DNA of 64,000 bases from Macrostomum lignano. Its lineage: Eukaryota. The DNA lies in contig NIVC01000102.1 in assembly GCA_002269645.1 (NCBI GenBank), positions 763,950-827,949 of the forward strand, written 5' to 3'. The notes beneath the pieces are model-generated. The model saw nothing but the letters and a program-made list of their open reading frames with translations. It was not told the DNA's origin and did no database searches. Shown here in pieces: positions 1 through 64,000 of this stretch; within the stretch, counting starts at the first letter, position 1; each line of letters begins with the position of its first letter. The position numbers were made by a program, and so were the translations under genes.

Positions 1-469
1 CGTAATGTAAAAAATAAAAGAAGCTTCATGTCGAAGTTAAGAGATTCATTTGGGAATCCATTGCATTGCTGAGATGTCAAGGGGGGAGTTGATATGTTAA
101 AGCTTGTGGGGGGGATTACTGACATGTCAAGGCTTACAAGGTTTGACAGGAGATTTTTTAAGATTTCAAGGATACATGTAGCTTATTAAAAAAACGTGTA
201 TTGCATTTCTTTGGCTCCCCAACGGGGGGCGTAGATTGCTAGTCTCAATCTATAATTTTATCTCCTACCTACCTAATTATGTATGTTGTTAAAGCCAAGT
301 TGTAATCAATTGTGTTCAATCTTACCCTCCTTACCTGTGTACGTTGCAAAAACCAATATTTAATCAATCGTTTTCAATCTCACTTTCTCAAATCGTTCTA
401 ATAAAATCCTGACGATGCACCATGGCGTGCGAAACGCGTTGGAGTTATTAGAAATTGCAATCATATTCA

Positions 470-660
470 AATGTTGATAATAAGCTTTCTAGAGATGAGA
501 AGAGAGATGAAAGAAAAGAGGGATGAGGGAAGATACGAGAGAAGAGGGGAGAGAGGAGAGAGGGAAAAAGAGAATTGAGATGAGAGGAGAGACGAGGGAC
601 GAGAGAGAAGAGAGGAAACAGAAGAGAAGATAGAAGTTTCAAAGGATCCAAGGGACGTAG
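470..660. repeat. GA-rich polypurine low-complexity tract
   Basis: Run of gagag/agaga/gaaga motifs; it explains the spurious Leu/Ser/Phe-rich ORFs 448..651 and 467..757. Confidence 0.8.
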
Positions 661-1068
661 GGAGAGTCAGGAAGAGGCCAGAGTTTGCCAATACATGTTT
701 TAGAGTCAGACAGACATTGCCTGACATTCTGTGCAGCACCCCAACTAACAATATCAAATGTTTGCCTCAAATACTAATTTTACACGAATGTAATTCATTT
801 TATGTTTACCTCTATCCTACTAACTATTAACAAGTTTTTGTTTGAGTATGGCCTCAGATTTCCGAATACATGCAAAAATAGTTCCGGGGATTGGAATTCC
901 CCGGGTCCAAAATCCGCTGGTTTCAACAGCTTGTATATATGTCCCCGTCCCCGTCCCTCGTCCACGTCCAGAGCGACTAGCAAGCGGAGTTTCTGCGTGA
1001 CTTAGCTTAATACACACTGCTTTACTTTATTTCTCTCTGCTCGAAATCTGTCAGAACTCAAAGCAAGC

Positions 1069-2587
1069 ATGGGCACTAGAGAGCCAAATTTACCCGAGAC
1101 TCTCGAGCGGCCTGAAGTTGTTGTTCTTGATGATCTAGAGAGTAACTTTCCCGAAATCGACAACGTGGTAAAGACAGACGGAGTTCTTTCAGTCGGTATA
1201 AACTTCGACAAATTTGAGGCGACAGTTCTGGAGAAACATAAAACTGACAGTTTTGAAACGGCCTACGATACTCGAGGTAATCCTAGAGGTCTCTGTCTCA
1301 TCATTAACAATAAAAGTTTTGCTGGTAAACTCAAAGACAGAATCGGAACGGATGTTGACCGTGATAATTTGAGCAATCTGTTCAGCAAACTTCTGTACAA
1401 AGTGGAGATTGTCAACAACCAAACTGCCGAGGGAATGAAGGAAGCATGCAGGCGCTTCATTCTCAATCCGGAGCACGAACAGTACACCTCATGCGTCTTG
1501 GCGGTTCTGTCGCACGGCACAAATGGCAAAATACTGGGCTCGGACAGCAAGCCTGTGGACGAGTACAAGGACATCCTTTCGCTGTTTAACAATCCAGATT
1601 GCAGGCTAGCCGGTAAACCGAAGTTTGTCATCATTCAGGTAAATATACATGCAGGACAAACTGTACATTACTTTAAAACAGCCAAAGCCTCGATGCATTT
1701 CGCGGTTTTGAAACTTCAAGGCTTACCTCGCTGAATATAATTCCTAAGACACAGTACATCTCTATTCTTATATTAAACCCCAAAAGACTAACGCAGAATA
1801 AAAGCAAGTGGCACAAAAGACCGGCAGACGCGGCCCAGAAAGGGAAAACGAACCCCTTAAGCGACGAAATATATTGATTTTGTAATTTAAAAGAGAAAAA
1901 AAAATATTTTGCCAAAATTACGCCGACTCAGCGGCCGCGACGCGTGACTAAATAGCACAGAGCGGGGGGGAGGCTGCCCTAAGCCCTGCACGCACGCAGA
2001 GCACCAGCACCCCACCAACCCACCAAAGCGAGGCCAGGCCGGCGCGGGGGGGGGGGGTTTAAAACCAGTTAAAGTCAGATACCTGCCTCAAACTGACGTA
2101 TTTTACCTCCGCCATTCATGTGCGAAACACCTGGCAGGCCTGTCGAATCAAATTGGACGAAACTGACGACAAAGGCAAACTGCAGCATTCCATGGCCGGT
2201 CAGGAGGTCAGTGACGGTCCAATGGTTGAAGGCGACAAAAAATTCGACCTCGTGGAGCATCTCCAACGGCTCAACTATAGAGATGCCCAACGGGTGGAGA
2301 ACAGGCTCCCGCCAGACTACGCGGACCTGCTCATCGCCCACTCCACCTTGCCTGGGTACCTCAGCTGGCGCAACACCAAGCGAGGCAGTTGGTTTATCCA
2401 AGCCATCGTGCAAATCTTCTGGAGAAACTTTCACTCCGAGCACGTGGCCGACATGATGGTGCAGGTGAACTTGCTCGTTAGTAAGGCGTTCCGCGGCGAG
2501 AACAAGGAGAACAAGAACCAGGCATGCCAGATGCCCAGCCCTACCAACCATCTGCGCAAGAAGTTCTACTTTTTCCCCAGCAAGTGA
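1069..2587 (+). CDS. Caspase (peptidase C14), two exons: 1069-1638 and 2138-2587; an upstream exon is possible
   Basis: p20 motifs RGLCLIINN, RIGTDVD, VLSHG (catalytic His) and GKPKFVIIQ; phase-0 intron CAG|GTAAAT...CAG|GCC restores QACR. p10 motifs ADLLIAHSTLPGYLSWR, GSWFIQ and QMP..LRKKFYF. An acceptor-like TCAG at 1051-1054 leaves an open frame into the ATG. Confidence 0.92.
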
Positions 2588-3666
2588 AAGAGACTGCATG
2601 GGTTTTTAGCGAGTATTGAAGGTGTTTGTGGGCATTCACAATTCCCGTCTGACCATACATGTATGTGTACGTGCTGCAAACAAAAAACCAAACGTGAGCG
2701 TGTTTTACTACTATTTAGGTTATTTATGTACTGATTGACTATCTTAATTGACTATCTAATTTGTTTTTTAATCAAAAAAGACTACATACATATTATTTAA
2801 AGCAGCATGTCGTATCCGATTTTATTATCACTATTTTTTGGCAGAAGATCCACGCCCACGCAGTCCATGTCTAACTTAGTGCCTGTCTTTTCCTGTCCGT
2901 TTTCCTTCGTTTATTTATTCATTAAAAATAGTTACTTTGCATTGTACTGATATTAATTGTTTTTATGTGATTTTTATTAGGTTAGATCAGCAACAGTTTG
3001 TTTTACTGCATGTATTAACGTAGTCGAAAGTCGTTATATTTAATATGTTAAATTAATTGTTTGGTTTTGAAGGAGGTCTTTGATTGGAGTTCGACTGCTG
3101 ATCATGTAACCAACACGTTGATAATTTAAAGCAGAGTTCTACCTGCACTCAAATCCAAAGTCGACACACTTGGTTTCGTTATCCCGGCTGCTTAATTGAC
3201 AATTAAATTTACTTTACTACCATCCGTCTGAAAAATAAAATACACATAATCCGCGCGAGTGATCGGCTTTCCGCCAGTTCGTCATCTCTCAAACATCGTG
3301 TTCACTCTCTATACTCGTAATTGGCATGAGTGGCGATGCAGAGGCGTGAAGCATCTGGTAGGCTGCACGGGATGCAGAATTAAGCAGACTTGATGATTTT
3401 TATGGTTCGCTCAGAGCCAGTTAGTCACATGCAGTTCAGCTTTGCTAGTGCTTCAGCATTAAAATAATGTCAACAGTTGTCATGCTTTATCTGACTCCAT
3501 CTCCTATACTGGCACAAGAGTGTTTCCCAACCTGCACTGTGCCGCAATTCACTGCTGACTTCAGCTTGATTAACTTAATGTCTGCATCTCGTAAAATTGA
3601 ATCTCGTACGCAAAAGGAGTATTCGAGCTTAGCTAGGGGAAAAGGAGATGTGAGATTAAAAGTCAA

Positions 3667-4072
3667 AATGGAGCCCGAATCATTCGGTCCCTACTATACG
3701 CCAGTCTCTTCATTGGAGCCAAAAGTTATCGCTATGCCGAAACCTGGGGATCTCTATGGGGAGAAATAATATAAATTGGAATTTCGATGTGAACTCGGTA
3801 GGGTTTCTATCCCCACCTTGAAGATATTTCGAGATTCGAGATCGAGATACGTTTCGAGACGGAGGGTAGCAAACATCACTTTTTTGCACATTTATACGAG
3901 TATCGATCGTGGTCAAAGGTGATAAGCTCTCTCTCACTACAATTTCTCCCCATAGAGATTCCCAAATGCTAAATTAGATGGTTGGGTTTTCGGTATAACG
4001 CGAGCTTTTTGACTCCAATTTGATGAAGAGATTAACGTAAGGTAATCGGGACCCAATGTTTCAGGCTCCATT
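3667..4072. mobile_element. MITE-like foldback element with ~100-130 bp imperfect inverted arms
   Basis: The left arm AATGGAGCCCGAATCATTCGGTCCC...GATCTCTATGGGGAGAAAT (3667-3767) is the reverse complement of the right arm ATTTCTCCCCATAGAGAT...GGGACCCAATGTTTCAGGCTCCATT (3942-4072). No TSD identified. Confidence 0.65.
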
Positions 4073-5404
4073 CGGAAGCACTATAAAAAAGTTCCAAACA
4101 TGACTTAAACAGGAAGGGAATTTCACTTTCCACCCCACAGTATTTTGAGCAGGTCCAATTTTCGTAAAAGATCTTTGGTCTCGCAGACCAGTTTATGATT
4201 TGCTAATTTAAACTGTCACGGTGCGTTTTAGTTCTGCCTGAGCTTGAAATTTCACGCACATACGGGTACATGTATATCTCGGTGTACTCGCAACATTTTA
4301 AGCTATAATAAGAGTGACTTAGCTTTGTAGAGTGCTCTGCGCTCTTTGTCTCCAGTGTCTCGTAAATTCCAGTTCAGAACTGACTTTGTGTGTTCTGATT
4401 GATTTCGATACATAGTAATGTAGAAAGCCTGTCGATCAGCACTCGAACGCGATCAGATTCGTCACAATTAGGTAACGCGTACTTTTCTATCAGTTACATT
4501 AAAGCTACACCCAAAAGCACAGACAATATTGTACTGTCTATGCAATAGTAGCAAGGCGAGATCAGAGTAAATATTGATATAAGCTGGCATATAAAGGTTG
4601 AGAGGCAACCGGGACAATGGAATCTGGCAAACAACTGTAGGGATCTACAGGGTCTACAAGTGTATATACACACTGGTCCTTGGTCGACAGTCCTATCTTA
4701 AGGGTAGGTAAGCTGAAGATGATGGCAAAGGACTAGCTAAACACGTTGTATAAATCAAACCCGAATAAGTTTAGTAGTTAGCAACTATATTTTATACTTG
4801 CTGGCTTACGCGCTGAGAGAATAAGATCGATATTAGGATATTTTGTCGTTTTATACTTGAAAGTTTGTCAGAAATTGGAAAAGTCACGTTAAAGCTCGAT
4901 ATACTGAAAATTTATTGATTGATTATTTATTTAAAGCCGCAAATAAACAAGAATTTTCGGAATATAGTTACACGCGCTTAGAGTAATTTGAAAGTTGGAA
5001 TTGGTAATTATAAGCAAGCTAGATAGTTTAATAAATCTTTTATTGTAATTCCTGATTGACAAAAAATCTTTGACAATAATCAGAGACCTCTGCAATACAG
5101 TATATTATTTTAGCATACATTGTTATGCAAAATACCTATGGAAATTTATCCATGGTAATCTAAATATGGTAATGTATCTATCTATGCCTGTATCAATACA
5201 TCTATGTGTAATATATTACAGAGGTCCTTGCTGTGATTAATTTTCCAATATACTAGAAATAAGTTCTTTTAGCTAAAAAGCTGAATGACACAGAAACATG
5301 TATTTTTCACCAACTCAAAACTGCACAGCGTCGAAGGCTAAAGAAAAAATATCACACATTAAGCTCACTCATTGGACTATAGCTACTTGAGAATATTAGC
5401 CAAG

Positions 5405-6016
5405 TTTAAACGTGTTCTTCAAGTCAAAAATCCGCACCATTGTCCATTTATTCAGTGATTTCAGTGAGCTCTACAAAGCTGCCATTCATCTCGGATACAC
5501 TTCTCGCAGCGATGCATCAGTTTGTTGATTCCCTCCTCCCAAAACCTCGATGACATTTTCGGACCTTCCATAGTCTCAGTCGGAAAAAATTGAGCCACTT
5601 TCACAGAATTTAGCTACTATTCTGTGGCCACATCAGTCAGAAATTGCAACTTTAACCAGCAGTTCAGCTATGCAGCTCAAAACTGCAAGATTATTCCCAG
5701 GCAACTTTGCCATAGAAAGCAGAAACGGTGGGCCTTTATGAGAAGTAGCCAAATTTAGCAGCAGAAGTTTAAAAGCCTTCAAAGTTTAAACTTTTTAGAG
5801 TCTTTGCCATACACAAAAATCGTAATTTTCAATCTCGAGGCATGGACTTTAATTTACGATTACACAGTTGCGTGTATAGCTATATAACGCTTAAAATAAA
5901 GCTTTTAGTTGTTGTTCATATATGTAAAATTGTTGGGTGAAAATTTCCGGTTCATACGCGTTCATCCAATCAAAAATTATAACAAAATTCTCGTTACTTT
6001 TGAAACACCGCTCGTA
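5405..6016 (-). mobile_element. Internally deleted mariner-like DNA transposon relic
   Basis: Minus strand 5545-5467 reads FWEEGINKLMHRCEKCI(fs)EMNGSFVE, matching the mariner transposase C-terminus (GIxKLxxRWxKCIxxxGxYVE). TTACTTTTGAAACACCGCTCGTA at 5994-6016 resembles a mariner TIR; the left TIR is degenerate. Confidence 0.5.
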
Positions 6017-6317
6017 TAATTTCCTTTGAGTGAACGATTTACGGGTTATACATGTATAATACGAACACTTCGGCTGACCTTAAACCTCAGAAAGCAGGAG
6101 AGATACCATCACTTAATCTACAAACCAAGAACTTCTAGTGGTCCTTGCTACAAACAACACCAGTGCTTGATGAACTATAATAAGTAGAGAAATCAGCTAG
6201 GAGTTTACTATTTTATTTATCTAATTTCTTCCAAAAATGTTTAACCCCAAACGGCGCGAAATCTGTGTCACTCAGCTTTTTTTTGAGCACGTATCTGCGT
6301 CTCCGAAGCCGGCAGAA

Positions 6318-9300
6318 CTACTGCAGTGCATCAAGTCTCTTCAACTTCTCCTTGACCCAGCCGATCTTCTCCTCGTCCTGCGTCTCCATGGCGACGCGTC
6401 TCTCTTTCTCGATCATCTCCATCTGCTGCAGGCTGAGCTCTACGTGCTCGCGGCAGTCGCTGTAGTGAGCCAGAGTGAGCAGCTCCTCCAAGTCCGGGTC
6501 TTCTTCCAGCTCTCGTTTCCAATCCTCCAGTTGAATTACAGGTGCGCGATTGCGGAGCAGGTCAGCTTGGAGACTCCAGCTCAGGCAGCGGAAGTTCACG
6601 TACAGGTGGGAGGAGAGAGGCTGCGACAGTCTGGCTGTAAACAGAGTCTGCGTGAACTCGGGAAGGAATGGGAAGCGAGGCGAAGAGTCGCAGGGGAGGC
6701 AGAACCTCCACGCCCAGTCTGAGTCTTCTGGCAGTTTAGCTGGGTCATATGGGGACACTTCAATATTCTCTGGCTTCAGCCCTGACTCAACCTGATGTCT
6801 CTGCAGCTCCATCGCGAGTCTCTGAGCCTCCTCAGATTCTCCGAACTTCAAATGCGCCATGGCGGTCATGCACAGGGCGGCGCACTTGCACCACTGCAGC
6901 TCATGCAGGAGACTGAGCTGCCTCATCAGAGTGTCTCTGTCGCTCGATTCCGACTGCAGCTCGCTCACACACTGGTGCACCACACTGTACACGTCTGCGA
7001 ACTTTACGAAGTGTAAGTATTCAGGCTGTTTTTTGATCCCCGTGACAGCAGGCGGCGCTGTCAGAGGCAGCAGAGTGAACGGGTGAAAGTAGAACTTCTC
7101 TGACTGCAGAGGTCTCACGAGTCTCCTCAGCTGCTCGACCACTCCGCCGATGTCGCTTCTCAGCTCACATAGTCGGTCTCGAACCCTCGCCTTCGTGTTG
7201 TCGAAGTCGCCGCCGATTCCAGCGTTCTTGAAGTAGAGCGGAGCGTCGGGCATGAAGAAGTGCGGCATGCACTCATCCGGCGAGCTACTCGAGTCGATGA
7301 AGCTCAGCATCATGTCGAGAGACTCCTTGAGCAGAGCGATCAGATTGTGGGGCTGCCAAGCCTCAGTTTCAGAATTTGCGCCATGCTTTTCCAGCATTGC
7401 GAAGAGCAGAGTCTTTGCATGGTAGGTCTTGAGTCCAGGTGTGTCCAGCGTGAGTGGCAAGTGTCTCTTGAAGATGAACTTGATGAGTGTGAACAGCTGG
7501 CCCTGGACTGTGCTTAGCTGTCTCATGGTGTCTTTCTCTTGTAAGCTGAAGCTCACTCTGAGCTCGTTGGCTGAATTGGGTCGGGTGGCTCTTACGAGAT
7601 GAAGTGGCGCTTCATTTCCCATATTCAACGGGAAGCCCGATCCCAACCTCGCATTTGTCGATCCATTGCAGCACCGGATCGCGTGGCAGAGGTCCTGCGC
7701 AGGCCGCACTCCGCAGGCCGGGCTGCTCTTAGCTGGCTGGCTACCTGTGGTGAACACCCAATGAAAGCGTCGAGTGGTTTCTTATTTCAAAAATAAGAAA
7801 CTGACTTTACAAAACGTATAAAAACTGACCAGATCCGGTGGCAACAACTGCGTGACCCTCCGAAACCGGAAGCACTGGAGCGGTTTTGCATCCATCTGAC
7901 TGCCGCATGCAGAATCCTTCCAGATGCAGAGCTTGCCCATCAGCCAGCACAGTCCAGTCAATGTCCGAGTCTGCAGCTGTCCTGCCGTTCACCTGCTCCA
8001 GACTGTTGGCCCAGCCCTCTGCGTAGCTGCCCGTCATGTGCATGCGACCATTGTCCTGTGCGAGGACTTGAGCTGTGGATTCCAGAACTGAGGCCAAACT
8101 CTGCTGGCACTGAGCTCTCTCTTGAGTGAAGCCCGCTGCTTTGAGCAGTGCGTGCAACTTCTCACTGAGTTGCCAGTCGTGCTCTTCATCATCTATGGCT
8201 CTATAAGGATTTTCAAGCAAATTTAAGAGGTGGTTTGCTCTGCTGCGATTCAATAGAAAGCCAATGTGGAACTTTGAAAGATGACACACACTTTTAGAGA
8301 TTCATTTTAATACACTAAAACTTCAGTCTAAGTGTTCTCTCTGTGTTCGACCCACTGACTTGTTGGCGGCAAAGCCGCTCGTCTTTGTACCATGGACGAG
8401 TCAAGAACTCATGATGAGATAAAGCGATACGTTCTCCAAGAATAATTAGCCATGTTTTCATGCATTCTCAAGCTACAATGCCTGTAAACCGCTGCACTAT
8501 GGATCCTGCAACTGCATAAAAATATTTCCTTGCTTATAAATACTCGTACACCAAGTACAAAACTTTAAAATTTGAAAAAAAACTTGAATACTGTAATAAC
8601 TGTCTTCTATGTACGCCCATAGCACTAGAAATTTGTTGGCCAATCAAGAAATACACGTATAAAGAAAGGTAGCAGTCAGCGAATACTCACATCATAATAT
8701 TAAAAAACTTCTGGCATTTTGGCTTCTCGCTCTGTCTGAAGTTAGAAAGAAAATTTCCTTTCAAGTGAATGTCGCCTTCTGAGTGTATTTTATCGAACTA
8801 CTCACCCAGATATCAATTGCATGAGCTGCTGTGAGTGACCGAACTGCTCAGCCAACTGACCACACGTCAGACTCCGACCGTCTCGATGACTCGCATCCGC
8901 TCCTCTGTCCATCAGAGCCTTGGCTGCTCGCACGTGACCGGCTTCGCACGCTCGTGACAGAGCAGTCCGACCCTGACTGTCTTCAGCACGCACTGACGCA
9001 CCGAGATCGATGAGGTTCTCAATGAGCTCGTGATGACCTGCATCAGCTGCCAGCATAAGAGCAGTGGCTCCAGTGCTGTCTGGCAGATCGACATGCTGTG
9101 TGCTGACTCGCTCATCCTTGATCAGTGTGACAGCAAGAGCGACGTGCCTTTGAGAGATGGAGAGACAGAGCAGCTGTGTGATTTGAGCTGGCTGCATTCT
9201 AGAGAGGGTGTCGTTGAGAACAGAGTTCCTGCCTTCGATGGCCATTGCTGCAGTGAAGCTGAGGATGGTGCTGTATTGGAAGAGCCAGTCGGGCTCGAGG

Positions 9301-12300
9301 CCTAGGTAGGCAACGATATGTTCGTGAAGACGAGAGCAAGCCGCCATTGCGCACTTGCGTCTAGAAAGCAGTTTTTTGTTTGCAGACGTCTCTCTGTCAA
9401 GAATTTCTTTCAAAATTTCCACGTGGCCATCCTTTGCAGCAGTCTCCCCAACCTGAAGGCAAAAATCTTTAGCAATAGCTGAATCTGCAATAGTCTGCAA
9501 GAGACACTTCACTAACTTCCAGTTGCGACCACTTGCCGCTCGTTTTGCCGCCTCGATGCAATAAAAATCGCGAACCTGATGGCTGGACACCGCATCAATG
9601 AGGTATTGAAGTTCTTTAGGTGGTTCTGGTCCTGAGAAATAATTGATCGCACTTGCGACTTCCATGCAGAACTGATCCTTGAAGCCGTTCGCACCAGCAG
9701 CCTGCACCAAGCGTTTGACGGAGCTCAACTTGTTCTCATCATTGGCGAAGACTTCTGACCTCATACAGCATTGGCTTCGCTGCTTCTGGTCCGCAACAGT
9801 CTGAACAAGCAACTGGAAACATTTCAATCGACTGTGACTAGCTGCTGATTTCGCAGCAAGGAAGCAGATCTCGTCCTTGTCGTTCGGGTCAGCGACTGTT
9901 GACAGGAGAAATTCCAGTACTTCAGATTCCCCACAGCGTGCTGCTGCTACAGCTGCATCTCTGCAACAGTTTCTGCGCATTGCAGCATCCGCAATCGAGC
10001 TTAAATAGGATTTTAAACTTTCCAGGTCACCTGATTGTGCAGATATAATTGCCACCAGCATTCTAAACTGGTCCTGCGCTTGAGAACTTGAGGCGGAATC
10101 AAATATAATACAAAGAAAGTCGTCATTTACGCATGCGACTTTCAGTGGAACAAAACATCTTAAAATGGCTTGCAGGCAGCACTGGTCTTTGTCAAATGGA
10201 TCAGGAATTGCCTGTAGAAGTAGATTTATTGTATCAAAATGATTATCCTCGGCTGCCGTTTGAACTATCGCCTCGCCAGCAGAGATTTTATTACCTAACT
10301 CAGTCTTTGTTTGCAGAAACTGTTTCACTATATCCAACTCGCGGGCACTGACTGCAGTGTTTGCGGACTTCCTGCAGTTCTGATCATTTAATTTTTGGTC
10401 TATGATTATATTCAGTACCTTATTCACTTCATCCCACATTTTAGGTTTAGTAAAGTGGCTCGCAAGATCCAGCAAAAACTTACTTCTCATGCTCTTGTTG
10501 ACGATATTCATTGCAAAGTTTATCGCTTCAGTTGACATTCGCGGATTGCTTTGCAAAACATCCGAAAAAAATTTTTTGTTATACGACATTGCCGCAAAGC
10601 ACAGATCTCTCAAACCCTGACCGATGATTCTCCGTAAAAAGAACTTCACTTTGCTCCATCCATACTTCTCCATAAGTGCAGCTGCTGCCGCAATGCAGCA
10701 TTCATTCTGAGCGTCGATATCAACTACTGAAGCAAGCAAAAATGTCAAAAATTGCCAGTTACGAGTACTTGGCGTCGCAGATGTGACAATCTCCAAGCAG
10801 CACTTGTCTTTTATGCTTTGAGCAGCGACTCTCTTCATAAAATTCTTTGCAATATCAATTTGACCTTGTTGAGATGCAGATTGAGCCAAAACTCTGCAGC
10901 AGTCATCTTTCACTGTCTGGTCTAAAATTAAGTTTATCAGAAAGGACCAGGCTGGCCAGTGGATTTTGCTCGAAGCTCGAATCAGTTCAGAGCAGCAGCG
11001 ATCTTTTAAATCTTGGTCCGAAATCGCTTGAACAAGGAAATCCACGAACGTCCAATAGCTGTTTTGCGCAATGAGTTTTTTGTGTTCTGACGTACTGATG
11101 TCGGTTAAAACCTCCTCACTGCACTTATTCCTTAGAGACTTTGAGGAAAGTTTAAAGAAGAAGTACTTAGCCTCTTTTATGCATCCAGTCGATGCATGGT
11201 ACTTCACAGACTGCATGCAGCACTCGTCCTTTACATCTTGGCGCACAACTCCAGGCAACATGCATTTCACCAGCCCAAACTGGTTGCTCCGTGCGGCAGA
11301 CTCTGCAGCTCTTGCCCAGCACTGCTCCTGCACGCTCCGCTCTGACGCCCTCTGCACAGCGAATTGCACGACTTCGAGGCGACCAACTGCTGCAGCAGAT
11401 TCTGCGGCTTTGAGACACCACTGGTCTTTTACTTGACCGTCAGAAAGAGACTCAAATAACATTTGCAACGCTGACACCTGATGCTTGACCTCTTTGTCAT
11501 CTCCTTCATTGTCCCTGATTAAATCGGTTTGGTCTCCACCAAGACGCAACGACTCAGTATTGCTAGAAAAACCTTTGATAGCTTCCTGAGTAGCCTCAAT
11601 GCAGCACTGGTTTTTCGTGCTCTGATCAGAAATCGACTCGAGCAGAAACTGCAGCTCGGGTGTTTGACTTTCGCTAGCTGCCGATTTTGCAGTCTCTTTG
11701 CAGCACTCATCCTTGACCTTCTGATCAGCAATGCAATGCACCAAGTCTTTCGTCAGATCAAGGCGTCCGGCCTCGGCGTAGATGACTGCGACCTTGCTGC
11801 AGCACTGGTCTTTTGCGCTTCTGTCGGTGATTCGCTCGGACAGAAACTGCACGGTATCGAACAGGGCGAATGCGGCTGCGAAGCATGCGGACTCGGAGCA
11901 GCACCGGTCTGTCACCGCTGGGTCGGAGGCGGCCTGCAGCAGGAGCTTCACAACCTCCCACTGGGACTCGCTGGCTGCGAGTTCGCACACCTCGCTGCAG
12001 TAGCTGTTCTTGAGGTCCTGGTCAGAAGTTTCTTGAAGCAGAAATAGGAACAGATTCCAGTGACGCTCGCTTACAGCCAAGTTCATTGCCTTCAGACAGC
12101 AGCTATTCTTTACCTTGGGGTCAGCCGCAGTCTGAACCAAAAACTTGATTGTCTCCCATTGACTCGACCTTGCAGCAGACTTCACCGTCTTCTGACAGCA
12201 CAGGTCTTTCACAGATTGATCAGCGATCGCTTCCACAAGGAACTTCAGCATCGCCCATTCGTTTGACAGGGCGGCGACTTTTGCAACTTCGAGGCAGCAC

Positions 12301-12500
12301 TCGTCCTTTAGGCTCGAGTCTTCAACTGCTTGCACAAGAAGTCTGACGATTTCCCACTGGCGAGAGCGAGCAGCCAACCGAGTCAGTTTGTGTGCAGTTT
12401 TGCCTCTCTCAGCTCCATCACTGATTGCCTGTAGGAATGCCTCAACCGACTGCAAGTCTCCGATGGCCACAGCATCCTTGATATTGGCTGGTTCGGCCAT
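6318..12500 (-). CDS. Ankyrin-like repeat / cGAS-like (Mab-21, cGLR) nucleotidyltransferase fusion, ~1860 aa; exons 12500-8806, 8290-7830, 7744-6318
   Basis: Donor GG|GTGAGT at 8805 (phase 2) matches acceptor CTCTAAAAG|T at 8291. Donor G|GTCAGT at 7829 (phase 1) matches acceptor CACCACAG|GT at 7745. Total 5583 nt = 1861 codons with no internal stop. NTase motifs GSYAEG...DSDID and DLCHAI; Mab-21 motifs LRVSFSLQEK, LKTYHAKTLLF and MPHFFMP; canonical ANK repeats GATALMLAADAGH and GRTALSRACEAGH. Confidence 0.85.
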
Positions 12501-13498
12501 TTGCCTTTTGAATTCTCGGCTGTGCCCCCGAGAACAGTTTAGTGGGCCTTAAACAGATGGGATGTAAATTACTGGTTTGAAGCTTGATGATATCGTCAAT
12601 CTATAAATTGGTTGGACTTTTTACTTTGTGTAACTTTTATATCTAGATACATTTACTTATCGATAATAAACTGTTTAAAAAAGCAACGATTTTATGTTAT
12701 TGAACGAGTTTTACTAATCTACCCCAGAGCAATACATTTTATCCAAGTAGACTTTTGCTGTTTAAAGTCTAAAATAACTGAAACTTTTAAACTGAGCTTA
12801 TTTACAAAATTTAATGGTTTTAGGATGAATGCATCCGAAAACATTGATTGTGATTCGCACTTTGTACAAAATATCCAACTTGAGAACTGAAATTACTGCT
12901 AATGAAAATTTAATGAAAGCTCGTATTTTATTAAACTTCTGAATGTACGAACTAAACTGATAAAGGCATAAACTAAGCGAGTGTAGTAAATTCAGTACAA
13001 ACCGATTTCGTATACGGTAGATTAGTGGCCTTTGGCTCGGCGTAATAAGCTTTTGGCGTAATCCGACGCTATTACTAAATGAGAAAACTGAGACTTGTGC
13101 GTACGCGCCTCGATCTTCTGGCTAAAAAATTATTGCTAGGTAAGTGTTTTTTCCTTGCCGATGCTTTTATTAAAACCTTCAGTTGATTCGCAAAGATCTT
13201 CGCTCACAATCTCAAGACAAGAGCTGCCGTCCATTATTTGTTTATTCATGCACCTTTTTATGCGATGCATACGAGGGTACGCATACGAGGGTACGCGTAA
13301 GATAGCTGAGACTGTACAGCCCTGTCTTCTGTCTTCGCTTTTAATCAACACGGCTTTTTATAGCTGTATGTGACCATGTATACAGTACATTTTGTCAAAA
13401 TAGAGATTCTGCACTGAACCTTGCTTTCGCTTCGCTTATTTCGCATGAATTTTTGCTGCAATTACATGCACATTACAACCTCTATTGTGCTGTACTAT

Positions 13499-13730
13499 TA
13501 AACTTGTTTTCTTGTACAATGAAACTTGATTGTCTTGTACCGGTTGAACTTGTTTTCTTGTACAATTAAACTTGATTGTCTTGTACTATTGAACTTGTTT
13601 TCTTGTACAATTAAACTTGATTGTCTTGTACCGTTGAACTTGTCTTCTTGTACAATTAAACTTGATTGTCTTGTACTATTGAACTTGTTTTCTTGTACAA
13701 TTAAACTTGATAGTCTTGTACTATTAAACT
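13499..13730. repeat. 45-bp tandem repeat (dimer of related 22/23-bp monomers), ~5 copies
   Basis: AACTTGTTTTCTTGTACAATTAAACTTGATTGTCTTGTACTATTG repeats; 15-aa periodicity in ORF 13526..13756. Confidence 0.9.
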
Positions 13731-13754
13731 TTTCTGATACTTTTGACTTGTCTT

Positions 13755-14052
13755 GACTATTGAACTTGTCTGGTACTATTGAACTTGTCTTGTACTATTG
13801 AACTTGTCTTGTACTATTGAACTTGTCTTGTACTATCGAACTTGTCTTGTACTATTGAACTCGCCTGGTACTATTGAACTTGCCTGGTACTATTGAACTT
13901 GCCTGGTACTATTGAACTCGCCTGGTACTATTGAACTTGTCTTGTACTATTGAACTCGCCTGGTACTATTGAACTCGCCTGGTACTATTGAACTCGCCTG
14001 GTACTATTAAACTTGCCTGGTATTATTGAACTTATCTCGGTATTGAACTTGT
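13755..14052. repeat. 19-bp minisatellite (TATTGAACTTGTCTTGTAC), ~15 copies
   Basis: Direct period-19 repeats with CGCCTGG variants toward the right end. Confidence 0.9.
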
Positions 14053-14306
14053 CAACAGAATTTGAAAACTATAGTATATTTAGAAAGAAAAAATTATAGA
14101 CTACACACTTTCTCGCATACTAATTGTCTATAAAATCTATAGTTGACGCTATTTTTATATTAAAAATATGAATAACAGAAGCAAAATATACATGTAACTC
14201 CCTTGCATATTAAACAGGCAATCTTAATCTACATGCTTTACAAACTGAAAACCGAAAATTCCTATAATTCATCAGATGCATCATAAAATCTTGCTATACA
14301 AAGACT

Positions 14307-16265
14307 TCAGTCTTTGTTGCCAGCAGCAGCCAGCAGACTGCTGCTAAGTTGCAGTGCAGCCAGCTGCACAATGACAGAGTACATCACGGCCGATGCAAAG
14401 CAGAGCCAGCCGCACCCCAGCACTTCTTCCCTATTGACACCGGCTGCTCCCAGAGCTGCATTGAACACTCCAGTTGCTAGGTTGCTCAACAGGAAGCTCA
14501 GAAATCCTGCCTGATCAAATTCGGCCAGGTATTTCAGCTGGAGCAGCTCGTTGCCAGCTCCTGCTGAGTCCTGTTGAGACAGGCAGCCGCGCAGATTGAA
14601 CAGGAGCGCGGCGCAGAGCAGACATGAGCAGGAGATGGCGACAGCCCAGGCACAGTAGGCCAAATTTAACAAGCGTCTGCTTTCCGGTAGAATCCAAGCA
14701 AACTGAGCCACAGCCAGAGGCCTCACAAGCAGCGAGGCCAGCAGGAGGCCGGAAATCTTCATCCAGCGCCGGTCCCTGACCCAGCGGCCCAGCTGCACGC
14801 CAGCAAAGTACAACACCAGTAGGCCCGGTATGGAGGCCAGGCCTTCACGATTCTGACCAATCAGGCTGGACCGATTGTAGGGCTCGTAATGGCCAGGCGC
14901 GAGCACGGCTTTGGCCAAACCCGTCGCTAGGACGGCTTCGTGAGCCAGCGCTAGCAGCAACGCCAGGAGCAGCGGCGGTAGCGGCTGACGCATCAGCGTG
15001 GTGAGAAGCTCCAACGCCGTACCCAGAGCTCGAGCGATGGCCAACGAATAAAATGCGCTCCAGTGGACTCCGTATTCCCACCATTCGGCTGCGAAGCGCA
15101 GATGTGTCGGCGGGAACGGGTCCTTTAGCTGATCCGGGTCGGTCAGCTGGACCTGAGCTCGGTTTCTCATGACACGGTTGAATGCCAGCGACCTCTGTAG
15201 GATGATGCAAAGTCCCAGCCCGGTCAGGATGGCTGACTGACGGGTGCAGCGTCTGAGCACGCGGGAGCTGTGGGTGGAGTTGGGTCAGGATGTGAGGGGG
15301 AGTTGGGTCAGGATGTGAGGGTTGTAGTTGGGTCAGGATGTGAGGGGGAGTTGGGTCAGGATGTGAGGGGGAGTTGGGTCAGGATGTGAGGGTTGGAATT
15401 GGGTCAGGATGTGAGGCTGGAGTTGGGTCAGGATGTCGTGGAGTTGGGTCAAGATGTCGTGGAGTTGGGTCAGGATGTGAGGGTTGGAGTTGGGTCAGGA
15501 TATGACATGTGAAGGTTTGGAATTGGATCAGGATGTGAGGGTGAAGTTGGGTCAGCATGTGAGGGTGAGTTAGGTCAGGATGTGGAGTTGGGTCAGGATG
15601 TGAGGCTGGAGTTGGGTCAGGATGTGAAGCTGGAGTTGGGTCAGGATGTCGTGGAGTTGGGTCAAGATGTCGTGGAGTTGGGTCAGGATGTGAGGGTTGG
15701 AGTTGGGTCAGGATGTGAGGCTGGAGTTGGGTCAGGATGTCGTGGAGTTGGGTCAAGATGTCGTGGAGTTGGGTCAGGATGTGAGGCTGGAGTTGGGTCA
15801 GGATGTCGTGGAGTTGGGTCAAGATGTCGTGGAGTTGGGTCAGGATGTGAGGGTTGGAGTTGGGTCAGGATGTGAGAAGTAGTTGGGTCAGGATGTGAGG
15901 CTGGAGTTGGGCCAGGATGTAAGGGGGAGTTGGGTCAGGATGTGAGGGAGGTCTATCATCGATGATGCAACAATTACAGTAAAGCACCAAGCAATCTCAC
16001 CGATCCACACGCATGCGAGAACTAGATGACTGAGCAGTGGGTGCCACGGTGCCCAGACAGATAACAAAGCAACCGATGCCCAGGTCCATGAGGCCCGTTC
16101 CGAAAGTCTTGGACTTGCTAAACCGGTTATTCCAGCAGGGCAGGTCGCGACAGAAGATGCACAGAGAGGTGCAGATGTACAGGGCGCAGCGATAGGCAGA
16201 CAGAATCGGATCGAATGGCTGCTTTTCAGTAATGAGACAAGCAGAGTCAGCTGCTGATCTCCCAG
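14307..16265 (-). pseudogene. PIGW: PIG-W/GWT1 paralogue, 5'-truncated; exons ~16265-16001 and 15267-14307
   Basis: An exon missed by the ORF track reads PILSAYRCALYICTSLCIFCRDLPCWNNRFSKSKTFGTGLMDLGIGCFV and ends CG|GTGAGA (phase 2). Acceptor CCCACAG|C at 15268. The last exon has EYGVHW, NREG, SRRLLNLAY and SNLATGVFN. Upstream the frame enters antisense integrase DNA and hits a stop with no ATG. Confidence 0.8.
15272..15950. repeat. Intronic minisatellite, 21-25 bp unit (GGAGTTGGGTCAGGATGTGAGGCT)
   Basis: Fills the PIGW(-) intron 15268-16000; source of ORFs 15379..15822, 15582..15875 and 15697..15882. Confidence 0.92.
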
Positions 16266-17520
16266 AACTGTTTTTCCAAGTACCTGACGGCCGTGGCGAT
16301 TCCTGACCAGACTGCTGAGACTACTGCTCGCGCCTTCCTCTCCATCTGCTCCCAGACTGGACTTCCCCGAGTCACCCACTGCGATCAAGGACCGAATTTC
16401 GAGTCTCAGCTTTTTCAAGACACTCTGCGAGGCCTGGGAGTCACGAAGACAAGAACAACGGCTTACAATCCCAAAGGCAACGGATTAGCGGAGTCGGGCA
16501 ACAAGTCAGTGCTGCAGTTACTCAGGTGTTTCACCGAGCGAGAGAGCGAGTGGGAGGACAAGCTGCCACTGATCCTGCTGTCCTACAATTCCCGGGTGCA
16601 CTGCTCAACACAGCTGCCGCCACTGAAGGTGTTCACCGGGCGCGATCCGAGCCTGCCGGTCATCAGCCAGCAGTCCAGGCGATTCTATGACGTGCGCACC
16701 TACGCCGACAAGCTCGAGGGCGACCTGCTGCGAATTCGAGAGTTTGTCGAGGAGCATCTGGTGCAGGCGGCTGGCGAGCAAAAGAGCGGCTACGACAGGT
16801 CGACCGGGCAGCTGCGCATGTTCAGTCCTGGAGACGAGGTCCTGCTGCGCATCGAGCTGAGGGGCTCCAAGCTGGCGCCTTACTGGGAGCTGGGCTGGCA
16901 GGTGCTGTCGCAGCGGGATCTGGTAGTCGAAATCCAAAAGATCGAGAACGGCCGGACCCGCAGGGTGAATGTGAATCGTCTGCGGCCGCGGATCCTGCCA
17001 GTCCCTGACGGAGAGCGCTTCCTGCAGCCGCCCTTTGCGCACGCGGCTCACGGCGGCGATGAGGCGGACGAGGAGCCGCCCCCGAGACGCTACCCGGTGC
17101 GTAGGCGGATGCCGGTGGATCGCTATGTGGCCGGTTGAATTTTTGATTGACTCAGTGACTGTTCGACTGACTGTTGCGAATTATTTGAAAGCGAGAAATT
17201 CTTTATAACAATATTGTTCGAATGTTTTACTGTTCTTATGTTTCCTTCGAATTATTCGTTCGAATGTTATTGATCTTTTTCGCCGGGGAGGATTGTAGTG
17301 AGTTGCAAGTGTACTTGTATGCGCCAGTCGCTAGAGCGGGGTGGGGGTTGCTATTGTACAGCATGTACGTGCTTTTCACCCACCCCTGTCTCTATCTTTT
17401 ATACCCAGTTATGTAACAATCGTTGTATCGTATTTAACCTGCGTATCGATCTAATAAACGCCAAGAGGCTTCGTCAACTCTCAGTTGTATCTCTCTGCCT
17501 TAGTCTACAATTGCACTACA
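16266..17520 (+). mobile_element. 5'-truncated Gypsy LTR retrotransposon remnant: integrase C-half plus 3' LTR (17294-17520)
   Basis: CFSKYLTAVAIPDQTA, HCDQGPNFES, TTAYNPKGNGLAES and RRYPVRRRMPVDRY. PPT GGGGAGGA precedes an LTR bounded by the perfect inverted termini TGTAGTG...CACTACA, with AATAAA inside. No 5' LTR, gag or RT. Confidence 0.85.
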
Positions 17521-17589
17521 TGATATAAAGGGATTTTTGCTCCTGATGAGTAAAAGAGTATTGCGCTAGCTGGGGCAATTGTTGTACTA

Positions 17590-18772
17590 GATTGCTATTG
17601 GGGGAGGGGAGGCTTGCTATGTGGGGAATGCTTGCTATCTGGGGAATGCTTGCTATCTGGGGAATGCTTGCTATGTGGGGAATGCTTGCTATGTGGGGAA
17701 TGCTTGCTATGTGGGGAATGCTTGCTATCTGGGGAATGCTTGCTATGTGGGGAATGCTTGCTATGTGGGGAATACTTGCTATCTGGGGAATGCTTGCTAT
17801 GTGGGGAATGCTTGCTATGTGGGGAATGCTTGCTATGTGGGGAATACTTGCTATCTGGGGAATACTTGCTATCTGTGGAATGCTTACTATCTGGGGAATG
17901 CTTGCTATCTGGGGAATGCTTGCTATCTGGGGAATGCTTGCTATGTGGGGAATGCTTGCTATGTGGGGAATGCTTGCTATGTGGGGAATGCTTGCTATGT
18001 GGGGAATGCTTGCTATCTGGGGAATGCTTGCTATGTGGAGAATGCTTGCTATCTGGGGAATGCTTGCTATGTGGGGAATGCTTGCTATGTGGGGAATACT
18101 TGCTATCTGGGGAATGCTTGCTATGTGGGGAATACTTGCTATCTGGGGAATACTTGCTATGTGGGGAATGCTTGCTATGTGGGGAATACTTGCTATCTGG
18201 GGAATGCTTGCTATGTGGGGAATACTTGCTATCTGTGGAATGCTTACTATCTGGGGAATGCTTGCTATCTGGGGAATGCTTGCTATCTGGGGAATGCTTG
18301 CTATCTGGGGAATGCTTGCTATGTGGGGAATGCTTGCTATGTGGGGAATGCTTGCTATGTGGGGAATGCTTGCTATGTGGGGAATACTTGCTATCTGTGG
18401 AATGCTTACTATCTGGGGAATGCTTGCTATCTGGGGAATGCTTGCTATCTGGGGAATGCTTGCTATGTGGGGAATGCTTGCTATGTGGGGAATGCTTGCT
18501 ATGTGGGGAATGCTTGCTATCTGGGGAATGCTTGCTATGTGGGGAATGCTTGCTATGTGGGGAATGCTTGCTATCTGGGGAATGCTTGCTATCTGGGGAA
18601 TGCTTGCTATGTGGGGAATACTTGCTATCTGTGGAATGCTTACTATCTGGGGAATGCTTGCTATCTGGGGAATGCTTGCTATCTGAAAAAAGCTTGCTAT
18701 CTGGGGAATGCTTGCTATCTGAGGAATGCTTGCTATCTGGGGAATGCTTGCTATCTGGGGAATGTTTGCTTG
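17590..18772. repeat. 18-bp minisatellite (GGGGAATGCTTGCTATGT/ATCT), ~65 copies
   Basis: Period-18 array with a few variant units; open in several frames on both strands, which produces the 364-533 aa artefact ORFs. Confidence 0.97.
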
Positions 18773-18836
18773 GAGGGATTGAATTGCTGAGATGCCAAGG
18801 CTTACGGAGGGAATTGGAACAACTGCGTCCACTAAT

Positions 18837-18992
18837 TGAGACAGGGGCACCCACCAAGAGACACGGGCGCTCACCAAGAGACACGGGCGCGCATCAAGAG
18901 ACAGGTGCGCCCACCAAGAGACAGGGGCGCCCACCAGTTGACACAGGGGCGACAACCAACCAACCAAGAGACAGGGGCGCCAACCAAGACAC
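18837..18992. repeat. 20-bp tandem repeat (GAGACAGGGGCGCCCACCAA), ~7 copies
   Basis: Direct repeats; a single related unit sits at ~28497-28513. Confidence 0.85.
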
Positions 18993-20331
18993 CCTCTCTA
19001 ATTTAAACTCTTGCGAACTCCAAATGATACAGTTCAACGAAAGAATTTTTTCCCTGAGTTCGTTCGGTCAGGAGCGTCAGATAAAACTTATGGGTGTTGG
19101 CAGGGGAAGTCACCGCATGCTTGGCCTAATGGGGCGACGACAGAATTTTGGTACATTCGACGTGTATTATTCTATCATATCCATCAACTATTACCTTCTC
19201 AACTTATTCGTCTAAATAAGTTCAACCTGTCAGGAATGTCAGGTGTTTGAATTCTAGACAGTGATTGCAGTGATGGGCCGGGTTCTAGCGTTAGCTGCTG
19301 TTGACCTCATGATTGATGCTGTAAATGCTCTTGTAAGTCTTTAGAATGATGAAACCATGAATAGAAAGGCTTCAAGGCCTGACTGTCAAAGCATGCTCAA
19401 AATGCGGCCAAAGGTTGAACAATTGTAACGAATTGCCTTATACAGTATTGTTCTGTCAGTTCGACAGCTGAGCCTCAAGTCTTCGTGACCGCTGCATGAC
19501 GACGCGGAACTCTTGGAGGAAAATTTTTTCAACTCAAACTTTTAACTCTGAATTTTGCTTTAGGGTAATAAAAAAGTTCCTTTCCCTGTGGATAATTGGG
19601 ACGTTTCTTCTTCGTACTGAAATGAATGCCAGCTTATTGACCCTTTTGGATGACGGACCAGTAAGATTGTGATAGGGGGCATTGCCCTCTTCTGCTTACA
19701 TTGAAATAGCAGTGCCTCTGTGCGTCATCTCCTGTCCTTTTTCTGCCCCCCAAAGGGCCCTGCTTGGACTCAACCGCAGGGACATCAAGGCGGTAGCAAA
19801 TGGCCTTCTTAGGTTACGGATGATTCGTTAAGTAACGCTACTACCAGAGGCAAATCTTCAGTGAGGAATGCCCATTTTGCTTCTCCAGTGTCGAGAAGCA
19901 CTTCGTCTGTGACTGCCCAGCCTTTAAAGGCTCAGGCTCACCTACCTCGGACCAAAGTAAGCCGGACCTCCCCGACACTTTCAGCTCTGCCAGCTCGTCC
20001 GCTACCATAGGGCTACAGGGCGAGCGACCATCCACCTCCCGGACTCTACGAAGGGGCACCCAATTGGGACACCGGCACCACCGGATCTTCCTGCGCAGCT
20101 CGTAGTTTGCTAGGGCCAAGACACAGTCAACATGGTTTATCATTCACCTCATTTTCATTTTCATTTTCCTTTCCACCAATCAAAACTTTCCTGAAGAGCT
20201 AGCACACGATTGGTCAGAGAAAAACAAATATAATCGGCTTGTTGTTGGAAATTTTTACTTAGGAGCGATCTGCATCGTCTCTGGTTTATTAATTTGACAA
20301 ATTTAGAAAACCCAGCAGCCTACAAGCAAAA

Positions 20332-21075
20332 ATGACCAGCGTATCGAATATTTTGGCCTGGATGAGTCTTTTGCTCGGCCTCACCACTGCCAGCCAGCAG
20401 GTGTACAGCCTCATTGACGGCAGCCTCTGCATCAACGGCGAGTTTGTTGAGACCTACTCAAGCGAACTCAAAAAAGTCGAGTGCGCCGCTCTGTGCGCCC
20501 AGAACCAGCGCTGTCAGGCGTTCAGCCTGGCTGACGGTCCGTGCCAGCTGTTCGTGTTCGACAAGTGCAGCAAGTCGGTGAGGAGCTGCGGCTGCTCCAG
20601 GAGAGGCCGGGTGTTCGTCAAGCAGCGGCCGGGACTCGAGGCGGGCGCGCTGTGTCCGTCTGGCTACGGCATGGACCTGTGCGGAGTGAAGTACAGGCTG
20701 TACTCTGGCATCGGGACGTGGTGGCCGAGCAGACAGAAGTGTGAGTCAGAGAGCGGTCTGGTCATCATGGCCGACGTGACCAGCGCCCAGGAGATGAGCC
20801 ACGTGAACTCCATCTACTCGAACTACAGCTCTGGACAATCGATCTGGCTCGGAGGCTTCCAGCCAGCAGGCAGTGCGGAGCCTATGGGCGGCTGGTACTG
20901 GGTCGGCTGCAACAACAGCGTCGGCGGCTTCTGGGTCAGTGGCCAGCCCAACAACTACGGTGGCATTGACAATGCAATTGCAAAATACCTCAATTTCATG
21001 GGTCTCACGGATATCGGCGACACGTACGGTGCTGTTTCCAATGTTCTGTGCGAGTGCCTGTCGCCTTTTGCTTGA
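20332..21075 (+). CDS. Secreted PAN/apple + C-type lectin domain protein (copy 1, QPN), 247 aa, intronless
   Basis: Signal-peptide-like N-terminus; PAN motif CAALCAQNQRCQAFSL..CQL; CTLD motifs SRQKCES, WLGG, WYW, FW..GQPNN and terminal VLCEC. Confidence 0.88.
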   Translation: MTSVSNILAWMSLLLGLTTASQQVYSLIDGSLCINGEFVETYSSELKKVECAALCAQNQRCQAFSLADGPCQLFVFDKCSKSVRSCGCSRRGRVFVKQRPGLEAGALCPSGYGMDLCGVKYRLYSGIGTWWPSRQKCESESGLVIMADVTSAQEMSHVNSIYSNYSSGQSIWLGGFQPAGSAEPMGGWYWVGCNNSVGGFWVSGQPNNYGGIDNAIAKYLNFMGLTDIGDTYGAVSNVLCECLSPFA

Positions 21076-22922
21076 GAAGCTGCAGGCACCGCCAGACAAG
21101 AGGAACCATGGATGGAGCGATTTATTAGTAAAACCATATTTCTGACACAATCAAAGTGACTGTCAACAACCGTGTGTAAGTGTCCAAAACTGATCACCTA
21201 ATAATGAAAACATCCCCTCTCTGTTTAGAGTACACAGAATTTTGTTCAATTTCTCAATGCGACCTTCTGACGCCGAAAAACAATGTATTTAGCAACATTT
21301 CGATAGAAATTCGGAATAATAATCAATAACTGCTGGAAGAGAGATGTTTAAAGAAGCTCCATTGTAGTGGTGTCTGCAGAGCTCGTGTCTGTTTGTTTTA
21401 TCAAATCTATCTATAGTTTGTAATTTTTACCTGGTGTTATTACGAAGTACAAAAAAGTTCAAATCCATAATACGAGGGTTCAAAAGTTTTAACAGTTTAC
21501 ATGTACATTGTCACTATTGTCGACAAGTCACAATGAAAAATTCCGCTACATGTAATTAAACTTTATTCTGCAGTTCATTATCCAAGCTTTTGCTTTCGAT
21601 TTTCGACCAAACCTTCTCTGAAAAACAAACAAGCTGTTTTCATCCAAAATCTGTTTGAGCTTTTCAAATATATTTAACATCAGATACTCCAATACTCTGA
21701 TGCTTGAACAGTTTCCATCAAAATTTTATTGTCACTTAGGATTCAGGCTTCATTGTAGAGTAGTGTCAGTGGATCTATTGTCCATTGATTTTATCAAATC
21801 TAGTTTGGAATTATTACCCAATTTTATTACGACCTGATAGATATTACCTACATATGTGTGACTTTGTGAAAGCACAAATCTTTGATACGAGCGTTCAATA
21901 CAGTTTACTTATTCACTATCGTCGAGCATGAAGTCCCAATAAAAACTCAGCTATTTAAATTTTATGTTGCAGTTCATTAGCCAAGCTTTTACTTCGATTT
22001 GCAACCGAACCTGACAATCAAAACTGTTAGTTTTTAAAAATAAAATTCAGTTTGAGCTATCACAATATATTTGACCTTAGTATACTTGTACTCTGATGCA
22101 TGAACATGCAGTTTCCACCAAGTTACTTGTCAAAAGTTCATCCGTTTAAAGGCCTGAAAAAATTTGCGAAAAAGAATTCGCACAACATATTACATACGAT
22201 TTAATGTCCTTTACAATCCTTTTCTAATGCTATGCCATCTTCTAATTCGAACGGATTCTGCTGTGTTCTTGAGAGCTTACAACCGAGATCGCGGTTGGTT
22301 AAATTCTTCCTTGTCTCAACTTTGTCGTTAACTCAAATAGAGCATGGGACTTCAGTTTGTGAATTAAGCTCCTTAAAAGCGAGGAAGAAAGAAGTGCCCC
22401 TAGGGCTGAGCTCCCGTCTTCTCAAAAATACCCACAAGTTCATCCCCTGCCGTCGATGGGGTGGGATGTCGCGTGGTTAACGACGTCAAGTTTGACACAA
22501 ACAGCGCTTGCAATAAGATTAGCATTCAACACGTTGAGTTGCTACGGGGGTGAAGGTGAGGCGGTTAGACTCATCCGTTTACTCTGGTTGAGTTGAGTAT
22601 TTGGGGGAAGTCAGTCCTAAGTTCTTCACTGTCCTCTTGTGCGGCCCGGTCCGCGCGTCCATCCCTCGGTTGCTACGCTCCTCGGAGTTGGCCATCGGTC
22701 TTAGGGGCACCCGCTGGCTCCTCCCCAGGAGCGGCGTCCGTGCCGGGCTCATCTAATATTCTCCGGCCAAAGCCTTTGCCTGTCAGCTGCCTCATCTTTG
22801 AGCTTTAGTTACCTTTGAAATGGATGGTGGCTGCTGCAGTTTTTGCCTGCGTTGCCGCATTCCACTAAAGACCCCTGATTGTTTGCTGGATTCCATTGTC
22901 TTGGTTGCATCATTGTTTATGT

Positions 22923-24900
22923 CGTTCAGCCTGGCTGACGGTCCGTGCCAGCTGTTTGTGTTCGACAAGTGCAGCAAGTCGGTGAGGAAGATATCTCAAT
23001 TTCATGGGTCTCTCATGGGTCTCAAGACTGCGCTCAACCTGGCTGGCGACACGGCCGAAGAGCGCAGAAACGAGCTGCGCACCTTCTTCGCCGCCATTGT
23101 CAACGCGCCGCCGCCGACTCTGCCGAACGAGATGCCGCTGCCCCCCGAGGTGGCGCTGCCGCGGCAGGAGGACTTCGACACCCGTCCTGTGACCAGCACC
23201 GACGTCGTGGAATTCGCCCGCAGGGCTCCGGGAGACCGCACCCCCGGCACGGACGAGGTCCCCGTCGAGGCGCTGCGAGTCACAAGGGTTGCCACTGAGG
23301 TGGCCCGCGTGATGAACGGCGTCCTGGCGGGAGGCCCCGCGCCCCGCGAGTGGACCCAGGCCAACATCGTCGGCATCCCGAAGAAGCCGGGCACTACACG
23401 GAAGGAGGAGCATCGTGGAATCTCGCTCATGTCCTGTACCGCGAAGCTGTTCAATCGGGTGCTATTAGCACGGTTACAGCCCGTGCTGGACTCGTTCCTG
23501 CGGTACGAGCAGAACGGGTTCCGCCCCCATCGCGGTACGGTGACGCAGATCCTGGCCCTCCGCCGCATCATCGAGGAGGCGCGCATCCACCAGTCAAGCC
23601 TTATCGTCATCTTTGTTGACTTCCTCAAGGCCTTCGACTCGGTGGCGCGCGGCGCGCTGCCTCACGTGCTCCGTGCCTACAACGTACCGCAGCAGCTGAT
23701 CTCCGCCATCATGGCGCTGTATCAGGACACCACCGCCGCGGTAGCGACGCCAGACGGACCGTCGGACCTGTTTAGCACGACCTCCGGAGTGCTACAGGGT
23801 GACACTCTGGCGCCCTTTCTCTTCGTGCTGGTGATGGACTGGGTGCTCAGGACCGGCCTGCCGACATCAGAGGACGGCTTTCTGCTGCAAAGGCGCACCA
23901 GTAGACGGCACCCGGAGAAGAAACTGTCTGTCCTTGGCTACGCGGACGACCTCGCCCTGCTGTCTTCCACGGCCGAAGGCGCCCAACGGCTGCTGGACGG
24001 CCTGACTGCGGCGGCGGCGAGGGTCGGTCTCGTCATCAACGCCAGGAAGACCGAGGTGCTGACGGTGCCACATGATCTACCCGCCGAGATTCGACTTCGA
24101 GACGGTGATGGCCCCGGGACGGCGCTCCTGAAGTGCCTTCAGTTCGTCTACCTCGGCGGGCTGGTGCCTGACGTCGGCGACGACCTAGCGAGACGGCGCG
24201 GCAAGGCGTGGGCTGCCTTTCGATCTGTGCGGGCGGTGCTGCTCTCCGAGGCCCTGTCCGACGGCGCCAGGTCCCAGCTGTTCCAGGCGGTTGTTGAGAC
24301 CGCCCTGCTGTACAATACTGAGACCTGGACGCTGACCGGGGCGCTTGAGGCGCAGCTCGACGCGGCGCATGCGGCCCTAGTCCGCGCCGCTTTCGGCGCC
24401 CGCCGCGGCCCTGGCAGCGAGACAACCGAGTCCCTGTACAAGCGCACAGGCCTGACGCGGCCTTCTGCCCTGCTGAGTCAGCGGCGACTGCGGCTTGCCG
24501 GACATGTCATCCGGGCCGAAGCCTACTGCCCAGAGCCGCTGCAGGACGTCCTGCTGTGGACCCCTCAGGGACCGCGCAGGCGTGGTCAGGGACGATCAGC
24601 CCGCTACGTCGACCGCCTTTTTGAAGATGCGCGAGCACCCAGCCAGACGGCCGGTGTGAAGCACATTAGAGACCTGGCTCTGAAACGCGCGATTTGACGC
24701 TCCCCCCTCTTGGCCACTCCGGTGGCTGGCGTGGGGCGTAACTATTATTATTATTATTATTATTATTATGGGTCTCTCGGATATCAGCGACTCGTACGGT
24801 GCTTCTTCCAATGTTCTGTGCGAGTGCCTGTCGCCTTTTGCTTTATTCTGAGAAACTAGGCACCGCCAGACAATAGGAGCCGTTCCAGATTGATTCACAA
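22923..24900 (+). pseudogene. Broken third lectin copy: PAN fragment 22923-22990, ~400-bp internal deletion, CTLD end split by an RTE insertion and resuming at 24768
   Basis: 22923-22988 is almost identical to copy 1 20519-20584 and joins directly to the equivalent of copy 1 20983. After the LINE, GGTCTCTCGGATATCAGCGAC...TGCGAGTGCCTGTCGCCTTTTGCT continues the lectin 3' end and its flank. Confidence 0.88.
23015..24767 (+). mobile_element. 5'-truncated RTE-clade non-LTR retrotransposon with an uninterrupted RT ORF to 24697
   Basis: RT motifs QNGFRP, QILALRRIIE, FVDFLKAFDSV, GVLQGDTLAPFLF and YADD; (TTA)n tail 24743-24767; 11-bp TSD ATGGGTCTCTC at 23004-23014 and 24768-24778; no endonuclease domain. 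Confidence 0.93.
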
Positions 24901-25879
24901 ATTATATTTTTTTTTACGGTATCAAAGTGACGTCAATAACGGTGGGTAGGTATCCAAAAATGATTAACTATATTAATGCAAAGATTCCCTAGCTCTGTTT
25001 ACAGTAGACAGATTTTTGTTAAATTTCTCAGTACAGCCCTCTGACTCCGTAAGCAGCAACAAAATTATGTATTTAACAATCCAATAATAATGGCAAATAA
25101 AAATCAATAACTGCTCGAAGACACGTTTAAAAGGGCTCGAATGTAGTGTGTCTGTGGATCTCTTGTCTGTTTGTTATGAAATCAAGTTTGGAATATTTGT
25201 CTAATTTTACGAGCTATACCGACGTAAAAAAGCAAAAATCTTTAATACGAGCGTTTAAGAGCTTCAGCAGGTTACTTTGTCACTGTTGTCGAGTGTGAAT
25301 TGAGTAGTAATGAATAGTTCAGCTATTGAAACTTTATGCAGCAGTGCCAAGATTTTACTGCTATTTTCAACCTAACTTTCTCGGAAATAAACAAAACTGT
25401 CACTTTTTTGTTGCAGATTTGTTTAAGCTATTTAAATAGATTTGACCTCAGTTATACCCTGATGCATAAACAGTTCCCATCAAAAGTTACTTGCCAGGGA
25501 ATTACTGAGAAGCTGTGGTTCATGGGATTTGTTAAGATGCCAAGGGGTCAATTTGAAGTTTTTGGTTGGCCAAGCCAAAGGTACAAGTATTTCAAAGGGA
25601 GAGATAGGGTTAAGCCATGGCTTAAAGGGAAGCTTTGAAGCCAAATCTCACAGGGGATGCTGATATCTTTATGCTTAGATAGCTGTCTTTTAGGGCTGAT
25701 GCATTTTGCTTTAAACATCTTTTTTCAAAGGATACTAACAATAGCGACTGTAAAAGCTCAAGCTTAAGAGCTACATGTCGTTTTTTTATTTTTTTTCTTT
25801 GTTGCCTCCCTAATGGAGGTCGCTGATTTCGTAGTTTGATACTGTAAATGTTTTTATTAAAATATTTTTTAATGAATAA

Positions 25880-26135
25880 TGAATAATAATAATAATTGAT
25901 TAAACCTACCATATTAGACAGGTGTGCAACCGACTGCTCAGCCGCAGCTACTGCTTGGCGCATCTGAAGGCTGCGTACGGCTGTTCAGTCCAAGGACTGG
26001 GGGTCGCCACACACCCACCCTCAATTACCCCTGCTAAAGCTGGCATCCATTTTACAGCTGGGTGAGCTGAAGAAATGCAGAGTTAAGTGACTTCTTACTG
26101 AAGGACACCAATCGTTCCAATGGGATCGGGAATTG
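25880..26135 (-). mobile_element. tRNA-derived CORE-type SINE, 5' end lost, (ATT)n tail
   Basis: Minus strand shows B box GGTTCAATTCC and a MIR/CORE-like segment ACTTAACTCTGCATTTCTTCAGCTCACCCAGCTGTAAAATGG; body matches 26715-26830. Confidence 0.7.
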
Positions 26136-26375
26136 AACCCCCGACAAAGAAGCGCCATGTCAACCATGAAAGAAGTGCCATGTCAACCAAGAAAGAAGCG
26201 CCATGTCAATCATGAAAGAAGCGCCATGTCAACCATAAAAGAAGCGCCATGTCAACCAAGAAAGAAGCGCCATGTCAATCATGAAAGAAGCGCCATGTCA
26301 ACCATGAAAGAAGCGCCATGTCAACCATAAAAGAAGCGCCATGTCAACCATGAAAGAAGCGCCATGTCAACCACG
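26135..26375. repeat. ~23-bp tandem repeat (AAGAAGCGCCATGTCAACCATGA), ~10 copies
   Basis: Direct repeats abutting the SINE B box; one lone unit at ~27456-27478. Confidence 0.9.
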
Positions 26376-26714
26376 AAGAAGCCAAACTTCGCTGATTGGA
26401 GCAAACTCACCGGTCTCAATCTGTCTCACAGTAAATCCCACATGTATCACACAGCGGATTTTCTGTGCTCTGTCCAAAATTTATGACGTAGCGAATGTAA
26501 AATGAAAAAAATAAATAAATTCCGTATGCATTTAGTGTCACAGCAAATGTCTCATTTGTTTTTTTGCAGACTAAGCCAGATGATAATTGCGCTTACTCGG
26601 GGTCAGGCACCACTGCGCTTAGTTGGCTCTGCTTGCTGTTGCAGCTGTTTAGAGTGATTGGTTTACATGTAGTTGACTACAGAAAAATAGTTAATAACTG
26701 ATTGCACCTGTCCA

Positions 26715-26940
26715 ATTGGGCCAGATTCGCAACCGACAGCTTAGCCGCAGCTATTGTGCGGCGCATCTGAAGGCTGCGTACGGCTTCTCCGTCCAAGGAC
26801 TATGAGCACCCATTTTACAGCTGGGTGAACTGAAGCAATGCAGAGTTAAGCGTCTTGCTCACGGACACAAATCTTTCCGAGTCGGTCGAGAATCGAACCT
26901 ATGCCTTTCAGTCGTGGGTCCGACGCTTTATCAACACTAA
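26715..26940 (-). mobile_element. tRNA-derived CORE-type SINE
   Basis: Minus strand has A box TAGCTTAGTGTTG, B box GGTTCGATTCT and the CORE-like TGTGTCCGTGAGCAAGACGCTTAACTCTGCATTGCTTCAGTTCACCCAGCTGTAAAATGGG. Confidence 0.75.
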
Positions 26941-26984
26941 GCTACAACCACTTTGGCAGTTGGCAGAAGCCTCCTTATCTAATG

Positions 26985-27100
26985 GCTTTAGCCTTGTGGT
27001 TAGAGCGTCGGACTCACAACTGAAAGGTCAGGAGTTCGATTTTGGACCCACTAGAAACGATTTGTGTCCTTGAGCAAGACGCTTAAGTCTGCATTACTAC
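26985..27100 (+). mobile_element. 3'-truncated copy of the same SINE family, head-to-head with the previous copy
   Basis: TAGCCTTGTGGTTAGAGCGTCGGAC...GAGTTCGATT...TGTGTCCTTGAGCAAGACGCTTAA. Confidence 0.72.
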
Positions 27101-27589
27101 AGCAAAATTCATACAGAGAAGGAAGTTAGGCGCACGTATACCACCTCAGTGCCTGAATTGCTGCTTTGAAGCACTACTGTTTTCTTTTCGGAAGAAGGAG
27201 TTCCAAACTATTTGCTGCATTGGCTCGTATTCATAAATGTATTGCATCCGTGTAGTATGTAGTAGCAACGTACCAATCCAAGGGTAAACTCCGACGACTT
27301 TTCGTTTAATGCTCCAGCGCGCTTGATAACTCTTCCTTCATTGAATTCATTGCAGCCTCGATTGAATAAGTTACTGATGGAAATAAATGATAGCATTTCC
27401 GCCATATGAGAAGATGCTTCAGCGAAGACCACTGAGGTATGGATCGAATCGATAAAAGAAGCGCCATGTCAACCATAATGTATGCATGCGGGAATTGCCG
27501 TGGGATTTTTCAAGGCTCACCGTGGTTATATTGCTAAAATGCGTTGTTTCAAGGCTTATGGGGATCTTTGCGATGTCAAGACTCGTTAG

Positions 27590-27705
27590 AGGGAATTGCA
27601 AAGCCAGTTTGTGGGACATGGTACCCTCATCCCAGACAATAAGCTTGCAGGCTTGCAATACTCTGGCAGTGCGCTGTTCTTCTTGATATTGCACAGGTTT
27701 GTTTT
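27590..27705 (-). mobile_element. Helitron-type PIF1 helicase fragment
   Basis: Minus strand reads CNIKKNSA(fs)ARVLQACKLIVWDEGTMSHKLAL, typical of Helitron Rep/Hel helicase motif II (LIIWDE..M.HK). Confidence 0.7.
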
Positions 27706-28987
27706 GTTCATCCCTCATGCCTCAGTCCTCCTTTTCACGTCTTGGGCGTCGCAACGTACGCCCTGGCCAACGTTCCATGTGGATGTCATGAAGCTGTCAC
27801 GATGGCCACTGATTCGCCACCGTCGAGGTCCTCAGACCTCAGTCCTGACCTGAGTTTGTGTGTCGGACTCAATGCACGGCTGGCACTGCAACTTGAGATC
27901 CCTGGCAAGCCAAGTGGATCTACCGTGGACCCACCGTGGACCCGGCTGTGGACTTGCGATTTTTGTATTTACTCACGCGCTACTGCGTACTATTTTGAGT
28001 AGCGCATATTAAACACATTAAAATGCATTGTAAAGTGTATAAAAATATGAAAAAAATGCTGATAAAGATAAGTCTGATCGCTAAGTAGGATTATAAATTG
28101 CCAAAAAATGACTTATGAAAATCTGGAGCAAAAGATCTATACCCTGTCGTTCATTTTTACTTATGATAAAATAGTACAGCATAAAGTGTCATAAAATAAG
28201 TTAAATTCTTTACTAGCTGAGAAAAATACTATTGCAGTAGCTGAGGCATGGGTTATTGCATTGGCTGAAAAATTGATGATTGCAATACATATGAGGAAAG
28301 GATTATTTCACTAGACGAAAAAGGAATTACGAGCGATTGCACTAGCTGGGGAAACTGTTTTCTGGGAGAGGGGGCGGTTCTTGCTTTCTAGGGATGCTTG
28401 CTATCTTAGGAGTACTTGCTCGGGGGAATCGCTGAGATGTCAAAGCTTGCTGAAGAAATTTTCGAGATGTCAAGGCTTGGGGGGAATCGCAAAAACGGCG
28501 CCCACCAAGAGACTCCGGCGTCGAGAATGCGGAGCACTTTATCGGTGACTGTTCATCCTTTACTCAGGCCAGGCTCACCTACGAGCGTACTTCGGGCCTA
28601 AACTCGGACCTTTTCAGGCCTGAGAGTTTCTGCCAGCTCTTAAGCTAACTACCTAAGGGCTAGCTGGCGAGCGGCCGTCCACCTCATGGACTCTCCGAAG
28701 GGGCACCCGCTGCGGACACCAGCACCACCCGATCTCTTTGCGCAGCACCATCTGCCTGTGGTTGCTAGGGCTTAAGTCAACATGGTGTGGCAATCACATC
28801 TGGGAGTTGAAATTTTCCACCAATAAGAAATTCTCCGAACAGCTAGCCCCACAATTGGTTGGAAAAAGCAATCATAATCGGTTATTTGTTGGAAATTTTC
28901 AAGTTTACGCAATTTGCGTCGTATCTGGTTATTGCTTCGACAAATTTAGAAAAAAACCTAGCAGGCTACCGACTGCTACGAGCAAAA

Positions 28988-29731
28988 ATGGTCAGCGTAT
29001 CGAACATTGTGGCCTGGATAAGTCTTGTCCTCAGCCTCACCGCTGCCAGCCAACAGGTGTACACCATCATTGACGGCAGCCTCTGCATCAACGGCGAGTT
29101 TGTTGAGTCCTACCCGAACGAGAACAGCAGCGTTGGGTGCGCCGCTCTGTGCGCCCAAAACCAGCGCTGTCAGGCGTTCAGCCTGGCTGACGGTCCGTGC
29201 CAGCTGCTCGTGATCGACAAGTGCAGCAAGTCGGTGAGGAGCTGCGGCTGCTCCAGGAGAGGCCGGGTGTTCGTCAAGCAGCGGCCGGGACTCGAGGCGG
29301 GCGCGCTGTGTCCGTCTGGCTACGGCATGCACCTGTGCGGAGTGAAGTACAGGCTGTACTCTGGCTTCGGGCCGTGGTGGCTGAGCAGGCAGAAGTGCGA
29401 GTCAGAGAGCGGTCTGGTCATCATGGCCGACGTGACCAGCAACCAGGAGATGAGCCACGTGGACTGGATCTTCACCAATGGTAGTAATTCGAACTTCTGG
29501 CTCGGAGGCCTCCAGCCAGAAGGCAGTGCTGAGCCAGCCGGCGGCTGGTACTGGGTCGGCTGCAACATCAACGTTGATTCCGCTTTTTGGGCCACTGACC
29601 AGCCCGATAACTACTTCGGAGGAGACAATGCAATTGGAAAATATCAGGACCTAGTGGGACTTACGGATATCGGCGGCACTTACAGTGCGGTTTCCAATGT
29701 TCTGTGCGAGTGCCCGTCGCCATTTGATTGA
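28988..29731 (+). CDS. Secreted PAN/apple + C-type lectin domain protein (copy 2, QPD), 247 aa, intronless
   Basis: ATG 28988 (MVSVSNIVAW) aligns with the copy 1 start; same length and cysteine pattern. The ORF-track start at 28859 is a non-ATG extension. Confidence 0.9.
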   Translation: MVSVSNIVAWISLVLSLTAASQQVYTIIDGSLCINGEFVESYPNENSSVGCAALCAQNQRCQAFSLADGPCQLLVIDKCSKSVRSCGCSRRGRVFVKQRPGLEAGALCPSGYGMHLCGVKYRLYSGFGPWWLSRQKCESESGLVIMADVTSNQEMSHVDWIFTNGSNSNFWLGGLQPEGSAEPAGGWYWVGCNINVDSAFWATDQPDNYFGGDNAIGKYQDLVGLTDIGGTYSAVSNVLCECPSPFD

Positions 29732-31182
29732 TTCGAGAAGCTGCAGGGACCGCCTGACAACAGGAACCGCGGATGGAGACATTTATTAACAAAATCATAT
29801 TTCTAACCTTATCAAAGTAACCGTTAATAACCGTCTATAAGTACTTATCCGAATGCAAGCATGCCTTCTGTTTACAGTATACAGAATTTGTTTAATTTTT
29901 CAATGCAAACCTCTGTCGCCGAAAAACAATGTATTTAGCAGAATTCCAACAGTAGGGCCGAATAATAATCTATAGATGCTCGAAGACATGTTTTAAAAGG
30001 GCTCTATTGTAGTGATGCCTGCGGATCTCGTTTTTTTATCAAATCCTTGAGTAGTTTGGAATTATAACCCGATTTATTAAGATTATTAAGACATTACCTG
30101 AATACATGTACTTTTTAAAAAGCAAAAGTACTTTTAACATGAGCGTTGAATAGTTTCAACAGCTTACATGTACTTTTTCACTATATTCGACAAAGGCACA
30201 ATGAAAAATGCAGTCACATTTGTTTAAACTTTATTCTGCTGTTTATTAGCCATGGAAGCTTTTACTTTTGATTTTCAAGCAAACCTTCTCTTAAAAAAAC
30301 AAAGCTGTTTCTTTTTAAAAATCTGTGTAAGCTATTTAAATATATTTGACATCAGTTATTCCTCTACTATACTCTGATTCATAAAAAGTTTTCATCAAAG
30401 TTTCTTGACACTTATGATTCATTGTTTCATCTTTCGTATATTGGAGCTTTTATGATGCAAAACTAATCAAAATCTTTTACGATGGATCATTTCTACATTC
30501 ACGAGTGTAATAATAGTGTACAGTGTATTAACTTGCATCCGAAAGCTTTTAATAAGGCCTGGAAAAATTTAGGCGGTTGAATAATGCCAGATCTTCACAA
30601 TTAAAATCGAACACATTGTCTAAAACAAATAGAAAGCGCAGTAAATTGGTTTATCCAATATTTATTTAGCTATCTACCTGCTTGTAATGTAATTTAACTG
30701 ATTCACCAGCGAAAATACCGTTTATGTGTTTATTCTCTGCAACACGCTTCATGCAAAGAGCCGTATATACAATTGTACTTAGCTATTGTACAGCAATCTT
30801 GTCCCCCCCCCTGGTGTACACTGAAGAACACAGCTAGCTAGCATTCATTCATTTCATACCTGTATTATAAGCCACATGCACTCCCTATTGCATTGCGACG
30901 GCAGTGTACACTTTGCCAAGTGAGGTGGTTGGCAGTTGCCTGTTGGGTCTGAGAAGCCATTTCAGCCGTAGCTATTGTGTATTACTCAGGCCTGCTCAAG
31001 CAAGAGAAAGAGGCGAAAGGAGAGGAAGGGAGAAGGGGGCGTGCGTGGATATTGTGTGCGTTTTCAGCTCCACACAAAACCCTCACAAGAGAGACAGAGA
31101 GAGCTCATAAATAACGACACACTGCTCCATGGTTGCTACGAGAATATCTCAGAAACTGTCTGACAGCCAATTTTAAGGTGCC

Positions 31183-36503
<5,321 letters not shown>

Positions 36504-36814
36504 AACAGAATACTCTTTTCTGACTTATGCTGCTGCATTTTATCTTTGTCTTAAAAAGAATTTCCGCATGATCGACACACAGATTTGCTCACTGACAGGA
36601 TTTTTAATTAACCAGTTGTCTTTTTATGAGCTTACATTAAACTATATCATTTTTCTTATCAATGCTATGAGAAACTAAAGTAATTCATATTTTGGTGCCA
36701 AAAATTGTTAAAATAAAGGCTTTATAGACTTCTATTTGAATCGTACGCTAATACGTTTACACAGATACAGATTTTATGTGCATGGAAAATGTGCTACTTG
36801 GACTTTTTATGTCT

Positions 36815-39550
36815 GAAGCGTCTCGCTGACTTTGAGTGACTGAAGCGTCTTGATGATTTAGAGTGTCTGAAGCGTCTCGCTGACTTTGAGTGACTGAAGC
36901 GTCTTGATGATTTAGAGTGTCTGAAGCGTCTCGCTGACTTTGAGTGACTGAAGCGTCTTGATGATTTAGAGTGTCTGAAGCGTCTTGGTGACTTTGAGTT
37001 CACTGAAGCGTCTTGGTGACTTTGGGTGACTGCAGCGTCTTAGTGACTTGAGTGACTGAAGCGTCTTGGTGACTTTGAGTTGACTGAAGAGTCTTGGTGA
37101 CTTTGAGTTAACTGAAGCGTCTTGGTCACTTTGAGTTGACTGAAGCGTCTTGGTGACTTTGAGTTGACTGAAGAGTCTTGGTGACTTTGAGTTGACTGAA
37201 GAGTCTTGGTGACTTTGAGTTGACTGAAGCGTCTTGGTCACTTTGAGTTGACTGAAGCGTCTTGGTGACTTTGAGTTGACTGAAGAGTCTTGGTGACTTT
37301 GAGTTGACTGAAGCGTCTTGGTGACTTTGAGTGACTGAAGCGTCTTGATGATTTAGAGTGTCTGAAGCGTCTCGCTGACTTTGAGTGACTGAAGCGTCTT
37401 GATGATTTAGAGTGTCTGAAGCGTCTTGGTGACTTTGAGTTGACTGAAGCGTCTTGGTGACTTTGGGTGACTGCAGCGTCTTGGTGACTTTGAGTTGACT
37501 GAAGCGTCTTGGTGACTTTGGGTGACTGCAGCGTCTTAGTGACTTGAGTGACTGAAGCGTCTTGGTGACTTTGAGTTGACTGAAGCGTCTCGCTGACTTT
37601 GAGTGACTGAAGCGTCTTGATGATTTAGAGTGTCTGAAGCGTCTTGGTGACTTTGAGTTGACTGAAGCGTCTTGGTGACTTTGGGTGACTGCAGCGTCTT
37701 AGTGACTTGAGTGACTGAAGCGTCGTGGTGATTTTGAGTGTCTGAAGAGTGAAGAGTCTTGGTGTCTTTGGGTGACTGCAGCGTCTTGGTGACTTTGAGT
37801 TGACTGAAGCGTCTTGGTGACTTTGGGTGACTGCAGCGTCTTAGTGACTTGAGTGACTGAAGCGTCTTGGTGACTTTGAGTTGACTGAAGAGTCTTGGTG
37901 ACTTTGAGTTGACTGAAGCGTCTTGGTCACTTTGAGTTGACTGAAGAGTCTTGGTGACTTTGAGTTGACTGAAGAGTCTTGGTGACTTTGAGTTGACTGA
38001 AGCGTCTTGGTGACTTTGAGTGACTGAAGCGTCTTGATGATTTTGAGTGTCTGAAGAGTTTTGGTGACTTTAGGTGACTGCAGCGTCTTGGTGACTTTGA
38101 GTTGACTGAAGAGTTTTGGTGACTTTAGGTGACTGCAGCGTCTTGGTGACTTTGAGTTGACTGAAGCGTCTTGGTGACTTTGAGTTGACTGAAGCGTCTT
38201 GGTGACTTTGAGTGACTGAAGCGTCTTGATGATTTTGAGTGTCTGAAGAGTTTTGGTGACTTTAGGTGACTGCAGCGTCTTGGTGACTTTGAGTTGACTG
38301 AAGCGTCTTGGTGACTTTGAGTTGACTGAAGAGTCTTAGTGACTTTGAGTTGACTGAAGCGTCTTGGTGACTTTGAGTGACTGAAGCGTCTTGATGATTT
38401 AGAGTGTCTGAAGCGTCTCGCTGACTTTGAGTGACTGAAGCGTCTTGGTGACTTTGGGTGACTGAAGCGTCTTGGTGACTTTGAGTTGACTGAAGAGTCT
38501 TGGTGACTTTGAGTTGACTGAAGCGTCTTGGTGACTTTGAGTGACTGAAGCGTCTTGATGATTTTGAGTGTCTGAAGCGTCTCGCTGACTTTGAGTGACT
38601 GAAGCGTCTTGATGATTTAGAGTGTCTGAAGCGTCTTGGTGACTTTGAGTTGACTGAAGCGTCTTGGTGACTTTGGGTGACTGCAGCGTCTTAGTGACTT
38701 GAGTGACTGAAGCGTCGTGGTGATTTTGAGTGTCTGAAGAGTGAAGAGTCTTGGTGTCTTTGGGTGACTGCAGCGTCTTGGTGACTTTGAGTTGACTGAA
38801 GCGTCTTGGTGACTTTGGGTGACTGCAGCGTCTTAGTGACTTGAGTGACTGAAGCGTCTTGGTGACTTTGAGTTGACTGAAGAGTCTTGGTGACATTGAG
38901 TTGACTGAAGCGTCTTGGTCACTTTGAGTTGACTGAAGAGTCTTGGTGACTTTGAGTTGACTGAAGAGTCTTGGTGACTTTGAGTTGACTGAAGCGTCTT
39001 GGTGACTTTGAGTGACTGAAGCGTCTTGATGATTTTGAGTGTCTGAAGAGTTTTGGTGACTTTAGGTGACTGCAGCGTCTTGGTGACTTTGAGTTGACTG
39101 AAGAGTTTTGGTGACTTTAGGTGACTGCAGCGTCTTGGTGACTTTGAGTTGACTGAAGCGTCTTGGTGACTTTGAGTTGACTGAATAGTCTTGGTGACTT
39201 TGAGTTGACTGAAGCGTCTTGGTGACTTTGGGTGACTACAGCGTCTTAGTGACTTGAGTGACTGAAGCGTCTTGGTGACTTTGAGTTGACTGAAACGTCT
39301 TGGTGACTTTGAGTTGACTGAAGCGTCTTGGTGATTTTAGGTGACTGCAGCGTTTTAGTGACTTGAGTGACTGAAGCGTCTAGTAGATTTTGAGTGTCTG
39401 AAGCGTCTCGGAGACTTTGGAAGACTGAGGCCTAGGGAGCGAGCAGTCCTAGTGTAAAGTAGACATGACTAAAGCGTCTTGGTGAATTTGAGTTTCTGGG
39501 GTGCTTTTTAGTGTCTGAAGCGTCTCAGTGACTTTTAGTGTCTGAAGCGT
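36815..39550. repeat. ~2.7-kb satellite, 26-28 bp unit (GTCTTGGTGACTTTGAGTTGACTGAAGC)
   Basis: About 100 variant units just downstream of PIGW(+). Confidence 0.96.
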
Positions 39551-40348
39551 TAGTAGAATTCTATCACACTTTGCAATTCCAATTGACTCAAAATAAATTA
39601 GCTACTAAAAATAGATAATTTTAGACACTGTTTGAGTTTAGTTTCAGATTCGAAAGAATCAGGCCACCAGTGAGAGACCTGAGTACGTGGTTTGAACTAT
39701 TTTTAGCATTTGCTAGCTACTTCTCCATGGCTATGTGGACAGAGGTCTCATATTGCTGGTTTTTCTATTGTAGAGAGGCAGGACCGAGTCTTTACCAACC
39801 AATCTTACAGTTTGAGGCAGACCCTCGCGGCACTCCATAAAATAGATGAGCAGCAAGTTTTATTGGGTTTCGTTTTTGTCGCAGAGAATATTCTGTTTTT
39901 AATATTTTTTCACGAGTTTATGGTAAACAAGGAGCTCAACTGCCAGGACTTTCCAGCTGTAAGTTATGAAATAGTCTTTTTAATTGTTTTCTTTGGCAAT
40001 AAATAATAGTATTAGATGTTGTTGTAGTAAATGTACATGCACGAGACAAACGATCAGATATGCAATATTTTTATACTCGATACTACCCTATCAATGACCG
40101 TATGTACTTTGAAGTGGTAGGACAACCTCCTCCTTTGATGTACGATCTGTTGTATATTATTTGTACTTGTATACGTAGATTATTACAGTTGGAGATGAGA
40201 TTTCGATTTGGAAGGGGTTAGATTAAAATGGGTCAAGATTGTTCTCTTTGCTGTCTGATACTCTGCATGTTGCCAGTGAGCGAGTTCTGTCTTAGAAGTG
40301 CTGAATTTAGAGTGCTGTACATCTTTAGAGTGCAGTCTTCCTCGAGGT

Positions 40349-40742
40349 GCTGTCTATGGGGTGCTGTCTACGGGGTGCTGTCTATGGGGTGCTGTCTATG
40401 GGGTGCTGTCTATGGGGTGCTGTCTATGGGGTGCTGTCTACGGGGTGCTGTCTATGGGGTGCTGTCTACGGGGTGCAGTCTATGGGGTGCTGTCTATGGG
40501 GTGCTGTCTATGGGGTGCTGTCTATGGGGTGCTGTCTACGGGGTGCTGTCTATGGGGTGCTGTCTACGGGGTGCTGTCTATGGGGTGCTGTCTATGGGGT
40601 GCTGTCTACGAGGTACTGTCTACGGGGTGCTGTATACGGGGTGCAGTCTACGGAGTGCTGTGTCCGGGGTGCTGTCTCCGGGGTGCTGTCTACGGGGTGC
40701 TGTCTATGGGCTGCTGTCTATGGGGTGCTGTCTACGGAATGC
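40349..40742. repeat. 14-bp minisatellite (GGGGTGCTGTCTAT), ~28 copies
   Basis: Period-14 array ending ~180 bp upstream of the TRP ATG. Confidence 0.95.
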
Positions 40743-40923
40743 TGTTTACCGGGTGATTTCTGCTCAAGTCAAGCCAAGCAAAAAAGTAATTAAGTTGCAC
40801 TAAATACCATTTAAGAAATTATTTTAAATTTTGTTTTAACGAATCATATACAAATAATTGCTTTTTATAATTCAGTAGGTTACAAACGAAACCAGCTGAT
40901 CCGCTCAATCCAAGACCATCGAG

Positions 40924-43900
40924 ATGACCAATCCAGCTGTTGACCTTCACAAAGCAGCAATGGACCCTGAAAACGGTCCAAAACATTTTATTGACGCAGT
41001 CAGCTCACTCGGAGCTGCAGTACTGCTCAAAGCAAACAGTAATGGAGCCACACCACTGCAGCTCTCTGCTATGACCTTCTCTCGTAAGGATTGGAAGGCT
41101 AGCGGAGTTCACATAGTGAGAGCTTCGAACTTGTCAACGCGCGATTTTTATGACAATACAGCCGCCCACTATGCTGCTCGAAATCGTACAAATGACGATG
41201 TTATTCTTGAAGTAGTTGCCATGACAAATTCCTCGGCCTGCCTGACGCATGCGAATGACAGGAGTGAGACACCATTGCAGTTGGCACTGGAGCACTGCAG
41301 ATTAGAAACCGCTGAGCAGTTACTGAGCGGTGTAGAACTTTCTTGCCTGAGTCACAAGGACGTAGATGGCAACACAGCCGCCCACAGCGCAGCTAAAAAT
41401 CCAAATGCCTTTGGGGCTTTCTGCGAAAAAGTTCTGAATTCAATCAAATCCAACTCAGTACCCGCGTGCCTCGTCGATAAAAACAATTTATTGCAGACTC
41501 CGTTGCACATTGCCATGGAAAAGTGCACCGCCAAAACTCTGCGGCCACTTATCCAAGAATTTAATTCAAAAAATTGGCTTCGTGCTCTTCTTGAACCTGG
41601 AGATTCTAACGGTAACACCTGTCTCCATGTGGCAGCTTTAGGCAAAGAGAAAGGCTCAATTCTCGAGGACGCTGTGAAGCTGCTCGGAAATAAATGCTTG
41701 GCTTGGAAAAACAAAAGCCAACAAACTGTGCTACACTATGCCATGTATAACTGCACTCCTGACACGGGCAAAGTTCTAATCGAAGCGGTTGACAATGCCG
41801 TTATCGAGATGAAAGACAGCAACGGTGACATGTGTCTGCATGTGGTAGCTAGGAGCAACAAAGATAGGGAAAGTACAGACGCAGTGCTAAAGGCTGCGAT
41901 CCAAAAGCAAAATGATGGGGCAATTGTTTTCCGGCTGAATGAAAGATGGCAATCGCCTTTCCGTCTGGCTCTTGATGTCTTCGGTTCCAATGTGCCAAAG
42001 CAAGCTCCAACGAGAGAAAAGTACCAACTTGACACCTTTAAAAACACCATGCTGCATTATTTATTCAAGTGCTATCGAACCGAGGTGAAAGCTGACGACT
42101 TATCCAAAAAAGTGACGGATTTCTTTCTAAAATTTGATGAGATTCGCAAACACGTCGATCTCAAAGCGGAAAACAAGCTGGGCCAAAATTGTCTCCACGC
42201 GGCAGAGCTGCATCCTACTATGCTGCGCGAAGTTCTCCATGAGGCAGCTAAGACACACAGCTACAAAGAACATTTCGTTAAATTGCTTTACAGCTCAAAC
42301 AGTTTGCATGTCGTGCACACATTTGCTAGTAGGTACGATTTGAAGCAAATTATCCAACCCCTGGCAGAATTGTCTGATAAGAAGGATGCAGAGCTGCTGA
42401 AACTGACGGTGCCAAAAGGCTCCAACAAGAACGCAACCTGCCTCCATTTCGCCTGCGAAGGAGGCCAAACGGCCAACATTAGGTATCTGCTATCAAACGG
42501 CCTCAGGCTTCAAAAGTTTACGGAGGCCGGTATGTCTTGCATCGACTTCGCGATCGATCGTGGAACTCTGGAGACAACTGAAAAGGCAGTAAAAAACTTC
42601 TACGAGGAACTCTCCAAAAAACAAACAGAAACAAGTGAGAACAATGGAGCGCAAGACTCTGATGCACTCCTGACAGCGGTGGAATCCCCAGATGCAGAAA
42701 TTCTGCTGCTGATTGACCCAGCTCGCCGATCGATAAAGCTTCCTGACCGACGAACGGCTCAAAGGTTGCTGACTTCGGTCGCCGATCATAACAAGGATTT
42801 CTCCGCTCCGCAGCCAAAATCAGAGACGCTCTGGCGCCGTAAGCGTGACAGCGAGATTCTCTTCAAGATCATCGAGTTGGACTCGGTCAAAATTTTGCGC
42901 AGTGCCCTGCGAATCGATATCATCACGTCAAATATTGGAGCAGCAATGTTTGAATATCTCATTGAGAAGATTCAAGAACCAAGCGCCGCCAAGCACTTCC
43001 CTCGGCAGCAGAAATTTTGCAGCCGTGAGCGGTTTGATTTGTCCTCTGAGCTGCTGATCATCGACATGGCTGCATTCTTCAAGAAGGACGAAATTCTTCC
43101 TGACCTGGTTCTCACTCGTCAGTTCGAGCTAATTCCTGCCAGCATCAGCTTGCTGGTTGAGCTGGGCCCGAAAATACTCAAGATGCGAGCCAAGGCGCGC
43201 GGCAAGCATGCAAAGTTGCAGCAGCTGCACGAGAAAATACTGAGCATCGCTGTGAACGCTCTCGACGAGTTGTTTGCTAGCGCAGACGCCGACGAAAGAA
43301 AGCTGCTTTTCGACTATATTCAAGGCCGAATCGCTGACGAGAAGGGCGTCAAGGGTCCGTTGTTTCCTTTCAGAAATGAGAAAGGCGTGGTAAAACAGGG
43401 CACCATCATTGCCATGATAGAAATGGCCAATTGCAATGAGCTGTTTGCTACCGACTGTATCTTCAACCTGGCACAGAAAAACTTCGAGCAAGGACGCGAA
43501 CCCAGCTGCTGCGGAGAGGAGAGTCAGCAGCAACAGCCGCAGCATCAAAATTCCAATCCATCAGGACCAGAGGCGAGTAATTCTCGAAGTTTTCTGTACC
43601 GTTCGTTCTCTCCGCTATCAAAATTTTGGCTCCACTGCGCATCTTTCGGAGCGTTCACCTTGTTCTTTACTTGGTACGTTATCGACTTCAAGACAAGCTT
43701 CGAATCCGGCTGGTACTCCGACATTGTGATTGTCCTGTTCACCATCAGCTTCACTATGCAGGAGATTATCGACATGCGCAGGCGTAAGAGGATTCGCACT
43801 TACCTTATTGGCGAAGCACACATTTGCAGATGCCCGAACTATTGCGAAGAGGTGCTCAACTTTTTCGACTGCACTGTGATCTTGGCGATGATAGTTGGCC

Positions 43901-45247
43901 TGACTTGGAAGTGGGCTCTGCTGGCATTGCATCGACCTCTGCAAGAGGCCTACCCCTCCCAGATGGTCTTCACCATCGCCTTCGGACTGCTGATGTTTCG
44001 CTGGGTGCATTTCCTCAGCTACTCGGGAGTCATCGGGCCGATCGTATCAATGCTGTGGAGTCTGCTGTTTAACGATCTGGCCCCGTTTATGGCCATCATT
44101 TCTGTGTTTATTTACGCTTTTGGAGTGTTCTTCTTCAACCTGCTTTTCCCGGTGACCAGTACGGACACGACTTCGAAAAAATATAACAGCAGTTGGTACG
44201 GATGGGACGCGTTCACTCAAGTTATGACTTTGCCGTTTAACATTTTGTTTACGAATTTCGACAAAATCGACTTCAACCCGCCATCGCTGACCAACGTTAC
44301 CATCGGCAAGACTGCTCACGTGCAGGGCATCGGCGTGTTCGAGAATCTGATGCTGTTCCTATTCATGGGGCTCGTGAACATTGTTATGCTGAACCTGCTG
44401 ATTGCTCTGTTCAACCTTCGAGTCAGCCGCATGGCCAACGAAGCCTTGGGGATCTGGCGCAAGACCTACTTTTCTATGCTACGAGAGTACGAGAGCCTCA
44501 GTCCCGTGCCGCCTCCTCTGTCCTGCCTCTGCTACATCTATAAGATGCTCAGCGACTGCTTTTGCTGCCAAACCAAAATCAGCCCTCACGGAGCTGAAGA
44601 CGAGAACAACAATAAGGTGCGTGTATCTATCTACTACCACATCCCAGTTAACCCATTATAAACTTGTCACTTGTGTCGGTATTTATATTATTTTTTCACT
44701 GTCTCGTTACGACAATTTCCTTTTTTAGAAATGGTGGCTCACCCCTAAGAACTACCCAGAGCGCTACCTTAGGTTTCTCCGCTTTCAAGCCATGCAGTTC
44801 CGCCGGATCCGACCGAAACTGCTGACCGACCCCGACTGGAGCCGGAAGGAGCTGAAGTCGTTGGAGGAGGGCCTCGACAATAAGCTGGCCGACATCGCTT
44901 GCAGTGGTGACGGATCGAGCCGCAGACCGCCGCTAAACCGTCACGACGCCCAAGATGACATCAGGCCGGAAAGAAATCTGACAGCTCAATCTAGCCGGGA
45001 AGACCTGAGCGGTCGGCCTCAAGTGGAGAGACAGCAGTCTGACACCAACTCAAAGCTGGACATCATAAATGCGCAGATGAATTCCATGGAATCGAGCATA
45101 AAAGGCATACAAGACCAGATTAAAGGCATCACAGAGCTGCTTGAGAAGAAACAGAAGAAGAGACGCCGACGACAGAAGACGCAAACTACTGAGCACTCGG
45201 ATGCGGCTGTAGGGAACCGAGACGTCAGAGCGGCTGAAACTGACTGA
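40924..45247 (+). CDS. Ankyrin-repeat TRP-family cation channel, ~1403 aa; exons 40924-44616 and 44729-45247
   Basis: More than 10 ANK-like repeats (NGATPLQLSA, NTAAHYAA, QTPLHIAM, NTCLHVAA); six-TM module with NFFD (S3), GPIVSML, NDL..F and NIVMLNLLIALF (S6); TRP box-like GIWR..Y followed by PVPPPL; C-terminal coiled coil. Phase-0 intron AAG|GTGCGT...TTTTTTAG|AAA. Confidence 0.9.
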
Positions 45248-46202
45248 ATTTGATATACTGGGTGAATTTCACTGGATTTGAATTGGTTCTGAGTTTTAGA
45301 AACGAATTACGTTTTCAACTTTTAACTTTTATCGATTGGATTCAGGTTTAAGTTGATCAGAAAAGTTTTAGAATTGATTTGGGGTTTTGTTAAAGCTTTT
45401 TTGAAGCTTTACAACTACTTTAATAACTGGATACAAAGGTTAAGGTATATGCGATCAGGTATAACGGTTGGTAGATGAAATTTCTGATCTACATGTATTA
45501 CTACAAAAATTGGAAAATGCTTGCAACAAAACATTGTTGGCAACTTAAATCTGGCGGGGTGCTTTTACTATTTTTGTTTATTTTTCTTCTGAGTTTTTCT
45601 GAGTTTTTTTCTTAAACATGAGTTATTTATCTTAAATAGTTGTGCGATACTCAAGCAAAGAAAACATTTTTTCAGGCTGAATATAGTTTTAACCTTTTAA
45701 TTATGATGTTTTTAGTTTTATAGCTTACTTGAATTAACTTCAAAATTAGTTGATTAGATACGAGTATTTCATCTTATGATGCTAAAACTTTCGAATAGAA
45801 AAGCACCCTGTGATACTTTTTAGAGAATTTATTTTTATGCTATGATATTAAAAAAACATATTACTCTCGAGAAATAAACAACTCGAGTTTTTAGTATTAA
45901 AAACTCTTCATAGCTTCTGTTTAGCCTAATGTTTGTGTTTTATTGAACGTGTGTTGTATAATAAGCATGCAGTTTAGCTAGCAACTCTTAATCTTCTTCG
46001 TGTGTCCTGTTTCTGTCAAATATAACCTTTTTTCACTAGATTTTAAAGTTTAGCATGTTCGAATTAGTACTACTATGAGTAACTTAGACTGACTCATTTG
46101 GCGATTGTTGAAAAGTCGAACTTGCAACAAAAAAGAAAACCTACCAACCAAAAAAGCACAAGCAAGGTCATTGTCAGATTAAGTTCACTCTCAAGGACCA
46201 CT

Positions 46203-46812
46203 AAAGCTTTGAAGGCCACTTTTCGCCGAAAAATACATTACGGAGATAGGAAGTTTTCATTTTTTCAGCACAAAATTGTTATTGCTCTCAATAGGAGACA
46301 AACCAAATGTTCATCTTTTGATATGCTGTGCCTTTCTTATTGCTCTATTGATATTTATAAAGCGTTTCGTTCAGAAAATTAGGATTCGATGTTAATTTTT
46401 TATTCCACGTACATTTCCTGTACATCAATCAAAATCATAAAATACAAAAATCATAAAAAGCATGGCACAGCTCGAATCTTTGGTATATTATGAATCGATT
46501 TTATCATCTCTGTTACACATATTGTTACACAGTCAGCTTAGAATGACAAAAAAGGTTCATAAACCAATAAGCTGAGCCGCGCCATTTTAAGGGTTTCTAG
46601 GCACAGGACATATGCAATTGTACGTAGAATGAGAATAGAAATGAGAAAGCTGTATGGATATCAATGAGTTATAAGAAAGGCACAACATATCAAAATATGA
46701 ACACTGGATCTGCCTCCTATCAAAAGCAATAACAATTTTTGTGACGAAAAAATGAAAACTTCCTATCTCCATAGTGTCTCTTTCGGCGAAAAGTCGCTTT
46801 CAAAACTTTTTC
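46203..46812. mobile_element. Non-autonomous DNA element with ~150-bp terminal inverted repeats
   Basis: AAAGCTTTGAAGGCCACTTTTCGCCGAAA...GGAGATAGGAAGTTTTCATTTTT...GATATGCTGTGCCTTTCTTAT is mirrored at 46652-46812. Confidence 0.7.
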
Positions 46813-47120
46813 CGTAGATTTTGAATGTTGCGCCCTTCTACTTAAGAAGTGCGTGTTCACTCGTAGGTCAGTTTATCTAATGCCCTTGTGGTCGTCTCCG
46901 ACGCAGACGTCCAAAAAGCAAAAAAAAATCAAAGTCTCAAGTCATGCTAATTTTTTTAATGCTTGAAGTTCCCTATAGCTAACTACATGGATTAGAAAGT
47001 TTTTTTGATTTCCTTGTTTCCATTGTAGCTTTTAAATGTCACAAAAGTCTGCTTGCAGTTCCATAGTGCAGTTGCACTTGTGAGGTCGCCGCCGCGACCA
47101 CTCGCCAACACCAGTTCAGC

Positions 47121-47430
47121 TTACAGAGTGTAAGCCTCGATCTCACAAATGGTCAAGAAGTGGCTGAGCAGGTTCGTCACTCGAACTCGGCTGCCGAAGG
47201 CGTTGCAGCTGAAGTTGGCCACGGAGAACGGCTCCGTCAGGCTCACTTGGTTGCACTCGACGCCGTCCACCTGCAGCGAGAATTTTTTGAGTCTTTCAGC
47301 TAGCAGTCTGCCTGTTGTAGATGGTGACGTAAAAGACAAGCGACGGAGCGGCCAGCTGCCCCTCCCACCATTCGGACGGCTTGCGGCCAGTGTGGGTGCA
47401 GGACAAGTGCAAGTAGTTTTGGTTCTTGAG
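47121..47430 (-). pseudogene. F-type lectin (fucolectin) domain fragment with a frameshift
   Basis: One frame reads SCTHTGRKPSEWWEGQLAAPSLVFYVTIYNR; the next reads AERLKKFSLQV...CNAFGSRVRVTNLLSHFLTICEIEAY*. Together these match the FTLD consensus CTHT..WW.vdL..V.I.NR.DCC.ERL...GryV.....LtLCEVEV. Confidence 0.72.
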
Positions 47431-47629
47431 CGTTGCTTGAGAGTTGCCGAGCGATTTCTCTCGGATCTCACTTGCAAGTCATTATCTACACCGCGGGGGC
47501 ATATACATGTAATACAATAGATAGACATACAATGGATTTGAGCTGTGTAATAAATAGAGGTGGGAGTGACGGGCGAGTTAATTAAAGCTCCAACTCAGTT
47601 TTCATGTGCGCACTTCGTTTACTGTTGTA

Positions 47630-48960
47630 TGTCAAAATGGTCCGGCAGATGACAGATGCTGAGCGATGGCGGGCGGCTGTAGGCATGATCGAAGCCAGGA
47701 TGTCTATTGGAGCAGTGGCTCGCTAGTTCGGCCGAACCCATAAGACCATCCAGAAGTTGCTGATCATGATTAAGTCGAGAGAGACAGGCAGTGTGGCTCA
47801 CGCAAGTCGAGGCCAGCGTGGCCGCGTTCTCGCAGCACAACTGCTAGGGCGGATCGACGACTGCTGCGAACTGTCAGAGGACTCCCAACTCTCCCAGCCA
47901 CTCTGCTCCGTCTGATGTGGGGCGAGAGAAGCAGGCGAGGAAACATCCTGAGTGCTCAGACCACCCGACGGCGTCTCCGAGAAGCTGGGCTGCACTTCCG
48001 AAAGATGCGCATGCGACCGCGGCTAAGTCCTGCTCATTTTGCCTGTCGTGAGCAGTGGGCCATGCAGCGCATTCACTGGAGGCAGCAGCAGTGGCGGCGT
48101 GTCGTATTCACCGATGAGAGCCGGTTTCGCCTTTTCCGAGCTGACGGTCGCACTGTGTGTGGCGAGAACCACGACAAGAGATTTTTTTTATTTATTAGAG
48201 GCAGGGGGGTTGTGTGCACCCTGGCGCACTTTATGCGACATAGGCACACAACCGGCGAGAGGCATTACTGCCCATTCCGCCGACTCCCCTGAGCAGGCAT
48301 ACAAGCGCGCGGATACGTACGCAGGCACACACTCACACAGGAGTGTACAGCGGCCCTAACTTTATTTATGGTTAGGCATGTACACTTCACTGCGCCTTGG
48401 GGGGTTGGCTCTCAAGGCCGTTAATTGCACGAGCGGAGCCAAGCCGAGATTCCAATTCAGCCCCAAATTAATGTGACTGCACTTGGAATCGAGCCTGGGT
48501 CGCTGGCACACCAGAGCAGCTGCGCTACCGCTGGGCTACGGCCCCCTCCGTCACGACAGGAGATGGTGCAGAAGCATGTGCATTGTGCAATGTGCGGACA
48601 GTCAGTGTCTATCCATGTCTGGGCTGGAATCTCATTACACTCGAGGACGGAAGTTGTCTTTCTGGACACAAATGTAAACGCCGATTCCTACACTCATATC
48701 TTCTGCAGGCTCATTTTTTTGCCCCTTGCCAACGCAGCCTTTGGAGGCGTTGCAAACTGCACACCCTTCAGGATGACAATGCGCCGCCACATCGAGCTGC
48801 CGCTGTGACACAACTGAAGGAGCAGCTGCAGCTACGCACGCTTCGCTGGCCTTCCCGGTCCCCGGATATGAACCCGATCGAACATGTGTGGGACTTTCTG
48901 AAGCGCAAAATTCAGCGGGAGAATCCGCCAGAAAATGTCATGTGCAACTGCGCCAAGCCT
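47630..48960 (+). mobile_element. Degenerate Tc1-family (DD34E) transposase interrupted by a SINE
   Basis: TRRRLREAGL, WRRVVFTDESRF, HVWAGIS, LQDDNAPPH and WPSRSPDMNPIEHVW; stops and frameshifts present. Confidence 0.88.
48181..48551 (-). mobile_element. tRNA-derived SINE nested in the Tc1 relic
   Basis: Minus strand begins GGGCCGTAGCCCAGCGGTAGCG (A box) with GGCTCGATTCC (B box) and ends AATAAATAAAAAAA. Flanked by CACGACAAGAG (48170-48180) and CACGACAGGAG (48552-48562), a TSD with one mismatch. Confidence 0.75.
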
Positions 48961-51547
48961 AATTTAAACCATTTGACAGATGCCGCAACCCTTTTTTGTC
49001 TAGCATGCTATGCTTAGAAATTTTTTCATTGGTTCTTTTGTAACTCGCATAAGTATAGATGCATTATAATTAATTAGCTATCTATATCTATTAAGTTGTA
49101 TCTAAATTCCGTTCTATAATTTGTTATTATATACTTTTGCGCAAATTAAAAATTTATGCTGCATAACGACATTTCGAATATATATTTCTCTGCTTCTTGT
49201 ATTGGTGTCTTAACTCTTAACTCTTATTTATTGTTATTATTATCATCAGGTCTGTTGAACATAAAATGGTCATTACATTACATATATATTACTCTCTAGT
49301 CATAGTAATGTTAGTATATAATTGCAATCTCTAGAGCGTTATGGACAAGCAAGCAAGCAAACATACAAACAAATATTAGAGATTTAGTATATTTAAAAGA
49401 TGTGTGTTAATTATATAATTTCTGCTCACATAATTTTTGCAAAACATTCACTTGGAATTGGTCAAACAAAATCTACCATTTAAATTTGTGGCCACTTTTT
49501 AGATAATTTTGGTTCTGTATTCATTTCTAAAATGTTTATTATCTATTTTGACTTTTATTATGTTTAACTTTTACTTTGAAATTCCTTTCTCAATACAAAT
49601 TTCAAAAATTTGTCTATGCCTAGCAACCAATGTTATATCATAATATCAAATATCATTTATATCAAGGGCTAAGCCAGGCAGGCAATTGTCCCCTTGGCTT
49701 TAGGGCTTTAGTAGAAACCCAGGAATAGGGGCCTATTGCCAGGAGGGGTTAAGCAAGTTTTTTTATCTAAAATATAGGCTCCATAGTCAAATAGGTAGCC
49801 TTTTTGCTTGAAAATTCTAGTGTGCCTTAAATATGAGGGTCCCCCTTGCCCCCCTCCCCAATAGATATTGGCATTGCCATTTGCCAACAGATATTTTCTC
49901 TTTCAAATAGATAATTCAAACAAAAAATGAATTCCTAATCTGACACTATATTATATTCAGCTTTAAAATTTAATTGAGACAAAAATTTATGTCTTCAAGA
50001 AAAAGCATAATTAATACAGATATAAAGTATGTCAAAATGAATTTTATCATGCATTCTAACAAAAAATTCTCATGCCAAAGAACTTATAAAGTAATGGTAG
50101 TATTATTAATAATTTTTATGTCAGTTTCTGATGCATGTCTTAGCTTTGCAATGATATTTTAACATACCTTTTTGTTCTCTGTTGAAGATGATACTGCTGC
50201 TGCTGTTACTAAATAATATAAGGGGTCTAGGTTACTAACTTCTATTTTATCACTGATGCAAGAATTATTTTGGGAATTTTGTAGGATTTGGAGAAAAGAT
50301 TCAATTTCTACTACTAAAAGGAGTAAGCCTAAGGTTGCTCCTAGTTGCATAGTGTCCAAGTGGCAAGACACTGTCTATAATAATTAAACTAATCTAAGGG
50401 AGGGCTATGTGATCGATTGGAGTTGCCTGGGAAATAAGGCGCACTAGTGGAAAGTTTTAATAACTAGAGAATGCTGACATGGAAGGGATGCACTTTATAA
50501 GGAATTAGATAAGGGCAGGGTGCCTAATAGTTGAAAGTTAAGTGGTTAAGGAAGGCCTAATTATGACCAATTGGCAAAGGCCAGACAGGAAAGGCCTGAG
50601 ATAAAAGTTGACTCTTTTACCGATTTATTTGCTTGTATATATACTGATTTTAGTAAAAATGGCAGACAAATCTACTAGCATATAATTTGCATAACAAGTT
50701 TAATGAGTACTGTAACTAGGTTAAGGCATTAGAATAAGGCAACAATTACTACTACATCAACATGTTCAATACATGTTTGACTTTTGTATTTCTAGGCCAG
50801 GGTCTAGATCATGTAGTAGTGTATGCTGGAACAAGAATCCTAGCTCATCTGAATGTGTACCAATGTATAGGGCCTACCAAAAGCAAAAAATTGCTAAAAT
50901 GTAAACAAAAATTTCTCCTAAAAAGGTCATTTGGTTTTTTATAAGTAGAGTTTTCTATGAAAGGCTTTCATATAAAAAGTCTAAAATATTATAAATATTT
51001 TCATTTTACACAAACTTAAATGATACCTATAGAAAAAAATATATAAAATTGACACTCTTAGCAATAAGAATAATAAGAAGCAAAAAGTTTATGTCTGATT
51101 TTCTAGACTATACAAATTTTCCTTTACTTTATGTAAAAACATTAATTTATATTACAATTTTCATGCATGACATGAATTTATTCACCTAAATTTGTATGCA
51201 AAAAATTGCATGAATTTGTATGCCAAAATTTGTATGTGGAATTTTCTGGTGTACATGTAACCTTCTAGAGTCTAGTTTCTAGGGATATTTGCTTCCAAAG
51301 TATGCATTCTATGGGTTGTCTATATCTATTGCTGCATCTTTTGCTTGCATTTACTACAAGACACGCAATCAAACACATGATTAATTTGCATATTTCTCAA
51401 CATATTTTCTGAGCTTTTTGGGTTTAAAATGACACTTTAAGTACATTGAGTCACCTAGCTTTTGTGTTATTCCTAAACAATGTCTGTTTCTTGGCAAATT
51501 TGGTAGCAAAAATATATTGTTGATATAAGTTTATTCATACATGCGCT

Positions 51548-51693
51548 ACCTTGGGAATCACCCGGCTGTTTCTATTGGCAACACACACATGTAAGTCGCT
51601 ATTGACTGAGAGCAGTCATGTGACTACTATTCTGTCCAATAGCAACACACATGTGTGTGTTGCCAATAGAAATGGCCAAGTGAATCCCAAGGT
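51548..51693. other. 146-bp hairpin / short MITE-like palindrome
   Basis: ACCTTGGGAATCAC..TTTCTATTGGCAACACACACATGT is mirrored by ACATGTGTGTGTTGCCAATAGAAA..GTGAATCCCAAGGT, including a 24-bp perfect stem. Confidence 0.75.
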
Positions 51694-53846
51694 TGCACCC
51701 AAGCATGAGTTTATTGTAAAATGTTGCAAGCATTTTCTTGAAACAATTAATAATAACTTATTAGAAACAACTGTATTTGTGTAAATGTCTTATGCTATGT
51801 ATAGATAATTGCAGTTAGTATTGTAGTTGAGGGGAAAGGACAATAAAGCTAGGAAATTTTTGGAAATGTAAATATAAATTTAGTATAAACAAATATAACT
51901 GTTAGCTGTCCAAATTAATGTATTTGACATACACCTTGTTGCTCTAGTCTTGTTGTCAAGTCTAGCAAGACTTGTGAAACCAGAAGAGGCACAATGGGCA
52001 CTCAATCTGCAGATATAGCAATGTCCCATATATGCTTGTAGATACTTACATGAATTATCTCAATTCAAGGCATTAATTTTCATTGTAACTTACCCACTCA
52101 ATTGTACTCATAGAATAGGGGTTTTTCTAAATGGCAACTATAGCATGTGTTTTGGTTTTGATCTTTTGTCAAAATTAGTTATTGCTATCTTCATAATGCC
52201 TTGTGCAACAGATAGCTTTGGCTGCACATTAGGCATATTAAGTGCACCTACCAAGCAACAAATTTCTACCAAAGAGTAGAACAAAAATGCCACAGGAGTT
52301 GGAGTCTATTTGCTGCATGCAAATCCAAAAGGAAAGTGCAGAGCTTTCCCTCTAGGAGTTACCAATGAGTGGGCCAAAATATCTGTTGATAATGATATCT
52401 AACAATAGGAATAGTGCACTAAAACCATAAAATGAATTTTATGGATGCAAAGATTTGCATGGGGTTTAATAAAATAATTTTAGGCTTGGTATATTCCTTA
52501 CTTCCACTTTCTTGCTATTTCCTCAACTTTATTCTTTCTTCTTCTGCCAGTGCACTTCATTGAGTCCAATAAGTAGATTTTTTCTCATCAAAGAGGATTG
52601 CTACAAGCCAAAAATTGCTCAGCAACAACATTGGAATAAGAATTTTTGTTCTTTTCTAATTGTTGGATTGGATAGTGGTACGAACAAAATGGATTGTATT
52701 GTTTCTTAATAATTAATATGCAAGTATTTATATTTGCAATTGTACTTACACTTCTTTCTGTTGCGTAGTTCTGCAAAGCTTCTTTTGTTGGAAGCAGAAG
52801 ATTTGTTTGGGTTGTCAATGATTGCATAAAAGTCACTTGGCTTCATGACAACAGCATCTTTGATTTTGCTAGCCACTGTATAGTTTGCAGGATGGGATAG
52901 GGCCAAAATTGCCTATATCATTTCTCAATCCACAGTGAGAACAGCATTAAAAACACCTATTTAAGGATATATCTAACAGTTAAAAGATGGTCAGTCCACT
53001 TTAAATGACCAGCAGCCACATTCTCACTGCCCCCACAGAGCAAAAACTTGACTCCACTGACTTTCAAGGCTATGGAGAGAACTTATCTTTAAACCTTTAG
53101 CCAAAAGCAAGCACTTGGTATGGAATAAGCCAGCACTAGCACCATTAGATCTGATCTGCAGTTTTATTGGCTTTACCCATATATATTTCTATACTTTTCT
53201 GACAAATTCAAAGTTGAATTTTCTATCTGAAGTTGAATTTTGCAAAAAATGATTATGGAAAAAGGACACCACAGACATTTGAGGTTGTGTAACACTAGTG
53301 CTGACTTTCCTTCACATTTCCTGGTGTAACTCTTAAACAAAACCAGATAGAAAGAAAATTCAAATGACAAGTTTTTCATAGAAAGATTATCTTTAGTTTG
53401 ACATATAAAATGTAAAAATTGGTCAAGTTACTAAGGAGCTAGAGCAAAAATTCTGGGAACTTTTGGGACACCCCTTGTATTTTCAGTTTTAAGTTTAGTA
53501 TATAAACTACTTGGTTGGCAAACTCTGGCCTTATAATCCACATATAGCTTCCAAAGCCTCTCTCTATCTAGCATTCAAATCTTTAGAAAATTCATAATAG
53601 CAATTTTGGCCTAGGAGATATTCAAGTGTCTTTTTTAGAATTAGAGCCTCTTCTCTAATTAATAATTCTTTCTCTTTCCTTTTTTCTTTCTTTTCCCTCT
53701 TTTTCTGCTTCTTTTCTTCTCCTCTTTCTTTCTTCTTTTCCCTTTTTATTTTCTTCCTTCTTCTTTATAGTCTCCTCTCTCTCTTCAATTTTCTCTTATT
53801 CTCCTCTCCTTCTCTCCTTTGAATTATAGCCATGCACTGAATTTTC

Positions 53847-56800
53847 TGTTGTGTCTTTAACCAACAAATAAAAGGCGGAGGTTTGATAGAAAAAAAAATG
53901 CAGCCGATTTTGGTCTGCTTGTAGCCTTAGTTCTGGCTATTTCTTATTCCTTTTATTTCCTATGGGCTGTTTGCCTCAGATCACATCCGAGGGCCTGTAC
54001 CCAAGGCGCCGTCAGCACCATAGACAGCTTCCCAGCTGCATACAAGCGTAGCATAAGCACATGTGAATTCGCACTTGTACAAAGCGTACAAATAGCAGAA
54101 CTTGTCCACAACACCTCCCTCCTTTTACAAAAAAGAACTGTCTAATCCCTTTAAGCACTCCATGGCTCTTAGCAGTTCATTCCTTGTAGTCAATTCTTGG
54201 TTTGGCTTGCAACCGCGAGCTTCGCCGCACTTCCGGTTGCTCTGCTGTCTGTGGGCGAGCCACATTCTTAGTGACACTGGGTGCTATAGCCTCAGGCGTC
54301 GTAGTCTCTGGCTCAACTTCAGTATCAGACACGCCTCCGGGTTCGCAGGGCCGCGCTTGCTCGTCTTGCCTTGGTCCAAGTCCTCTCATTGTGCACTCTG
54401 CAGTTTCCGGGTGGCTTCCTTCCAAACTGTCCAGCCTCTCTGTCTGATCCTCCGATGTTTTGCGTGGGCAGAACCTTTGCAGCTGATCCAAATGAGCTTT
54501 TTTAAATTTCTCTGGCCCAACCTTTATTATTGCTGTGTTGGACCCCTTCGGACAGACAAGCGTAGCCTCTTGTACTCGCTGACCCGCCCGGTAGACCAGG
54601 TTCTCCCCGGGTTTCCAGGTAACCTGTGTTGTCAGCAGCGGCGCTCGCAGCTTCCTGCCTACCAGTAGTTCAGCTGGAGATGCTCCACCTACGCCAACGG
54701 ATGCTCGGTAAAATAGCAAGTATCGATCAATGGCGGCTTGTGTCAGGCCGTTCGCTGGATCGCTTCCTTGATTGTGCGTACGAACCTCTCTGCTAGCCCG
54801 TTGCTTTGGGGATGGTAGGCGGGCGTAGTGATCGGGTTGCAGCCGACCCTTGTTAACCACTGGCGCGTCTCCTCGCTCACAAAGCTGGGGCCGTTGTCTG
54901 ACAGGAGCTGATTTGGGACACCTTGTTGTGCAAACGTCCGTCGGAAGCAGTTGACAACGGTAGTTGATGTCATGTCTTTCGTGAGGTGCACTTCTGGATA
55001 ACCGGAATAGGCGTCCACTAACACCAGTAGGTAGTGCCCGTCAATTGGACCGGCAAAGTCCACGTGGACTCTGGTCCATGGGCCCTCTGGCTTGGGCCAC
55101 GACGTGCAGAAGTTTCTGTTCCGTGGCTTTGATTTCCTGCAGACTTGGCATGTTCCCACACGTGACTCCACCATCTTGTCCATCCGAGGCCACCAGTAGT
55201 ATTCTCGTAGCAGAGATTTCGTGCGCGCAATCCCGAGGTGCACTCCATGGGCAGCGGCCAGTGCCTTCTCCCTTAATGTGATGGGAACCACCAACTTGGT
55301 TCCACGAATGATCGCGCCATCCTGCACTGTCAACTCATCCGCAATTGGCTTGTAGGATCGGATGTCGGAGTCATTGAATTGCCCAGTTCCAATGGCATGT
55401 GTGAGCTTCCTCAGTTCAGGACACTCCTGAGTGTGAACGATAACCTCCTGCAGGCTCAAGAGACTGCGTTCACTCAGTGGGACCCGTCCGACATGATGAG
55501 TAGACACTGCTGCAGTTGGAGCAACTAATCTCGACAGCGAATCAGATTTCATTTCGGCCGACTTCCTGTACGTGATGACGTAACTGTACCCTGAGAGAGT
55601 GATGGCCCATCTCTGTAATCTTGCAGATACTCTTTCAGGTAGTTTACTGTTTTGGCCAAATATATAGGTAAGCGGTCGATGATCTGTGACTAATGTGAAC
55701 TCTCGTCCAAACAGGAACCGGTGGCAGCGCCGCACTGACCAAACTATTGCCAATGCCTCTCTTTCAATTTGAGAGTACTTTCTTTCGGCCGCTGACAAAA
55801 TCTTGCTGATGAAGATGATTGGCACTCCATCCTGGCTGAGGACACCCCCAATCGCAACTTGTGAAGCGTCACACTCTAGTTCGAGCGGTTTGCCGGGATC
55901 GTAGGACATCAGCATCGTCTTTTGAGTTAGAGACGCCTTGATCTTCTGAAAAGCTGCTTCTTGGACGCTGGTCCACACAAACTCGCAATTCTTGCGCCTC
56001 AGAGTCGACAGCGGTTCAACCAGGTCGGCCAGATTCCTGATGAATCGTCCACAGAAGTTCACTAGCCCAGAAAGGACTCCAATTCGGCAATGTTCTTGGG
56101 AGCCGTCATCTCCTGAATTGCCCTTACTTTCTCTGCGTCCGGCTTGATTGTCCCGGACTCCAGAATGAAACCAAGAAATCTGACTCGGCTCTTTGCCACC
56201 TGGCACTTCGCTTCATTAATCTTGAGGTGATGGCGTGTTAGCCTATCCCTAACAGCTGCCTCTCGCTGTCTGAGCTCGTCTCTGGTTCGGCCGCCGATGA
56301 GTATGTCGTCAACATAAGCGACAGAGCCCGTGATGCCCTGGATTACGTCGCTGATGAAGCGTTGGAAAATGCTCGGTGCCGTCTTGATGCCAAAGACAAG
56401 CCGATTATAGCGAAAATTCCCCAAAGGAGTAGCCATGACCGTTAACTCTTTCGACGGTTCGTCAAGTTCTATTTGATTATAAGCCTTCTTAAGATCTTAA
56501 ATCGTATACAGCTTGCACCCTGAAACAGCCGAGAATGCTTCCTCCGGCGTTGGAGACGGGTAACTGTCATCGACGAGTTGTGGATTAACTGTCTGTTTAT
56601 AGTCTACGCATAACCGAAGAGTTTTGTCTGGCTTTTGGATGAGTACGATCGGCGATGCCCAACTAGAGAACTGGACCGGCTCGATGATCCCTTCTTTTAG
56701 CAATTCATCGATCTCTGCCTTGAGCTTCTCTTTTAGCGCAAATGGCACGGGACGGGCTTTAATGTACTTTGGCCTGGCATCTATTTTTAGCTCTAGATGT

Positions 56801-58545
56801 GCCTTAAATCTGCTCGTTGTTTCCACTAGTGACTTTTGGTCAACTTGGCGCACCTGGTTGTGTCCAATGGAGATTGCTTCGAGATCCACGTGCACCACGT
56901 CTCTTCCAAGCAGAGCAAACATTCTGTTTGAAGACACGACATGAAATAAGACAACAAACTTTTGGTTGTTCCACACAGCTTGGATCTTGAGCTGGCCCAA
57001 CAGGTCAAACCGGTGGCTGTCCGTATACCCGATCAAGACTGCTGTACTGGGCTGCAGTAGAGGTTCTCCCAGCTGCTTCCACAACCTGCTGGACATCACC
57101 GACACTGTGGCTCCAGTGTCAAGCTGGCATTCAATCATCTGATCTCGGCCGTTGACCAAGCACTCCAACGGGATAGTCGGAAAAGATCCATTTCTGGTCG
57201 AAGTAGAGTGTACAACTGCCAGAACGTCATCCGATTGAGCATCTTTTGTCTGTGACACGAAGTGTTGTCCTTCGCCTTTCGACTTACATTGCCTCTCGAA
57301 GTGGTTTGACTTTCCACATTTCCGACAGGTCTTTCCCTTTGCTGGACACTCGGTCTTATTTTTGTGCATTCCGCCACATCTTGAGCATCTGATATTCGCT
57401 GTGGAATTGGCCTGAATGCCAAGCTTCCTGTCTGCCGGCCGTGCCGGTCTCGACGGAGCCTTGGTGTGAAACTTCCGTCCCACCTTCATGACACTTTCAG
57501 TGCGCGGACCTGTTGCGGACTGCATGATTTGCGTGTCCTTCAATGCCGACATTGCCTCCGCTTCCGCCACAGCTACTTTAAAAGTCAGCGCCTTGTGGTC
57601 CCTTACCAGTAGTTTAGCTATTGTCGCCTTGTCGTTTAACCCACAAATAAATTGGTCTCGGAGACGCTCTTCGCGATCAGCAAACATACACTTGTCCGAT
57701 GCTTTAAGCAGCCGCTCCGCGAACGCTCTGACGGACTCGGACGTCTCGCGCCTCAGATTCTGAAATGTGTAACGTTCAGCCAACGCATAGGTCTGCGGAA
57801 GAAGAATCTCCTGAAGCGCAGTCTTCAGTTCTTCAAACGACCTTGAGCTTGGGACGTCCGGCGACAGGCGGTCTGCTAATACATCATATAGTGATGGCGC
57901 CAAGCGCATTAGCAGAACCTGAGCCATGTCCTCATCTGACCAACAGTAGAAGCGAGCAGCAACGGTGAAGCGGTCTAGCCAACGCTCGAACATCTTGCCG
58001 TCCTCAAGCTTCTTGATTTCAGCCATGTTGGTCATTGAGCGGCAGTTGGACAAGCCTTCGAATGGCTGATATCCACGACTTTGAAATGTCGAACCGAATC
58101 CCAGCAATGGCATCTTTGACGTAGCTCTAGGTGATTTGGTGGTCGACTTTGCAGGTGACTTAGCGGGCGACTTTGCAGGTGACTTGGTAGGCGATTTCAC
58201 AGGTAACTTAGCTGGTGACTTATCGTCCAATGGGAGTTTCCCTGTGTTCTTGGACATATCGAGCTGTGCGACGCCAATTGTTGTGTCTTTAACCAACAAA
58301 TAAAAGGCGGAGGTTTGATAGAAAATAAAATGCAGCCGATTTTGGTCTGCTTGTAGCCTTAGTTCTGGCTATTTCTTATTCCTTTTATTTCCTATGGGCT
58401 GTTTGCCTCAGATCACATCCGAGGGCCTGTACCCAAGGCGCCGTCAGCACCATAGACAGCTTCCCAGCTGCATACAAGCGTAGCATAAGCACATGTGAAT
58501 TCGCACTTGTACAAAGCGTACAAATAGCAGAACTTGTCCACAACA
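53847..58545 (-). mobile_element. Full-length Gypsy (Mag-like) LTR retrotransposon, 4699 bp; LTRs 53847-54113 and 58279-58545; TSD TTTTC
   Basis: 267-bp LTRs with TGTTGTG...CACAACA termini and one mismatch by eye; 5-bp TSD at 53842-53846 and 58546-58550; PBS-like TGGCGTCGC inside the 5' LTR; PPT AAAAGGAGGGAGG. Confidence 0.97.
54177..58257 (-). pseudogene. gag-pol polyprotein (Gag, double CCHC knuckle, protease, RT, RNase H, integrase) with one nonsense codon and two frameshifts
   Basis: FICGL; CSRCG..H..CPAKGKTCRKCGKSNHF..C; LDTGA; YVDD; ECDAS; YSQIERE; H..H..C..C zinc finger; HVDFAGP, SDNGP and SNGLAERF. Lesions at ~56498 (TAA), ~56065 and ~54755. Confidence 0.92.
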
Positions 58546-59421
58546 TTTTCTATCTGACCTTTATGGCTAAAGTAGTTTTCCAACCTCTGAGCAAAACAAA
58601 AACCTAAAAATTATAGTATAGATTCATTATGGTTAAATATAATTCAACTTTCTAATTATTTTAGTGAAATATCAAATCATTCACATGTATTTTGCATTTA
58701 TCCATTAAAGATTTTTTCAAATTGCAAGTTAAAAAAATATAGGTATAAATTAAATTAGGTAATATTTTTAATGATAGCAAAATCATGCCTATGCAATATA
58801 CGGCCAAGCCAATATAGCAAGGTGAGAAGATGGCCAAGGCAGATATATCTTATAAAAGTAATCAACTAAATACCAAAACTTATGAGAGAGATATATAGGA
58901 CAAAGAAATAAAATGAATAAAACAATAGAAAACATACAAGTAAAAGAAAAAGAGAAAATTTATATCAGTGATTAAAAAATAAAAAGAGAGATGAACCATC
59001 TAAATATACTAAATCTCTAAGGTTTGTATGTTTGTTAAATACTTAAAGCCAAAGAAAGCTATTGATATAGGCCCTTTAACAATACAAGTATATTGCATTT
59101 TTTGTAGAAAAACTATTGCACTGGCTAGGCAAAATTCAAAGTTAGTTGATTGTGAAAGAAAACTAGGAAGTAATAAAAATCACACAAATATTAGTAATGC
59201 AAGATTGAAACATTTCTATAATATAGAAATTAAGTATAGTTAACTCTGGATTCAATTTTAAAGCCTAAGGTATAAAACTTTATTATTAAGCATTTTTACT
59301 GTTTACAATGCTAATGAAGTTCACAATTTTGTATTGAATTTTTCTGTTGCATGAACCAATTCACCACAAAGTTACTTTTAAAAGAGTCCCTAACAAGAAG
59401 ACAGCAAAAAATGCTTCCAAT

Positions 59422-59923
59422 ATGAGTCAGCGGCTGTCAGCATTCGGCATAGTCAGCACACTGGTTCTGATGGTGGCGCTTGCCGCGGCTTCGCAGTCCC
59501 GGCCTGCCTACTACCTCGCCAGCCAATCGCAGCCCGCGAATCCCGCCGAGTCCTCGCTGGACGATGGAACAGCCGCTGTCGCCGCCTGCAGGTTCGCGGT
59601 TGATGCCCGCGTCTGCCGGCTGGATGCCGCCTCCTTGGAGGCGCTGCGCCGCCTGCACGCTGCCCTGGACGACGACAAAGATGGCAGCGTTGATGCCGCC
59701 GAGCTGGACGGCTTCGCCAGAGAGGAGCTCAGTCAGGTGCACAGCTTCGAGCGGGTGTACAGCGGCTCCAATGCTGCCGGGCAGAGCCCCGCCGACACCG
59801 CCGCGGCTGCTGCTTTTGGTAGCAGAAAAGGCGGCGGCGGGAAAGGCAACGCCTTGGACCTTTGGCGGGCCTGGCGGGCGTCAGAGGTGCACAACTGGAC
59901 TGTTGAGGAGGTAGGGCTATCTG

Positions 59924-59976
<53 letters not shown>

Positions 59977-60969
59977 GCCCACCCACCCCACCCACCCGCA
60001 GGTGTGCAGCTGGCTCTCAGCCCACGCCTCCCTGGGCCAGCTGGTGCCCCTGGCCAGAGAGCTCGGCATTGACGGGCCGCACCTGCCGCTGCTCACAGAG
60101 CTCAGCCCGCACCCCTCCGTGGCCCCGCTGGCGCAGGCGCTCAGCCCTACGGAGAAGCGGAAGCTGACGATCAGGGCGACCGACCTGGTGCTGTTCGGGC
60201 CGCCGGGGAGTGAGTGGCTGCTGCTGGGTTATCCTTGGCACTGTGTCTCTTTGTAGGGCTTCTTGTTCATTGCATGTATTTTGTCACATCTTCAGTCCCA
60301 GTCCGAGTCCCAGTCCCATTTCCATTCCGAGTCCCAGTCCGAGTCCCAGTCCCACTCCCAGCCCCAGCTCACTCAGCAGCCCCCTTGCAATCCCCAGGAG
60401 CGCACAACCCCCTGAAAGACTTCCTGACGGTGCTGTGCCTGCTGGCCAGTCTGGGCGGTGCCTGGACAGTGTGGGCGCAGCTGCGGCTGACAGACCGGCA
60501 GCGAAGGCGGGTGTTTGCGGAGCTGGACAGCCTCCACCATGCCGAGAGGTCGCTGGGAGACCTGCAGGAGAAGTGAGCTCACGACACATTTTCAATGCTG
60601 CTTTCAGTGATTTAAGTGCTGGCCTTTTGCTAGCTCTGCTTTGGCTTGCTTTTGGTGGGCAGGGCTGCCTGATATGCGCAGTTGCAGACTGTGAATGTCG
60701 GCGCTTTAGACCAGTTTTAGCGAACTGGGGCTGCGGGTGCTCAGGTGTTGTTGAGAGCTGGGGGTGATTGAGTACTGTATGGAATTTGTGTTGACATTCT
60801 AGAACTGCGGTTGTTTACCTGGAGTAAAGCTGCGAGTTGCTATGCTGACTTACAGGTTGAATGTGTATGCGTAGCTTGCTTAGCATTTTTTGGTTCAATA
60901 TGCTCGTTATTAGAAATTTGCGTAATTAAGAGCATAATAGGACAGACAGACAGACAAAACAAACACACT

Positions 60970-61024
<55 letters not shown>

Positions 61025-61045
61025 CAGACTGACAGACAGACAGGC

Positions 61046-61076
<31 letters not shown>

Positions 61077-61189
61077 TAGGCACACAGACAGACAGACAGA
61101 CAGACAGACAGAGACACAGACAGACAGACAGAGAGACAGACAGAGAAACAGACAGACAGGCAGGCAGACAGACAGATAGACAGACGGGC

Positions 61190-61232
<43 letters not shown>

Positions 61233-64000
61233 TAGACAGATGAAGTCTCCAATTCCTGTCAAACTGCCCACATCAGGCTCAGCAGATCTGAGCAACAGCG
61301 AGAGCTCGACAGAGCGGAGCGACTTCGCCTCCAGGATGTTTATCAGAAAGAGATCGACAGTCTGAAGGTGAGTCTTTGAGCTGGTAGATCTCTGAAATGA
61401 TCGTTAGTCCCACACCAAAGTGAGTCACTCCCACACCGCTGTGAGTCACTCCCACACTGCAGTGAGTCACTCCCATACCGCAGTGAGTCACTCTCACACC
61501 CCAGTGAGTCACTCCCACACCGCAGTGAGTCACTCCCACACCGCAGTGAGTCACTCCCACACTGCAGTGAGTCACTCCCACACCCCAGTGAGTCACTCCC
61601 ACACCGCAGTGAGTCGCTCCCACACTGCAGTGAGTCACTCCCACACCGCAGTGAGTCACTCCCACACGGCAGTGAGTCACTCCCACACGGCAGTGAGTCA
61701 CTCCCATACCGCAGTGAGTCACTCTCACACGGCAGTGAGTCACTCCCACACCGCAGTGAGTCACTCCCACACTGCAGTGAGTCACTCCCATACCGCAGTG
61801 AGTCACTCCCACACGGCAGTGAGTCACTCCCACACCGCAGTGAGTCGCTCCCACACTGCAGTGAGTCACTCCCACACCGCAGTGAGTCACTCCCACACGG
61901 CAGTGAGTCACTCCCACACCGCAGTGAGTCACTCCCACACTGCAGTGAGTCACTCCCATACCGCAGTGAGTCACTCCCACACCGCAGGCAGAGGCCGGGC
62001 GGCTCTCGAGTCAGCGGCTGAACACCACGGAAACAGATATGGCAGAAAAGCTTCGTCTTGCAGAGCAGGAGGTCTGCCAGCTCAGAGCCGCTCTGGAAAC
62101 TGAGTCCCAGCGAAGACCCGCAGCCGCTGCGGTGTCACCGGAGCTGTGGACTCTGCTGCAGCTGACCTGGGAGAGTGAGCTCAGGTACTGCCGGCAGAAC
62201 TGGCAGCAGGCTGAGCTGAGACTGGCCAAAGCATCTGAAGGGGTGAGAGCTGCTGTCTTGTTCAGGATTTTCTGCTCTGCGGCTTCCAACTGCTCATTTG
62301 CTATCCTCTTTCAGCTGGAGCGGCTGAGACGGAAGCAGAACTCAGCGATTGGCGTACTCAGGGGCGCCTTCAATTCTGCCGAGATGGTTGGCACCTTTGA
62401 GATGAGCATTGCTGAGGCCAAGTGAGTTTCTGTACTGATTGATGCCCCAGCTTAGCACCCCTGAAAAGAGTGATTGCAATCAACTCACTAGTGACTTTAT
62501 CGACTCTTGTGAATTTGTATCACGTGAGCTCCAGAATCTTAAGAGTCTTTGTGTTAGCGCTTAACTTTCTACTAACTCAAGTAGACTGAATCGAGTTATA
62601 AATTGTTATAAATGCAAAATGTGATTCTAATTTATAAAGTGACGCAAACTCAGTGATTTTACGACTCCAGCACGCCTCAAAAATACGATTCTACGGCCTC
62701 AGTGTCATTATATAAGCGCCCCAGAGTCGCTTCAGAGTCGCAGATTGATACTTAGGCGACTATCTGAGGTACCGTGACATCTCGTCGTCTGGAGTCACTT
62801 CTTTCCTGTTTTACCTGTGTTACCTGCAGCCACTCTGAAACGACTCTGGGGCCACGCAAGTGACTCTGGAGCGCTTCTTAGCCTGGGTACCGTTTTCATC
62901 GGGTCCAATAATCGCCCCAGTTCAGCCCCAGTTCAGCCCCAGCTCAGCCCCAATGACCCCAGCTCAGCCCCAATGACCCCATCTCAGCCCCAATGACCTC
63001 AGCTCAGCCTCAATGACCCCAGCTCAGCCCCAGTTCAGCCCCGATGACCCCATCTCAGCCCCAATGACCCCATCTCAGCCCCAATGACCTCAGCTCAGCC
63101 CCAATGACCCCAGCTCAGCCCCAATGACCCCATCTCAGCCCCAATGACCTCAGCTCAGCCTCAATGACCCCAGCTCAGCCCCAATGACCCCAGCTCAGCC
63201 CCAATGACCCCAGCTCAGCCCCAATGACACCAGATCAGCCCCAATGACACCAGCTCAGCCCCAATGACCCCATCTCAGCCCCAATGACACCAGCTCAGCC
63301 CCAATGACCCCATCTCAGCTCCAATGACCTCAGCTCAGCCTCAATGACCCCAGCTCAGCCCCAATGACCCCAGCTCAGCCCCAATGACCCCAGCTCAGCC
63401 CCAATGACACCAGCTCAGCCCCAATGGCCCCAGCTCAGCCCCAATGACCCCAGCTCAGCCCCAATGACCCCATCTCAGCCCCAATGACCTCAGCTCAGCC
63501 TCAATGACCCCAGCTCAGCCCCAGTTCAGCCCCGATGACCCCATCTCAGCCCCAATGACCCCATCTCAGCCCCAATGACCTCAGCTCAGCCCCAATGACC
63601 CCAGCTCAGCCCCAATGACCCCATCTCAGCCCCAATGACCTCAGCTCAGCCTCAATGACCCCAGCTCAGCCCCAATGACCCCAGCTCAGCCCCAATGACC
63701 CCAGCTCAGCCCCAATGACACCAGATCAGCCCCAATGACACCAGCTCAGCCCCAATGACCCCTAAGCCGGCTCCGCACTCCGCAGGGAATTCGCCGACAA
63801 AGTCAAGCTTGACGTCTCCGAGCGGATGCAGCGCTGGGCCCGCATCGAGGAGCTGCTGGGCGTCGAGATGCAGCAGCCATCGCGAGGCGTCGCGGTGACG
63901 CAGCGAGCCGCCGAGGCGCCGCAGTCGGCGGTCAGCGCTGCCGCCACGGCTGTTGGCGGCGCCGTTCTGAGGCACAGAGGTGCGGAGTTGCTGGGTATTT
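59422..64000 (+). CDS. STIM: STIM (stromal interaction molecule), running off the window; exons 59422-59910, 60002-60209, 60398-60572, 61277-61367, 61988-62242, 62315-62421, 63786-end
   Basis: Signal peptide; EF-hand [12 protein letters not shown]; SAM domain [18 protein letters not shown]...[14 protein letters not shown]; TM after HNPLKDF; coiled coil [17 protein letters not shown]; CAD/SOAR ending [14 protein letters not shown]. All splice phases (0,1,2,0,0,2) are consistent. Confidence 0.95.
59921..59998. repeat. (GTCT)n plus (CCCA)n filling STIM intron 1
   Basis: Direct observation. Confidence 0.9.
60291..60365. repeat. 6/12-bp repeat (CCCAGTCCGAGT) in STIM intron 2
   Basis: Direct observation. 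Confidence 0.8.
60940..61240. repeat. (GACA)n microsatellite in STIM intron 3
   Basis: Direct observation. Confidence 0.95.
61418..61987. repeat. 21-bp minisatellite (GCAGTGAGTCACTCCCACACC), ~27 copies, in STIM intron 4
   Basis: Period-21 array; its last unit supplies the 3' splice acceptor. Confidence 0.96.
62520..62898 (+). mobile_element. Unclassified interspersed repeat, shared with 32795-33208
   Basis: Same conserved blocks as the copy in PIGW(+) intron 2. Confidence 0.65.
62912..63762. repeat. 20-bp minisatellite (CCCAGCTCAGCCCCAATGAC), ~42 copies, in STIM intron 6
   Basis: Period-20 array ending ~24 bp before the acceptor at 63785. Confidence 0.96.

What the first reader, a model, noticed from the sequence alone, without database searches (positions are those of the whole stretch)
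6318..12500. Hidden giant sensor-enzyme: ankyrin-like solenoid fused to a cGAS-like receptor
Seen: the 1232-aa ORF ends on a perfect donor (GG|GTGAGT; its TGA is inside the donor) whose phase matches the acceptor of the NTase exon, and a second intron joins the Mab-21 exon, giving one ~1860-aa frame. Established: cGAS/cGLR enzymes make cyclic-nucleotide messengers, and some invertebrate cGLRs carry accessory repeat domains. Inference: a ~1200-aa repeat solenoid may act as the ligand-sensing or autoinhibitory module of an NLR-like one-piece innate immune receptor; a repeat region this large would be unusual. Automated ORF calls would split it into three unrelated genes.
Basis: partly seen in the sequence, partly recalled or inferred. 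Interest (0 to 1): 0.9.

Follow-up and report, generated by a model that had tools for sequence, protein, structure and literature searches.

The report
Flatworm ankyrin-repeat cGAS-like receptor gene
This is a real four-exon gene of the flatworm Macrostomum lignano that fuses about 30 ankyrin-type repeats to a cGAS-like enzyme, but it is already in GenBank as one 1845-residue protein and belongs to a large, already described family, so it is ordinary rather than hidden.

Summary
The three minus-strand ORFs at 12500-6318 do form one gene. The correct structure has four exons: 12500-8806, a 45-nt mini-exon at 8735-8691, 8200-7830 and 7744-6318. Its translation is identical to GenBank protein BOX15_Mlig015315g1 (1845 aa) of Macrostomum lignano, from an annotation built on RNA-seq transcripts. 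It missed the mini-exon and placed one acceptor at 8290 instead of 8200.

The N-terminus holds about 25-30 divergent 33-residue ankyrin repeats with a conserved Cys-Cys, followed by three canonical ankyrin repeats. The C-terminal part has a cGAS/Mab21 fold and the full cGLR active-site motif (GS 1304-1305, D1326, D1328, D1388). These residues are conserved in 96-106 of 108 paralogs.

The architecture is not new. M. lignano has at least 82 clusters (at 50% identity) of such proteins, some longer. Li et al. 2023 already list ankyrin-fused M. lignano cGLRs and screened five of them, including a paralog 76% identical to this cGLR part. None of the five is marked active with dsDNA or dsRNA.

The function remains inferred: a ligand-gated nucleotide-signal synthase whose ankyrin array senses or regulates.

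The parts
6318..12500 (-). Whole coding span of the gene (ATG at 12500, stop TAG at 6320-6318). It equals GenBank gene BOX15_Mlig015315g1 on NIVC01000102.1, positions 770267-776449.
   Evidence: The locus L002 gene span is identical to the window sequence, and the spliced CDS translates exactly to P0046.
8806..12500 (-). Exon 1. It encodes aa 1-1231 plus two bases of codon 1232, covering the whole ankyrin region.
9390..12422 (-). Divergent ankyrin array (aa 27-1037). It has 25 in-register 33-residue units with consensus [SA]DQxVKDxCCxxAAxxAAxxxxWExVKFLLQxI. Irregular inserts lie at about aa 308-352, 436-484, 610-700, 779-836 and 915-971.
   Evidence: Repeat HMM and register analysis: spacing is 33 in 16 of 24 intervals, with Cys at unit position 10 in 21/25 and at position 9 in 16/25. 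Pfam on aa 1-1040 alone gives Ank_2 1e-18 and Ank_4 1e-18. AF2 predicts an all-helical array of 17- and 10-residue helix pairs, mean pLDDT 75.
8880..9137 (-). Three canonical ankyrin repeats (aa 1122-1207), preceded by a conserved helical linker/cap (aa ~1038-1121, 'LGLEPDWLFQYSTILSFTAAMAIEG...').
   Evidence: Pfam Ank_2 3.2e-34, best stretch 1122-1207. This segment is 88% identical to paralog P0001.
8736..8805 (-). Intron 1 (70 nt), GTGAGT...TTCAG. If retained, the frame stops at once (TGA at 8804-8802).
8691..8735 (-). 45-nt mini-exon ((G)QSEKPKCQKFFNIM(I)) in the variable linker between the ANK and cGLR parts. It contains an in-frame ATG (8695-8693, M1246).
   Evidence: Present in deposited protein P0046. 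Paralog P0002 has a 14-residue exon at the same position.
8201..8690 (-). Intron 2 (490 nt), GTGAGT...CCTTATAG.
7830..8200 (-). Exon 3: the cGLR N-lobe, comprising the spine helices, the activation-loop motif MTGS (G1304-S1305, nt 8031-8026) and the catalytic D1326-I-D1328 (nt 7965-7957).
7745..7829 (-). Intron 3 (85 nt), GTCAGT...CCACAG.
6318..7744 (-). Exon 4. It encodes the third catalytic Asp D1388 (nt 7694-7692), the 'HLVRATRP...ELRVSFSLQEK' segment, the Mab-21_C helix bundle (aa 1470-1540, nt 7448-7236), a family-specific C-terminal domain of about 230 aa (aa 1616-1843, nt 7010-6327) and the stop codon.
6212..6217 (-). AATAAA polyadenylation signal about 100 nt after the stop codon.

Best explanation
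The locus is one four-exon gene of Macrostomum lignano. It encodes an 1845-aa cytosolic protein.

Domain order: an N-terminal superhelix of about 25-30 divergent ankyrin repeats, each carrying a conserved Cys-Cys; a conserved helical cap; three canonical ankyrin repeats; a short variable linker that includes the mini-exon; a cGAS-like receptor (cGLR) nucleotidyltransferase domain with an intact catalytic motif; and a family-specific C-terminal domain of about 230 aa.

It is one member of a large M. lignano-specific expansion of ANK-cGLR genes.

Shown here: the gene structure, the fold, the motif and the family.

Inferred: like characterised cGLRs, the enzyme rests inactive and, on ligand recognition, makes a cyclic or linear oligonucleotide messenger for a downstream receptor. 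The fast-evolving ankyrin array supplies ligand or partner specificity, or holds the enzyme off until bound. The acidic cGLR core (pI 6.0) argues against classical binding of nucleic acid on a basic surface.
For: Gene structure: the spliced CDS equals the GenBank protein. That annotation derives from StringTie/TACO RNA-seq assemblies (PMC5730564). The same exon layout occurs in paralog P0002. There is no Met upstream of the spine helices in the NTase exon.

Fold: the AF2 model of the C-terminal 612 aa has pLDDT 85.5 and pTM 0.88. Its top Foldseek hits are cGAS (E 6e-7, TMt 0.52-0.55) and MAB21L1. The family profile against PDB finds cGAS at 3e-7 and cGLR1 (8gjy) at 2.9e-6.

Motif: the Li et al. 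criterion is h[QT]GS X8-20 [DE]h[DE]h X50-90 h[DE]h. Here it reads MTGS, X20, DIDW, X57, QDL. Conservation among 108 paralogs is G 106, S 105, D1326 103, D1328 101 and D1388 96.

Family: 45 clusters at 90% identity. In the library of 50%-identity clusters, 82 hits have E<1e-30. Every top-ranked hit that was looked up (nine, one of them unnamed) is from M. lignano, and the nearest outsiders looked up are bivalve proteins.

Prior classification: Li et al. 2023 treat paralogs as cGLRs with Ank_2 domains.

ANK array: Pfam hits lie above cut-off. The array is the most divergent part between paralogs, at 20-50% identity against 78-88% for the cap and cGLR parts. P0047 has about 20 near-identical units, which indicates recent repeat amplification.

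pI values are.
Against: No activity is shown for this protein. The five M. lignano family members in the Li et al. screen were NTase-domain constructs without ANK. One of them, PAA68676.1 (= P0002), is 76% identical to this cGLR part. All five have a blank 'Note' column where active enzymes are named, so no product was recorded with poly I:C plus 45-bp dsDNA.

Sequence methods align only the C-terminal lobe to cGAS. Assignment of D1388 as the third catalytic residue therefore rests on motif spacing, conservation and its position at the start of a predicted strand.

Presence of STING or another messenger receptor in M. lignano was not tested. [quoted passage not shown]

A sensing or autoinhibitory role for the ankyrin array is pure inference.
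Confidence: 0.6

Rival explanations
1. The Mab21/cGLR domain is a non-catalytic scaffold or nucleotide-binding module, as proposed for MAB21L1. In that case the protein is mainly an ankyrin-based adaptor with no second-messenger output.
For: None of the five screened M. lignano paralogs is marked active. MAB21L1 is among the top structural hits. The Pfam N-terminal Mab-21 model does not hit. The core is acidic, with pI 6.0.
Against: The GS and the three acidic catalytic residues are kept in 96-106 of 108 paralogs across deep divergence down to about 25-30% identity. This is hard to explain without catalysis. Li et al. note that many genuine cGLRs are inactive in vitro for lack of the right ligand.
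Confidence: 0.2
2. The locus mainly yields two separate proteins. One is an ANK-only protein, from retention of intron 1 with the stop at 8804-8802. The other is a stand-alone cGLR starting at M1246, if the mini-exon acceptor serves as a spliced-leader trans-splice site. On this view the fused model is a minor or read-through form.
For: The TGA lies immediately after the donor. An in-frame ATG sits at 8695-8693 at the end of the mini-exon. In M. lignano, 38.8% of genes are trans-spliced and about 7% of assembled transcripts are polycistronic precursors (PMC5730564).
Against: The deposited transcript-derived CDS is the fused one, and the annotation pipeline cuts at experimentally observed trans-splice and poly(A) sites. 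Dozens of paralog models carry ANK and cGLR in one protein. The Met is not conserved in the P0002 mini-exon. Intron 1 has no poly(A) signal.
Confidence: 0.1
3. One reading: 8806 joined to 8290, giving about 1860 aa.
For: The AG at 8292-8291 is in phase and the frame is open from 8289. Paralog P0011 shows weak similarity up to 8265, probably because its own model contains retained intron.
Against: The deposited protein lacks the residues encoded by 8290-8201 and contains the mini-exon. The 8290 acceptor has a poor pyrimidine tract (TCTCTAAAAG). The 8200 acceptor aligns with the paralog's acceptor.
Confidence: 0.03

Closest known systems
M. lignano ANK-cGLR paralogs listed by Li et al. 2023 (for example PAA68676.1 / BOX15_Mlig016402g1 and PAA93208.1 / BOX15_Mlig001946g3)
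   Same: Same species and same domain order: CC-type ANK units, cap, three canonical ANK repeats, mini-exon linker, cGLR domain and C-terminal domain. PAA68676.1 (= P0002) is 76% identical over the cGLR part, and other close paralogs reach 78-79%. The catalytic motif and exon layout are the same.
   Different: This copy has a much longer ANK array: about 1257 aa before the core, against a median of about 300. Its linker exon sequence is unrelated, and its core is more acidic, with pI 6.0 against a family median of 8.1.
ANK- or TPR-fused cGLRs of other animals (Stylophora pistillata and others; Li et al. 2023, Fig. 1C, 4C, S2A)
   Same: A cGLR NTase domain fused to a helical-repeat, protein-interaction module. 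These proteins are also functionally uncharacterised.
   Different: They belong to different lineages, and 87% of cGLRs have no extra domain at all. The Cys-Cys ANK variant was detected in 41 of the 223 retrieved relatives, and the C-terminal domain in 97 of them. Neither was detected in the three bivalve relatives checked.
Human cGAS and Drosophila cGLR1
   Same: A bilobed Mab21/NTase cage, the GS activation loop, the [DE]h[DE] plus D triad, and the 'hLV...WRLSFSxxEK' segment.
   Different: Identity is about 12-16%. There is no Zn-thumb insertion after the RVSFS segment. The GS-to-DxD loop is long (20 residues). The surface is acidic rather than basic (pI 6.0 against 9.07). Large N- and C-terminal additions are present.
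MAB21L1/2
   Same: Same fold. It is a top structural hit (5eom).
   Different: According to Li et al., Mab21L1/2/3 lack a predicted functional active site. This protein keeps the motif.
Ankyrin-R / Ankyrin-B 24-repeat solenoid
   Same: A long array of 33-residue repeats. These give the best TM-scores among hits to the N-terminal model (4rlv, TMt 0.34; 8cs9), and Pfam Ank hits are present.
   Different: The TPLH/beta-hairpin part of each unit is replaced by 'KDxCCxxA', which is predicted as a continuous 17-residue helix. Overall structural matches are weak and are shared with TPR/HEAT solenoids.

Membership tests
cGLR (cGAS-like receptor), criteria of Li et al. 2023 | Active-site motif h[QT]GS X8-20 [DE]h[DE]h X50-90 h[DE]h | tested here: met
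   M-T-G1304-S1305, 20 residues, D1326-I-D1328-W, 57 residues, Q-D1388-L. The first 'h' of the last element is Q here but V/M/I/F in many paralogs. The residues are conserved in 96-106 of 108 paralogs.
cGLR (cGAS-like receptor), criteria of Li et al. 2023 | Sequence homology across both the NTase core and the C-terminal helix bundle | tested here: inconclusive
   The helix bundle is clearly homologous: Pfam Mab-21_C scores 25.9 bits against a cut-off of 24.1, the family profile finds cGAS at 3e-7 and cGLR1 at 2.9e-6, and hhalign gives 88% probability. The N-lobe is not aligned by any sequence method used here. It is supported only by motif and structure.
cGLR (cGAS-like receptor), criteria of Li et al. 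2023 | Predicted structural homology to cGAS/CD-NTases | tested here: met
   The AF2 model has pLDDT 85.5. The top 50 Foldseek hits are all cGAS or MAB21L1, with E from 6e-7, probability 1.0 and TMt 0.45-0.55.
cGLR (cGAS-like receptor), criteria of Li et al. 2023 | Ligand-dependent synthesis of a nucleotide second messenger | not testable with these tools
   This needs biochemistry. Five paralogs, as NTase-only constructs, are not marked active in Table S3 of Li et al..
cGLR-STING pathway | A STING (or other) receptor for the product in the same genome | not tested
   No M. lignano proteome was searchable here. A word-indexed search seeded with human STING was judged unlikely to reach a flatworm ortholog and was not run. 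M. lignano does not appear in Table S5 of Li et al. as held.
Ankyrin repeat (Pfam Ank clan) | 33-residue helix-turn-helix repeats that match the Ank profiles | tested here: met
   Whole exon-1 product: Ank_2 3e-34. Repeat array alone (aa 1-1040): Ank_2 1e-18 and Ank_4 1e-18, both above cut-off. Paralog P0047 array: Ank_4 7e-89. The period is 33.
Ankyrin repeat (Pfam Ank clan) | Canonical TPLH motif and beta-hairpin finger | tested here: not met
   This applies to the 25 CC-type units, where TPLH is replaced by CCxxA and AF2 predicts one continuous 17-residue helix. The criterion is met only by the three C-terminal repeats at aa 1122-1207.
   No such Pfam hit occurs anywhere in the protein at E<=0.1. 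The resemblance is limited to a repeat module joined to a signalling module.

The most novel reading that the evidence does not exclude
The expansion of at least 80 ANK-cGLR clusters in M. lignano is a lineage-specific, diversified receptor repertoire. This would be in a phylum reported to have largely lost cGLRs and TLRs. On this reading, the rapidly evolving Cys-Cys ankyrin arrays, not the basic nucleic-acid surface of the enzyme, recognise ligands, perhaps pathogen proteins. They would relieve autoinhibition of the NTase. This would explain why NTase-only constructs of five family members were silent with dsDNA and dsRNA.
Probability: 0.2. Interest if true: 0.65.

Novelty: new member of a known kind. 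Interest (0 to 1): 0.27.

Why it matters
The finding has modest value as it stands. It corrects the exon structure. It shows that UniProt's name for this protein ('ANK_REP_REGION domain-containing') hides a complete cGLR domain. It also places the protein at the long end of a very large flatworm-specific ANK-cGLR expansion. That expansion has been catalogued and partly screened (Li et al. 2023), but no member is marked active in that screen.

If the ankyrin arrays turn out to be the ligand sensors, the family would be a cGLR whose specificity module lies outside the enzyme. M. lignano is transgenic-tractable (PMC5730564) and would be a good system to study this. Nothing found here shows that.

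Tried and rejected
Both were rejected when the deposited protein and the paralog alignment pointed to the mini-exon plus acceptor 8200.

(2) My first guess was that the third catalytic position is the invariant Ser in 'RVSFS', which would make a dead enzyme. I rejected this after the cGLR1 (8gjy) and cGAS alignments showed that this segment equals cGAS 'WRLSFSHIEK', downstream of the catalytic Asp. The Asp is in 'RPAQD'.

(3) The profile of full-length paralogs against PDB was swamped by ankyrin hits. I repeated it with a trimmed core alignment.

(4) hhalign of the core profile against human cGAS aligned only the C-lobe. No residue-level structural superposition was available.

(5) An exact look-up of the bare 1232-aa ORF product found nothing, because the annotated product is the spliced one.

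(6) A literature search for the gene identifier found nothing. Searches for Macrostomum with Mab-21, and for Macrostomum with STING and cGAS, found nothing relevant.

(7) Foldseek on the N-terminal model gave only generic alpha-solenoid matches (IFT-A, Ski3, ankyrin, mTOR) with low TM-scores. The ANK assignment therefore rests on Pfam.

(8) A search for STING in M. lignano was considered. It was not run, because the word-indexed search seeded with human STING would probably be filled with vertebrate sequences. The PDB list returned only human and mouse-like chains in its top 60.

(9) The second large ANK ORF in the window (40924-44661) was checked as a possible paralog. It is an ANK plus multi-transmembrane, channel-like protein with no Mab21 part.
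Full report
**What is in the sequence.**

On the minus strand, three ORFs lie head to tail: 12500-8802 (1232 aa), 8289-7807 (160 aa) and 7757-6318 (479 aa).

- The first ORF ends ...ATA TCT GG|GTGAGT, so its TGA is part of a consensus donor.
- The junction 7830/7744 has GT...AG ends and the right phase.
- Between the first and second ORFs there is a second perfect donor (GAT|GTGAGT at 8691/8690). It is preceded by a strong acceptor (TTTTCTTTCTAACTTCAG|A, exon start 8735). Together these define a 45-nt exon that keeps the frame.
- At least three in-phase acceptors precede the NTase homology, with exon starts at 8290, 8242 and 8200.

**Which structure is real.**

A search with the N-terminal 1078 aa found a 100%-identical, 1845-aa protein. 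It is BOX15_Mlig015315g1 of Macrostomum lignano.

Joining 12500-8806, 8735-8691, 8200-7830 and 7744-6318 reproduces that protein exactly. The gene span is identical to NIVC01000102.1:770267-776449.

The GenBank annotation of this assembly was made from genome-guided RNA-seq transcript assemblies. Gene ends were set from observed trans-splice and poly(A) sites (PMC5730564). The junctions are therefore transcript-derived, although I did not see the reads myself.

Paralog P0002 (BOX15_Mlig016402g1) has the same layout: an ANK exon, an 84-nt intron, a 14-residue exon and a 99-nt intron, followed by the NTase exon. Its NTase acceptor aligns with 8200.

It was wrong about acceptor 8290, missed the mini-exon and overestimated the length.

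An AATAAA lies about 100 nt after the stop codon. Intron 1 contains no poly(A) signal.

**The N-terminal part.**

Residues 27-1037 contain 25 units in a common 33-residue register, with irregular inserts in between. The consensus is [SA]DQxVKDxCCxxAAxxAAxxxxWExVKFLLQxI. Cys occupies unit position 10 in 21 of 25 units and position 9 in 16 of 25.

Pfam calls this region ankyrin even without the canonical repeats: Ank_2 1e-18 and Ank_4 1e-18. Paralog P0047 has about 20 nearly identical units ('ADQTKKDDCCIQAAQSAARNGHLEVVKFLVQTV') and scores Ank_4 7e-89.

AlphaFold2 (pLDDT 75) predicts an all-helical solenoid of alternating 17- and 10-residue helices. The ankyrin hairpin finger is replaced by a longer first helix. 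Three inserts have low confidence. Foldseek finds only generic solenoids, with the 24-repeat ankyrins giving the best TM-scores.

Residues 1122-1207 are three canonical ankyrin repeats.

**The C-terminal part.**

Pfam finds only Mab-21_C, just above its cut-off.

An AlphaFold2 model of the last 612 residues, built with 30 paralogs, is confident (pLDDT 85.5, pTM 0.88). All of its top 50 PDB matches are cGAS or MAB21L1. A trimmed family profile finds cGAS (3e-7), cGLR1 (2.9e-6) and MAB21L1 (4e-3).

The cGLR1 and cGAS alignments equate 'HLVRATRP...ELRVSFSLQEK' with cGAS 'FYLVPK...WRLSFSHIEK'. This places the third catalytic Asp upstream, in 'GVRPAQD'. D1388 lies at the start of a predicted strand.

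The published cGLR motif is h[QT]GS X8-20 [DE]h[DE]h X50-90 h[DE]h. It is satisfied here as MTGS, X20, DIDW, X57, QDL. These residues are conserved in 96-106 of 108 paralogs with a near-complete core.

There is no Zn-thumb insertion, and the core is acidic (pI 6.0 against 9.07 for the human cGAS catalytic domain).

Residues 1616-1843 form a confident helical/small-sheet domain with no Pfam match. Its profile hits 97 of the 223 retrieved relatives but not the three bivalve relatives checked.

**Family and prior knowledge.**

| Measure | Result |
|---|---|
| Clusters at 90% identity matching the cGLR part | 45, all named ones from M. lignano, most with ANK |
| Library of 50%-identity clusters, E<1e-3 | 1884 hits |
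| Library of 50%-identity clusters, E<1e-10 | 410 hits |
| Library of 50%-identity clusters, E<1e-30 | 82 hits |
| Top-ranked hits looked up | nine; all eight with a source name are M. lignano |
| Nearest outsiders looked up | bivalve proteins (Mercenaria, Sinanodonta), E about 1e-17 to 1e-19 |
| N-terminal length before the core | median 304 aa; 49 of 144 above 500; 7 above 1000 |

This gene, at about 1257 aa before the core, is the longest among the GenBank (NCBI) models retrieved here. It is not an outlier of kind, because a 2111-aa transcript-based paralog exists.

Li et al. 2023 (bioRxiv 10.1101/2023.02.22.529553 / PMC9980059) bear directly on the claim.

- They define cGLRs and report ANK- and TPR-fused cGLRs.
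- Their Table S2 lists M. lignano proteins with Ank_2 domains. It also lists proteins from other records with ANK hits beyond residue 2000.
- They included five M. lignano proteins in a 140-protein screen. One is PAA68676.1 (= P0002), 76% identical to this cGLR part. All were NTase-domain constructs.
- None of the five carries the label given to active enzymes.
- The authors stress that many cGLRs are silent in vitro, probably because their ligands are unknown.

**Mechanism.**

Shown: a single transcript-supported ORF, a cGAS-type fold, a conserved catalytic motif, an ankyrin array that diverges much faster than the rest, and recent repeat amplification in a paralog.

Inferred: the protein is a ligand-gated nucleotidyltransferase. 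Its ankyrin array provides specificity or autoinhibition. The acidic core suggests that the ligand is not bound as in cGAS.

Rivals:
- a non-catalytic scaffold;
- separate ANK-only and cGLR-only products, by intron retention or trans-splicing at the mini-exon, which ends with an in-frame ATG;

I rate these at 0.2, 0.1 and 0.03.

**Verdict.**

This is a real gene and the fused-domain reading is right. It is already annotated as one protein, and its architecture and family are published. What remains open is the biochemistry, which is open for the whole M. lignano clade.

Noticed in passing
window 1069-1734 (+): A 221-aa ORF with a caspase domain (Peptidase_C14, 3.7e-28). It is convergent with the cGLR gene and lies about 4.6 kb beyond its 3' end. 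It is probably one exon of a larger gene.
   Followed up: partly
window 40924-44661 (+): A single 1245-aa ORF with N-terminal ankyrin repeats (Ank_2 1e-19). Several hydrophobic helices in its C-terminal third resemble a TRP-type ion channel. It has no Mab21 part.
   Followed up: partly
window 14307-15260 (-): An ORF with a GWT1 (GPI-anchor inositol acyltransferase) domain, 2.2e-36. It lies upstream of the cGLR gene on the same strand.
   Followed up: no
window 22820-24697 (+); 54743-58299 (-); 16293-17138 (+); ~47915-49017 (+): Mobile-element remains. These are a reverse-transcriptase ORF, an LTR-retroelement pol (aspartyl protease, RNase H, integrase), an integrase fragment, and short ORFs near 47915-49017 that look like transposase fragments (not profile-tested).
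   Followed up: partly
window 13484-14053, 15269-15948, 17612-18770, 31361-32158, 33860-34771, 36813-39419, 61408-61987, 62915-63762: Many satellite-like tandem arrays with periods of 14-28 nt and up to 95 copies. One lies within 1-1.5 kb upstream of the cGLR start codon. GC skew is strongly positive around 14-20 kb and 36-40 kb, which overlaps several of these arrays.
   Followed up: no
window 7692-7911 (aa 1344, 1351, 1395-1396) and 7601-7599 (H1419): A Cys/His set in the NTase core is conserved across paralogs: C1351 in 101/108, C1396 in 100/108, H1419 in 98/108, C1395 in 82/108 and C1344 in 78/108. It could be a family-specific metal site.
   Followed up: partly
window 8693-8695 (-): An in-frame ATG (M1246) at the end of the mini-exon could start a stand-alone cGLR if the mini-exon acceptor were trans-spliced. 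The Met is not conserved in the P0002 mini-exon.
   Followed up: partly
L001 7581-24684 (paralog P0002 locus); P0007: The P0002 gene model spans a 17-kb intron between its NTase exon and its last exon. P0007 carries a second partial cGLR domain after the first. Both suggest tandem copies and chimeric gene models at other loci of this family.
   Followed up: no
P0047 (BOX15_Mlig034126g1), aa ~60-720: About 20 nearly identical 33-residue Cys-Cys ankyrin units in a row, which indicates very recent repeat amplification. In the window gene the units are too diverged for the tandem-repeat finder to detect at DNA level.
   Followed up: partly
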